NCBI RefSeq assembly: GCF_963676685.1
Contig: NC_092354.1
Coordinates: forward strand, 61,566,001 to 61,630,000
From: Mytilus edulis
Lineage: Eukaryota
Length of the DNA stretch: 64,000 bases
Direction: 5' to 3'
Under the pieces are notes generated by a model. It searched no databases, was not told the DNA's origin, and saw only the letters and a list, made by a program, of their open reading frames with translations. The translations under genes were made by a program, and so were the position numbers. This document shows, one piece after another, positions 1 through 64,000 of this stretch. Within the stretch, counting starts at the first letter, position 1; every line of letters begins with the position of its first letter.

Positions 1-499
1 TATATGGCGTCTGGACTGAAATACACACAAAATGTTTATACATATTATTGAGTTCATGCATTGTAACAGTTGATTGTTCATTTTGACCTTTGTTACACAA
101 TTATTTAATTTGTAATAAGTTGCTAGATTATGTTGTACATGTTTAAATGAAATTAACTTCTTTGTTATCCACAGTATCCCAACATATTTGATAGATTCTT
201 GTTTAACACAGTTTGACCTGCAGAAGAGTGCATCGGATTTATAATTTTGTTTTCATTCTCTCATAAACCTTCTTTGGTCTTTTGGAAAATGTTGTTTGTG
301 CTGTATTTAGACACCTCTACCAAGACATTTGTTTTGCATGCACACGTATAATAATTGCGGGTTTCATCCAAAACAATTATAGGTTTGAACGAATTTAAAC
401 GTCTATATTTTTGTAATAACACCAAAAACGCAAATTTTATTTATAACAGGCGTATTTTGTAAACTGCATAATAAAAGGGAAATATATTATTGCTCTATT

Positions 500-3400
500 T
501 TTCACTTTTCACATCATTGCGGTTATTCATTTATTAGGTGAAGAAAAATGTTAACAATTGGGGAAAAAGCAGAGTATTCATAACCATTTAAGTACATGTA
601 TACTTGAACCTTGATGCATAAGTCATTCTCAGACAACCGTTTAGGCAATCTTTTTTCGAACAAGAATGTTAAGTAATATATTGTACATGTTGTGAAAAAA
701 ACATTTTTTGGTATCTGTTCGAATATTTTTTAACCAAAATTAACCTAATATTTCTATAAAAAAAGTCTATTTATCAAAAACATGTTTTTATCAGTATTAT
801 TAGAAAGAATTAACTTTTTAAAATTATTTTTAAAGAAAACATACATGTCTTATATTTATTTCAAACAGAGGATGGCGTCTCGATACACTAGAAAGAAGAT
901 TGGCACACTATACACCTCTTCCTCCAATTAAACCAAAGTTAGTATTTCTCATCTATCATTGATTGAATAAGAGCTGCAGATATTTTTGATGGGTTTTGGA
1001 TTAGTTGATAACATATTTGTTACTTTTGTATTGTGCTATCTTGATGGTGTTTATTTATTAAGTGAAGAAAGACGTAAACTATTGTAAAAAACATCATTTT
1101 GTTATTAATACCATTTAAGTATATGTAAACTTGATTCATAACGCTTTTCAAGTCAATCGATAAGAAAATCTGTGTTTCAAACTAGCGTGAGATGGAATTG
1201 ATTGTAAAATGAAAATTTTATCTTTTATGTGTTCGTTTCGTTTCTAATCAAAATTTACGTAATGTTCTTTGAAACGGTCAACAACCAGCCTTTTCCTTTA
1301 TATTATTGTTAAAACAAACATCTACTCTATTTCTATTTTTTTTAAAGTTAAGTCATACATGTGTAATATTTATTTCTTACAGAAAAGTGACTCCCAAAGT
1401 ACACAAAGGAATATTTGAACATCTTTTATCAATGAAACCAGAGTTAGTATTGTAATTATCATTTATTGACCAAGAGCTGCAGATGTGTTCTGGTGTTGTT
1501 TTGGAATAGTTAAAAAATAACAAAAACAACTGAAAATCAAATTTGACTAAAATTATGTTGTTGTTGTATTGTGCTACCTTACGGTTAATTATAATTATTG
1601 AAAAAAAAAAAGATTGTCTATGACCATTTTACTATATGTACAACTATGTAAGCGTTGATTTATAAGGCGTTCCAAGTCAATCGCTTAGAAAAATCTGCTT
1701 TTCAGAAAGGCGTGTGATGGAATGAACAATCTGTTTTCAAATAGGCGTGTGATGGAATGTATTGGGTTTTTTTTATCTTGATGTGTTCGGTTCTTTCTAA
1801 TCCTAATTTGCATACCAAAAATACTGTTATATCAAACAATCATCTCTATTTCTTCTTTTTAAAATTAAGTCATAGTTGCATAATATTCATTTCTTACAGA
1901 AAAAATATTCCCGAAGTACACGAAGAAAGATCTGAACAGTTTACACCTTTTTCTTCGATGAAACATAAGTAAGTATTTCTTATATGCTATTGATTGAGCA
2001 ATAGCTGCTGATGTTCTTCTTCTTCTTTTTTTTGGTGTTCTTCTTCTTGATCTATGAATAAATTCTATTAAAGGCAGATTAAAATCCGAATGTTTGTGTC
2101 TTAAGTCGAGTTAATATCGATGCGTACAGTTACCTCCTAAATTACATTTATATAATGAAAACGTTTTTACTTATCATTTCGTTATTAACTACATTGTTGG
2201 TCTTGTGTTAGGAACAGTAAAGAGTAACAAAAACAACTAAAAGTTGAATTTTGATAACATTTTTGTTGTTTTTTTTATTTTGCTATCTTGATGGTATTTA
2301 TTTATTAAGTGAAGAAAGACGTAAACAATTGTAAAAAGAATCATTTTGTTATTATTAACATTTTAGTATATGTAAACCTTGATTCATAACACTTTTCAAG
2401 TCAATCGGTTAGGAAATCTGTGTTTCAAACTAGCGTGCTATGGAAAGAAATGTTAAGTAAAAATTTTATCTTTTATGTGTTCGTTTCATTTCTAATCATT
2501 TACGTAATGTTCCTATGAAACGGCCAAAAACCACGCTTTTCCTTTATATAATTGTTAAAACAAACTTCTACTCTATTTCTACTTTTCAAAATTAAGTCAT
2601 GCATGTATAATATTTATAATATTCCCAACAGAAAAGTGACCCCCGAAATACACGATGGAATATTTGAACAGTATTCACCTATTTCAACAATGAAACCTAA
2701 ATTAGTATTGTTATCATTTATTGACCAAGAGCTGCAGATGTGTTCTGATGTGGTTTTGGAATAGGTACAGTAACAAAAACAATTGAAAACCAAATTTAAA
2801 TAAAATGTTGTTGTTGTTGTATTGTGCTACCTTGATGTTTATTATTTATTTAGTCAAGAAACACCTTTTCAATTGTGAAAAATAGGTTGTTTTTTACCAT
2901 TTTATCATACATAAACCTTTATTCATAAGGCGTTCCAATTCAATCGCTTAGAACAGTCTGTTTTTCTAAAAAAAGAATAAAAAAGCGTTTGGTGGAATGT
3001 ATTGTAAAGAATTTTTTTTATCCAGATGTGTTGAGTCCATTTCTAATCCAAATTTACATACTTTTCCAAGAAAACAAAAGAACAACAATCACGTTTTCCT
3101 AAGTAATACTGTTATATCAAACACAATCTCTATTTCATATTTTTAAGTTAAGTCATACGTGTGTAAAATATGTATGAAACATAAGTAAGTATTTATCATA
3201 TGCTATTGATTGACCAATAGCTGCTGATGTTGTTATTCTTCTGTTTGTTGTTATTATTCTTCTTGATCTATGAATACATTTCATTAAGGGCAGATTAAAA
3301 CCCATGGTATGTTTGAGCCGCAAATCGAGTTAACTATCGATGCGTACAGTTATATCATAAATTTCATTATATGTAGACATTTATATAACGAAAATGTGTT

Positions 3401-4130
3401 TTCTAATTATTCTGTTATTTACTACATTGTTGGTCTTGTGTCTTCCACAGTTCTAATGTGGTTAAGGAATAGTAAAAAAGTAACAAAAACAACTCAAAAT
3501 TGTAATAACATTTTTGTTGTATTTTTGTTGTGCTATCTTGTTCATGACCATTTTTACTGTATGTAAACCTTGATTCATAAGGCGTTCAAAGTCAACCGCG
3601 TAGAAAATTCTGTTTTTCAAAAAAGCGTGTGATGGAATGAAAAGTCTTGATGTGTTCGGTCCATTCTAATCGAAATTTACTTACTATTCCAAGAAAAAAA
3701 GATCAACAATCACATTATTCATAAGTAATACTGTTATATCAAACATCATCTCTGTTTCTTCTTTTTTAAGTTAAATCATACATGTACTATATTTTTTAAC
3801 AGAAAAATTACTCCCGAAACACACGAAGGAAGACTTGAACAGTATACACCTTTTCCGTCAATTTTACCAAAGTTAGTATTTCTAATATATTATTGATTGA
3901 CCAAAAGCTGCTGATGTTGATCTACTTTTTTCTTCTTCTCCTTCTTGATCTATAAATACATATTTTTAAAGGCAGATTAATATACGCGTATTTGTGTGTC
4001 GCAAATTGAGTTAACTATTGATGCGTACAGTTATTTCTTAAATCTCATTATATGTAAACATTGATACAACTTATACGCTTTTTTTTAATCATTTTGTTAT
4101 TTGCTACATTGTTGGTGTTGTGTCTTCCAG
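500..4130. repeat. Degenerate tandem duplication of exon+intron units (about 0.5-0.7 kb)
   Basis: Intronic blocks recur with each exon copy, e.g. ttgtgctatcttgatgg, ttgattcataa(g)gcgtt, gagctgcagatgtgttct and gcgtgtgatggaatg. Confidence 0.85.
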
Positions 4131-4149
4131 ACCATGTAATTTGAACTAA
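869..4149 (+). CDS. 3' part of an unknown spliced gene made of tandemly duplicated short phase-2 exons (869-937, 1383-1442, 1900-1968, [2632-2700 donor-dead], 3803-3871, terminal 4131-4149)
   Basis: Each exon has a pyrimidine tract plus CAG acceptor and a GTTAGT/GTAAGT donor. Lengths are 69/60/69/69/69 nt (multiples of 3) and all are stop-free in one shared phase: GWRLDTLERRLAHYTPLPPIKP, KVTPKVHKGIFEHLLSMKP, KNIPEVHEERSEQFTPFSSMKH, KVTPEIHDGIFEQYSPISTMKP, KITPETHEGRLEQYTPFPSILP. The last exon (TTCCAG|A CCA TGT AAT TTG AAC TAA) closes in the same phase (PCNLN*). The start of the gene was not identified. Confidence 0.7.
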
Positions 4150-4770
4150 AAACATATTTTACATCAATCTATAGACATGAAATACACAATAGAGATAATC
4201 AAGAACGGAGGAAAGAAAATAGTTCTTATCCAATAACTATACTTTCACGAACAACAGACGTGCCAAGTAGGTAGGTACTCATTTACCGAAAGGTAGACTT
4301 ACTATTGTTTTCGTTAAATTTAAAAAAGAATGAATATTCCGTGTAATCAATTCTACTTTATTTCTTAAAATCGTGCATACATACTTCTGTTCTTTTGTTA
4401 TGTTGAATATTGTTTGATAACAAACTATTTATGTCCATTTGCCATCACTGGGCACCATCATGTCATCGTTATAAAGACCTATCTCAATTGACACCACGTC
4501 AACAATTTAAACTGATCAATCCCATGGGTAGCTAACATACATTGGTGTTTTTGTCTTTCAATCTACCACAAAATAATAAGGGGAAAATGCAAAAATGTTA
4601 GACACATTGATTGACAGAAGGATAGAGAAAATCAAATGGACGAAAAAGTATCTAACTGTTAAGAACTTTTTACTCTTCATATCTACCTTTATCATATGTT
4701 TAGTAGTAAAGACAGTAGTTGAATATGTGATAAATAGCCTGCTGTTTAATCCATATCTCGCAACTTTGAT

Positions 4771-4860
4771 GCGCACCCTTTATCGCATACCCTTTATCCC
4801 ACCCCTACCCTTTATTACATACCCTTTATCACACCTTTACCCTTTATCACACCCTTACTT
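4771..4860. repeat. Short ACCCTTTATC(A/G)C-type tandem array
   Basis: About 6 imperfect copies of (A)CCCTTTAT are visible directly. Confidence 0.7.
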
Positions 4861-5240
4861 TTTTTTTACAGTCAGTTTTTATTTATGTAATCTTAAGAAA
4901 TATTTTTCCTCAAAATAGGTACGGTCATCGGGTGTGACGCAATTTATTGAATGACGTGATTGTTTCGTATGTATATGTGACGTCACGAACGTCAAGTTTT
5001 CATATTTTTTGACACACTAAATGCAACTGTAAAAAATACAAAACACACAAAAAAATACAACAATAAACAATTTTTTTTTAAAACAACAGCACGCAAATTG
5101 TAAGGTAACCCAGGTGCTTTGGATAAGTAATTGAGCAGTTCTTTTAAGGCTTTTAAAACCAGACAAAAGTAGAACTGAAGGTAACCCAGTGAACAGTTCA
5201 TATAATATAACTCTCCCGTTGAAATATATAATAAAGCGTA

Positions 5241-5373
5241 TAAAACATGGCAAAATCCGTATCACATGCCGTATCACCCTCGACCAATATCATCCCTCGG
5301 GCCTAAAGGCCCTTGGGCTGATATTGGTGTCTCGGGATGATACGACATGTGATACGGATTTTGCAATGTATTA
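5241..5373. repeat. About 130-nt imperfect foldback palindrome
   Basis: GCAAAATCCGTATCACATG...CCAATATCA...GGGCC-TAAA-GGCCC...TGATATTGG...CATGTGATACGGATTTTGC, with the loop at 5304-5307. Confidence 0.85.
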
Positions 5374-6224
5374 TTCTCTATATATAGCATATGGCTATTT
5401 GTCATAGTTACTTACAGGAGTAGGATTTTTGACGTATTTTATTGTGCTTTTGTCTATTATCTTGAAAACTCTGATATATATGTAGACACTGTATACCGAA
5501 GAATAATCAAGAATACACTAATTGTGATAAAAAGAATCCATTTATGCATGACTTATTGTAAACGTTTTATCCATTAATTGATGGTTTTTGCATCATTTTC
5601 GAGATTTTGTCTTTTATCTCGAAAAAATAATTGATAGGTATAAACTGTTAACAACCAAATTAATCAGTTATACAAGTTACACTTTTGATGAGCCCTCGAT
5701 TCAGAATCATTTTGAGCCTCTTGTTATTTATATACGTAATGCGTAAAGTTGTAGATAGTATAATGTTTTGACCAGTTCGTCAGTTAATCAATCAATCCAT
5801 CAGTCCATTGACCATTACTTTGATGTCGTCATGTTAAATTTACACGCAAACATAAATCGAAATTTGTTTCCCATGTTAAAATCTGAAAAATGAAGGATAC
5901 TACTAGGATCATGATCAATTATAAAGATCGTTCTTTAAGTGAGTCCAGAAATATTTAAAGTAAGTCATTCCTCAAATATCCGTTAGACGTCAGAGCAATC
6001 TTTGACTAGGTTAAAGGTTGTTTTTACATTTTGAATAACACATCTGTCTCGTGACCTGATACATGTTATATATAGGTAATCACGTGCTTTCAACTAGTAA
6101 CCTCTTTTCGTTTTTAAAACGTATTCGATAAATACATTTGCTTACATTTTTCTACATTGAGACGATAAGGAAAATATAAAAAAAGGGGAAACAATTGATT
6201 AAAATTTACAACCTTCAGCGTAAA

Positions 6225-6804
6225 AGGAGTAGGTCCGGTAAGGACTGATTTTGGACTCAAATTTCAGGTTCGTCTGACGAAAGATGTTGACCACTTTTTA
6301 AACACTTAAGTGTCTATTTCATTTGATTTAATTAATTTATGTGAAAGATTTTAACTAATTTAGTCCTAAAAAACGATCCGATTCAAGCTTAAACATGAAA
6401 AATCTACCAAATATGCCGAAAAATGTCACTTTCAGATGGTTTTTGTCAAAAATGAAAGTGGCGGCATCCGTGTTCATCCTCAACCTTTATATATATGATG
6501 TATTATTATCAAATACAACTTACATTTCAATATCGAGGATGAACACGGATGCAGCCACTTTCGTTTTACACGGAAACCGTCTAAAATTTAACTAAAATGC
6601 TATAATTGTGAAGATTTCAGTTATTTAGCATGACTTAATGGTGCTAGTACCCGATACATGTGCATTGTATTGTCAAAAAACAGCCCATATGTATGTAGCA
6701 GAAGCATTCTACTGTGCAATAAATAATTAACAGTTTATATTTAAATAATTTTGTAAAACTGCTATATTTTGGGGCCAAAAAGGGGTCTTACTGGACCTAC
6801 TCCT
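6225..6804. mobile_element. Non-autonomous TIR element (MITE), Kolobok-like termini
   Basis: TIRs AGGAGTAGGTCCGGTAAG / CTTACTGGACCTACTCCT. Flanks TAAA and TTGA are each one mismatch from TTAA. There is an internal inverted repeat GAAAGTGGCGGCATCCGTGTTCATCCTC / GAGGATGAACACGGATGCAGCCACTTTC. The superfamily call is an inference from the AG...CT ends and TTAA-like target. Confidence 0.7.
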
Positions 6805-7799
6805 TTGAATAATCCTTCGCCATCCATCACACTTCAAGCCGATCACATTATTTTCTGAAAACACTCTACTACAGGTACATAATTTTATTATTGTAGATTT
6901 CACAATTTCCAAATTAAACAAAACTATAAATAATCTTATGTTGAATATGGACCGTATGTTTTAGACCTTTACATCTTACGCCTCCATTGACTGAATGAAA
7001 ACACGTGTCTGGTATTTCGTATTTATTTACATTGGTAGGTTTAGTACTGCAACAAAGGTTATTTTTTTAAATTGTAATGTATCAGAAAAACACACACCTA
7101 TATTGTATTTCGTTGGAAAGAGGAAAATGTGTGCAACTATAACAGTTTGTCGTAAAAACTCAGAGTGGTCACCTTTTTGCGAGATTCAGTTCAAAGGTCA
7201 AACCTCATAAATTAAAATATCAATAAAAAAGGAGGAGTTTTCTGAGATATATTCAGTACAATGCAATAACAATGATTTTTAAACAAGCATATATACTGTA
7301 AAGGATGACAAAATGACAAGTTTATCTATTTGTATGAACCGATGCCATTACAAAATGATGACAATTATGAATCTTCTGATTTTTTCCATGCATGACAAAG
7401 AAAATGTAGATGTGTCTTGACCTTTTCACATCCATTAACCTTTACATTGCTGATCAATTTTCACGATATGTTTCATGTATTTTTCTTTATTTAAAATAAA
7501 CAATTCAATCAATGAAAAATCGTCTAAAAGAAATACTTTACAATGCTTTTCAATATAAACATGGAAGCATGCGCTGTAAATTTATCACTTTGGGATACCA
7601 TACGGCACATTTTGTTAATAGTGAACAAAACGGTTAAACATGCTACACAGAGGAACAAGTGATCATTATGGTGTAGTTTCTTTGAGGAAAGAGTCAAGTA
7701 CCTGACAGTATTAAATGTCTAAATATTAATAATTGTTCTATCTGAGACAACTTTGTTTTCCTTTAAGAACGGTAGCGGATCGACCATATGGTACCAACT

Positions 7800-8030
7800 G
7801 ATACCGAGATACAGCTTCAGCTTCTATTTTATGACAAAGACTGGCCTTACATGTTTCACTATGGTACCGTCCTCGTGGAAAAGAGAGATAGGCAGAGATT
7901 CAATTGAGAGCGATATAGCCTTCTTTATCAAAATGTTTTCACGACACACTACAGTAACTAGGGCAAGACAGAATACTCGTTCTGAACTAACATGTACATG
8001 TAGTATCCCTACTGACCTGCACTTGGTTTA
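7800..8030 (-). pseudogene. Fragment of a large DNA-transposon-like ORF (same family as 51340-52790)
   Basis: The minus strand reads VSSERVFCLALV...ESLPISLFHEDGT..(frameshift)TCKASLCHKIE, matching NPELVFRHAP...PIPISFFHDDGTKRKSYMSDLLKQL at 51.7-51.9 kb. Confidence 0.6.
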
Positions 8031-8484
8031 AGACTTTTTCGTTAATTCTTCGAAGGTTTTGATTTTTAATCTTGATATTAGGCCATATAAGTCACAGTTG
8101 TCGCCTTCTTCTTGTCGCCTTCTTCCAACGCACCACTGACAAACGACTTGACAATTTTTATACCGGTCCATTAACAAATGCGTTTTCATTGAGGACCCCA
8201 TTTCCTTAGGCGCGTGCATACAAATAGAGATGTTGATCAGTGACTTCAGAAGGGACTTTACATCAAATGATTTGTCAGTCTCTGGTGAGCATGGTCTATA
8301 CTAAGTTTATGCTCTTCATGCTGCCTTAAGGCAGTTGGTTAGACTCATCATAAGATTATTTATCTTCAGCAGTGAATTTAGTTTTAATTTCATTTCTTCG
8401 AGTATCCATGCTTCAATGATATTTTACCGAGCACTAACATGGATACACTACAAACTACTCAGAGTCTGAATTGACAAGTTTTTG

Positions 8485-8730
8485 TGCTCGACCAGTAAAA
8501 CCGAGCACATATTTTACTCGACTAGTCTCGACATTGTCTCAACTGTACTTAACTGTAATTAAGTGTACTCGACTATGTATCGACTTTACTTAATTTGTCT
8601 GATTCAGCACTTGATGATCTATGTGTAGTCTGAAATGGTCTTGACCAAGGCTCGACCTGTCTCGACCTGTCTCAACTAGTCTCGACTCAGTCTCAACAAG
8701 CCTCGACCTGTCTCGACTAGTCTTGGCCTT
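8485..8730. repeat. Cluster of CTCGAC/GTCTCGAC short repeats, possibly subterminal repeats of a DNA transposon end
   Basis: Many copies of (gt)ctcgac(ctgt/tagt). The cluster ends at GGCCTTTAA. Confidence 0.45.
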
Positions 8731-9261
8731 TAATAGTAGTTTTGACTGGTGTAAATCAGCCCATCTAACTAAATTAAATATTGATCTTACAGAATTCAAG
8801 CTTATTAGGTAGTTTGATTTATTGCTGTGAAATGAAAGAATTTAATTTTACAATAGGTAAAAATAAAAATTATTATATAAATTCAGCTAGGCATCTTTAA
8901 TTTTTTTTATAACTTTTTCAAACCAACTTGGATTTTCGATATTAATTGCTCTTGTGGCAAACTCAAGTTCATTCGTTCTCCTTTTGTGAATAGTAGGAGT
9001 TCACTTAAAAGGACTACCAAAACTGGCCATTATAAAAAAAAGGGAAATCAAATCTTATCCAAAGGATTCGGTTAACTATTATAAAAAGTCTAAAATTTAG
9101 AACGAAAACCTAACTTATTTATAGAAAAAAGAACACCATTTCGTTATAATAAAACACCCATGCAACCATGGTCATTTTAAGATACATTATTTGAATATAA
9201 TCAAATATAAAAGTAATTCATGTATCATAATATATTGATATATTTATATTTTAATTGTTCT

Positions 9262-9300
9262 TCAATAGATCTAGTTACTATGACCCATCATCAGGGGTCC
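9262..9300 (-). ncRNA. Partial hammerhead-like motif 3' of RT B
   Basis: The minus strand reads GGACCC-CUGAUGA-UGGGUC..UAGUAACUA..GAUCUA-UUGAAGAAC. The core and stem II are present, GAAA is degenerate, and no stem III or stem I partner is seen. Confidence 0.35.
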
Positions 9301-9319
9301 AACTGTCAATTTAATTTTA

Positions 9320-10770
9320 AACTTATACGCAACTATTGGTGCTGTTTTGAGTATTTGTACACAATCTTCGTCGAACTGTAATAAATAACAGTGTTTCAGT
9401 ATACGTTTCTTTATTTTACGACCCTTTTTAGTAATTCATTACGGTCAATTGATAAAGCATCAGTAATGCTATCCTCTATTTCCACGTAATTCATAACCCC
9501 TATCTTATAATTTCACTTTGGAATTAGTTAGATTGTTTATTAAAATATATAATTTGTTATGGTCACTTGTGTTTTTAATTTGCCGTATTGCTTAACCTTT
9601 ATAAATCCTCTGAATACATGCTGTGAGTGACAGCTCAGGCGCGGATCCAGAGGGGGGTTCCGGGGGTTGGAACCCCCCCTTTTTTTGGACGATCAATGCA
9701 TTTGAATGGGGACATGTAATTGGAACCCCCCTCTCTTTGTCCTGGGTTAGGAACCCCCCCTTTTTAAAATGGCTGGATCCGCCCCTGCAGCTACTTCTGT
9801 GCAGAAACAGATAAGAATTTATTTCTTTAAAATGTATTTCAAGGTCATGAATGCCATGTGTTGTAAATCTTTGACCTTTAATTACATCAACATCTAAAAA
9901 CGACATTTTATCGTTTTTGATTTCATAAGGGGTTATAATAATTTGCTAGACGAAAAAAGTCTATAATTTCGTCTGACATTCCATCCTATATTATGAATTC
10001 ATCGTCTCTATATCTGCCATGATAGAATATTTTGTCTTTATATTGAAATGCAGAAATAATTTGATTCATTATCTCGAACATAAGTATGTCACAAATTTCC
10101 GGTGAAGGAACTTCACCAATTGCCGTACTTATTATTTGTTTGTAAATTTTCCCATCAAATTCAAATACATTGTTTTCTAAAATGATTCTCAACAAATGTA
10201 TCAATATATTGACTGGCGGAGCATTAACTTTGAAGTTGGATTTGTCAAAACTGTCATAGGCTCGTTCAACCGCACTCAATAACGCTTCTTGATGTAGATT
10301 GGTAAACATCTGTGTTATATCATACGAAACCAACAGGCTGATTGCCAAAGGATTTGATTTCTCAATGATATTAATGAACAATGTAGTATATGTAGACTGA
10401 TTTTAAACTATTGGTTCAGTTACAGAACAACACTGTGATATAATTGGTCTGCCAGGTGGAATTATATTCAATTCATGTAATCCATCATGTTGAATTTGTT
10501 TAAACGTCTCTGTCTCAAGACGGTGAATTTGTTAAAAATTTAAATGATATTTTGTCTATTACGCCTTGGTCGTATAATGATTTATCATACACTTAATGAC
10601 CTAGATTTGTGGTTCTGCCATGTTAAATGAACCTAATTTAATGTAATGTTAAGTATTTAGTTGTCTTGTGACTTTTGTTATGTAGTCTAGCCTGTCTAAG
10701 ATAACATAATTTGAATTTTTATCTGCCTTTTTTATTGCTATTGTTTCATCATTTTTCAAATTGCGTACGC
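9320..10770 (-). pseudogene. Penelope-like reverse transcriptase B (5'-truncated, decayed, no GIY-YIG seen)
   Basis: Minus-strand motifs IKKADK, PPGRPIISQC, LLVSYDITQMFTNL, LENNVFEFDGKIYKQ, AIGEVPSPEICDI, GRYRDDEFII, FLDV, YLFLHRSSCH..HVFRGFIKG and PIVAYK. Contains stops, frameshifts and a MITE insertion. Confidence 0.85.
9636..9787. mobile_element. 152-bp MITE with CAG...CTG ends and a 5-bp TSD (hAT5-like, inferred)
   Basis: TIRs CAGGCGCGGATCCAG / CTGGATCCGCCCCTG. TSD CAGCT at 9631-9635 and 9788-9792. Removing the element and one TSD restores the RT thumb motif LHRSSCHSQHVFRGFIKG. Confidence 0.9.
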
Positions 10771-10805
10771 AAATATTTCAATAAAATAAGCCTATCCCAG
10801 CACCC

Positions 10806-10897
10806 AAACTCCATACATCATAAGGTGTTTCGAACATCTATTTAGACCAATTAGAATGAACAAATTGACCATGGCCATGTTTATCGTCAGGAGCCCA
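10806..10897 (-). ncRNA. Degenerate type I hammerhead ribozyme motif 3' of RT A
   Basis: The minus strand reads GGCUC-CUGACGA-[long stem II AACAU..GGUCAAUU/AAUUGGUC..AUGUU]-C-GAAA-CACC-UUAU-GAUG-UA-UGGAGUU. Stem III has one mismatch and stem I is out of register by about 2 nt. Confidence 0.55.
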
Positions 10898-11066
10898 AGC
10901 CATTGCATAGTGACACTAATTTCAAAAATACTGTAATTTTTATTAAGGACTCGACACTTGGTGATCTGTAGGACTAATATTTTTCTATACTCTTTATCTA
11001 CTTAACCTTGTTTATCAATTTAACGAATACAGTATAGAATATATTTCTATAAACTGCAACATATTA

Positions 11067-12990
11067 ATTACCTAGAGTTCCTGATGTTACTGTGTCTTTC
11101 AAGTTTGTATGCCTACGGAAGGCAAACAGACGTCTTTTATCAAATAAAAGTTTTGCCTCTTCGTCATCATTAAGTTATCCCAGAGTTTTAAGATATTGTT
11201 CTTTATATGTGATTTCTGTCTTGAAAACACTGTGGAGAGTACCAAGGGAGGCGACTGTAATACAGATTTGGGTTTTCCTATTAATGTGTCCTTTCTTTGT
11301 TTTGCAGTCACGTCCTGCATAACAGTTTTAATTTCATTTTTTGGACATCCCTTTTTAATAAGGCGCTCAGAAAATAACTCATATTGTGTTTGCAAATCTA
11401 CTGGACTGTTTGTACACCCCTCAAAACGAAGCATTTCTCCTTTAATTATGCTTCTGAAAGAAGAGGATGGGTGGCATCAGGACCTCTCTTAGTACTGATA
11501 ATATTCAGTTCTTTTTGGAATGTCGTGAGGTTTAAGATTCCTGTTTCTCTAAATGTTGTGGCCTTTGAATAAATACACACCTAAAAACTGCATTTTAGTT
11601 TGTGATTTTTCTTGTGTAAATGTGCATGGCGTCTGTTATCATGTTAAAAAAATTATGCTTTTTTATCATCAGTACCTGCATTGTAAATGAAAAAGCCATC
11701 GTCCGTTAACCTATAGAGGCTTGATATTTTCTGTTTATGTTGGAAAGTCTTTAGAATACTATTTGAGACTTAGTAAACTCTCAGATCCGTACTTTCAGGT
11801 GATAAACTATTTCCCATTGGAACTTCGTTTTTGAAGTTTTATAAAAAATACCATAGAACATAAATTCGTTATTTTAAGGAACTATCTTTAGAAGTTCCAA
11901 TATATATCGCAGCGGTGGTAATAGTATCGTATGTAAACATTTAATTATCGTAGGCCAAGCATGCTTGACTGCTTCAACTATTTCTATATGGGACATATTG
12001 TTGTACATTTCTTTTATGTCAAAACTAAGTAGACGTCAGGTTTTACCTGCAATTTCTTAATAATATTTTTAAATTATAATGAGTCTCTTAAATGGGTCTC
12101 TTGTTTTACTACTGCTGGAAGCATGAATTTATCGAAATACTTCCCTATTCTCTCTAAAACAGTACCCGATAATGAAACAATAAACCTTCTTTGAATACTT
12201 ACATTTTGATACAGTGTAGGATTCTGTTGAACCCTTTCTATTAGTTCAGAATCCAGTTTGTGCAATTGAGGCAGAAGATACAACCTTCCTGGTTTATGAT
12301 CTCTCTTAGCAGAAGTTATTTAAACGTGATTTCATCCATGACCCCTTTGCTATGCATTCCAAAGATAATAGTATTGATTTTCTGGTTGGTCTCTATTATT
12401 TCTAATTTTGCAATTTCTATGAAGTGGGTAGCACTACTCAATTGCATCAGTCCTTCATTTATATATTCTGTTTTAACCCAGATCACTGAAGTATCATTTT
12501 TATCTGCTTTTCGAATAACTATGTTTTTGTTTAGTTTCGGGAAAGAAATTGCCTTTCTTTCCAGCGTAGTGCGATTATCGTGTGCTTTTTAAATTGTTAT
12601 ATTATCTATCTCAATTTTAGTTTTGAATATATATGTCTCAATTGCACTGTTTGCAAGTTCCGGTTCATATCCTGATTTTGTATAATAGTCCCAGGAAGTT
12701 AATTCATATGCACTACTATTTTGTTTTCAAATATCAAAATATAGGGCTGTGTGGCATATTTTCAACGTTTATATGCCTGGAATTTTTAAGAATTTTAACT
12801 TTAACTAATATTGTGTACTACGTACATGTACCTTGTACGCTTAACTCGACCAAAAGATTTATTAATATCATATATCTCCCAAACATGGTTTGTGGAACAG
12901 CTGTACCATGTGCAATTTATAGCATGTTTAATTCCGACATTCTACCAATTTTATCAAAAGTTGAACTTAAATTATCAGAGATGATATCTG
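11067..12990 (-). pseudogene. Penelope-like (Neptune-type N-terminus) reverse transcriptase A, near full length, decayed, ends without GIY-YIG
   Basis: Motifs YTKSGYEPELANSAIETY, IVIRKADK, PGRLYLLPQLHK, FDIKEMYNN, PMGNSLSPESTDL, YRLTDDGFF, QFLG, CHPSSSFRSIIKGEMLRF, LIKKG, PLVLST and AFRRHTNLKD, then a stop. Multiple in-frame stops and frameshifts. Confidence 0.85.
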
Positions 12991-14710
12991 TGAAATAAAA
13001 AGAATATTTGACTAGAATATAAAGCCATTGCCCGGCATGCATTTCCCACCATCATCGTCAAGCAACCTGTTAAAAGAGCTAACACTAAGCATTTGTCTTA
13101 TTTTACTTACAACCCTAGAGACTAAGTGTTTAAATTTTCGTGTGTCCCGGTGTTATTAATAAAAATCTTAAAGATTTCAAGTATAAAAAAACAGGACAAC
13201 GTTCGTCATAACATGATTTCAAAACTTTCAACATCGATTTCAATCAAATGGTTTGAGTGTTCATGCCGAACGCTCACGTGGTACCAAATGAACTCAACCT
13301 TATACACATGTTATACGGGGATGATAAAACGCGATGATTCCGTTAAAAAAGTTTTGAGCGGGAAATACAAATATAAGATTTTCGATAGGAACGAAAAGAT
13401 AAATAAAAATAAAATATTGCTGGCAAATACAAATAAAGATTTTCAGTCGGAACGAATTTATAGGATCGGTCGGTAAAGGGCAAACACACAATATTTTAAT
13501 TTAAGCCTGATTTTTAACAAAACTATTTGCAGTTTGTCCACCAATATCATATGTTGTTAAATGAAATATGAATTAATGTTTTTGAATCATATGTTTTCTC
13601 GTTTAAAAAAACAAAGGCTTTCAATTTCCAGTTAAAAACATGCCAACTTTAAGTTTAAATTTTATATAGGAATGGTTTATTATTTATGTCTTCGTCATTC
13701 CAGTGACCCTTGCTGATAAGTGCATCTAAAATATTAACAAATTGAGCCTGAAATAAGGCATTCATTTTTTGAAAGTGATTAGCCAAAAAATTGAGGAATA
13801 CCAATAAACAGGCTAAAATACAAAAATATGACGAAAGAAAGTTTTTACGACCAAACGAAAATTGAAATATAGATATTTTTCTATCATTTAAAACGATTCC
13901 CAGTCGTGTGTTATTCTGGTACATTTAACGCATTAATTAATTGTCTTTTTTAAGATCATTTGCAGTACTAGTAGATAAAGTTATAACATTTAATTTCAAA
14001 GCACGTGATAAATTCATTTTTTCCCCGTTTATTTCTATTCTGTACTTAAACAATTAATGTACTAAAAGTTGAGTCGGGTTTAAAGTAAAATATACGTCAA
14101 TATTTACAAAATAACTAAAAAAATAAACAAAGCATTCTTATTTCAGCACTGGTTATGGATCAATTTTTTCAGGTACGGTTATTTGTAAGAATGAACAAAT
14201 GTACATATCTATCTGAATCATATGCAATAATTGAGGTATCTAAAGTGATGCTCAAGGCCCAACATTAGATAGCTCTAATTGGATGCCTAAATCGTGGAAT
14301 TGTGTCTACAACTTTTACTTATCTATAAAATATTTGATGGTTGCATGCATAGACACTATTCAGATTTAGTGTCTTTATTATTGAAATTTAAGCAATTCTT
14401 TTAGCTTCCTTCCAAAATGTCTAACCATACTATATCTAAAAACAGGCAAGTATTGAAATATCACAACAAAATTAAGAATAATAGATAAAAGACATGTTTC
14501 TTAAATATATTTTCCCGCGTTTCGGAGTATAGCGGGAAAATGTTGTCTAAAAGGAACGTTTTATAAGAACGGTATATATTTTTGGCGGGTTTTGTTATGT
14601 GTAGTTGTACACGTGGTTACGTGGACCAATCATTTGGATTGTGGTGAAAGCTGGTTTTTAATTTTCATGTGTTTGAAAATCATTCTAGCCGCAGACGTTC
14701 AACACTAAAC

Positions 14711-15382
14711 ATGTCGGAGCCGGCAGAAATAAACATGCTTATCGACCGAAAAATTAAAGACGCTTTGAGCCAGAACCAAAACGAGATACTGCAGAGATCC
14801 GTTCACGAAACGCAGAGGCAGCTATCAGAAACTCAAATGTCTAAAATCCAGCAGATGAACACCGAAAATTACGTTTTTAAGCGAAAGGGAAACGAAGAGC
14901 AGTTCAAGGTTAACACAAAAATCGCCAACAAGATGAAAGAGGCCAGAAGTATTCTAACAGAATCGCAGAACAACAACGAAAGTACAGAGGGCGCGATGAG
15001 GAACATTTGTGAAGGTTTGGACATTCTCAATCATCGACAAAAATTGATTAAGCTCGCGGATCAGTCCGAGAACGGCTGGAGAACAGTTACCGAGTATGAA
15101 ACGCACAACCTAGCAGATGATTCAGAAGACGAAAAACGCATAATACGAGCTGAAAACAAAGCGTCGAGGAAAATGAAGAGCGACAAAAAGTTTAAGACAC
15201 GCACAACTCCTTACAGTGCCCCACAGTCTACTCGATTCAACTCAGTTAATCGACAGAGTACAGTTAACATCCTGTGGTGCATCGACCCGGAAAATGTTAT
15301 GAGTGTGGTTTGTCAGAACATTGGAGGTCAGACCATTATAAACAGGGTTGGCAAACTCAGAAAGAAAAGTCTGATAAGATAA
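14711..15382 (+). CDS. Gag-like ORF1 of the YR retrotransposon (frameshift before the zinc knuckle)
   Basis: ATG lies immediately after repeat A1. Motifs FKRKGNEEQF, RQKLIKLAD..GWRTV.EYE..LADDSEDEKRI. The CxxCxxxxHW knuckle (CYECGLSEHW) lies in a different frame (ORF 15274-15489). Confidence 0.8.
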   Translation: MSEPAEINMLIDRKIKDALSQNQNEILQRSVHETQRQLSETQMSKIQQMNTENYVFKRKGNEEQFKVNTKIANKMKEARSILTESQNNNESTEGAMRNICEGLDILNHRQKLIKLADQSENGWRTVTEYETHNLADDSEDEKRIIRAENKASRKMKSDKKFKTRTTPYSAPQSTRFNSVNRQSTVNILWCIDPENVMSVVCQNIGGQTIINRVGKLRKKSLIR

Positions 15383-16932
15383 GTACTAGATTATTTAGTA
15401 ATGATTTATCTGTTAATTTTGGTAGAGAAAATGCTATAGTTTCATGTAATTCACCTGTAGGTAAATTAAGAAGTTCAATTGATTATTGACGTAATATTGT
15501 TTGCGCTAACGAGACAGTTATTGATATCATAGAACATGGATATAAAATACCTTTTCACACAGAGCCAGGTGAGGTATTTTTGAATAACAACAAATCGTCT
15601 TTAGAGAATTCAGATTTCGTAGATAATGAGATTTTAAAGATGATAGAATTAGGAGGCATAAAAGAATTTTCATGTAAACCTAAAGTAGTCAATCCGTTGA
15701 CGGTAGCTAACAATAAAAACAAATTAAGATTAGTTTTAGATTGTAGACACATTAACCCACATCTTCATAAATTCAGATTTAAATATGAAGATGCTAGCGT
15801 AGCCAGTCAAATGTTTAAGAAGGGAGATTACTGCTTTACTTACGATTTGAGATCGGCATACCATCATGTAGAGATATTTGAATCACACAAGACATATTTA
15901 GGTTTTGCTTGGGTCAAAAATCGTGAAACAAAATATTACGTCTTTAATGTTTTACCATTTGGTATATCTACTGCTGGTTATATATTCACCAAAGTTGTAA
16001 GGTGTATTGTTAAACATTTACGAAATTCAGGTTTGAAAATTATCATGTATTTAGACGATGGTTTAGGCGGGGCTGACGAGATAAGTCAGGCCCAGGAAAC
16101 TAGCATAGTTGTTCAGAAAGTACTAAAAGCTTCTGGGTTTTTGATAGCAGAAGATAAATGCAATTGGACACCTAGCCAAAATGTGGTATGGTTGGGTGTA
16201 GTATGGCAATTTGACAAAGGCATGGTTTCGGTCACAAAAAGGCGACTTTCCAAATTGTTAGATACTTTAAATAGAATTATACACAAAACAGGGAAAGGAG
16301 AAATACACGTTTCGGCAAGGTTTCTTGCTTCTATAATTGGTCAGATCATATCTATACAAGGGGCAGTTGGTCCTGTAGTTAGACTATGTACAAGAAGTAT
16401 GTACGAATGCATTTTGTATAAAGCAAGCTGGAATGCTAATGTTCTGTTGAACAGTAGATCTCTTGATGAGATAATTTTCTGGAAGGAAAATATAGAGAAA
16501 ATGAATGGCAGAGAATTGCATATTGTTGAGCAATACTCGAGTGTAGTATACACAGATGCCTCGGGCATAGGTTATGGTGGCTATTTGGTAAAAGCCATAG
16601 ACGAAGAGATTATGGGTAGTTGGAACGATGGAGAAAAATTGAAAAGTTCTACTTGGAGAGAGCTTGAGGCAGTTTATAGAGTACTGCAGTCTATATCTAT
16701 GTCATTAAAAGGTCAAACAGTTAAGTGGCACACAGATAATCAGAACGTAGTAAACATAATAAAAAAGGGCAGTAAGAAATCTGATTTACAAAATATTACA
16801 ATTAAAATAGCAAACGTATGTGAATCAAATAGCATTAAGATCGTACCAGAGTGGGTACCTAGACAAGAGAACGTTAAAGCAGATAAAATTAGCAAAACTA
16901 TTGATTGCGATGATTGGAAGATAGACGATATT

Positions 16933-17821
16933 ACATTATATTCGTAAATATAGCTCAACATGCAGACTTCTAATACGTTCAGGTATTTCACATCCAATTT
17001 TTTATGGAAATATTCTTTATAAAGCACAAAGGTGTCAGTATTCACCTCAGAAACTTACAAAACCTTTGAATAGACTTATTAAGAAGGGATATAATTACGA
17101 TACTGTTGTCAAGTCATTAAAGATTGCATATTTTGGCGTTAATATTGAGTCACTGATAAGGTCTTTGCATCGGAACTAAACACATTTATTCTAAAAACAG
17201 TTGTTGGCATGACACGGGTTATGTTCTTCTCATATATGTTATGATGGTATGATACTAAACCCCTAACGGGAAGGATTGTGCCTGATGTTCATATGATGAA
17301 ATCATAATCTTTCAGTCAGTTTAATTGAAGTCTGGAGCTGGCATGTCAGTTAACTGCTAGTAGTCTGTTGTTATTTATGTATTATTGTCATTTTGTTTAT
17401 TTTCTTTGGTTACATCTTCTGACATCAGACTCGGACTTCTCTTGAACTGAATTTTAATGTGCGTATTGTTATGCGTTTACTTTTCTACATTGGTTAGAGG
17501 TATAGGGGAGGGTTGAGATCTCACAAACATGTTCAACCCCGCCGCATTTTTGCGCCTGTCCCAAGTCAGGAGCCTCTAGCCTTTGTTAGTCTTGTATTAT
17601 TTTAGTTTTAGTTTCTTGTGTACAATTTGGAAATTAGTATGGCGTTCATTATCACTGGACTAGTATATATTTGTTTAGGGGCCAGCTGAGGGACGCCTCC
17701 GGGTGCGGGAGTTTCTCGCTACATTGAAGACCTGTTGGTGACCCTCTGCTGTTGTTTTTTATTTGGTCGGGTTGTTGTCTCTTTGACACATTCCCCATTT
17801 CCATTCTCAATTTTAGATATT
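16933..17821 (+). mobile_element. 5'-truncated Naiad-like Penelope retroelement (RT C-terminus plus 3' UTR) inserted in the YR element
   Basis: Flanked by a GATATT duplication (16927-16932 and 17816-17821). An open frame from 16939 reads IRKYSSTCRLLIRSGISHPIFYGNILYK...LIKKGYNYD...LHRN*, which I recognise as resembling the C-terminal extension of bivalve Naiad-type RTs (recognition, not a search). A SECIS-like hairpin follows. Confidence 0.7.
17230..17296 (+). promoter_or_regulatory. Type II SECIS element (selenocysteine insertion sequence)
   Basis: Helix I UCAUAU/AUAUGA; core AUGAU at 17241; helix II GGUAUGAUACU/AGGAUUGUGCC; unpaired AAA; mini-stem CCC-CUAAC-GGG; 3' UGAU. It lies about 60 nt after the stop of the RT fragment. 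Confidence 0.8.
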
Positions 17822-18269
17822 TCATTTGAATATCTTAATCAGAATTGGGGTCCACATACCGTAGATAGGTTTGCCACTGATTACAATGCAAAATGTAGCA
17901 TATTCAACACTAAACACTGGTGTCCAGGTACACTGGGTATCGATGCTTTCAATAGACAGTGGGGTAAAGAAAATAACTGGATTGTGCCACCACCTTCAGA
18001 CATATCCCGATGTATACACAAAATTATACAAGATAAAACAGATAGCACTTTATTTGTTCCTTTATGGGTTTCAGCACCATATTGGCCACTTTTACACAAA
18101 GTCTATGGTAATGTTGTAGAATTCGAATCGTTCATTAAAGATAGTAAAATATTACCATCAACAGTTATCAAAAAAGGCCGAGGTAGAAATGGTTTGTTCG
18201 GAAAATCAACAGATTTCAGGATGTTGGCTATGAAAATAAGGTTTTAATTTATTTCATTCTTTCCTACAG

Positions 18270-19280
18270 GTATCGGTCTGAAATGCAGGGTGTTGGAGGA
18301 AATACAAGATGGAGGGATTCTTTCGGCTGATTTTGACGAATTGGGACGTAAGATGTCATCGTATTTACTGCAGTCCAGGAGTGACAATACTAACAATAAA
18401 TATTTTTATGCTTATAAACTATTGGAGAGATTTATATTAAAACAAGGGGGACTATCTTTGCCAGCAAAACCTATACATGTAGCTTTATATTTAACCAAAC
18501 TGATAGACACAGGTTCATCTTATAGTGTAGTTCAGTCAGCGTTTTACGGTATAAAATGGGCACATACAGTTCAAGGTAGTTTCAGATCCCACAGAAAATG
18601 CTTTTGTGACCAATTTACTGGAGTCATCTAAACGTCAACCACATAAACCGAATGTTAAAAAGGAACATATTGATTCTGAATCTATTATTGAACTTTGTAC
18701 AAAATATAAAGACAGTGATGATATAGCTATTTTAAGGGATTTATGTATGATTGTTCTTAGTTTCTCTGGATTTCTTAGATTCAATGAGCTTAGTTCTCTT
18801 TGATGTAAAGACGTTCATTTCAAAACTAATTATTTAGAGATTGATATTGACCAAAGCAAAACTGATCAGTATAGATTAGGGGAAAAATTAGTTATTTCAA
18901 ATGGTGAGTCTGCTGCTTGTCCTTATAATTTATTGTCCAAGTATTTCAGTATTTGTAAAATTGAGTCCAGTTCTGAGCAGTATTTATTTAAACCTATTTT
19001 TAGATGAGGCAAACGGTGTTCGCTAATTTACAAGAACAAAAAACTGAGTTATACCAGAGCTAGAGAGTGTATAGTAGCTAGACTCAAAGAAGTTTGTGGT
19101 GATATAAACATAGGTTTACATTCTTGAAGGGCGGGTGGAGCCACTGTCGCAGCTAACGCTGATGTTAACGAACGCTGCTGGAAACGGCACGGTCGATGGA
19201 AATCTGACACTGCTAAAGATGGGTACGTGGCAGACTCACTTACACATCGTTTAGAAGTTACTCAGAAGCTAGGTATTTAG
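18270..19280 (+). pseudogene. Tyrosine recombinase ORF3 of the YR element (one frameshift, three TGA stops)
   Basis: Motifs GFLRFNEL, SKTDQYR, GLHS*RAGGAT, HGRWKS and DGYV. Frameshift near 18580; TGA at 18801, 19005 and 19125. Confidence 0.9.
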
Positions 19281-22200
19281 CATTTTCTTTTTATTGTATA
19301 TCATTTACAGTTTTCCGCCCTTTCTTTGTGTTTGTAGTCTGCACGGCTAAATGCAATTTGTGTTTGTTATTATTGTAGTGTAGTTAATACATGTATTTTC
19401 CCGCGTTTCGGAGTATAGCGGGAAAATGTTGTCTAAAAGGAACGTTTTATAAGAACGGTATATATTTTTGGCGGGTTTTGTTATGTGTAGTTGTACACGT
19501 GGTTACGTGGACCAATCATTTGGATTGTGGTGAAAGCGGGTTTTTAATTTTCATGTGTTTGAAAATCATTCTAGCCGCAGACGTTCAACACTAAACTTCA
19601 ATGTTTCATAATATTTGATATTGTATATTATTTTGCTGTTTTTTCTTGTGATGGAGTTTGGCATCAATATCCCGAGGCGTGCCTTTCATTTGCTCCGAAC
19701 ACAGGTTTCCATATCAATTTTCTTTAGTAAAGTTTTTTGATGGTTTTTCCTGGGCGGCGAGGTTACGTTAAAGACGGATAAATATACATACATGCATAAA
19801 TACAAAGAGATATGGGCTGTTATTGATTCAGAGTAAACTTGTTTCAGACGTTTATTCTTTCTGTGTACCTCATTTGGAATGTATTTGTATTTCATATATG
19901 TCATGATATATAATATAAAATATAAATTAAACGCCGGCTATGTTAGTCTGCACGGCTAAATGCAATTTGTGTTTGTTATTATTGTAGTGTAGTTAAGACA
20001 TATACCTTATCTACATGTATTACTTTAAGTTTTTAATCAGATATGTATTTAAAGAGGTGAGATTCTATAAAATTATTTGTTTGTTTGTTTGTAATAGATA
20101 AAAGTTGTACAATAGGTGCAAAAAAATACATGTGAATTGTTGGTAATCATATACGTGTATATATGCCTTCACCATTTCTCGAGGTCAAATACCTTATTCG
20201 TAATAAATTTTGAATAGACTAATCACTAGCTAGGTATTTAAACAAAGTTTGGTCAACTTATATTTCGTAAAATATTAAACCAGAAGTAAAATACAATCAC
20301 TGCTAAAGTTACTGACGAATTTAGCGCTTTCTTCTTAAGTTTAATAATTTCACTGACAATGAAACCATTTTCAAGGATATTGCTTGGTTGTACTTTAGAT
20401 TTTAATGTCTAAACCATTTCGAAAGATTAAATACCTAAGGCTTTATAACTTGTGAATATACATTATACGATCTAGGTATTTAAACAAAGATACGGGAGGT
20501 TATTATAATCAATCGAAAAGTATTCTTGCAACACAATTTTCGTCTTTGTCCCAATTTGTTTTCTTCAGTAGCAACCCACTTTGTTCAGCACAATTAGCCT
20601 GACGATAGTCGAGTTGTCGAAATTAGTTTTCATTTTGGTTACTTTAAAAACAACTTTAAAACAATGTTTTAGACCATTCTATGTCAAAAGAATTTCCACA
20701 CATGTTTCCATGACAACACAGTTACATCAATATGCTGCAGGGTTAAAATTGGTTTTATACAATTAACTAAATCAATAGTGTTATTGTGACAATGTATCAC
20801 TTTAATATGTGTAAATTCATCACTTATCTTCACTGAATTGTTAAAGTAAAGTATTTTTCGGGTTATTAAATCTTTGTCCAAGCAGAAATCATATTTGTAT
20901 GTTTTTTTGTTAGATTTACAAATTATGAGATAGTAATAAGAATGCAAGCCCCTCGGGCAAAATATGACTCTTATTTATAGATTCCCTTGATTTGTCTTAA
21001 ACAAAAGCATTAATCTAGGAAGGCTAATTCATTTGCTAAACATAATATTTAAACACACGTTAAACACAGGTCTAGTGTGAACACAGTCATGGTAAACTGC
21101 AAGTAAAGGTTTGCCTGTTGTCATTTTTGTGTCATAGGGCGTTGACGTACAAAATCAAAACTCTTTCTGTTGGATATTTTTCACATTGGATATCACACAA
21201 ATATCCGTATGTCTTTCTTAAAAGCAAGAGCGATTTGAAGTCTCTCTTTTGATCTTGCAAACAACAAATGTTCTGGCTACTAGGTTTTTCAATACTCATA
21301 GAAGCTCTGTTAATCCAAATTCGATATTTCAATAAATAGTTAATTCCGTATTGCTTGTTTAATTGTAAGATAAGTTTTGATCGTTAAAATGCTGAGCATC
21401 TTATTTGTTCATGAATATATATAATGGTATTTGATATAATCGATGACACTAATTTGTTTTAGATCGTGGAATATCAACTGTTAATACTAACATTGAAGAT
21501 AATAAGCAAGATGTGACATATTTTCCAGCCACCCCACCATGTAAGTACGCCGAAATTTCAAAGCAATGTTGAATTACAACAAGACAATACACATGTATGT
21601 TAAAATGTTGTAAGTTCAACGATGACTTTAAAATGTTTCAGTTAAATATTTCAACATTGAATGTCTAATATTAAATCAACTACAAATTTCGGTTGATTAA
21701 GTAGATATTTGAAAAAACATTGTAGGTGTCTAATATAGCACTGAATAAACGTTAAATGAAAGTTGATAGGTTTGGCATACAACTGCAAATTAGAAAAAGG
21801 TTTTCATGTTTTACAAAATATTGCATTGTACAACAGACGATACTAACCACGAACTCAATACTCATGATACAACTCCGATCAAAATATGTGTAAAAAAAAG
21901 CTAAAACCTATGAACAAAAATGATCAAAATAGCGTAGCAGGTTGAAGATTGATTATTTGACAGGGTTTGCTTAAAATGCATTGCAAATATTTCTCGCAAG
22001 TTAAGGACTATAACGAAGGAACAGAAAATATAAAAGATAGATCCTGGTATAAGAATTCGACCAGGTTGTAGGGCGCCTTTTTTGGAATGCACCTTGAAAA
22101 TTAGTCCTTATAGGAAAGGGACCGACATTTTGCTCTGCAACAGGCCATTCACGGACCAAACACATAGTTAATGCAAGGGCTTGTTACGCACAGAAACAGT

Positions 22201-22865
22201 GGCATTTTCTACGCATGGTGCATCGGATTTATCATAATGATATATCAATATCATAGTATTTTATTATATTTTAACCAAAACCGAAGATGGAGTTCGATTA
22301 CCAGTGCCGGCAAACTAAATTGTAAAAGTAAAAAGTAACTTTCTACATTAATATCATTAGTGAACAGAAATCAGTAAATTACCCAATTAAAAAAAAAATG
22401 AAATTAAGTACAAAAAGAAAACAATTGATTATAAATTGAAAAAAAGTCTATTTCAGCGACAGCTTTACGAAGAGTTTATCATAGGAAAGAAAACCACGAT
22501 AAATAAATAGGCTAACAGATATAGTTTAATAAATATTTAAATATTTTATAAAAAATTAGACACACAAAAAATAGTTTCTTGTGCACTAAAAAGCTAGAAA
22601 ATGTCATAATTTTGCATCCAGTCTTTACAGGATTGGTATCCATTTGGTCAACTATTTTATTCCAAGAAAGTGTAAAATAATTGGCTCAAATTTCCCTCAG
22701 TTTTAGTTTGTAACTCGGATCTGTTTTTTTTTTTCTCAACCGATTAATGAATTTCCAACAGCGGTATACTACTATTGCCTTTTTTCTGAACAAAATGTAC
22801 ATGGTCCAGGTTTTTTTAAATTTTCATTTAAACACTGAAGTATTAAATAGTAGAATTCTATATTT

Positions 22866-23460
22866 GTATACCCTACGTTACAAAGTTCCGTCGAGTATAA
22901 TATTTTTGAGATCGTCTGTACGGCAGTCCGGCAGTCCTGTTTTTGTCATCACAACTTCTCTGAAACCACACAAAAGAATTTTATGAAACTTTGTAGATAA
23001 TAAGGATATACTATTGAGATGTGCATATCGACAGGAATTTATTATTCAATTATTTTCCTGGCGTAATGTCCCTTTGAATTTACAAGTTTTGCCTGAGTGT
23101 ACTAGTGCAGCAGTTTGTCATTGCAACTCCTCTTAAAGCACAGAACATATTTTCATGAAACTTTGTAAATAATAAGGACAAACTAAATCAATGTATATAG
23201 ATGTTCATACTGACAGGCAATAATGATTCATTTTTTTCTATGAGCTATGCACCTTTGAACTTTCAAGTTGGCTAATATATTACTGCAACAGTTTGTCATA
23301 GCAATATTATAGATAATAAGGACATTATATGTAGATGTGCATATCCATAAAAAAAAATAATCTGTTGACTTTTGTCTTTTAACTAAGGAATCTGGTGAGA
23401 TTATGTTTGCCAAGTGGCAATGAAGGGGTATGTGAGTGAGCAAGCTCACAAAGGTTCTTT
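22866..23460 (+). mobile_element. HINE/DINE-like non-autonomous Helentron-type element (degenerate)
   Basis: 5' end with a GTCC/GTCT-like microsatellite, internal tandem subrepeats (aaactttgtagataataagga.. x2-3), and a 3' hairpin GTGAGC-A-AGCTCAC before a T run. Confidence 0.55.
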
Positions 23461-23844
23461 AACACGGGTAGAAAGATCGTCATATCGAGGAGCGTTTAGT
23501 ACAGTGATTTTGTCATAGTTTGGATATGTTTGACATGGTTAATTTATGTTACTTTCCTAAACTATTGCCTCAGTTCTATGCACACGAGCAGATGAAAAGC
23601 AAATAAGATGTTTGAATCTTTATTGGAGGTCAAACGATCTACATTGGAATAATTGTTTCACGAAATTAATGTAGAATAAGCAAGATATCGGAATTGCTAT
23701 GGTTTGGTTAAGCGATTGACATGGTTCGGTTAAGAGTCTAGAAATTCGTCAAGGTTTAGGTAAAGTTTGTCATGGTTTAGATCGAAATAAATATGTATGT
23801 GTTTCACTTTAAACTTATTGGTTTTAAAACTATATGTGTAATTA

Positions 23845-24311
23845 CAGTCCTCGGATGGGGTAAACTTCCCACTAACACCATACACCATTACACCATATAC
23901 CATACACCATTACACCATACACCTTGTACCATTACACCATACACGTTACACCTTTGCACCATACACCTTACACATTACACCATACACCATACCCCATTCT
24001 ATCTACACCATCCGAAATTACCCATAATGCAATTAAATTTCAAATATTGAGATTATTTTTATTGTTTATGTTCACAATCCGAAAAATTAAAATAAAAAGA
24101 ACTTCGTTTTCAACCAATGAAATGTTGTACACCGTTCATTCACACCATTCCCGATCGCACGTTACAAAATCACACCATTCCTCATACACCATTACACCAT
24201 TCCCCTTACACCATACACCATAAAACCATACACCTTACACCATTGCAGCATATGCCATACACCATTACACCATACACGTTTTTTTGGGAAGTTTACACCG
24301 TCCAAGAGCTG
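23845..24311 (+). mobile_element. Tc1/mariner-type MITE (TA TSD) with internal (CACCAT/TACAC)n arrays, copy 1
   Basis: TIRs CAGTCCTCGGATGGGGTAAACTTCCCA / TGGGAAGTTTACACCGTCCAAGAGCTG, with TA on both sides. Confidence 0.85.
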
Positions 24312-25290
24312 TACAATAAAAAACACTTTCAAAGTTCGGATTCAAAGTATGAAAGATCACAATTCCGATTGAGTTTTAAGTCGACATGACGTTCAAGTTT
24401 ATCAATTATTATTACGAATCAATAAAAATCTTTGTAATCAGTGCATGTAATGTGCGAATCCTGAAATACCATTTTCAGAGTTTCAGTGATGAATTTCTTA
24501 TGTAGAATGATAAATAAACAGACGACAAATTTACGATTTTTTAATAAAATAAGACATAATATACAATATGTACTGTTTTTATAAATTCATGATAAATGTA
24601 TTTGATGCGGACCCTACAGCCATACAGGTGTAAAATTAATACACATATAGATAGATATTAAGAATAGTTAACGAACAGAGCGTACAAAAGTTTTTAAAGT
24701 AGCAGTCAAGTTTCATTTGTAGAAAAATGCACCTTTTAACATGATTAGTAATGTAGTATAACTTAAAACTGGGTTTGTTGTTCCGCTTGTTGATATTAAA
24801 TCATTTCCACTTTGTTGTTTGTGTGATGAGAATCATGTTTACTGTTCAATAATGATATCAAAATTTCATTTTCACTGTAGAGCGATTCATTACTGTTGTA
24901 TATGCGATGCATTTTCACAGAAGGATTTTAATTAATTTTCATCATATAAAGTCGTAATTTAGCCGGCTCTCTAACATGATTTATGAAGTCAGAAGGATTG
25001 ATTATATAAGCACACTTTGTGAGTGAAAGTCTGGGGTAATATATCAATAAATGCAGTAAAAATGGCATTTATTGCTAATTTTTGAAGACCGTACGATTAC
25101 CTATAGTTGTTAATTTCTGTCTCAATTTGGTCTCTTGTGGAGAGTTGTCTTATTGACAATCGTACCACATCTTCTTTTTTATATTGTCAATTCTATATTC
25201 TCTGATAATTTGTTCAGACCCATATGTAAGATTAAAAATATCTTTTCCTATAACACGCCATCATTGTTTACATATATCTTGAAAAGCTAA

Positions 25291-25625
25291 AGTAGCAACC
25301 ATTTGATTTTCTGATGGGAGGAGGGGGGCTTTGGATTTTTTTTACATTGAGCCAAAGTAACTTGTAATTTTTTTTCCATGCAAAATAACCTGTAATTTTT
25401 TCTAGGCAAAGTTACTTGTAATTTTTACCAGGGCCAATCAAAACATTTGTGATCCGAACCTACTAGGAGGGTTTGGATCCTCCCCACCACCCCCCACCCC
25501 CCCACCTTTTTCTTCAATAACACATTAACATAGTTATTTTTCCAAAAAGAAATCTGTTCTTATATAAACAAATGTGCCATTTCAAGTAACTCAATCCCCC
25601 CACCGAAAATCAAATGATTGCTACT
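25291..25625. mobile_element. MITE with about 21-bp TIRs
   Basis: AGTAGCAACCATTTGATTTTC / GAAAATCAAATGATTGCTACT with G- and C-rich subtermini. Confidence 0.7.
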
Positions 25626-28600
25626 GGAAAAGCAGTTTACGATTTCGTTCTAAGTATACAGTACATACTTAAGACTTGCTTGCTTGGATTGTATTCATGT
25701 TTGCCTAGGCATTGTAATTGAGATAGAGCACACATTTATACTAAAAAAGCAAACAAGCCATCCAAACCGTTTAACTACAAGCATTATGCAAATAGCTCTA
25801 ATGGATGCATCTATGCAAATCAAAGAGAAGTCACATAAAGATCTTCATTTCACGATTGATGAGTGGTAACGTTTTCGTTTCGAACAAACAATTGCTTTAC
25901 ATTTGACGTCTGGATGGCTGCATAATTACTTTTTGTAATGCCATTTTATATACATCTTATACAGTTAAGAAAGTTCGAACAATAATCAAGTCACCTTGAT
26001 ATATGTTTGAATTTCCCATAACTATGTTCTTGATGTTTTACTTACGAACGGTACAAAACTATGACGGGAAAAAAAACCCAATGAAATTAAGTACAGAAAA
26101 AATATCGATGAACAGTATACAATGTCCGAAATCAACCACAAGTTGGATATACCCGTGTATATTCAACGCAACTATAGTTAAAATGAATAGCATCCAGTCA
26201 ACGATATTATGGATTCAGCTGCTTTAATTATTCTTTTTTGGACTTTAATCTTGTGATTATACATTAGAAAGTTATATTCTTATTAAATTATGTTAAAACA
26301 TACATTAAAATAAATTATTTCGTACTTTCAAAAAGTAAACAAACGCAGTTTTTCTCATCATCCTTTATTCTACAATAGACATACTCGCATATAACAGTGA
26401 AAATGAACAATCTGGATTCGCACTATACAATGGCATTTATATTGTATAAATGCATCGTGCATAGTAGTATCACTTAATTCTTTCAAATATTTTACTTTTT
26501 ATGTAATGATTTAGTATGGTATGTCCTAGAATTGAAAAATATGTTTAAATTGTACAGCTCACAATATTGGCAGCAGAAATCCATCCGAAAATTTAAAAGG
26601 AAGCTATCTTGGAATCATGATTTTTTTATAATTTGTTATCGGTTTGAAACTAGGTCCCATTAAATCAACTTGATTTTATTTTTTAAAGCCGATCTGGTAA
26701 ATCTCACATGTCTGCCATATGGTTAAAACGACGAAGAGGTTCGGGAGCCCGCAAACATGTTTAACTCAGCAATATGTTGTAAATACTGTCTCAAGTTACG
26801 TTTCTGTTATGCCGTGAATATCGTTTGTAACTGTATATCATATTTTGCTATTTATTTTGAACAGAATTTAGGCTGGTGGTTTTCTTATTGGAATTCCTAC
26901 ATATTGAATTTGTCGTAGCCTTTTATAACTTGCAAAGAAGTATGGTTTTGCTCATTGTTGAATGTTGAAGGCCTCTTGATGAAATATGGTTACTAATATC
27001 TACGTCATTTGATCTTAGGTGGATCATATTGCATCTACTTAGAACATATTACTACATTGTATGTGCGGTCTTATGCCCTTTTGTGTTTCAAATGAAACAC
27101 TTGTTGTTAATTTTGATAGCAACTCGTCATTATACACGACAAGAATTACATGACTGAACCATGTACAACATGAACTAAACCATGACACGAATGAACCAAA
27201 CCATGACACAGATATTTCAGTAATTTTTAATTGACTGCAAAAGTAGGTATTTTTCAGAATAATTGACGGCAATATTATATCACGAAGAAATATGTGATGT
27301 AACAGACAGAAAGATAAACAATTTTTTTATGCACGTTAAACCAAATAGCAACTTTTAAATTTTGACATACGCAAGCTTTGTTCTGTGTTAAATCATTAAC
27401 TATATGATACAATTTGTGATGTACTAACATATTAACTCTATACAAAGGTACTTACCAGCTTGAATTATTGATCAGAAGTTCCTTTTACAAAATATCCGAA
27501 TGTTTACATTTTTACATTGATTGTCATCAAAAACACTTATCACAGTCATGTCAAACTTATCCAAACTATGACAAAATCACTATACTAAACGCTCCTTGAT
27601 ATGACGACCTTACTACCCGTGTTTAATTATTCTTAAAATCAAATAAATCGGAAATAGATTTTAATATGCAGTTGAAGATTCTATACTATTTTCTTTGTGC
27701 CTTTTATAACAACAAAAACAAATACCCTTTCACAAAATTTTGAATTACGAAAATTTATGATTCTACTATTTGATGCGTCAGTATTAAAAAAAAACACATT
27801 GTTTATGTATACGGAAAATGTATACGGAAATGTAACAAACAGTAAAGTCGCGTTGAAAAAAACGTGTACACAAAGTAAGTACCGCGTTATTTGTTGTGTC
27901 TTTTCACATGAAATGCTTGGTCTCCACACAACTGGTTCAATGGACATACATGTCTCATAGTGTTTAGAATAAGGAACTTAGTATACATTTTAAAAGTTGA
28001 TTCTTGTCCGACTGCAATCGTTTTTTAGTAAATGATTTTCAAATGATATACTGTGAATGAAATTGAAGGTTTCATAGATATGGACTTTTACAATTGTGTT
28101 GGATATAATTTGACTACAACAGGTATTTTTCCTCGATTTTTTTTTCCTGAAACGAAGGAAAATTTATTTTTTCGAAAATCTTCACATTAGCATTTGCAAC
28201 AAAACAGTATGTTGTAAATTATCTTTCAAACGATGATTTCAGTAAATGTAGACATCCGTGTGCGCAAACTGGTTTCACTGGTCCACTTGCGATCAACATG
28301 ACTTAATGAATGGATATTATACTTCTGTGGTCGGGTCATTTCAAACAGTCTGAATTGAAAGTAATTTTGAAATTAACCAATAAAAAAATGAGAAACCATT
28401 TGTCAAGAATGAGATATATTTGACAAGTGTTCAGATGACTAATGTAATATAACTTACGGAGGAAATAGAAGTCACAGAGGATTTACGAAAATGTATCAAA
28501 TTACATGTACTTAAAGAAGAAAGCTTTTTTTGACGGAAGGATGTTAACCAATTGAACTTTACAAAAGCATCAGTATCTTTACATAATAAACCAAAGTCAT

Positions 28601-31149
28601 TTTGAATGAAGATTGATTAAAATATACGACAAAAAGTCGTTCTATTCTACTGTTTTCTTTGTTAACAGTCTTCAAATCTCGTATATGAAATACTTTTTCC
28701 TCTTTTTTCTAACCTATTCATTTTTATTGTTTTTTCTTTATATTGATGGGGTTTGTCTAATGACATTTTTTGGTCATATTTTTCTATTTTAGATGAAGAA
28801 AAGCAAACAAAAAGACCACTTGAATTACATGGATATTCTTTTGGACGAGAAAATTTCGAGCAGGCAAGTTATTTATCCATATTTAAACCTGCAAGACATA
28901 TTTGAGTAGACATTTGCAAAAGAAACTTAAAATAAGATAGCAATTATAGAACATGTACATGTTAGTAATGTATCAGAACGTTTAAACAATTCTGTTATTC
29001 AAAAAATGCAAGACAAGGCAATATTTTACAATTTTATTTGTTTATGTAATCAAACAAATAAAAGTGATATGCTCTCATCACGTGTTCGACCATTCTAAGT
29101 TTATTTAGAATATCAACTAGAATATTTTGACATTTAGTTTTAAATATAATGCAAAATACAGACAAAACCGAATACGAACAATAGGTACCAGCATCTACAC
29201 CAGATGATACAGGCTCCTCTTTTTGTGCATTTATTTAATAAACTTTTTCGAACATGCGGAAAGAGTCTGGTAGTACACTGGTCAGATAAACTTCACACAA
29301 ATGGGCAAAATGGTTTTGTTATTTTTTTACCCTTGTGTTAGTTTTTGCTTGATGTTTGCCTGATCGAGAGGATGTGCGATTTGTGCTTTCGGCGACAAGG
29401 GTTTTTTCACGGCGTCATTGTCAAATTTTCACTATCTACAACTTTTGTGTTGGCGTCTTTGTTGAAGATTTATTTGACGTATGTTTGCTTGTTTGATCTA
29501 TTAGTAGTAGTAGTGTTGTATGTCACTCTGTAATTTATGTTTACACCGTTTTGGCAGCTGGAATTCATTATTTTCACATTGACCTTTTATGTCTGTTGGG
29601 TTGCTCACAAACTTTTGTCAATTAAACGGAATGTCGTACATGTTGGAGGTTTAGCTAGCTACACAACCAGGGTTAATCCACCTTTGCTTCGTAAAATGCT
29701 CATCCCAAGCCAAGGTTATGGCATACATTTTTCACTTGTTTCGTTGATTGATATCGTGTCCGTTTATCAGTTTTATGGACTCCCCTATTTTAATTCGCCT
29801 TGGAATTGATTTTTATTCAACTTTTACACAACGTGATTTACGCCAAATACTTTGTTTGCTGAGAAAAATGTTAAAAACGACAAAAAATATATCCAAATTA
29901 TTATCTGATGCTTTAATTGGTGCTGGTTTGATTGTTCAACTAGAACTTATCCAATGTGTCATATTATACAAGGCTGATGGAAGCTATGCAAATAGTGCTT
30001 AACAAATAAAAAGATATCCCTTAACACGATTGTCACTAAATATGTGAGTATTTCTATGACGTCAACGGCCGGATTTTGTGTGTTCTATGTTTCAATCGAA
30101 CTCTAGAGTATTATTAGAAAACGGGCCGTGCATGCATCCATAGTTTATACTTCCGTTTTGTATGACGTACTAACCAACTATGTGATTTAAATTACCTTTG
30201 AAATGATGCTGATCATGTGTGGAACATTTTAAAAGCAAGCAAACGCAGTCGCGATTCTTAGATAAAGTTACATGGTTACAAAAATGTGCAAATCCTAACC
30301 ATATTGCATTAGAAATGTTTGCTTTATTGATTGCATTTAAATTGGAGTCCTTCCATGTTGAACTCCTTGAAGAATTATTAACAAAAAAAGCAAATCCAGA
30401 TATTTGAGGTGTAGATGAATCAAATTGTTTTCATTTAGTCATGTTAGACGTTCACATAAACTTAACGAATTTACATATGACAAAAATATTATCATATTAA
30501 GTGCTAGTTAAGTATGGTACTAATAATGAAGTTTTTACCCGTTAAACTACTAGTCACCGTGCAAAAAAACTCAGAAGAATGCATCAAATCGCGATAATAC
30601 CTAGCAGAGAAATGGTTGATTGATATACAGAATGGCTGTATATCCAAAAAGGAGCCTTAGAAAACAGTTGATACGCGTACAAATCATTTTTGTGAGGTAA
30701 ACAGATATAATGAAAATGCAAAACTTTTCTTTCTTTTGCAATATCATTTAACCATCACTAATCGGTCTCTTGTTCGAGTGTTAAGCAGACCCGTATGTCT
30801 TGAAATGGGAGAACCATGAAAGAAAAAGTTTCTGTGAGACAATCAAAACATGCCAATGTCATAAAGACAATTTTGAAGTTAACTATACTAATGCCATTTG
30901 TTCAAAAGCTATTTCATAAGCACATTCATTTCAAATCAGAATAGCAGATTATTACGTGTCTCAGCTAGTTGGCCTAATTTTAAGGGATGTCCATACTACA
31001 GACGTTACAGACAAAAAAAAACAACCTACAAATGCAAAAACAAGGTATCAATGTCATTTTCAGCTTAATTGAATTTAATAGAAGACCTTAGTAAATCAAA
31101 AATAGATATGACCGAGAAATGCTCCAATACTTGTTTACCTTGATGGTAA

Positions 31150-31682
31150 GGACAAGATATAGTACTACAGTCGTGGAAGGCCTTAAAAAAAGACTACAAA
31201 GCTTCTAAAATGGAACAATGTAAACCGTGCTAATGGAATCGGGGCATTGCAATCTGTACACGTTTACAGCCGGTACAAACTTGTTGAAAGGTGAAAAATT
31301 AACCTGCAGCAGATGTTTCAAGCATTGTAGCCGGGACAGACGTTAGCATAGGTGTGTGTAATGTGAAGTTCTGTTTCAAGATTAGAAAAATGACATTTAT
31401 AATACATGCTTTGGTTACCAATCTATTTATTGACGGGATACCATTTTTGGATATGATGGGAAACGTATCACATGACTCCAAAACAGTTTATATCGGGAAA
31501 GGATCCAATACTAAAGCGAGACCTATCGTTTAGCGTTTTATGGAAACTGGGAATATTAGAATATCACCAGAAACAAAAACATTTTATAAAGAAAATGCTA
31601 AAAGGGACAACGCTTTCCTGGCAAATGCCTTAGTTGAAGCACAAGATCACGTTCCGATTAGATTACTTAATGTGCCAATCAC
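31150..31682 (+). pseudogene. Ty3/Gypsy protease-region remnant (5' part of the element split by the BEL insertion)
   Basis: Degenerate protease-like segment and the post-protease motif FLANALVEAQDHVPIRLLN, ending exactly at the TGT start of the BEL LTR. Confidence 0.5.
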
Positions 31683-34600
31683 TGTAACGATTTGTTTCGA
31701 TTGGACGATATATCTTTTTTCTGTCAGAATTAACTTAATATGTTCAGCATCGAATTTGCGTTTTCTTCCCATTACCGACATCCCCCATATAGGTTATAAG
31801 AGCGCAATTATTTGTTTACATATTACCGGCAAGTTTTTTTTATTCCAAAGATGGTACTCAAAATAGACTCTTGTACGGCTTCTGATTGGATGATACAGGA
31901 TAGGGATAACTTTTATCAAATTTTACATAAAATAGAAAACATCTTCCATTTCTGATGTTGTAGCTGTTTACAATATGCATTTTTCTTTAACCAAAAACAA
32001 AGCAGATGTTCTTCAACTGCATTTTGAGTCAGCCTGACCATATATATTTCTTTGGTTGTTATGCAACACTGGCATTTCCATTAACAGGAACTACTCCCTT
32101 TTTTCAGAGAAGTTTGCTGATGCTATTATAAATGAAATCAAGGGGCTGAAACCAATGATTGATGGTAAATATATGAGTGTCATAACCACAGTTGATGATG
32201 TGACGCGATTTTTGCTCGATCGTAAAAGAATGAACATGGAACTTGAAATGAACCCAGCTAGGATGATCAGTTCAATCGAGAGACTGTTATCCCAATTAGA
32301 GAAAAGGGAATATGCTCTTCGTAAGCAAAAGATTGGGTCATATACATTTCTGGTATAACAACATTTTCTTATAGAGGAAATTTGTTCAGTCTGACATACG
32401 AAACAGTTATTCTTTTCGATCAATGCTTATATCAAACAATACAACTTTAAAGGAAGATCAAGGAAATATAATATCTCTAAGAACAAGACAAGCAAAACTA
32501 ATTATGTTAAAGTAAGTTATTGAAGGATAAACATTACTATCTAAGGCGATGTCACACGGTTACAACCTTAACAAATATTGACTATACAATGATGTTGGAA
32601 TGAAGCCAAATATATATGAGAATTAACCGAAAGTTTCGTTGGTATCATGACACTGATATCCTATATATTGGTAGATTTACGGCCTTTAGTTGATTGGGTG
32701 GACACACTAAAGTAGATTTGGTTCGCAGACAAGGAGGTTGCTTTAGATGTCCCAAGGTTGGTCACATATCAAGATACTGTTCGAATTGGCAACCATGCAT
32801 GCGATATCATTGATAACGAATCAGCAAAGGGGTGGGACAAATGTATCAAGCTTTTGGAATTCAAATATTTCCCTTTTAAAACACAACTTTGCAAGAAGGT
32901 TAAATCTTACGGTTAAATATGTTACCTTATATGTGACTAAGGTTGGTAACACTACAGAATATGTGTATAGTAAGGTATACGCGTTACTAGGGTAAATATT
33001 CGTAGAATTGCAAAACTATTCAATAGCGTGAAAGATATTAATGTTATTCGATCAGCGAAAAAATCGATATTTTGATAGGTAGTGATTGCTGTGTCCTTCT
33101 GCAAACAGATGTACAATTAAAGAAAAAAACAATTTAGTTACTGTTTGAGAGGAAGTCATTCTCTTCTTCAAGTGTCATCTGTGACTCATCATGACGTACG
33201 TATTCATCATGTAAATGAACAACATTATGACACTGGTAGCATACTTTTTGTAAACTATAATGGACTACAGGAAAGCTTGAATTATGTTTTCGACATTTAA
33301 AGCTTAGGAACCCACTGCAAACCAAAGTGTGGAAGCTGTCAGTGTGGCAAATGTCCGATCGGAAATGGTTATATACTATATATAGCTGACAAACCGGAAC
33401 TGAACATGATAAAAAAGTGGCTTTATTATGACGAGGATGGGAAATGCATAAGAGAATCAATGCCTGACAATGTTGGAGCAGCAATACATCGCCTCCAGTC
33501 AACAGATTTACGATTACTACAACAAGCAGGTGCAAACTATGCCAATGCATACCACGATCAAATTGTAGATATGGTTAACAGGAGCTTTGCTAGAAAACAT
33601 TTAGATACCAAGGTCAGGAATTATGAGGGACCAATACATTATCTGCCACATTATGAGGCAATACAACCTAACCTGTTTTCAATTCCTCCGCCATGTACAT
33701 GGGACATGTGATACATGATTATTAGGCAAAGGGACAGAAAGTATTGAATGACCTGTTAGTGGTGATGCTAAGATTTCAACAAAACAGAATGGAATATCAG
33801 CGAACAATCAAAGATGTACAATGCCATACAACTCTCATTTTTTTACCAACACACATACACATATCGGTTTGTGTGGAGAGATTTTCAGGCAAGTAGAAAA
33901 CCGGATCATTATGTGTTGAAGTCAGTAACGTTTGGGGACAGACCAAGTGGCACTATTGCGACAATTGCATTAGGGATGGCTGCGGAGAGATAATATATAT
34001 CCAGAGGAAGCTGAAATAATTCATAGAAACAGTTATGTTGATAATATTATTTGGTCTGTCGATAACGATGACGAAGCAAGAAAGGTTTTGGAAGATACTG
34101 AAAGAATGAATTTGCCGTTAAGCACTTTATATTGGGAATCAGTCAGATCAATGGAGTGGATTACATATTTGAAATGAACCAACAGAATAGGTTTAAGGAA
34201 TAAGTTTGCAGCCGAGGGACGACATGTTTATCTCTCAAGCACAAATTAATGTTTCAAGTGTTGAGGTATGCATACAGACAAGGATTAACAACAAACTCAA
34301 ACTGATGACATACCGTTAATGCTCATTAGAAAAATGGTTTAAGTCAAGTGGCGATCATTTATGATCCTTAAGAATTGGCTACTTATTTTGTATTAACCTC
34401 AAAATACTTTTAATATCAATTTGCCAAGGAAATGAGGGATTAGATGATCTAATGACAGAGAAAAGCAGCAATAAGACAAAGGTGGATTGAATTCTCCAAG
34501 GGTATTTGAACTAGAATCAAGACAGTTTCCTACCTGTATTAAGCCAGCGCCTGTACTCATTGACCCAGTATGATTAATATTTTCACACGGAGGCAGTGTA

Positions 34601-37105
34601 GCATACGGAGCTTGTGTTGAAAAACAGGTCCAGAAACATATGAAGAAAATCTGAATATAGCAAAAAATAGGAGAGCATCTACCAAGCAATTGTCCAATCC
34701 GCGATAAGAGATGTGTCGGGCAATCATAATGAAGATTGTGGAGGAGATGGACTTTCATGAATTTATTAGAATAATTCACATTGTAGATTAAACAATAGTA
34801 AGCTCTCAGATTCAAAGGGAAAGATTTGGGTTTGGAACAGTTGTGGCAGCCAGAACAACGAACAAAGTAAAACAGAATCATCGGATAGGTGGTGGGTACA
34901 GGGGAACATTATCCTGTTGATAGGACTACAAGAGCATTCGAATTGGAATCTGTATGGCAAAGGAACTCAGATTTTTTTCATGCTTGCAGATTGAACGATG
35001 ACTAATTAGGCAAGATTATGCAGATTCAAATCAATCACCAGCTGTAGTTGAAATGACAATGTCATTTGAGCATGCAGGATAGCGATTTTGTCCCGGAGTT
35101 AACAAATATTGATCGGAATCGATTTTCCAAAGAAAGAAAAATGTTGCGTTTAACAAGTTTTATTCTGGAAGTACCTAAAAAAAGACAAAGTTCAAAGGTG
35201 CAGCAAACAATATTACAGCAGAAAATTTACAATTAGCAGAAACATTCTGGATAAAAAATATTCAGCAAAAATCTACCGAAGGATTCTGCAGTGAGATTTA
35301 GAAGGTAAGGTGTAGAAAAAAACAAGATGGTATAATAACAGTAGGGCAAATAATGCAAGAGTGGATGCAACTTACTTGGATTCATACTTGATTTATTTTT
35401 TTGCCAGCTAAAGGTCTGTTTTTAAAATTGATTGTTGTTTTTTTACATACAGAAGATCATACAGGAGAAGATGCGGTATTATCCAATTAAAGGAGCAGGT
35501 ACTGGATCCCTGAACGTCGAATAGAACGACACACATGTCAATGTTGCCTAATGAAAGACTGTAACCTACACCAGCGTTTTACAATTGTTCTAATGATTTA
35601 TCTTGGCCGTTTATAATTCGAGATACTGTGCAGAAACGAACAAATGGTCAAGCTCATGGAGTCCTTTTCAACTGTCTGACCAGCAGAACAGTATATGTTT
35701 ACTTTGCAGAGGGTTATGATGTTCGCCAATGGGACTGGGAACCAATTCAGACATGTGTTAAAGGTAAAGGAATAGACTGGCCTGGGTCGTAACGGCATCC
35801 ACAGTAGTGAATCATTGGTAAAATATGTAAAAAGGAATTTGGAAGTTGTTATATGGAAATCCGTTATGACATTCTCAGAGCTACAGATTTTAATGCCCCA
35901 CCTACGATAGTAGAGGGGCATTATGTTTTCCGGTCTGTGACTCCGTTCGTCTGTGCGTCCATTCGTCCATTCGTCCGTCTGTGTGTCCGTCCGTTCAGGA
36001 TAAAGTTTTTGGTCAAGGTAGTTTTTGATGAAGCTGAAGTCCAATCAACTTGGAACTTAGTAGACTTGTTGCTTATGATATGATCTTTCTAATTTAAAAG
36101 CCAAATTAGACTTTTGACCCCAATTTTACGGTTCACTGAACATAGAAAATGAAAGTGGGAGTTTCAGGTTAAAGTTTTTGGTCAAGGTAGTTTTTGGTGA
36201 AGCTGAAGTCCAATCAACTTGAAACTTAGTAAACTTGTTGCTTATGATATAATCTTTTTAATTTTGAAGCTTAATTAGACTTTTGACCCCAATTTCACGG
36301 TCCACTAAACATAGAAAATGAAAGTGGGAGTTTCAGGTTAAAGTTTTTGGTCAAGGTAGTTTTTGATAAAATTGAAGTCCAGTCAACTTGAAACTTAGTA
36401 CATATGTTCCCTATAGTATAATCTTTCTAATTTTAATACCAAATTAGATAATTACCCAATTTCACGGTCCATGGAACATGGAAAAGGATAGTGCGAGTGG
36501 GTCAACTGTGTACTTTGGACACATTCTTGTTTTTTTAAGATTCTAGTTTGTTCAACGAAAGGCAGATTTGTACGAAATATTCCGATCCAAATGAAGGATT
36601 CTCATGTGTCCAAATGATTTTTTATTAAGTAAAGCAATCATCAGTGTTGTGATACCGGGAACATTATGGAGAACAATTATTGTAGAATATGATCGACATT
36701 CGTACAGTAATTAGTCCTAAAATTTGGACACGAGACTTTTCCCCGACGCTAACTGTTCGTCAAAAATGGCACACGAAAACAATGAATGTAAAAGTAGGGA
36801 TCGTACAAGATATCAATAATGTTTGTGAACGTTGGAGAAAAGCGAAGATGATTAAAGCGAAGATTGAAAGAGATGGGCTTGTGCAAGATGTGATTCACAA
36901 GTACAAGAATGTTGGTCAAAGAATCTCAACACATTCGTCATTCCGTTTACAGGCTTGTTGTCAAATAACCAGTTGAGGAGCACGTACAGGAATGACTAGT
37001 TGCGTAAATTGCATCGGACGATTTCTCTCTTTTCTGTCAGAATTAATTTAGCATGTTCAGCATCGACTTTGCGTTTCTCTCCCAATAAATGACAATCCCT
37101 ATAAA
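31683..37105 (+). mobile_element. Decayed BEL/Pao LTR retrotransposon
   Basis: Direct LTR remnants at about 31700-31790 and 37015-37102 (ggacgat..ttttctgtcagaattaa..tgttcagcatcga..ttgcgttt). Internal motifs PKCGSCQCGKCPIG, IHYLPH, RFVWRD, VTFGDRPSGTIATIAL, NSYVDNII, IYDP, AYGAC, QKWH and GLVQDV. Many stops. Confidence 0.85.
35892..36529 (+). mobile_element. HINE-like non-autonomous Helentron element with three 169-bp tandem repeats, inserted in the BEL integrase region
   Basis: 5' hairpin AATGCCCC...GGGGCATT, (GTCC/GTCT)n microsatellite, repeat starts at 35994, 36163 and 36332, and an end at CATTCTTG in a T run. Confidence 0.8.
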
Positions 37106-37261
37106 TCGGAGACAAGGCTATATAATACTAGTATTGACTTATAACTTATGTGTTTGATGAGATGTAAATGCGTAAATGGACTTTTAAATATATTAAGACA
37201 TGAACATTTAGAACAGCAAATTTATAGTTTTTATGAAGATAGTACAATGACACTAACAGAT

Positions 37262-37470
37262 TGATTGTTTGTTGGTGTTATAACGCCACTTTTAAGCGCC
37301 ACATTTGGGCTATTTCGGTCAGTTTTTATTGGTGGGGGAAGAAGACAGAGTGCCCGGCGAAAACCACCGACCTTCGATAGGGAAACTGACAACCCCAGTC
37401 AATTAAGATTCGAGTTGAGTGCACCCACACGTGCGAGGTTTGAACTCACAACCTCAGTGTTGACTGACAC
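37262..37470 (-). mobile_element. tRNA-derived SINE-like repeat (family copy also at 61258-61495, + strand)
   Basis: B-box-like GTTCAAACC on the minus strand. The body and tail are shared with 61258-61495, which has A box TGGCCGAGTGG and a degenerate B box. Confidence 0.6.
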
Positions 37471-37579
37471 CAAACAGAAGATTTAATTTTCTTATCAGAA
37501 CAATGTTTGGTCAAATGTAACGAAGCACATCGAACGAATGGACAACAAGTTCCATATTCCTGAATTGGTACAAAGCGAT

Positions 37580-40450
37580 TTATGTGCTATCAGATATCTA
37601 TCTCGGTTGCACAAGTATCGTTCGCCATATGCATCGAATAAATATCGGAAACAAATCTACGTGTAAAACAAGCACTTTGGTAGACACTAGCAGCTATGCG
37701 TTGATTAAATCAACAAAATTGTTGCAATATGTGAGAGCAAGATGTAATTGTACCGTCTTAAGGACTATGGTCGTCAAGGATCGTGCTTGTCAAAAGAAGG
37801 ACGGTTCAACTCGTGAATAATCGTCGAATCATCAAAATAACGCTAAAAATCCCGTTTCTGTTACCTCGCATTTACTTCTTTGAGTAACTACCCGATACCA
37901 ACTAGTTCTCATGGTTATTTACACTAGGGCTTTGCTAATATAATTGATTATTGGCAATTCAAATATGAAACGATGACCGCGCCAATACTGCGTTTGCGGC
38001 ACGACCTGCCCTCTTTCAAATTTGTGAATATTGTTTGGGATGGCATGTGTTCCTACGACGTTCCAGAGGCGAACGGAGAAAGGGATGGTTGGAATACAGT
38101 GGAATCGTTGCTTGATATATTTTGATATACAAATGAAGTCATCAGGTGTTTTGAGAGAACATGGTTGACGTTTCTTCCCCCAGGGTATAACCAGCCCAGT
38201 AGTCAACACTTCGGTGTTGACTTGAATATCAATAATGTGGTCATTTTTATAAATTTCCTGTTTACAAAATCTGAATTTTTCGAAAAACTAAGGATTTTCT
38301 TATCCCAGGCATAGATTACCTTAGCCGTATTTAGCACAACTTTTGGGAATTTTGGATCTCAATGCTCTTCACTTTTGTACTTGTTGTCTTTATAAATATT
38401 TTATATGAGCGTCATTGATGAGTCTTGAATAGACGAAATGCGCGTCTGGCGTACTAAATTATAATCCTGGTACCTATAACTAACTAACTAAGCAATTTGC
38501 AACAAGATTTTGATCGATTGACTATATATAGCTAGCCCCGGCTAAAAATCAAAAACAAATAAGTGCTCGTTCTTTTCTCTTTCTTGGACATTTTATAATT
38601 GAAGATGGCGTTGCGACGCCATTGCAAAAGTAAGACGGCATTTGACAATTGCCAAAACCGTCAGCTTTTAGCGAGTGTTCTCTTTTGTCATTTTGAAAAG
38701 TATATTGACATCATTGCGAAGATTGCGAAATGTCTGCATACATTAATAGCAAAGGGTCGAAAATTTCTCTGCACAGTTGAGTGTCAGATGGTTATCGAGA
38801 AATTAAAATTCAGGCTCCTCGGGTGCCAATACTCTTACATTAACATTTTATTAGACATGTACGAATGCAAGTTAGTACGCAATACGGATGGTATTGTCAC
38901 AGAAAATAGATAGAAATTCATCACATAGCACAGTCGTACACTTTCTTAGATTGTGCGATTGTGAAAGAGTCTCTCGTCGAATGTATTTTGTCAAGTATTT
39001 AAGGAATTTTCTGTCTAGAAAAGATGTATTGTAAGAATTGGCCAAAGCTCTTAAATGTTGATAAAAACTAATGACACAGAAGGTCGGTAAGCAAGGGATT
39101 TTAAAAAGGTTCTCAGTTGATAAAATTAAGCACACTCCTGACATCAAACAGAGATGCAGATTCGCTCTGCAGGACTTCATGTAAACGCTTTGGGAGAAGA
39201 AACAGCGAGTTAAAATCGTATCACAAGCACTTATATTTTGTATTGTCATTTGTTTTTAGTTTCACTTCAGTGTGTCTGTTTTTTCGTAGTTTTCCTCTTA
39301 AACTTAATGTGTTTCCCATGGTTTTCGTTTGTAACCCGGATTTGTTTTCTCTCAATCGATTTATGACTTTCGAACAGCGGTATACTACTGTTGCCTTTAT
39401 TTAGGGGAATGAAGTAGACTTAAATGAATAAATAAACATAAACAAATTTCTGTTGGTGCTTCATCAAGAAGATAAAAACAATTATTTCATAATACTTGAG
39501 TATTAAATATCAAGATACTTCTTTTTCGAAATATTTGGGTTTTCTAAAACTTGAAAAACGACAACGCTTCACTGTTTAAATAATGAAACAAAGGAGGCAC
39601 AGTACGCGTCATTGTGCCTTGATCGAAGGTGTTCATATTTAGAGCCGTGGCATGACAATAACATAAACAGACATTGGGACATATTGGAATACGAAAGACA
39701 GTAGTAAAATTAAAACATAGATTTTATTGGCATGGAATACGAAGTGATGTGGTGAAATGGGGTGCAACTTGCGTAAAGAAAACGTGTACGAAAACGAAAG
39801 AGATATCAAACGCAGATTCAAACGTCAAGATACACTATTGAGAGGATATCATTTTCATTCATATAACAGCTGACAAAACCGATACATAGTGGAATTGTTT
39901 CACATTGGGAATATGGAAACAACAACGGTTGCTGATATGTTAGTGATAGAAGTTATTATTTGCAGATTATTTTCACTAATAGTTCCCCATTACGTTCAAT
40001 GAGTACAGTTTGAAGGTGAATGTTTCGCGGAAATGTATAAACTTCTCCAAATCAGCAAAACCCGTACGACATTGTACCACCGGCTGAAATGTTCAATAGT
40101 GCGCTGATACAAATGATTAGCGCTTACATTGACGAGCATCACTCAAACTGCTACCAGTTCTATTCCTATTTGTCGAGGCTTACAGAAAACCTGATCATGA
40201 ACCAACCATCTGGAGCCATCAGCGTATGATGATGAGAAGAACAGTTGCAACTCTTGTCGATATTATAAACGAACCTCAATGGTGCGCAACCCCCTAAGCT
40301 TACGAGTTATTGGTAGGGTTCCTACAAAAACAATATTCAGATATAACTTGTCTAGAACTTCATGTTATACAAAGAAAAAGCCGACAGCAGATTATTTACG
40401 TTGAAGGAAGGAAAAAATGCAATGACCAACATTTTTAAGGTGAGTAATTA
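37580..40450 (+). pseudogene. Ty3/Gypsy RT-RNase H-integrase remnant
   Basis: Motifs LGCTSIVRH..INIG, KKDGSTR, FGMACVPTTFQR...GIQWNRCLIYFD, FILD-like RNase H start, and integrase KTRTTLYH...FNSALIQMISAYIDEHH...AYR..HEPT. Heavily frameshifted and interrupted by retrozyme-type repeats. Confidence 0.75.
38153..38478 (+). mobile_element. Monomeric retrozyme-type repeat with a mutated hammerhead
   Basis: Reverse-orientation relative of the 45834-46624 unit. GCGTCA-TTGATGA-GTCT..AGAC-GAAA-TGCGCGTC-TGGCGT at about 38409-38452. Confidence 0.7.
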
Positions 40451-40686
40451 CAAGGGTAATTTAGTAAGTACTTGCAAAAACGGGGGTTCAGTTGTTTTGT
40501 TTTAGATTAATAATGTTACGAAACGCTTATGTACATGTATAGTTATCAAAGGTACCAGGATTATAATTTAGTACGCCAGACGCGCGTTTCGTCTACATAA
40601 GACTCATCAATATATATAAGATCCTGTAAATTTGTAATTTTATACATACATGTATATAATTACGTACTTTTCTGTTCTAATTGCAG

Positions 40687-41397
40687 ATGGCAAACACGAT
40701 AGATACACAATGGAGATGTCCAGTATGCCGAATTAGATGTGAATGTGAGAACGACTTAGACAAACACGTTAAAGACTTTGCCACCAGCAGAAGGGGTGCC
40801 TCAAAATGTAAAAGTTGGATGCATCAGAATCCATTAGCGACGGTAAAGGAGACAGACAGGGAATGGGAAAAGCAACATAAAGGGTATCTGTCGGATAATA
40901 TAGGAGATATTTCAAAAACGAAGACCAGTAAAATGCTGACCACCGTGAAGTCAGCATCAAGTTTTTCTCGACAAATCAACTCTGGGAGGAAGAACCCTTC
41001 CCCAGCACCAGTAATACATTCAACAAATAATTATTTTCTGAAGAGTAGTAGGTGGCCATGGTCTGAGGAGATAGACCACATGTCATTTGATTTTACAAGA
41101 ATTCCAAAGATCAATGCAGCTATTGAGGCACCACCATTATCCAACACGGTCTTAATTCCAAAGATGATTAAATCGTACTCGGAAAAGTCTTTCATCGCGA
41201 AGCCTGCACCACTATTGTTTTCTTCCCAACCCATGGACGTTGCTCGCATCACAGCAACTACGACAGGAACAATTCCTTTACAAACACAAGGAGCTGCACC
41301 AGCAGGGACCACTGGGTTATCAATAGTTGAGAGACGAGTCGAAAGAAGATATAGGGAAAATGGCAAGGATGTTACAGAAACAGATATTTGGAAATAG
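40687..41397 (+). CDS. Open 236-aa ORF with an N-terminal CxxC...H zinc-finger-like motif, probably a Gypsy accessory 3' ORF
   Basis: ATG directly follows an acceptor-like TTTTCTGTTCTAATTGCAG. Motif WRCPVCRIRCECENDLDKH, an S/T/P-rich middle and a charged C-terminus. It lies just 3' of the Gypsy integrase remnant on the same strand. Confidence 0.5.
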   Translation: MANTIDTQWRCPVCRIRCECENDLDKHVKDFATSRRGASKCKSWMHQNPLATVKETDREWEKQHKGYLSDNIGDISKTKTSKMLTTVKSASSFSRQINSGRKNPSPAPVIHSTNNYFLKSSRWPWSEEIDHMSFDFTRIPKINAAIEAPPLSNTVLIPKMIKSYSEKSFIAKPAPLLFSSQPMDVARITATTTGTIPLQTQGAAPAGTTGLSIVERRVERRYRENGKDVTETDIWK

Positions 41398-42521
41398 TTT
41401 AGGAAACAGACACCATTTACAAAAAATCTTAGTGTCGAGTAGGCTATCATGACATTATTCATTCTTTTATGGATATAAAATAGTCGTCATAAATTTCGTG
41501 CGTCAAAGTAAAATATCTCATCAAAATACATGAATAGTTGTGTCCAGTGATCAAAAAATATATTTTGATTTGTTTTGAATAATTATATCGTTATTGTCTT
41601 GTCATCTGAAATGTTCAAGTCTTTATTAATCTGTATAGATTGTTTGGTATTAGTGTTAAATATATTTGGTTTTCGTATGTTATGAATAATTCTATTGTAA
41701 ATATGCTATTACTCGGATTATATCTTCAGAAGTAGATTTGTGTTATCCAGTGGTAGACTTTATGTTGTTTTATAAGGTTGCCAATATATTTTATTTGTAA
41801 TCGTCCTTCCACTTTCTAACCACAATAAGTAGTCATTTGTTTGTTTGGTTATACATGTATGTCTATTTTTTGTACATTTGAATGTTCTACCGGAAAAAAA
41901 AGTAAAATCACAAAAATACTGAACTTAGAGGAAGATCAATTGGGAAAGTCCATAATCACATGGCAAAATCAAATAACAAAACGCATCAAAAACGAATGGA
42001 CAAAAACTGTCATATTCCTGACTTGGTACAGGCATTTTCAAATGTAGAAAATGGTGGATTAAACCTGGTTCTATAGCGGCAACCCTCTCACTTTAATGAC
42101 AGTCTCATCAATTTCCGATATTTTTACATTGATGCGTTAAATAAACAGACACAATAAATATAATAGTCAAAATATGGGTACATCAGTCATCATCGTTTAA
42201 CAATTTTAAAAAGAACAATTTAACAGAACACAAAAACATCTACTATCTACGAACACATTTATATATTTGAGTGTCTGACGTCAGAAAATTTTATACGTCA
42301 CATAAATTTGTCGTTCAATGTACGTACAAACAATTTAATTTTTTTTCCCCATGGGAATGTTAGCATACAGGGTTAAAAAATCAAAAGTATGTAAGAATAA
42401 ATTTAAGAAATAGACCGGAATTATCATACTCCGTTACTATTTTAGAATTAAGCTTGTATGGATTTTTTTATAATTCGAAGATAACTATTCTCTAGCATTG
42501 TAATTTGTGTATGAATGTTTA

Positions 42522-42998
42522 CAGCTCTTGGACGGTGTAAACTTCCCAAAAAAACGTGTATGGTGTAATGGTGTATGGCATAATTATGCTGCAATGGTGT
42601 AAGGTGTATGGTTCTATGGTGTATGGTGTAAGGGGAATGGTGTAATGGTGTATGAGGAATGGTGTGATTTTGTAACGTGCGATCGGGAATGGTGTGAATG
42701 ATCATGAACGGTGTACAACATTTCATTGGTTGAAAACGAAGTTCTTTTTATTTTAATTTTTCGGATTGTGAACATAAACAATAAAAATAATCTCAATATT
42801 TGAAATTTAATTGCATTATGGGTAATTTCGGATGGTGTAGATAGAATGGGGTATGGTGTATGGTGTAATGTGTAAGGTGTATGGTGCAAAGGTGTAACGT
42901 GTATGGTGTAATGGTACAAGGTGTATGGTGTAATGGTGTATGGTATATGGTGTAATGGTGTATGGTGTTAGTGGGAAGTTTACCCCATCCGAGGACTG
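42522..42998 (-). mobile_element. Tc1/mariner-type MITE, copy 2 (inverted relative to 23845-24311)
   Basis: Near-identical reverse complement with two small insertions, and a TA TSD at 42520-42521 and 42999-43000. Confidence 0.85.
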
Positions 42999-44159
42999 TA
43001 CATTAATGCAATGAAATTAAACAAGATTTTTGAGATTTAAGATCACATGTCAAATGTTATCCTTCTGAGATACTGTCATCATTTAGCGTCCACCGTCCAA
43101 TATTTCCGTCATTAACTGTTTATAAAAGAAGAATTCCTCGGCAAGAAGAAAATGTTTAAGAAAAAGATAATCGAAAAATCTGTACGATCCAAGACGAATA
43201 CATAAGTTTAAATTCATTTGTAGAAAAAAATATGAAAATGTCAAGGCCTATTTCAGCCTTTATGTTTAATACTTAATGGCCGTTTCCTTTCAAAATTCTA
43301 GTTTTATTGCATTAACATATCAGTTGGTGTATATTGGTATTTTTTTCTCTCTATAGTCTTGATAGTGTTGTTCTCCTGATCTTTTTGGGGTTCCAATACG
43401 TCGATGATCCTATAACTGTATTCATTCGATATTTCAATTTTTGTAACCCAGATTTTTCACCAGTACTCATTTCACAGTTTTACAGCAACAATATTCATAA
43501 TCGCTCATGGTAATTGGAGTCGCATGGGCAATATCATGGTCGCATACTAGCCAATAGTGTATAATATAGTTGGTTCAATCAACAGCCGTGAAACCAGACT
43601 ATTTGATATCACGCTGCTGTAAGGGCAGACTTTTGTGTTCAAAGCCAGAAAAGACCATTTCAGAGTTTGAGCTAGCATATATGAAATCCGACTTGATGCC
43701 AGGATATCTTCATATTTTAAAGACACGAGTGTCGAATATGCAAAGTAATGTGAAAATTTGTTCACACTATTCGTGATATCTTTTGCTGATGATACATATC
43801 TTTTATTGTAGCACATTTGTAGCTAGTAAACATTTCAATTCAGATCACAAAACAATCTAAATTTATGAACAGTATCATTTACAGAAAATAAATCATATAC
43901 AATAAACTGCTGAACAAAGTATCCAACTCAGATCATTTTATATATACCACATCAGTTAGCAAAAGCAGATTAAGATTCGAGTACAAAAAATAAAAACAAG
44001 TATTCTCAAGTATTCTCAAGTGAACTGCATTTTCAATACATTTTTTAGACAAGCGTAACTTCAGATCTTTCTGATTGAGAGGTGTCCTGTAGTACGACGC
44101 TAGATTAAAACTGACGTGGAAAGGTAACACTCGGCCTACGAAAGCTTTATTTTTATGAA

Positions 44160-44512
44160 GCCCAGGTGGTCGTGTGGTCTAGCGGGACGGCTACAGTACA
44201 GGCGATTTGGTGTCACGATATCTCAGTAGCATGGGTTCGAATCCCGGCGAGGGAAGAACAAATTTCGCAAATTTACAGATCTAACATTGTTGGTCTGATG
44301 TTTAGACGAGTTATATATATATCCCGCTAGACCACACTAGCCCAGGTAGTCGTGTGGTCTAGCGGGACGGCTGCAGTGCAGGCGATTTGGTGTCACGACA
44401 TCACAGTAGCATGGGTTCGAATCCCGGCGAGGGAAGAACCAAAAATTTGCGAAAGCAAATTTACAGATCTAACATTGTTGGGTTGATGTTTAGACGAGTT
44501 GTATATATATAT
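44160..44512 (+). mobile_element. Two tandem tRNA-like (Pol III A/B box) SINE-type units ending in (TA)n
   Basis: GCCCAGGT(G/A)GTCGTGTGGTCTAGCGGGAC...GGTTCGAATCCCGGC at 44160 and 44340, each followed by ...TTTAGACGAGTT(AT)n. Confidence 0.7.
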
Positions 44513-44975
44513 ACTATGTACCGGATCGTCTAGAATAGGCGATACTATGCAGATAAGGAAAAAAATATATCAGTCTAAAGATTTGCACAAGTTGTGACAC
44601 TTGAAGAAGGCCATTTGTTGAGCCGAAATATTTGTCAGCACGATTTAATAACAACATTTTCGTATTATAACATCTTATATCAGTACCGTTGTGCAAATCT
44701 TTAGACTGATATATAAATATATAAAAGTCTATAAAAACGACCAACCAGCAAATTTACTATGTACCGGATCGTCTAGAATAGGCGATACTATGCAGATAAG
44801 GAAAAAATTATATCAGTCTAAAGATTTGCACAAGTTGTGACACTTGAAGAAGGCCATTTGTTGAGCCGAAATATTTGTCAGCACGATTTAATAACAACAT
44901 TTTCGTATTATAACATCTTATATCAGTACCGTTGTGCAAATCTTTAGACTGATATATAAATATATATATATATAT
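44513..44975 (+). repeat. 243-bp identical tandem duplication carrying a minimal Penelope-type hammerhead variant (pLTR/retrozyme-like)
   Basis: The unit starts TACTATGTACCGGATCG at 44513 and 44756. Each unit has UGACA-CUUGAAGA-AGGC..GCC-GAAAUAUU-UGUCA (44595-44637 and 44838-44880). The array is flanked by (TA)n. Confidence 0.7.
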
Positions 44976-45833
44976 GACCCATTATTTATCGACACCACCA
45001 CCTTTTGTGTTCACTGTCGTCCGTAATCCGTAAATCATTTCCCTTTCATCCTCTTCACATAACCTATTTTGGTCAGTTTTATTAAAACTAGACTGTGTGA
45101 TGAACAGATGTTAAAATACAGCATCATCATTTATGTTTTTATAACGGTATCATTAACAACTGTACAAAAAATGGGATGTTTAGCTAGCTTTAAAACACTT
45201 TTTTTAAGGTGCCTGTTCCATATAACATGTATAAGGAATATTGCAGTCATTTTTCACTTATTTCGTTGATTGTAAGCGTTTGATTTTGTAATTTTATAAG
45301 GACTTCCCCATTTTGAATTTGCCTTTGAGTTCAGTATTTTGTAATAGTTTTTTATTTATCTGTTACACAAATGGATTACATGTATTAAATACATACGCTA
45401 TGAATTATGGGAAGGAGGTTTTCTTCGAAACACCATCATTCGATTTCATGAATAACATGACTGTGCAGGCTTTTTTTATTAGAAGGGATTTTAAAACAAT
45501 TTTAAAGCCATATAAAAAGTGATATTGAACCAAGATGTTCATGTGGCTGTTACAAAACGAACACCTGTGATCCTGATAAAAAATACTAGCTAGTATCTCC
45601 TTATTTCCACCAGTCCATGTCTTACTTTGAACGAGCTTTACAAAATAGCTACTTGTTATGTTGTTCTATATCTTTCAACGAAAGAACATTTTTTGACCTG
45701 TTTGAGCTACAATTTTATTTTGAATATAAAAAATACTCTTAAAGATGTACTTCTGTGTAATAATTACATGGATAACTGGAGGTATTCATTTTATCGTCCA
45801 GACTGTATAATAAATCAAAACATATCATTGTAA

Positions 45834-46624
45834 ATAAACTCATCAAAGACACCAGGGAAAAAAATAATATTTACGCCAGACGCGCGTTTCGTCTACAAAA
45901 GACTCATCAGTGACGCTCGAATCAAAAATGTTATAAAAGGCAAAATAAAGTACGAATTCGAAGAGCATTGAGGACCAAAAATTTCTAAAAGTTTTGCCAA
46001 ATACAGCTAAGGTAATCTATTCCTGAGGTAGAAAAGCCTTATTTTTTTCAAAAATTCAAGTTATGTTAACAGTTAATTTATAATTATGAACATATCAATG
46101 ATAACTCAAGTCAACACAGAAGTGCTGACTACCGGGCTGGTGATACCCTCGGGGAAATAAATCTCCACCAGCAGTGGAATCGACCCAGTGGTTGCAAATA
46201 AACTCATCATAGATACCAGGAATAAAATTTAATATTTACGTCAGACGCGCATTTCGTCTACAAAAGACTCATCAGTGACGCTCGAATTAAAAATGGTATA
46301 AAAGGCAAAATAAAGAACGATGTTGAAGAGCATTGAGGACCAAAAATTCCTAAAAGTTTTGCCAAATACAGCTACGGTAATCTATTCCTGAGGTTAAAAA
46401 GCCTTAGTTTTTCAAAAATTCAAGTTTTTTTAACAGTTAATTTATAATTATAAACATATCAACGATAACTTAAGTCAAAACAGAAGTGCTGACTACTGGG
46501 CGGGTGATACCGTCGGGGAAATAAATCTCCACCAGAAGTGGTACGACCCAGTGGTTGCAAATGTACTCATCATAGATACCAGGAATAAAATTTAATATTT
46601 ACGCCAGACGCTCGTTTCGTCTAC
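45834..46624 (-). mobile_element. Tandem non-LTR retrozyme array (about 365-bp monomer, about 2.2 copies) with type I hammerheads
   Basis: The minus strand reads GCGUCA-CUGAUGA-GUCU-UUUGU-AGAC-GAAA-CGCGCGUC-UGGCGU at 45873-45916 and again at 46238-46281 (one C>U change). A partial third motif is at 46601-46624. Related monomers or fragments occur at 38409, 40573, 46944 (+ strand, GGAA variant) and 63038. Confidence 0.9.
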
Positions 46625-48982
46625 GTAAAAGACATTTTCTAATATTTAAACAAACGTTAATTTGCAAACTTTTCTGAGTTTTGTATTCTAGTTATTTATC
46701 CTGTTAATCAATTAAATAGTCAAAGACACCAGCCTTTTAATTTGGCACGACAAACTCGCGTTTTGTCTACCTAAGACTCAGTATTAAAAGAAGAGATGTG
46801 ATATGATTGCCAATGAAACAAATATTCACCAAAGTTCAAATGTAGAGGATGTAAGTAATTATAGGCAATACACTCATATAAATTACTATGCTCTTCAACT
46901 TCGTACTTTATTTGGCCTTTTTAACAATTTGTTTTATTCGAGCGACGTTACTGATGAGTCTTTCGTAGACGGAACGCGCGTCTGGCGTAAATGTAAAAAT
47001 GTAATCCTGGTATCTATGATGAGTTTATTTACTACGCAGTTTAAGAGTATACATTACAGAAAAAATCGAATTTTGTGCAAAATACGGCTAGGGAAATATG
47101 TATCTTGTAGTAAATAAACAAACAACCCCAGTGTCGTTCACTGTAATTTTACACAGAAAATGAACATTTCATTTATATTTCATGTCTAAACAAAATTGCC
47201 GACTATTAAGCTGGCGATACCCTTGTGGACGAAGTGTTTACTAGTATTGGCTGTGTTCCAAAGATTTAAAAATGGATAAAAGATACTTGGGTTGTTATTG
47301 TGATGTCTTATTGATCTGACATCAAAATATTTTTTACATTTCCGCTGTTTATATCCGACATGGTATCTTATCTTATCTTACCTTTTTCAGAAAGATTATT
47401 ATAATTCATTTTTTGTAACTCACGATGGCGTAACAAAATCAAGAGATACAAATAAACCACTAGACAATAGAACCCGACAAATTCAATCATAAACTTACAG
47501 ACACCTACATACATTTAAGACTGTTACAAATAATCATGGTTTCCGTTTACTTTTACATACTAGTAATTGAATTTACTATTTCAAAAGGTAGTACTTAACC
47601 CACTCGTAATATTTTTAGAGAATAGTTGATACCCATTGTTATCTGCAACATAGTCCAGTAAACCGAGAAGTTATATAAATAGCTTTAAACATATGTCATG
47701 TTAGTATTTGTTTATTTTTGACACTAAAACAAATAAGAGGGAGTCAAACGGTTTGTGTTGATACCGGTCAGCAAAGCAATTATGATTGTGATGCTGATAT
47801 GACGTAAATTCCAAACGGACGAGCTCAGGAATGAAATTGAAAATTCTTCTAAATTTACGTATGTGCGCTCATATGATAAGCAGTTATTTCATTACACACA
47901 GCTTTACGTTTCTGAAATTTGAAGGTCCCTACTTTGTATTGGTCATCTAAACTACACAAATACCCATTTCATCTCGGTATTCACTACGTTTTCTATAACT
48001 AGTTCAAAATACTGAACTAATTCCTTCACTTCTATCAAATTACTTATTATTGGTTGCTGTAATAGAGCATATGCAAATAGTTGAATTAACTTTTGTAAGT
48101 GTAAAAAATCTTTGGATGTTTTAGATGAAGAGCTTTTTTTAATGAGAAAGGTAAACTTGCTATATATACTTGAGATATGATGAGATGATTGAAACTGTTA
48201 CGTTATCCCTGACAACATTCATGTACCTTTAGTGATGACGTTTATTGATAAGTTTCGCCCATTTAATCACAGTCTTGTTATCGTAATGTTATGAATCACA
48301 ATGCATGTAAAACCTAATAAAGAGTCTTTATAGCATATAATTGGTAAAATCAACAATACTTATAATGTTTCGTTAAAAAATCATGAATTTTCTATATAAA
48401 CTGCCAACATTTACCCAAAAAAATATGGATGGGACTTGTTTTGATAGCGTCAATTCGATCCAAACGAGATATTATTGTTTATACATATATGCATTCATGG
48501 TCCTATAATCTGTCGATATCTGTGATTTTAAATTGCACAAAATCGTGTTTTCTCTAAATTTTAATGAGGTCGTAATACTTAATCCATTGAATGTAAGATG
48601 CATAATTGTGTTTTAAGTTTGTGTTTTTTTTTGGCCTTGAAATAGCTGTCAGTAACTGCAAGTAGTCTTTGATCTGTAATATTTGATTAGTTATTGTTTG
48701 TTGTTGTTGGGATGTATAAGAACCCTTTCATGTCAGGTCTTTGTTTTTGTAAACCGGTTTTTGATTTTGTTACTTGTTGTTCTGCTTTTTTAATGTGATG
48801 AATTAAGCAAATTTAAACCGATTTTCAGAACCTTGAACGTTTTATGCACAAATATCGAGTCAATTCGCTAAGCAATACAAATTCACAATCTGAAAACAGT
48901 TCTATTCGAGTATAGGTCATATTGGGTACTTAGAAGACAGACAAAACAGATGTTAGACCTAAATCGAAGACAAGGTACTAAT

Positions 48983-49598
48983 TATTATATGCAGTGCTCA
49001 CAACATTATATGCAGTGCTCATAGCATTATATGCAGTGCTCACAACATTATATGCAGTGCTCACAACATTATATTAAGTGCTTACAACATTATATTCAGT
49101 GCTCACACCATTATACACAGTGCTCATAACATTATATTAAGTGCTCACAACATTAAATTAAGTGCTCACAACGTTATATTAAGAGTTCACAACATTATAT
49201 TAAGTCCTCACAACATTATACGCAGTGGTCCAAACATTATATGCAGTGCTCACAACATTATACACAGTGGTCCAAACATTATATGCAGTGCTCACAACAT
49301 AATATGCAGTGCTCACAGCATTATATGCAGTGCTCACAACATTATATGCAGTGCTCAACAACATTATATTAAGTGCTTACAACATTATATTCAGTGCTCA
49401 CACCATTATACACAGTGCTCACAACATTATATTAAGTGCTCACAACATTATATTAAGTGCTCACAACAATATATTAAGGTTCACAACATTATACGCAGTG
49501 GTCCAAACATTATATTCAGTGGTCACAACATTATATGAAGTGGTCAAAACATTATATGAAGTGCTCACAACATTATATGAAGTGGTCACAACATTTTA
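48983..49598. repeat. 21-bp minisatellite, about 29 copies
   Basis: Unit CACAACATTATATGCAGTGCT with TTAAGTG/ACGCAGTGGTC variants. Confidence 0.95.
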
Positions 49599-51339
49599 CG
49601 TTTTTGTTGATGAAAGTGATGATCGGTGATGGTGATGATGATGTTTGATGTATGATGAGATTGATGCATGATGAGATCATTCGGTAAATGGCGGAAATTA
49701 CCGAATCTATAATTGGTAATGCCCAGCTAACAATTAAAGTCATGTTATCATTAAGGCAGTATACAATATTCAAAATTAATTGAAATAAGTAAGGACAAGA
49801 TGAAACTAAGAGGCGAATGAATGAACTAGTTCTATTCGTCATAAGAAATGCGATTGGCAAAATGTAAGTTAAATAATAAAAAGTTTATTTAATGAAATAT
49901 CGAAGGAAAATTTGTATGATATATTCCTCGAAGAACTCGAAGAACTTTAGCAAGGTGCAACTTTATAGTCCGTACTCAGTTTTAAAAAGCTTAATTACCT
50001 TTTAAATAAAATAGTCAGCTTTCTATAACACCTAAGTGCCATATTACGCTAGCTTATATATGTCATGATAGAGTAATTTTTTGGCATCGATTTTCAAAAT
50101 TTGGCATTTTTACATGAATAAGTATCTAACAGTTATGGAAAATGCAGTTAAAAGCATTTCATTGTAGGTGTTCAACATAACTTTACATCAATTATTTCAT
50201 TTTTTAACAAGCTTTTTAGCACGCCAAGTAGTTTGTCTTCTAAATATGATCAGCAGTCTTATATAGAGATATAAACTTTCAAAAGAAAATATTTACCCTT
50301 TCAAGACCTAGTTTAACATTTTCATTTAAAGTTATCATTTCTTATGAAAACTGAGTTTGTGGGGTTTACTACGCTTGTTCGTCAGTTTTCACGGTTAATA
50401 TATAAAAAAGTGGTATGCTTGCCAATGAAACTAGGCTAGGCTAGGACTGTTATACTAAGGTAATATAACACATACATATACCCCTATAAAATCATTACAA
50501 TAAACGTAAAACATACCTAATTTATGTACAAACAAACGATCGAAAAACGAACATGTACATAACACATTAACAAACAACAACCACTGAAATAAAGGCTCCT
50601 CCTGACTTGGTACAGACACATATATACAGAATAGGGCGGGTTTTAACATGTTAGCGGGATACCTACCCTCCCTCTAACCTGGGACAGTGGCGTAACAGAA
50701 CAACATAAGAACGAACTATGAAAATCAGTTGTAAAAGGCTTAACTCATCAGATGGATACAAAGATAAATAAGTACATCTAACAAAAAAATAGAGTGGACG
50801 TGGGCGGGTACTTGTATAACCCAACAACAGAAAGACACTATAAGTACTGATCTTAGAGTACTCGCAGTTACTGACAGCTAGTTCAAAGCCACTAACAACT
50901 ATTAGAAAAAACCATGAATCTAAGGTTTGCATTTAGGTAAAGATTGAAACAAACTGTGAGTAAAAAAGAATGATTTACTATTATTGGATAGTAACGATTG
51001 TCCATTAAAAAAGAGTCATCCTGACCTTAATTAATTCTTGTTAAGGTACATTAAGATACAATATCTAATCAACTAAAAGTCATAGAAGAATAATGTCTTT
51101 TAGATCGCGCTTCTTGGATAACAATTGACCTTGAAAAAAGGGGGTCCTAATAAACATTTTTATAGTTTCCAGTCATTAAGTGTATGAATCTATCTGAAAT
51201 TATACCACAAGTTTCCAAACCACAAAGGGATGGTTATGATTTGCTCGGAGGGGTAGATGAGGGAGGTATTATGGCTCAAACCGTTTAGGAATTAGAGGCA
51301 AAAAAGAGGGAAAAACAAGGGTTTCTTGGTTAATGGTCA

Positions 51340-52790
51340 ATTAAGACAATTTGAAACCAGTGTAAGGAAGGTAATCCAAATATATTGATGTAATCCAGAT
51401 ATGTTGTGAAGAGCCTGTTTCTTTTCTTTAACAGAAAAAAACATCTTCCAATCAGGAATACATCTCGGTTCAATAATCTGATACACTTTGGTGGAAGCTG
51501 TAGCCTTTGTGCGGCGTTCCCTTTCAGCAGACTTCATAGAGTTGTTTATGTCGTAGCGGTCAAAAATATCTGCTACTGTGTGCGCTTTAGAAAAAAATTG
51601 ACACATATTTTTTAATAGTCAGCTACAAGGTCACCGAATGTTTTACTTTTCTTATCATCAATACATTGAACAAATGCCAAAGCACCTCTGATGTAAGTTG
51701 TTGGTGATGGTACAAAGCAATGTAGGGAAAGAGACTTCAAATTTTAATTGCTTCAACAAATCAGACATGTATGATTTTCTCTTGGTGCCATCATCGTGAA
51801 AAAAGGAAATTGGAATGGGAAATACAGCGTGCGACAGAACATTTTCTATTGTTACATCATCACTACAGTTTGCCAAAATCGGTGCATGTCTAAATACAAG
51901 TTCTGGATTCATGTGACCTGAAATTACTTACCCCGATTTAAATTTAAGGTCTGTTTTTGTGGTAATGTTTTCAAACGTTTTTAGTTTTGACTTTGATATT
52001 GGACTATAAAAACTCCTTGACTGACCTAAAGATAGCGGTCTAGTAATCAAATGTCAAGACATATTCCAGCCTTCCTCGACAGCTGCAAAGAATCTTGAAT
52101 ATCTCTAGAATCATGCATTCCAGAAGAGATATTGATAAGACATGGAGGATGGGACTCAACATCAAAGTGATAAATCAAGGTTCACAATGGCAATACCATG
52201 TTGTTCCTCTCTTTTCATAGCTGTTGGTTTTGTTTCCTCTTGTGAATTTAACTTATTTGCAGCAATTTCAGCCCTTTCCAGCATTACACGACTAAGGGAT
52301 TTTAGAAAATGTCTAGTAAGGGTTCGTCTAAAACGCGCATACTTTTGATTTGTTTTGCCTACAGTGCCACCTGATCACCTTGATGCTTTTATAATGGTAT
52401 TTTCTGTTGTCCACAACAAAATGTCCAGGAGTCTATCTTATAACAAAATTGCCATCTTTAAAAGGTGGTTGAATTTTCTCAGAAAGTTGAAGCATATTGA
52501 GTATGTAAACTGGAATCAACCATCAGTAATTGGTACGGTTGGTTACAAAAATAAAAAATAACATTTGAGACGACGATCTCAAAGAAGTTACCCTTTCGTT
52601 CTGCTCTAACATTTGACAGCAAAATGTCTACTGCTTCAAGGAAGATATCCCAGTATTTAAATATAAGTGATACAACACATCCCAAATGCTTATATGTATC
52701 GATAAGAGGCTGTTTAATAGCCTCGAATAGCTCCGTCATATGAGCGTTAGGACTTTTATCTGGCTTGTATTGCTGAAATAATGCTTTTGA
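51340..52790 (-). pseudogene. Decayed large DNA-transposon-like ORF (unclassified; Kolobok-like end near 53392)
   Basis: Motifs FKYWDIFL...VRAERKGN, TENTIIKAS.*SGGTVG.T, NPELVFR...PISFFHDDGTKRKS and DIFDRYD.NNSMKSAERERR. The upstream end reads TTAA-CGATGTAAACCT on the minus strand. Confidence 0.6.
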
Positions 52791-55220
52791 GATAAATGAA
52801 TTTGAAATTCTTGATTAATTAAGGTATATAATATCATATGAATAATGATTATTCTACATTTTGCGTAAAAACAAATGATGAAATTGAATTGAAACGTATG
52901 CTGTTAAATGCAAAATATAAGTAGTATTACACTTTTACAAAAACTCTTTAATAACGGACTGATTTTGCTAAACGTTTTTTTTAGACCGTTAACATAAGGT
53001 GTAACAACAATGTATATAATAACATAAATCATATTACGGATGTCCTTTTACAATTAGGACGTCAAAACTGTTCAAAGTCGACTTTAAAGCCGATTTCACA
53101 AAAATCGCACCGTACGATTTTTTGACGACAAGTCAAAATGTTCCGTTTAACCTTTGAACTACCTATACTGTGATTTATAGCCGTATAGTCCGTATACGAC
53201 AATTAAACTCCTTAAATAAGCGGCTTTTCTTTACTCAGCCACCGTAAAAATAGCTCCAAAATAAATAAAATCGATGAAAAATGGGAAAATCATCTTCAAC
53301 AATTATTTTGTTAAAGTCTTATAAACCCGAAAATCAGGCTAAGAAAAAAAGTTTAATTCTAGAAATTTTTGGCTCCTCAGAGGTTTACATCGTTAAGAAA
53401 ATACCTATATATCTTGTTAACAACTTCAGAGTAATTAGATAAACATGATGACTTCGTAATTTTTCTGTGGATTGACACTGCCTTTTATATATAACATAAC
53501 CCTGTTCAATAGTTTCCAATATTTATTCGAAAATGATTAGGCGTGTAAAAGTAAAATAACAAAATAAATCGAACTCCAAGGATAAAAAGGACGCTACCTA
53601 AACTTACACGACAGCTTCATCCTTTTATATTATTCATCTCATGATTTTTTCCACAAATGACTTATAATCGACGAGACATATACATAATACTGGCGGTCAA
53701 AATTCATTTTTTAATTGACCCATGCGACTCTCTTGTGTCTTCATACTAAACACTAGCGACATGTGTTTGTGATCTTAGCTCTTTAGTGATTTATAAAGAA
53801 GTCGTTTAACAGTATCTCATCCAAGATTATGGATTCGCAGCATAATATTACCCTGTTCATTAAACAGTCTCTTTCCTTCATGTGACTGTCACTCTCTCAG
53901 ATTCTATTTTTAAATTTGTGTTCTCTTTATGAATTAACGAGATTTCAATACTGGCTGCTTTACTTTAAATGAGATATACCGTTAAACGGCAGAAATCAGT
54001 TTACCGTTTTAGTGTTAAATCTTCGTTTTCAAATCAACAAATGCTTCTCGAATTGTTATGAATGTGCCAAACAGCAGAGAACAAATGACAAGGTAATTTA
54101 TCTTATCTGTTACAGACATGTCCTAGACTTTGAAATAAACATACCATATAGGATTATATGTACATGTAATTGGTGTGATAGGGATATTGTAACTAGTGAA
54201 ATGTTAGGTAAGTGCATAGACGTGAGGAGAACAAAACAATATGAAAAAAAATATTCATCAGATATTTCGAGACGTGTCATCATAGAATATTCAACGGTAG
54301 CTATTGTTGCTGGTTGATTAGACACTTTTAAAGAGATTTCATTTACAACCTTATATTAGCAACAAATAGGATGGGAAGTATTCGCTGATAATACAATATA
54401 CAAGAAGAATATTACTTTGTATACAAATATGTTACATTAAATCAAACATTCCGATTAAGACACAATTTTAGACATGTATTCACCAAGAAATCATTACACA
54501 AAGACCTAGTTATGTTATTATGATTTAGTTGGTCAGTGCATATGAACTATGCGCATGTACTAGTTCACAAACAATGCGTAATGCAAACATAGTCATTTTC
54601 CTTGTACAAAATCATATAAAAGTGACTTGAATTGCGTTATTTCTGGTGTATTCATGACGTCATAAAATTTAAACTACACATATATTACATTGTCTCAACA
54701 CACTGAGAATAAGAAGGATATATTTAAAAAAGTCGTTCACTAAAATTAACATGATTGTATATTAGTGCCGAATGACACACTGGTAATAATTGTTAATGTT
54801 GCACAATTTGATCGACAATTCTACAAAAGCAGTATAAAAATATGTAATGTCTCATTCTGTAACTTTTAAATCTAACAACCTGTCTGTTCTTAATAATCTA
54901 TTCGTTAATCGAATACCATCATTCCGACTTGTACACAGCGTGGTGTTACGAATAATACATTACATTTGAAGAATGTCAACAAAAAACCGGAACAAAATAT
55001 GTATTCGTGATATATCAATTGAGCAACAAGCTTAATCTTGTTTTTATTGATATTTTCATACAGATGAGCATCATGATCATCTATGTTCTATTCTATGAAC
55101 TAAATAATAAGTTACAACGCATATACGCTTTTAGTGAAATCGTGTAAAAATAATATTCCTTGTTTGAAACATTATGCAAATCAAAACTATAGCATGTATA
55201 TGTATGTTGTAGATCGATAT

Positions 55221-58200
55221 ATGTTAAGATGGCTTAACATCTTGATGATACTATTGCAGGTTACTCTTTCTGGCAAGTAACGTTTGAAGGATTCAAGTCT
55301 ACTTATAGAAATTAGTTCAAATGAATAACTTTAAACTGTTATCCATAAAACCATGTCAAAATTAGTTTTCTTCGCTATGCCACATGCAATGTAGAACTTT
55401 ACTATCTTTTTTTCATGTTTGGTGTTTTACGACAGCCTAGTATGGATGTTTAGATATACATATCTTTGGTCTGGTAGGATTTATTAAATTCATTAAACAG
55501 AAAGAAATCATTATACTCTACATACATAATTTCTTTTTCAAACAGCTAAATAAGATAAGCGAATACGTTAATTTGTATAATGTACGTCAACTGGAACCAT
55601 GACAAAATAAACATCAGGAGAGTAATACACAGTTCCGACAACGTTTATTCTTGACTTATGAGTTTGGATGACTCTCAGGTACCTTTAGCATCTCTTTTAC
55701 ATTCATGTTAACTTTATAATTTCATGTTTATGCTTGAACTACAACTGATATATTTTTATATATGAACAAGCTAAAAAGTTAAATCACAAAAATACTGAAC
55801 TTAGAGGAAAATCAATTCGGAAAGTCCATAATCACATGGCAAAATCAAATTACATATATGTCATATTCCTGACTTGGTAAATGTAATGAACTGTCATATT
55901 CCGGACTTGGTTAATGTAATGATTGTTCCTTTTTTGAAAAGTTCATTTGACAGGTCGATCTACGTCTATTCAATAAAGCTGTACTTGCAATTATTTTCTA
56001 GAAAACAAATCATTGTTTGACTTTTATTTATTGTTCATTTAGATGCAGGCCAGCAGTGTTTGTCATGCAGTAATGTAGAAAGTGTACAAGATTGTCAGCA
56101 TTACGTATTTTGTGACAATACAGAGATACTTATTTTTTTAGTCTTGTTGTTGTGTCCCGTGGACTGTTGTTTGTGTTTTTTCTTCATTTGTATCTTCCGA
56201 GTATGAGATATTATATTGAAAGTGTTATGTTGTATGACCGTATCTTGACCTCTAGATGTTGGTTTCATTATTTCCAATTCAACGATATTAATTTCATTCT
56301 CCTTTTATTTATATTTAGGTTTATAACCAGTTTAGCTTCATGCTGACTACAAAATGTCCATTAATGTACCTTAAATTATGCTATATTTGACGTCAAATAT
56401 CGTATAGAGAAGAAGTCTCCATAAAACTCTCACTTATGAGTAAACAATGAAGTAAATAATTATTTATTTGTAACATCTCGATAGTTTCCCATAATAAACA
56501 TAAACAAAATCTTGAGTACATATCTTAAATTTTCTAAAATAATACTGTATGGTGTCTTTAACTAGTTTTCAATTTTTAATATATAGAATCTTATTACAAT
56601 AATCTTATACGGATTTTATGCTCTTTACAGGTCTGTTTTAAACACAAATATATGACAGAATCTGGTGGATCCATGTATGATTTTGGATGTGCAGTGCCTG
56701 CGGTAAGTGTTAAAATATATATTGAAGCAAAGAAAACTTCAGTGAGGATTTCATATTTTACTGCACAATCTATCTTTCAAACAACGAAATAACAGGCAAT
56801 AATACTTCACTTAATGGATTTCAATAAGGCTACTATTTTCCCCCAGCAGAAGCGCATTTCGCTTCGTCTCCCTCATGATCACCAGCCATAAATATAAGAA
56901 GATGTGGTATTAGTGATAAATAGGATTTGAATTTCTTTCGTGTAATTGTTATAACGTTTTCATTTTTTTCTATGATTTCTGAACTAGTAATTTACGAATT
57001 TGTCAAATCCCATTAGCTTTGATATGAAATATAAACAAAATGTAGCATTCACATGTGTCTTGCATGGAACATTAATCAACATTATTTTAGACATTTAATC
57101 ACCTGATTGGATCTATTTTTGGGAAAAGATCAGAGGGCCATCACTTAACATGTACTGCCTGCTGTAATAATACTAGGCTATGCAACCAGGATATACCGTG
57201 CACTAACACGAAACCTAATGGCTAGTATGCTTTTGTATTGAATATTATGGAGAACCTCTTTTTCACAAAGAACCTTTATATAGTGGTTTAGAATTTCTCT
57301 TATCCTATGTTATTTTAATCAGCTATACAATTCACAACAAATCTGAAAGTTGACAAAAAAAAGATCATCAACATTACAGTATACTAGTATTCAATTTAGA
57401 TGCATACATTCCTTGCCAGAAAAGCTACATTGTCTTAAAGATTAACGCTTAAAAGAATGATGTTGTCCTCTCTTTTTTTAAGAAGAGAGGAACATTAACA
57501 CCTTTAGACATTAACACATAAGTGTATTTGTTTCTCATGATAATGAGTGCCTAAAAATATAAAGACTATATCAAAGGACATATTATCTAGAACGAAACGT
57601 ATCAATTCATTGTTAGTAATACTAGTGTCAATTTGACATACAAACTATGGACTATAATTTGTTGCATCAGTTGGATTAAAATTGATAAATGTGATATGAA
57701 TTAAAGTTTATTTACTTTCAAATATGTCGACTGTTGTTTTCTTTTTGTACCGTATATAGTCCTAACAACGTAAAAGATTATGCGTACAGTTTGGATTTAC
57801 TCTTAAATCTCCAATGAAAAAAAACTTTCGTAAGATTTTAAGTACAAATTTTGCAGTTACATCCGAAAAACGTTTTGACAATTCTAACCATTTATTTGCA
57901 ATACGTTCTATACCATATATAACTGGTGACGAATGTGAAATATAACTGTTCAATTTCTAAGCTGTCCTAACAAGAAACTGTTTTAATTTACTTTATTAAA
58001 AGTGATCCTCACTGTTCTAACCTAGAGAAGATGCAAACATTATCAACTATTAAGAATCAATACTTTTTGCATTTCAGTCACAAAACTTCCACGAGAGTGC
58101 TCCGACATTGAAATGACAAATCCAGCAGACGGTGTTTACACTATCTATCCTGACGGCAAACGAGCTGTACCTGTTTATTGCGATATGACCACTGCAAATT

Positions 58201-61200
58201 TCAGATGGACAGTAAGACTGATTTCCTTTAATCCATGATGTATAATGGAACGAAAGACATTATGTGTACCTTGAACAGAATATTTGAAATTTCTTGTCAC
58301 CTTCGATTCTTTTTTTTATTTCTCATGAACCAATCTTAAACATAAAGCATACGAAATTTCATCTCAAATAGAAGACAATACAAAATCAAACAAACAAGTT
58401 TTGCAAAGTTCATATCTCCAACGGTAATACTCGAAGAAAGTCAAAATTAACGATAGCTTCGTTTGTTGCAACCAATAGTTTATCAATCTATTTCACATGT
58501 TTAATATCTTTTTTTTTATTATTTCATGTAAATATAGGTAATACAAAGAAGAATTAACGGATTTGTCCATTTTTATCGCGGATGGTCTGCCTACAAAGAG
58601 GGGTTTGGTAATGTTAGTGGTGAATATTGGTTGGGTAGGTATGACTTCACTTAGTATGCTCTATTGAACAAAATGAACTTTTATTTCATTTCTCAAATAT
58701 ACATCAAAATCAAATTTAACGAAGCATATCATTTTTGTAAATTGTAACTTTGACCTATTACTTCAATTAGGTAGGACAAAAGTAAGCTAAGGGATGGCAG
58801 ATTATTTTCAATTGCATTTTGTTTTCTGCATGTAATTTTTGATTATCAATATTAACACAAAGAGTTCTCCCACACGATCAGCATTACCTGCATATTTAAA
58901 GTTTGTATATTCCATTATTGATTCTTTATAATATAACATGATCAGTAATATGTCAAGCAATTATGACTATAGAGCTTGAACATTTACAAACGTTTTGAAT
59001 CGGCCGTTATTTCGTAACTTCAAATATTTCAAGGTTAATATTTAATGCACGTGTTATAGATATTTCATATAGTTAAATAATAAAACAATAACACATACAG
59101 AATTCGATTATCTTTGTGATCTCGCATGTTAATATTCAGCGTGTCGATCAAGTAATAGACATGGTTCACATAATATGCAAATGTTTTGGTAGAAATGTGA
59201 CATCTGTCATTAGACTTAAACATCAATCCGTTTTAAATAAACCTATAAAATTACTTCTAGACACATGTATACTACTTAAAAAGCCAGGGATTTCATCATC
59301 ATAAGAAGTACGAAATCCAAGACAGCTATCGATAGACACACAAGTCTATAATTTAACAAATGCATATATATGTCAGTTAAATCTATTTCCGGTCTCATAT
59401 TTGTGCCGTTTCCTTAAATCTATGTACTTTGATCTGATGTAGCCCAACTATATGACCCTATGTTCAGCCATAAATCTTTGTCCTTTCAGCAGAGCTATGT
59501 CATGTTTCTTGGTTACCAACATAACTTATCAAATGTTCTTATCCCTGTTAAATCCTGATTTATATAATTGTTCAGTGTCTTAACTTATTTCGATTTAATT
59601 CGAATATAAAACAAACATTCATCAAATACATTTTGATAATTTTGTCGTCAAAAAGCTCAAACACACCAAACGAATGGATACCAACCATCCTATTCCTGAC
59701 TTGGTACAGGCAAGATATCAATCGCACTTGTACTTAGTAAACTCATAATAGATATCAGGATCAATACCTTATACGCCAAACATGTTTCGTCCAAGAATGA
59801 CCCTCGAATAAGAAAAATAAATATAGCTAAATAAAGCTGGGGAATATGGCTGGAATATGGCAGTTGTCGTGTCTATGTATATTGAATATTGAATTGTCTT
59901 TTATTTTAAGTTGCATTTCTTAGTGCTCCTGTGTTTTTTTCCTCTTATAGTTGATGTGTTTCCTCGGTTTTAGTTTGTAACACGAATTGGTTACTCTCAA
60001 CCGATTCATGCTTTTTGAACAGCAGTATACTACTGTTGACTTTATTGAGAATTATGTAATAGAGACCAAATCTTTTAATAGAGACCATAAATAAATCTTC
60101 CGAAATATTTTAAGCAACAAGTATATGACCAATTTTCCGTTTTGTAATCATATTAGATAATATACTTATATATACAATATGGTAACACCTGTCAAAATGA
60201 AAGTTGATTTTCGTTTTCTCAAGATAGATGCAGAGTTAATGTGGTGTTTTCTTAGATATGTACCTGATGTCTGCCGCCTTACTGATGATATTTTTTTTTA
60301 CTTTGTAATTTACAGGTAATGTTAACATCCATGAGATAACATCCCATAATAATCATGAAATCAGGATCGAATTAGAAGATTTTGAAGGAAACAAAAGGTA
60401 TGCTGAATATACAGTTTTTGCCGTTGCTGATGAAGAGAGTAACTTTCGTCTTCTTGTATACAACTACTCGGGTAACGCTGGTAAGCTAATAACAAATAGT
60501 TACAAATAGAAAAACGTAAAATTACAAGAACATCGAACTCTGAGGAAAATTCAATACGGGAATTAACGTAATATAACGATAATTAGAGAATCAAACAAAT
60601 ACCAAATGACAAACATAGTAAGGACAAATCTTACAAAACAAATTGTGTAGATTATTGTGAAAGTTACAACCAAATGGGACCTTCTTTGTTTAAAAAAAAA
60701 AATCCGTATTAGTGCCAACAATCAGACAGCGATCCATCAAATACCATATGTGTTTGATGTAAACATCTTGCAGTCTTAAACAATGACAAAACACACCGTA
60801 TTGTTATTCATATATTCAATTATACGTGTACATACTATTTTTTACATGTATATAAGGTACACTATTTTAAATGTTTACTTCACGTAAAACGTTTACGAAA
60901 ATCTCCTGCTGTTAAAAATATTTGTTTAAGTATAAAGTTTATATATATATACAGTTAAAACATAACATATCTAATAAATCTAACGAACTATGAAAATACT
61001 AATAAGTAAAACAAAAACAATACTAGAAAAGTTATATCGATATAAAAAACTTTTTTCTGTGAAATAATAATGATTAAAATAGAAAAGAGATAATGGTAAA
61101 TGAAATTAAAACTGTATTGATATCTTGATCAATGTTTAATTTTCCTAGATTCGAACGATTTTATTCAATTCTAGATAAGTGATTCCAAAAACAATTTTGC

Positions 61201-62221
61201 AAATGAGAGTTTCTGTCGGAAACTGTTTTATAGACTGTCACGGAATATGTCTTCCAACAGTGGCCGAGTGGTTTAACATGTTTAAGTAGTTACTACTGTA
61301 ATCACTAGCCAGTATCTATCAAGGTTGTGAGTTTGAATCTTAATTGACTAGGATTATCAGTTTTCCTATCGCGAGTCGATGGTTTTCTCTGAGAAAACCG
61401 ACTTTCTCCCCTTATAAAAAAAAAATAGCCGCTACGAAATACCCTAAAGGCGGTGCTTATAAGTGGCGTTAAAACGCCAAAAAAAATCAAAAACCAAAAC
61501 CAACAGAAATCGTCAGATTTGAAGAGCGGTAATGACTAATCTTAACTGTATTATGTAATATTTGACATTGCATTTCCGTTGATCATAATGGCACAAAACA
61601 TTTTTTTCTAATTAAAAGGAAAATCATTAAAATACTCACCTCATGGATATTTAATAAATATACATTATTTAAAATCTGATTTTTTTATGTTTTGTACCTT
61701 CTAAATATATTGAGGACGAAGCATGATGATACCAAACAATATTGGAAATAGTGAGAATTGTTGTCAAAATATTGTTTTACTTGTTTTTCAACTGAGGTAC
61801 GTGTATGAAACCCCTTAATATCACAAATTTTTTTTTAATTTTTTTTTTGTAATAATTCAATAATGTCTTTGTCGTTTATTTATAAAAACAAAGAAAACCT
61901 TCTTCATATTCTGATAGAGACGATACAATGATTGAATTGGAAATTAATGTCACCTTATCTCAAATTGTAGGTGACTCTTTTTCGTATCATAACGGTATGA
62001 TGTTTTCAACGTTTGATAAGGAGAACGATCCGTTTAGTCAATATAATTGTGCCGTAAAGTACAGTGGAGCTTGGTGGTACAATAAATGTCATTATTCAAA
62101 TCTAAATGGAAAGTATTTGGCGGGACATCACACTTCAAACGCTAACGGTATTGATTGGTATCATTGGAAAGGTGAATACTACTCAATGAAGTCAACCAAA
62201 ATGATGATTCGAAAGTATTGA
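55221..62221 (+). CDS. Secreted fibrinogen-related protein (FReD/FREP) with an N-terminal Ly6/three-finger-like Cys-rich domain; exons 55221-55272, 56043-56125, 56631-56702, 57091-57220, 58078-58211, 58538-58634, 60316-60480, 61971-62221 (about 327 aa)
   Basis: Signal-like [17 protein letters not shown]; CLSC..DC..C..VCF..GC...CTACC....CN; then FReD motifs [75 protein letters not shown] and KMMIR. All intron phases are compatible. AATAAA at 62224. Donors at 55273 and 57221 are GC and the donor at 56126 is AT. Confidence 0.88.
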
Positions 62222-62997
62222 CGAATAAAGAATTTTGAAGTATAGTTAATTTTATTATCCTCTTACATTTAATATTCAATAGCAAACAATTACTACAAAA
62301 ATGGGGGAAAAAATACTGAAATCCGAGAACAAAAGCTTACAAACATCAAACGAGTTACCATTCAAAATAATGTTCCTTCAATAATACTCCAGGCCTTAAA
62401 GATCCCAATAGTTGCCTAAACATTGAGGTGCTTATAAAACCAAGATGTATATAAAGTCTGTTAATATTTAGTTAATTATTTAAATAGATGATAAGGTATA
62501 TTACTTGGTTTCAATAGATTTCGAACTTATATAACATCATCATAGAAATCACTCGTTTCGGAATTCTATTTTCATTCATGAATCGTTAACATACTTTCCT
62601 GAAAATAGAAAAAAGTTAGAATTCGATGATTGCCAAAATGTTTTAACATCAATTATCCTCTGTTTTTACAAGAAAAAAGAAATCATATATTCAGTACTTA
62701 ATGGTGAATTTAAAGCAAAGTATATTACTGGGTTTTCTGTTGAGACTGATCAGTTTTTTTGTAACTTGAAGAGGATCGACAAAACTTACCAAAAAGGACA
62801 ACGAAACTCATAACACATACATAAGGCAATACCATAGGTAAAAACGGTAACCCACTGCTGTGTTTTTTGTATAATATGTCCAACGACGTTACCGTATTCA
62901 ATGTGAGTTTTCTAATAGGGCTTCATATGACCATAATTTCAAAGAACATTCATTTGATAATGTTAGTAAATGTAATAATTGTAGTACAATCTTCACA

Positions 62998-63125
62998 TAA
63001 ATAAACTCATCATAGATACCAGGACTAAATTTAGTATACGCCAGATGCGCGTTTCGTCTACAAGACTCATCAGTGACGCTCGAATCCAAAAAAAGTTAAA
63101 AATGCCAAATAAAGTACGAAGTTGA
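62998..63125 (-). mobile_element. Retrozyme-family fragment with a hammerhead core
   Basis: The minus strand reads GCGUCA-CUGAUGA-GUCU-UGU-AGAC-GAAACGCGCAUC-UGGCGU at 63038-63079. Confidence 0.7.
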
Positions 63126-64000
63126 CATTCTTTTATGTTATTCAGTATTTGTCATTTGTTTATGTGTTATATATTTGTTTATCGTTCATTTTTTGTACTT
63201 AAATAAGGCCGTTAGTTTTCTCTTTTGAATTGTTTTACATTGTCATTTCTGGCCCTTTTATAGCTGACTATGCAGTATAGGCTTTGCTCATTGTTGAAGG
63301 TCTTACAATGACCTATAGTTGTTAATGTATGTGTCATTTGGTCTCTAGTGGAGAGTTGCCTCATTGGCAATCATGCCACATCTTCACAAAAATCAACATG
63401 AATAACATAAAAAATAAAACGTTGAGACTTGAGCGTGTACACTCGACTGTTAGCTAGGTCGATACCCCTAAAACGCAAAATTTTCGTTCAGTGATTAAAA
63501 ACTGAAATTTCTTTAAAAAGCATTGGACCATAGAACTATATATCACACTCATGGTTTAAATAAATGTATGCAAAGATCTAAATTTTAAACTCTAATTGTG
63601 TGAAAAACGGAATGATTAGAACAAAGACATTGCTGATATGATTAATTGTTTGGAAATGAATCATACTTCACACCCTACCAATTTAACCAGATATGTGAAA
63701 ATGTCCCAGCCATATAAAAAAAATCCAAGGTTAATATACGTTAAAGCAGAGAAATTGAGGTGAGGGCTACCATTACCGCATGTTGTCGATGTAGATGTTC
63801 TATCGTTTAGATCTATGCATGATTTTAGCATTACGGGGTTTCAACTTTTATTATAATAATGATCTGATTCAACATATAAAACATATAGTTACTTTCCATC
63901 AAATAGGTACTTAAATGTCTTGTTAAATTGGCATAATTTTAAGAAAGGGAAAGACAGTTATCTTTCTTACTTCATAAGATATGACAGTGAAGTATTGAAA

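What the first reader, a model, noticed from the sequence alone, without database searches (positions are those of the whole stretch)
9262..12990. Head-to-tail pair of endonuclease-less Penelope-like RTs, each followed by a hammerhead-like motif
Seen: two clearly different PLE-type RT ORFs lie co-oriented on the minus strand. RT A runs through the thumb and linker (AFRRHTNLKD) and stops with no CxxC/GIY-YIG domain; about 170 nt later comes a hammerhead-like motif, and within about 40 nt of that a 5'-truncated RT B begins. RT B also ends at the linker (PIVAYK) and is followed by a CUGAUGA plus stem II. Both share an unusual SPExxD motif (SPESTDL, SPEICDI) in RT motif B'. Established: canonical PLEs have a C-terminal GIY-YIG, Naiad/Chlamys have an N-terminal one, and EN-minus PLEs (Athena, Coprina) form co-oriented chains at chromosome ends. 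Inference: this could be a bivalve EN-minus, ribozyme-delimited PLE lineage, or a multi-RT composite element, that stacks by template jumping at internal sites. These two copies are decayed.
Basis: partly seen in the sequence, partly recalled or inferred. Interest (0 to 1): 0.8.

Follow-up and report, generated by a model that had tools for sequence, protein, structure and literature searches.

The report
Dead endonuclease-less Penelope elements, joined head-to-tail
Two broken, front-truncated copies of two different mussel retrotransposon families that truly lack an endonuclease lie joined tail-to-head, and their intact relatives carry real self-cleaving hammerhead ribozymes whose cut sites are recorded in genomic copies.

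Summary
Window 12687-10770 (minus) is a decayed, 5'-truncated copy of family A. Window 10769-9137 is a decayed, 5'-truncated copy of family B. They are joined directly, A's exact 3' end to an internal B position. The genome is Mytilus edulis-like.

Intact relatives in this genome encode 640-688 aa RTs that stop about 21 aa after the linker. No GIY-YIG was found in any frame of 339 kb. On an unrooted tree, 50 of 50 such proteins (Mytilus, Saccostrea, Pinctada, unnamed) sit on one side of a branch with SH-aLRT 100. SPExxD is a signature of that group.

Rfam found no hammerhead, but my own descriptor and covariation show real ones: type I just after the ORF in the B group, type III in the A group. 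Both window copies keep only damaged remnants.

Genomic fragments start exactly at the predicted cut sites in both families. This argues for cleavage in vivo, RT run-off and template switching.

The A|B junction is unique, so this is not a composite element. The elements are not bounded by the ribozymes. They are interstitial, not telomeric.

This is a new variant of a known kind. The scan had already noted this lineage on other DNA (s1-830507, s1-834681).

The parts
11067..12687 (-). Copy A: ORF2 (RT) remnant of family A, 5'-truncated. It covers aa 145-688 of the 688-aa frame. ORF1 and the first 144 aa are absent.
   Evidence: blastx gives 6 pieces in alternating frames at 62-85% identity. 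DNA is 89% identical to the intact unit. Stops are visible.
10770..11066 (-). Copy A: 3' untranslated tail, ending at the family's exact 3' terminus (...TTGAAATATTTG).
   Evidence: The same terminus is seen in tandem arrays and solo copies.
10816..10963 (-). Copy A: damaged type III hammerhead. Parts: helix III 5' strand plus GUC at 10963-10953 (cut site between 10953 and 10952); helix I 5' strand at 10952-10947; helix I 3' strand plus CUGACGA at 10896-10884; CGAAAC plus helix III 3' strand at 10832-10816.
   Evidence: Compared with intact family A, this copy has G10.1 changed to A in helix II and one mismatch in helix III.
10769..10770 (-). A|B junction: the last base of A abuts an internal position of B (B unit position about 800). 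At most a few bases are shared.
9325..10769 (-). Copy B: RT ORF remnant of family B, 5'-truncated (aa 155-638 of the 659-aa frame), decayed.
   Evidence: blastx. DNA is 84-88% identical to the intact unit.
9636..9787 (.). A 152-bp MITE-like insertion with terminal inverted repeats, interrupting copy B.
   Evidence: There is a gap in the B alignment. 40 of 40 scored genomic matches are 91-98% identical, out of 2955 first-look candidates.
9137..9324 (-). Copy B: 3' tail ending at the family's 3' terminus. It holds the 5' half of a type I hammerhead (GGACCC-CUGAUGA at 9300-9288). The 3' half (helix II 3' strand, GAAAC, helix III, cut site, helix I 3' strand) is missing through a 67-nt deletion at about 9168.
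12696..13511 (.). Flank, not part of the elements: the terminus of an unrelated interspersed repeat. It lies about 10 nt upstream of copy A's truncated 5' end.
   Evidence: 1768 first-look candidates, and the matches that reach this part of the query end within a few bases of window 12696.

Best explanation
These are two dead, 5'-truncated copies of two families (A and B, about 34% identical at protein level) of a bivalve lineage of Penelope-like retrotransposons that encodes no endonuclease.

What the families look like (shown):
- Full-length A is 4260-4262 bp. It has ORF1 (266 aa, helical with a basic tail), ORF2 (RT, 683-688 aa), and a 3' tail of about 300 nt with a type III hammerhead.
- Full-length B is 2559 bp. 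It has one RT ORF (653-659 aa) and a type I hammerhead starting 14 nt after the last codon.

How they most likely work (inferred):
- The RT starts cDNA synthesis at a fixed point on the RNA (A ...ATATTTG, B ...AAAATG), priming from a free genomic 3'-OH rather than a self-made nick.
- It copies towards the 5' end.
- When it stops early, or runs off an RNA end (including the end made by hammerhead self-cleavage), it switches to the 3' end of another RNA.
- Repeated switches build co-oriented chains. Priming from both ends of one break gives head-to-head pairs.

In this window, the RT most likely copied B RNA first, from its 3' end at 9137 back to B position about 800. It then switched onto the 3' end of an A RNA and stopped at A ORF2 residue about 145. 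Both copies then decayed, and a MITE landed in B.

I give about 0.95 to the identity of the copies and of the lineage, and about 0.55 to the single-event template switch.
For: No endonuclease:
- 11 diverged families in this genome have RT frames of 589-688 aa. In 10 of the 11 the frame ends 20-33 aa after the start of the linker. The eleventh (L039) stops just before the linker.
- Pfam finds only weak RVT_1 in intact A and B.
- An HMM built from 5 relatives' GIY-YIG domains hits 52 of 122 proteins. It hits 0 of the 51 best-ranked hits (P0001-P0051), and neither family A nor family B.
- The same HMM finds nothing at E<=10 in six frames of 48 sources, 339,191 bases.

One group:
- On a tree of 110 rows, a branch with SH-aLRT 100 separates 50 rows, none with GIY-YIG, from 60 rows, 51 with it.
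- ORF tails after the linker have median 21 aa in that group against 172.5 aa in the others.
- Motif B reads SPE..D[IL]R against AP.YAN[IL]FM.
- The 24 best-ranked new full-length 50%-identity representatives all lack GIY-YIG.

Hammerheads:
- Type I in 5 of 13 post-ORF regions scanned, all of the B group.
- On that alignment 96.9% of cells pair, 5 pairs show compensatory change, 0 of 500 shuffles reach this, and slid controls give 12-45%.
- Type III in family A, L035, L036, L039 and the window copy, with different but complementary helices I and III.

Cleavage footprints:
- Fragments begin exactly at the predicted cut site and run to the 3' end.
- Family A, unit position 4071: L018 (1), L046 (2), L047 (1).
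- Family B, unit position 2502: L044 (2).

Chains and A/B coupling:
- Of 17 loci mapped, 3 hold a direct A-B junction. L021 is head-to-tail at a different B breakpoint. L025 and L045 are head-to-head.
- In L045 both 3' ends face outward. RNA reads from uninterrupted copies of the host repeat join across the insertion site. I read this as no target duplication and the loss of a few target bases, by eye from the letters table 5c. No call measured it.

The window junction is direct.
Against: - No experiment shows retrotransposition, template switching or ribozyme cleavage.
- The footprints could come from a few events later copied by duplication. The two B fragments in L044 are adjacent. L046 and L047 were fetched because their spacing suggested such units.
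- Two separate insertions cannot be excluded for the window pair. Its junction is unique, and nothing dates the two copies to the same time.
- Both window hammerheads are damaged, so nothing can be tested on this DNA itself.
- Rfam found no hammerhead in six searches.
- The tree is a quick search, unrooted and without named reference clades.
- GIY-YIG genes exist elsewhere in the genome, so an endonuclease supplied in trans is possible.
- RNA coverage of A and B was only 0-16x, with no pile-up at the cut sites.
Confidence: 0.75

Rival explanations
1. Two separate insertions. B inserted first and was 5'-truncated. Later an A RNA was reverse-transcribed from a break or nick at, or created at, B's upstream edge, possibly deleting more of B.
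For: The junction is unique. The lineage often lands next to its own kind. Copies A and B differ in identity to their active families (89% against 84-88%).
Against: No B sequence lies upstream of A. A's exact 3' terminus abuts B with no filler. A-B junctions recur in 3 of 17 other mapped loci, which is far more than chance adjacency of two moderately repeated families in 1.37 Gb would give. That fits co-insertion.
Confidence: 0.3
2. A composite two-RT element that moves as one unit.
For: A and B are found together repeatedly.
Against: Only the window itself matches across the junction. The other 45 matches listed (40 candidates scored of 165) cover the A side or the B side only. The other A-B junctions use different breakpoints and orientations.
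Confidence: 0.03
3. Local deletion derivatives of ordinary endonuclease-bearing Penelope-like elements.
For: The linker before the stop resembles the RT-EN linker of endonuclease-bearing relatives.
Against: Eleven diverged families here have no GIY-YIG, and 46 of the 50 proteins in that group of the tree end 16-33 aa after the start of the linker. No GIY-YIG occurs in 339 kb. That group sits on one side of a well-supported branch.
Confidence: 0.02
4. A later rearrangement (deletion or end-joining) brought two unrelated old copies together.
For: The region is old and has other indels and a MITE insertion.
Against: A random deletion would have to end exactly at A's natural 3' terminus.
Confidence: 0.1

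Closest known systems
Athena and Coprina, the endonuclease-deficient Penelope-like clades (as described in PMC8557442; passages and section 17 read)
   Same: RT with no endonuclease domain, hammerhead motifs, co-oriented chains of copies.
   Different: Those are at or near telomeres and attach through reverse-complement telomeric repeats. Here, 22 of 22 loci are 5-55 Mb from contig ends and no TTAGGG runs occur. Placement of the RT relative to them could not be tested, because no reference sequences were available.
Endonuclease loss inside endonuclease-bearing clades: Neptune-like MjPLE01 of kuruma shrimp and the Chlamys PLE-X families (named in PMC8557442, section 17)
   Same: Interstitial Penelope-like elements without an endonuclease, which would need another source of 3'-OH.
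   Different: Those are single families. Here there is a deep, diverse group: 50 proteins on one side of a branch, at least 11 families in one genome, and members in mussels, oysters and pearl oysters. No sequence comparison with MjPLE01 was possible.
Canonical endonuclease-bearing Penelope-like elements (Penelope/Poseidon, Neptune, Nematis) with hammerheads in their flanking repeats (PMC4209133, passages; PMC11167929, passages)
   Same: Homologous RT (E 1e-52 to 1e-81). Tandem and inverted arrangements. A hammerhead with a bulged base at the start of helix II. Extension from both strands of a target.
   Different: No C-terminal CxxC plus GIY-YIG. Many families have an ORF1. The hammerheads are complete, with stable helix III (5-14 bp) and long loops, rather than the minimal dimer-dependent form. 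The A group has the type III topology.
Non-LTR retrozymes (abstract of bioRxiv 10.64898/2026.07.22.740005; PMC5680766 seen in a search listing only)
   Same: Tandem hammerhead-bearing units. The 190-nt family A cleavage-product units stacked in tandem look like a nascent retrozyme.
   Different: These elements code for their own RT. Unit ends are not at the ribozyme cut sites.
Naiad and Chlamys (PMC8557442)
   Same: Penelope-like RTs that are abundant in bivalves.
   Different: Those carry an N-terminal GIY-YIG, and Naiads lack canonical hammerheads. Here no GIY-YIG is present at either end, and hammerheads are present.

Membership tests
Penelope-like elements (RT) | RT homologous to that of GIY-YIG-bearing Penelope-like elements, including the N-terminal and thumb/linker regions | tested here: met
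   Full-length alignments to proteins with a C-terminal GIY-YIG at E 1e-52 to 1e-81. The linker motif is shared. Pfam RVT_1 scores only below its cut-off.
Penelope-like elements (RT) | Hammerhead ribozyme motif in the untranslated or flanking repeat | tested here: met
   Type I in 5 families with covariation. Type III in 4 families plus the window copy. Rfam models missed all of them.
Penelope-like elements (RT) | Tandem or partial-tandem and inverted arrangement | tested here: met
   Arrays with periods of 4262 bp and 2559-2566 bp, plus head-to-head junctions.
Canonical endonuclease-bearing clades (Penelope/Poseidon, Neptune, Nematis, Hydra) | C-terminal GIY-YIG endonuclease | tested here: not met
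Naiad/Chlamys | N-terminal GIY-YIG endonuclease | tested here: not met
   No GIY-YIG anywhere in the ORFs or in six frames of the units.
Athena/Coprina | No endonuclease domain | tested here: met
Athena/Coprina | Telomeric location and reverse-complement telomeric repeats at the 3' end | tested here: not met
   22 of 22 loci are 5-55 Mb from contig ends. There are 0 runs of two or more TTAGGG or CCCTAA units in 339,191 bases. That TTAGGG is the mussel telomere repeat is recalled, not taken from any call.
Athena/Coprina | RT groups with Athena or Coprina references on a tree | not testable with these tools
   No named reference sequences could be obtained, and supplements are closed.
Non-LTR retrozymes | Non-coding tandem units bounded by hammerhead cut sites | tested here: not met
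   The units encode an RT, and their ends lie 58 or 190 nt beyond the cut sites. Only the stacked 190-nt fragments resemble retrozymes.

The most novel reading that the evidence does not exclude
The window pair belongs to a so far undescribed, deep and diverse superfamily of Penelope-like retrotransposons in pteriomorph bivalves. This superfamily has no endonuclease, often has an ORF1, and lives inside chromosomes rather than at telomeres. It carries complete hammerheads in two permuted topologies. Its genomic copies record ribozyme cleavage in vivo followed by RT run-off and serial template switching. Families A (two ORFs) and B (RT only) are repeatedly inserted together at the same breaks, which suggests they share one ribonucleoprotein or that B depends on A.
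Probability: 0.4. Interest if true: 0.75.

Novelty: new variant of a known kind. Interest (0 to 1): 0.6.

Why it matters
Endonuclease-less Penelope-like elements are thought to be confined to chromosome ends. A large bivalve group that spreads inside chromosomes without any nuclease asks how it obtains its primers. The candidates are breaks, replication intermediates, or an enzyme borrowed from neighbouring elements.

What the hammerhead does in these elements is an open question. The 2024 in vitro study of an Anolis element found no RNA ends at the cut site and no need for cleavage (PMC11167929, passages read). Here, DNA copies in two families begin exactly at the predicted cut sites. If that holds, the ribozyme acts in vivo on RNAs that the RT uses. 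Mussel RNA and simple cleavage assays could then test the question directly.

Tried and rejected
Rfam:
- Six Rfam searches found no hammerhead: gathering threshold on the window and on 16 loci, 143 kb; E-value mode on 8500-14500, on L025 and L027, and on two short stretches.
- The models do work in this genome: 26 of 74 scored RF00163 candidates pass the cut-off.
- They miss these ribozymes, which have 24-119-nt loops. They also missed three small canonical hammerheads that my descriptor finds elsewhere in the window.

Early hand-folding of family A as type I gave a G at position 17, and I nearly rejected it. The type III reading fits. MFE folding of family A gives z = -5.55 and recovers helix III. 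For B it recovers helices I and III but not helix II.

Other checks that added little:
- Pfam on the window's stop-free pieces gave nothing useful.
- ORF1 has no Pfam domain, and homologues only in Mytilus. The AlphaFold model has mean pLDDT 50, with long helices and a disordered basic tail. It is too poor for a fold search, so none was run. A nuclease fold in ORF1 is not excluded by structure.
- MAFFT misaligned the 5' half of the type III group (A3), so no formal pair count was made for it. Helices come from my script.
- RNA reads gave too little depth on A and B to test cleavage.

- Taxonomy of the unnamed relatives could not be found.
- Named-clade phylogeny was not possible.
- Four literature searches found no paper describing a bivalve endonuclease-less clade. 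Repbase and closed supplements (for example those of PMC8557442) may hold such entries.
- I did not resolve what the precomputed PF28514 and PF26215 are.

Rows left out of the tree: proteins under 590 aa, and P0001 and P0002.
Full report
WHAT IS IN THE WINDOW

The window is G000:C11:61566001-61630000 of a 1.37-Gb genome with 14 large contigs. The best protein hit is 98% identical to a Mytilus edulis protein, and one hit's longest contig has the same length as contig C8 here. So this is M. edulis or a very close relative.

Two RT remnants lie co-oriented on the minus strand between 9137 and 12687.

- Copy A. BLASTN against intact relatives from the same genome aligns window 12681-10770 to family A at 89% over 1933 nt. 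Copy A lacks ORF1 and the first 144 residues of ORF2. blastx covers residues 145-688 in six pieces in alternating frames, with many stops.
- Copy B. Window 10779-9137 aligns to family B at 84-88%, falling to 73% in the 3' tail. Copy B covers residues 155-638 of 659.
- Damage to copy B. A 152-bp MITE-like insertion sits at 9636-9787; 40 of 40 scored genomic matches are 91-98% identical, out of 2955 first-look candidates. There are deletions near the ORF end. A 67-nt deletion lies in the 3' tail.
- The junction. A's natural 3' terminus (...TTGAAATATTTG, window 10770) is followed at once by B sequence (window 10769), corresponding to B unit position about 800.
- The flank. Upstream of A's truncated end, from 12696, lies the terminus of an unrelated interspersed repeat.

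THE FAMILIES HAVE NO ENDONUCLEASE

A 138-aa piece of B and a 125-aa piece of A each gave 150 listed matches in the genome, from 3026 and 588 first-look candidates. Many lie in open frames of 655-659 aa (B) or 688 aa (A), and many sit in tandem with periods of 2559-2566 bp and 4262 bp.

- Intact B units hold one ORF ending ...APIVAYSKHKSIGDMLSRSKLKTLTLN*.
- Intact A units hold ORF1 (266 aa) and ORF2 ending ...LFAFRRHKNLKDIVTSATLNN*.
- Nine further diverged families fetched from the genome show RT frames of 589-675 aa. In eight of them the frame ends 20-33 aa after the start of the linker P[IMV][IV]AYK.HKN. In the ninth (L039) it stops just before the linker. Five of the nine also have an upstream ORF of about 155-232 aa, counted from the first Met.
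- Pfam sees only sub-threshold RVT_1.
- An HMM built from the GIY-YIG domains of five endonuclease-bearing relatives finds the domain in 52 of 122 proteins. It finds it in none of the 51 best hits, nor in A or B.
- The same HMM finds nothing at E<=10 in six-frame translations of all 48 sources held, 339,191 bases with some overlap.
- The genome does hold GIY-YIG elsewhere: 858 first-look candidates, 6 of 150 scored at E<=1e-5, one of them in a 755-aa open frame. An endonuclease supplied in trans is therefore not excluded.

ONE COHERENT GROUP

- The tree. A quick IQ-TREE of 110 rows was built from 11 genome ORFs plus 99 database proteins of at least 590 aa, leaving out P0001 and P0002. A branch with SH-aLRT 100 separates 50 rows, none with GIY-YIG, from 60 rows. 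Of those 60, 51 have a C-terminal GIY-YIG and 9 lack it, probably as truncated models. The tree is unrooted, so I cannot say whether absence is primary or a loss.
- Named members come from Mytilus edulis, M. trossulus, Saccostrea cucullata, S. echinata and Pinctada imbricata. Most members are unnamed.
- ORF ends. In this group the ORF ends a median of 21 aa after the start of the linker. In the others it runs a median of 172.5 aa further, through CxxC and GIY-YIG.
The other rows have AP.YAN[IL]FM.
- Diversity. In a library of 50%-identity representatives, 1043 proteins match at E<=1e-30. The 24 best-ranked new full-length representatives all lack GIY-YIG. Of all 87 new representatives of at least 590 aa, 37 lack it and 50 have it.

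THE HAMMERHEADS ARE REAL BUT NOT FOUND BY Rfam

Six Rfam searches gave no hammerhead, although RF00163 finds many in this genome. That led me to write a descriptor.

Type I, B group:
- Families B, L030, L032, L041 and L042 have a complete type I hammerhead starting 14-27 nt after the last codon.
- It has helix I of 5-6 bp, CUGA(U/A)GA, usually a bulged U, helix II of 5 bp closed by a 37-119-nt loop, GAAAC, helix III of 6-7 bp, then GUC or GUA.
- On their alignment, 96.9% of cells pair and 5 pairs show compensatory change. 0 of 500 shuffles reach this, and slid controls give 12-45%.

Type III, A group:
- Family A, L035, L036 and L039 have the same core in type III topology.
- The order is: helix III 5' strand, GUC, helix I closed by a 40-81-nt loop, CUGA(C/U)GA, helix II, GAAAC, helix III 3' strand.
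- Helices I and III differ between families but stay complementary. L034 fails the descriptor.

In the window:
- Copy A keeps this ribozyme at 10963-10816, with G10.1 changed to A and one helix III mismatch.
- Copy B keeps only helix I's 5' strand and CUGAUGA (9300-9288).

The elements are not bounded by the ribozymes. Their 3' termini lie 190 nt (A) and 58 nt (B) beyond the cut sites, and array units abut 5' end to 3' end.

FOOTPRINTS OF CLEAVAGE AND TEMPLATE SWITCHING

I mapped 17 loci against one natural unit of each family. The maps show:
- chains of 5'-truncated copies, each ending at the exact 3' terminus and abutting the next copy;
- head-to-head junctions where two chains meet at their truncated 5' ends (L029, L043, L025, L045).

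Some short fragments begin exactly at the base after the predicted cut and run to the 3' terminus:
- Family A, unit position 4071: L018 (1), L046 (2, stacked in tandem) and L047 (1).
- Family B, unit position 2502: L044 (2).

L046 and L047 were fetched because the spacing of hits (188-189 bp) suggested such units, so they are not an unbiased sample. L018 and L044 were fetched for other reasons. By my own hand count, they give 1 of about 24 A starts and 2 (adjacent) of about 13 B starts at a single predicted base, in units of 4260 and 2559 nt.

I infer three things: the ribozymes cut in vivo, the RT runs off the new 5' end, and it then switches to another RNA.

A AND B TRAVEL TOGETHER

Three of the 17 mapped loci hold a direct A-B junction.
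- L021: A 3' end joined to internal B, head-to-tail as in the window, but at B position 2133.
- L025 and L045: head-to-head.

In L045 the pair sits inside a highly transcribed, retrozyme-like hammerhead repeat. RNA reads from uninterrupted copies of that repeat join across the site. Comparing those reads with the flanks by eye suggests no target duplication, the loss of a few bases, and a 4-nt T/A overlap at B's 3' junction. This comparison rests on paralogous copies, and no call measured it. It fits priming from both ends of one break. In vitro, an Anolis element also extends both strands (PMC11167929, passages read).

The exact window junction was found nowhere else among 40 scored of 165 candidates. 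The pair is therefore not a composite element that multiplies as a unit.

OTHER EVIDENCE

- Location. All 22 loci lie 5-55 Mb from contig ends, and no TTAGGG or CCCTAA runs occur in the 339 kb held. This is unlike Athena and Coprina as described in PMC8557442.
- ORF1. It has homologues only in Mytilus and no Pfam domain. A low-confidence model (pLDDT 50) shows long helices and a basic tail.
- Expression. RNA reads from four 2026 runs cover B at 0-5x in two runs and 0-3x in the other two. The A tail is covered at up to 16x in one run. That shows weak expression and is too thin to see cut sites.

COMPARISON WITH WHAT IS KNOWN

PMC8557442 (passages and section 17 read) lists Athena and Coprina as the endonuclease-less clades. 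[quoted passage not shown] It also says bivalve genomes are dominated by Naiads, which have an N-terminal endonuclease and no canonical hammerhead.

PMC4209133 (passages read) describes minimal, dimer-dependent type I hammerheads in metazoan elements, with the same bulged base at helix II.

Four searches of the held library found no description of a bivalve endonuclease-less group. Repbase and closed supplements could hold one.

Two earlier notes of this scan describe the same lineage on other DNA of this genome.

VERDICT

The window pair itself is dead DNA. The interest lies in its lineage and in the cleavage footprints. I class it as a new variant of a known kind.

Noticed in passing
window 9636-9787: A young, high-copy MITE-like element of 152 bp with terminal inverted repeats, inserted in the old copy B. 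40 of 40 scored genomic matches are 91-98% identical, out of 2955 first-look candidates.
   Followed up: partly
window minus strand, CUGAUGA starting at 45910, 46275 and 63073: Three small canonical type I hammerheads: helix II of 4 bp, and in two of the three helix III closed by a palindromic GCGC loop. Two lie 365 bp apart, like a retrozyme repeat. Rfam's gathering search of the window missed all three.
   Followed up: no
window 12696-13511: An unrelated interspersed repeat (1768 first-look candidates). Its terminus lies about 10 nt from copy A's truncated 5' end. Its orientation and kind are unknown. It could be a third member of the chain or just a neighbour.
   Followed up: partly
L045 2100-5100 (G000:C6:24.07 Mb): A head-to-head B/A pair sits inside a hammerhead-bearing repeat that is transcribed at 100-500x in four RNA runs. 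Reads that skip the pair (joints 2449 to 4941 or 4959) come from uninterrupted copies and reconstruct the empty site.
   Followed up: partly
L025 1-2707 (G000:C12:50.108 Mb): An internally deleted derivative of family A (unit positions 1-305, 1157-2352 and 3699-4260, about 2.07 kb) lacks ORF1 and most of the RT. It forms its own tandem array next to a B array, so non-autonomous derivatives of this lineage are also amplified.
   Followed up: no
L041 (G000:C11:40.02 Mb) and the matching contig C407: Tandem copies of a related family share one or two in-frame TGA codons in otherwise open RT frames. This may be an inherited nonsense mutation or a recoded codon. Selenoprotein-encoding Naiads are reported in clams (PMC8557442).
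   Followed up: no
L027 1131-1220; L021 1013-1103; G000:C9:50603797-50603886: Arrays of family A end with an extra fragment of 85-91 nt that starts at unit position 4170. This truncation point recurs and is not the ribozyme cut site. It is unexplained.
   Followed up: no

What the first reader, a model, noticed from the sequence alone, without database searches (positions are those of the whole stretch)
16933..17821. Retroelement fragment carrying a textbook SECIS, inserted into another retrotransposon
Seen: an 889-bp insert with a GATATT duplication, an open RT-C-terminus-like frame and, about 60 nt after its stop, a type II SECIS fold (AUGA/GA core, 11-bp helix, AAA, mini-stem). Established: some Naiad PLEs in spiders and clams encode selenoproteins. 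Inference: this family spreads SECIS elements via 5'-truncated copies, which could impose UGA recoding on host transcripts or sequester SBP2 when landing in 3' UTRs.
Basis: partly seen in the sequence, partly recalled or inferred. Interest (0 to 1): 0.72.

Follow-up and report, generated by a model that had tools for sequence, protein, structure and literature searches.

The report
Selenium-coding jumping gene floods mussel genome
This is the tail of a young mussel jumping gene, sitting inside another jumping gene and carrying an RNA hairpin that full-length copies likely use to read four UGA 'stop' codons as selenocysteine; the trick is published for clams and spiders, but here the hairpin has been scattered to over 5,000 places in the genome.

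Summary
Observation confirmed. The insert is the 3' 878 bp of a Naiad (Penelope-like) retroelement in the pol gene of a broken Ngaro/DIRS-type element; the duplication is 11 bp, not 6. Intact copies have a 1002-codon GIY-YIG-to-RT frame with four in-frame TGA, all at positions that are Cys in other Naiads, kept in a sister subfamily at dS 0.29. The type II SECIS covaries across 13 related elements, follows 11 of 15 TGA-bearing relatives but 1 of 30 Cys-only ones, and its apex occurs 5,248 times in the genome. So it is most likely a selenoprotein-coding Naiad, a kind described in clams and spiders (PMC8557442), which also first proposed SECIS donation to host genes. I found no case of donation, in weak tests. 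New relative to that paper: the mussel family, a type II SECIS, a wide selenocysteine clade, and TGA in the CxC motif of relatives. This scan noted the same element type three times in other genomes. Recoding itself is inferred, not assayed.

The parts
16927..16937 (+). Target-site duplication, left copy (11 bp; host sequence)
   Evidence: Empty sites carry one copy; alignments to L080 and L086 overlap by 11 bp
16938..17815 (+). 5'-truncated Naiad copy (subfamily A), last 878 bp of a ~3,965-bp unit
   Evidence: 864/878 identical to full-length copy L067; 40 scored copies 99-100% identical over the 5' half
16940..17179 (+). Last 79 codons of the Naiad EN-RT frame and its TAA stop; no start codon, no UGA
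17231..17295 (+). Type II SECIS: AUGA 17241-17244, helix II 17246-17256 with 17272-17282, AAA 17257-17259, mini-stem 17261-17270, UGAU 17283-17286
   Evidence: Rfam RF00031 32.3 bits; pattern and shuffles; covariation
17816..17826 (+). Target-site duplication, right copy (one mismatch)
14502..14710 (+). Host element, split direct repeat A1
   Evidence: 99% identical to 19388-19596
14648..15382 (+). Host element, gag-like frame, frameshifted near 15271
   Evidence: continuous with pol in copies L084-L086
15490..16937 (+). Host element pol: RT and RNase H, interrupted by the Naiad; preceded by a copy-specific TGA at 15487-15489
   Evidence: PF00078 E 1.9e-18, PF17917; Trp codon in 8 of 8 other copies showing the site
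17816..18247 (+). Host element, rest of pol: adenine methyltransferase domain
   Evidence: PF05869 E 1.5e-7
18248..19280 (+). Host element, tyrosine-recombinase-like frame, broken (frameshift near 18578 and stops)
   Evidence: 343-codon open frame in L080, L084, L086, L087; no Pfam hit on the fragments; label rests on motifs recalled from memory
19335..20004 (+). Host element 3' repeats: B1 19335-19395, A2 19388-19596, B2 19944-20004 (A1-B1-A2-B2 order, Ngaro-type)
   Evidence: the Ngaro label for this order is recalled

Best explanation
The insert is a 5'-truncated copy of a young, high-copy Naiad retroelement whose 3' tail holds a type II SECIS hairpin that likely lets full-length transcripts read four in-frame UGA codons as selenocysteine and so make the endonuclease-reverse transcriptase. 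Shown: insert, duplication, family, intact frames with four TGA at Cys positions, hairpin with covariation, copy number. Inferred from established eukaryotic selenoprotein synthesis: SBP2 binds the hairpin, recruits eEFSec and Sec-tRNA, and the ribosome inserts Sec at residues 55, 86, 97 (metal-binding motifs of the endonuclease) and 522 (8 residues after DKA); three of the four UGA lie in the first 100 codons, so without recoding no RT would be made and mobility would depend on host selenium supply. Reverse transcription starts at the 3' end and usually stops early, so most new copies, like this one, carry the SECIS but no UGA: here it is most likely an inert passenger in an already or subsequently broken retrotransposon.
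For: 4 of 12 long copies fetched have a 1002-codon frame with TGA only at 55, 86, 97, 522 (picked because one search showed long frames). TGA in 39/40, 40/41, 37/41 and 58/59 copies covering the sites, no other majority stop; 141 of 150 scored endonuclease matches hold 3 TGA. Sites 55, 86, 97 align to Cys of a Cys-type Naiad; site 522 is Cys in 17 of 19 homologues that read through it. Subfamily B (92% DNA identity) keeps all four TGA and the hairpin; dN/dS 0.11, dS 0.29. SECIS pattern after the stop in 11 of 15 distinct TGA-bearing relatives, 1 of 30 Cys-only ones. 16 of 19 pairs show two-sided changes, 0/500 shuffles reach it, slid controls fall from 0.76 to 0.16-0.28; RNAalifold finds the same helices unaided. 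Host GPx genes carry in-frame TGA, so the host uses Sec. RNA reads cover all 30 bins of the unit in 4 of 4 runs.
Against: No read-through, ribosome or selenium data. Rfam score of this copy is under the cut-off; one variant copy and one relative pass it. SECISearch3 was not available. 4 of 15 TGA-bearing relatives show no SECIS by my pattern (by eye L176 has an insertion in helix II, L172 and L173 look decayed, L186 shows nothing). The aligned SECIS set was chosen by a pattern that demands pairing, which inflates covariation, and the TGA-bearing relatives are one clade, so the co-occurrence is not a set of independent events. Pfam finds GIY-YIG just under its cut-off and no RT. RNA reads lie on both strands and rise towards the 3' end like copy number, so DNA carry-over or passive transcription is not excluded.
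Confidence: 0.9

Rival explanations
1. The scattered SECIS copies act on the host: sense copies in 3' UTRs would recode host UGA stops or create new selenoproteins, or the mass of SECIS RNA would titrate SBP2.
For: 5,248 exact matches of the 25-nt apex, 0 for the reversed control; 27 of 30 sampled copies lack all Naiad UGA and 27 of 30 keep the core; the SECIS bin is read 5 to 36 times deeper than the endonuclease bins.
Against: No Naiad SECIS in 8 stretches around Sec-GPx genes; these hold unrelated SECIS candidates. No credible host exon upstream in sense in 26 copies (87 frames; the two hits over cut-off lie in repetitive sequence), a weak test with 350-1,470 bp flanks. This copy is not in a host gene as far as Pfam shows. 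SECIS-bin reads show no excess of one strand.
Confidence: 0.12
2. The TGA codons are real stops in a non-autonomous family moved by a Cys-type Naiad, and the hairpin is a relic or serves packaging.
For: Cys-type Naiads are published for Mytilus; no translation data.
Against: dN/dS 0.11 over the whole frame between two subfamilies that share the four TGA; all four sit on Cys; sporadic stops are mostly TAA (21 of 29); hairpin and TGA go together across relatives.
Confidence: 0.04
3. The SECIS recodes the host retrotransposon's own pol frame, which has an in-frame TGA at 15487 upstream of it.
For: TGA in frame and SECIS in sense 1.75 kb downstream.
Against: The TGA replaces Trp in this copy only; the copy has frameshifts near 15271 and 18578 and pol is cut at 16947.
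Confidence: 0.02

Closest known systems
[quoted passage not shown]
   Same: N-terminal GIY-YIG, C-terminal RT; UGA at the first Cys of CCHH, at the Cys before GIY-YIG and 8 residues after DKA; SECIS behind the stop; visibly similar sequence around these sites (compared by eye).
   Different: Mussel host; extra UGA at the second Cys of the CX2-5CxxC finger (Cys in both clams); type II SECIS 61 nt after the stop, whereas all four published ones are type I and 1-21 nt from the stop or overlapping it.
Naiad_Sdum and Naiad_Smim (spiders, PMC8557442)
   Same: UGA before GIY-YIG and at DKA+8; Sdum also has UGA at the second Cys of the zinc finger.
   Different: Spiders also have UGA at the first finger Cys; clam-type CCHH site not recoded in them per the paper; reduced IFD; (TA)n targets.
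Naiad_Mgal and Naiad_Mcor (Mytilus, PMC8557442)
   Same: Same clade and host genus.
   Different: Cys at the endonuclease sites, not flagged as selenoproteins, different N-terminus; 4 of 5 short motifs of this family are absent from the paper's supplement and the fifth hits an unrelated coding stretch.
Rfam SECIS_1 (RF00031)
   Same: Full-length match of all 64 positions, core, AAA and mini-stem.
   Different: 32.3 bits against a cut-off of 35; one A-G mismatch in helix II.

Membership tests
Naiad PLE | GIY-YIG endonuclease N-terminal to RT in one frame | tested here: met
   PF01541 E 8e-4, 20.1 bits (cut-off 22.6) at residues 90-184; 34% identity over 493 aa to a Naiad that passes the cut-off; one 1002-codon frame
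Naiad PLE | CX2-5CxxC finger and CCHH motif | tested here: met
   C50-x4-U55-x2-C58; U86, U97, C102 align to Cys; the His residues were not mapped one by one
Naiad PLE | KR-rich block, CxC motif, DKA motif | tested here: met
   Seen in the translation: basic block near 217-235, C385-N-C387, DKA at 512-514
Naiad PLE | RT core motifs | tested here: met
   Motifs visible in the translation and 3,217 homologues; Pfam RVT_1 and PDB searches gave nothing
Naiad PLE | 5' truncation, partial tandems forming pseudo-LTRs, 3.4-4.4 kb | tested here: met
   Units of 3,965 and 4,030 bp; truncated 3' copy directly before full copies; head-to-tail tandems
Naiad PLE | No canonical hammerhead ribozyme | tested here: met
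   Rfam finds none within full-length copies L067 and L123; hammerheads in other loci lie outside the element
Naiad PLE | Insertion-in-fingers domain; placement in a tree with the published Naiads | not tested
   Published sequences could be read but were not in the analysis files; comparison was by eye
Selenoprotein-coding Naiad | Several in-frame UGA at conserved Cys | tested here: met
Selenoprotein-coding Naiad | SECIS in the 3' UTR | tested here: met
   SECISearch3 not available
Selenoprotein-coding Naiad | Sec actually incorporated | not testable with these tools
   Needs reporter, ribosome profiling or selenium labelling; the passages I read of PMC8557442 also rest on prediction
Eukaryotic type II SECIS | AUGA/GA core, 10-12 bp helix II, unpaired AA, apical mini-stem | tested here: met
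   the mini-stem is the weakest helix (74% of cells paired in my register)
Ngaro/DIRS tyrosine-recombinase retrotransposon (host) | RT-RNase H-methyltransferase, recombinase frame, split direct repeats, no target duplication | tested here: inconclusive
   RT, RNase H, Dam and A1-B1-A2-B2 repeats found; recombinase not confirmed by a profile; outer ends not mapped

The most novel reading that the evidence does not exclude
A selenium-dependent retroelement clade, far wider than the four published families and with Sec/Cys switching at five motif cysteines including CxC, has seeded more than 5,000 working SECIS elements through the mussel genome, and some now recode UGA in host mRNAs: the first transposon-born selenoproteins, with retrotransposition tied to selenium supply.
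Probability: 0.15. Interest if true: 0.82.

Novelty: new member of a known kind. Interest (0 to 1): 0.46.

Why it matters
Craig et al. asked whether selenoprotein-coding transposons are rare oddities and whether they hand SECIS elements to host genes. This family is young, has intact copies and over 5,000 SECIS-bearing inserts, so both questions become testable in one genome. Dozens of further families with a stop at the same Cys (37 of 77 homologues, 30 clusters at 80% identity) suggest such elements are common and are being missed or cut into pieces by gene callers.

Tried and rejected
Six-bp duplication: replaced by 11 bp. A general target duplication or (TA)n preference: no clear duplication found in the 30 sampled copies by a simple junction search. 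Host TGA at 15487 as a recoding site: copy-specific. PTPS and DUF3106 Pfam hits upstream of SECIS copies: the PTPS hit lies in a 73-bp tandem repeat; the DUF3106 hit was not inspected further and looks repetitive by its multiple stretches. Rfam found no host SECIS in 8 GPx stretches, so it is insensitive here; my pattern found candidates in 5 of the 8, three of them the same sequence. Sulfotransferase model P0270 with a Naiad piece: intronic copy that has lost the SECIS. Phage search with the SECIS region: no match. PDB and Pfam searches for the RT: nothing. Whole-genome Rfam search scored only 130 of 47,381 candidates and gave one Naiad copy. Sequencing-run search: no RNA holder listed; raw RNA runs came by species label. 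A Fisher test left L187 out and treats related elements as independent, so it is not used. The tree is the quick one, without bootstrap.

Full report
Observation. The window holds an 889-bp net insertion in the pol frame of a retrotransposon with RT, RNase H and adenine-methyltransferase domains and A1-B1-A2-B2 split repeats, an Ngaro/DIRS-type element (label recalled). Of 11 other copies fetched, 9 showed the site and all 9 are empty. Alignment shows host sequence up to 16937 and again from 17816, overlapping by 11 bp of the empty site, so the duplication is 11 bp with one mismatch and the element proper is 16938-17815. The insert opens with 79 codons ending in TAA at 17177-17179. Sixty-one nt later comes AUGA, an 11-position helix with 10 standard pairs, AAA, a CCC/GGG mini-stem and UGAU. 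Rfam SECIS_1 matches it over all 64 positions at 32.3 bits, E 0.0022, below the cut-off of 35. The folding z-score alone is weak, -1.63. A SECIS pattern of my own finds only this site in the window, none in 10 shuffled windows and one in 2 of 2000 shuffled tails.

Family. The genome is 1.37 Gb; a protein named as Mytilus edulis maps to contig C2 and its record's longest contig has C2's length, so the host is very likely M. edulis. The 40 scored copies of the insert's 5' half are 99-100% identical. Of 12 long copies fetched, 4 have a 1002-codon frame whose only internal stops are TGA at 55, 86, 97 and 522; the other 8 are frameshifted, stopped or truncated. Across 81 distinct copies, TGA is present in 39/40, 40/41, 37/41 and 58/59 of those covering each site; the 4 Cys codons at 97 come from a set ranked by a query with Cys there. 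The N-terminus is GIY-YIG (PF01541, 20.1 bits, cut-off 22.6), and sites 55, 86 and 97 align with Cys in a Cys-type relative. CxC, DKA and RT motifs, partial tandems and unit length fit the Naiad definition in PMC8557442. A second subfamily, 92% identical, has intact frames in 4 of 5 regions fetched (6 units), the same four TGA and the same hairpin; dN/dS is 0.11 at dS 0.29. One of its changes makes the first pair of helix II an A-C mismatch; another turns U-G into U-A. The 25-nt apex shared by both occurs 5,248 times, the reversed control never. Of the first 30 such places on C1 (two are one duplicated locus), 27 begin downstream of all four UGA codons, 3 run past the fetched flank, and 27 keep the core.

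Relatives. A metagenome scan gave 80 loci; I analysed 68 and left out 12 short or partial ones. Nineteen have TGA at one or more conserved Cys. Sixteen of these have at least 100 nt of tail and 12 show a SECIS pattern behind the stop (11 of 15 after removing a duplicate). Of 30 loci with only Cys at the covered sites and enough tail, 1 does (L187, a partial locus 67% identical to the query, upstream sites not covered); 19 further loci were uninformative or set aside, none with a hit. Rfam independently hit 9 of 20 loci scanned, one above cut-off. In a sequence-only alignment of 13 SECIS, T12-G13-A14, A28 and G54-A55 are invariant while helix arms share only 7-13 of 22 letters with the window outside subfamily B; 16 of 19 pairs change on both sides, no shuffle of 500 reaches the score, and RNAalifold recovers the three helices. 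These were chosen by a pairing pattern, so the figure is flattered. The 17 TGA-bearing rows form one side of a branch (SH-aLRT 100, quick tree of 47 rows). Seven of 18 loci that cover it have TGA at the first Cys of CxC, a site not among those listed in PMC8557442; L170 and L173 have it with Cys at DKA+8, and L171 has five TGA. In the protein collection 37 of 77 homologues end exactly before the DKA+8 Cys (30 clusters at 80%), and 9 more end before CxC by my reading; the codon is not on record there.

Mechanism. Shown: everything above. Inferred from established selenoprotein synthesis: the hairpin binds SBP2 and directs Sec into four positions, three in metal-binding motifs of the endonuclease; without recoding translation would end at codon 55. 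Host GPx genes have in-frame TGA, so the machinery is in use. RNA reads from 4 runs of 2 studies cover the whole unit; in X22 the endonuclease bins are strand-biased (9 against 54), in the other three much less or not; the SECIS bin is 5 to 36 times deeper and lies on both strands. This fits some full-length transcription plus passive transcription of fragments, but DNA carry-over is not excluded. The window's copy has no start and no UGA, and sits in a host element with frameshifts near 15271 and 18578: most likely inert.

Host recoding. I found no example. Eight stretches around Sec-GPx genes hold only Naiad ends downstream of the SECIS, and their own SECIS candidates are unrelated. Upstream flanks of 26 copies gave no credible host exon. 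Both tests are weak without annotation.

Literature. PMC8557442: I saw the abstract, sections 6 and 7 whole, passages of sections 3, 8, 16 and 20, supplement parts 1, 5 and 55 and four searches of the supplement; long protein rows were cut and figure S3 is a picture, so the published SECIS folds were not seen. It reports four Sec-Naiads (two clams, two spiders), type I SECIS, Mytilus Naiads without the selenoprotein flag, and proposes SECIS donation by truncated copies. Seven paper searches found no other paper on Sec-Naiads; PMC9076623 (abstract only) and an oyster preprint (listing only) do not bear on it; subscription journals are largely not covered. Three earlier notes of this scan report the same kind of element in other genomes; I reached my reading before seeing them and they are not independent support.

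Verdict. A real SECIS in a new, active mussel member of a published class. The added value is scale (over 5,000 mobile SECIS), covariation support, a type II fold and a wider clade with a further Sec site. Interest 0.46.

Noticed in passing
L170, L171, L173, L174, L175, L177, L180 (metagenome loci): TGA at the first Cys of the Naiad CxC motif, a Sec site not listed in PMC8557442; L171 has five in-frame TGA; L170 and L173 have Cys at DKA+8, so Sec/Cys switches within the clade.
   Followed up: partly
P0207, P0218, P0246, P0249: Database proteins show Trp exactly at the Sec sites, which suggests gene callers read them with TGA=W; most others are cut at the TGA.
   Followed up: partly
L168 and L167 (G000:C2:64046870-64047040, minus strand): An annotated sulfotransferase model includes about 52 residues of Naiad endonuclease from an intronic sense copy that has lost its SECIS; exonisation or annotation error.
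   Followed up: partly
window 15487-15489: Copy-specific TGG-to-TGA change in the host pol frame, upstream of the inserted SECIS.
   Followed up: yes
L121, L122: Head-to-tail tandems of two intact subfamily B units, 4,030-4,033 bp apart; similar spacings recur among the hits.
   Followed up: partly
L165:5376-5612 and L166:3797-4033: A copy truncated just upstream of the SECIS, in sense, about 3.3 kb after an exon that looks like the end of a universal-stress-protein gene (recalled motif; stop is not TGA); the 8.3-kb region is duplicated almost identically.
   Followed up: partly
window 61886-62218 (+): Fibrinogen C-terminal domain exon (PF00147, E 9.5e-31).
   Followed up: no
window 36686-36973 (+): DUF5641 fragment, typical of a decayed LTR retrotransposon (recalled).
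   Followed up: no
window 40572, 45872, 46237, 46600, 63037; L156:2372-2415 and 2672-2715: Dispersed and ~365-bp tandem repeats with a motif like the type I hammerhead ribozymes that Rfam found in L156 and L034; not part of the Naiad.
   Followed up: no
window 12077-12588 (-): Decayed frame with a DK-G/A-like stretch, possibly an old Penelope-like RT fragment.
   Followed up: no
window 23843-24313 and 42520-43000: A near-identical 470-bp inverted pair 18 kb apart, built on a 22-bp tandem unit.
   Followed up: no
window 48901-49672: 21-bp tandem array with an open 191-codon frame (repeat-driven Pfam hit).
   Followed up: no
L157, L159-L161, L163: Candidate host SECIS elements downstream of Sec-GPx exons, missed by Rfam.
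   Followed up: partly
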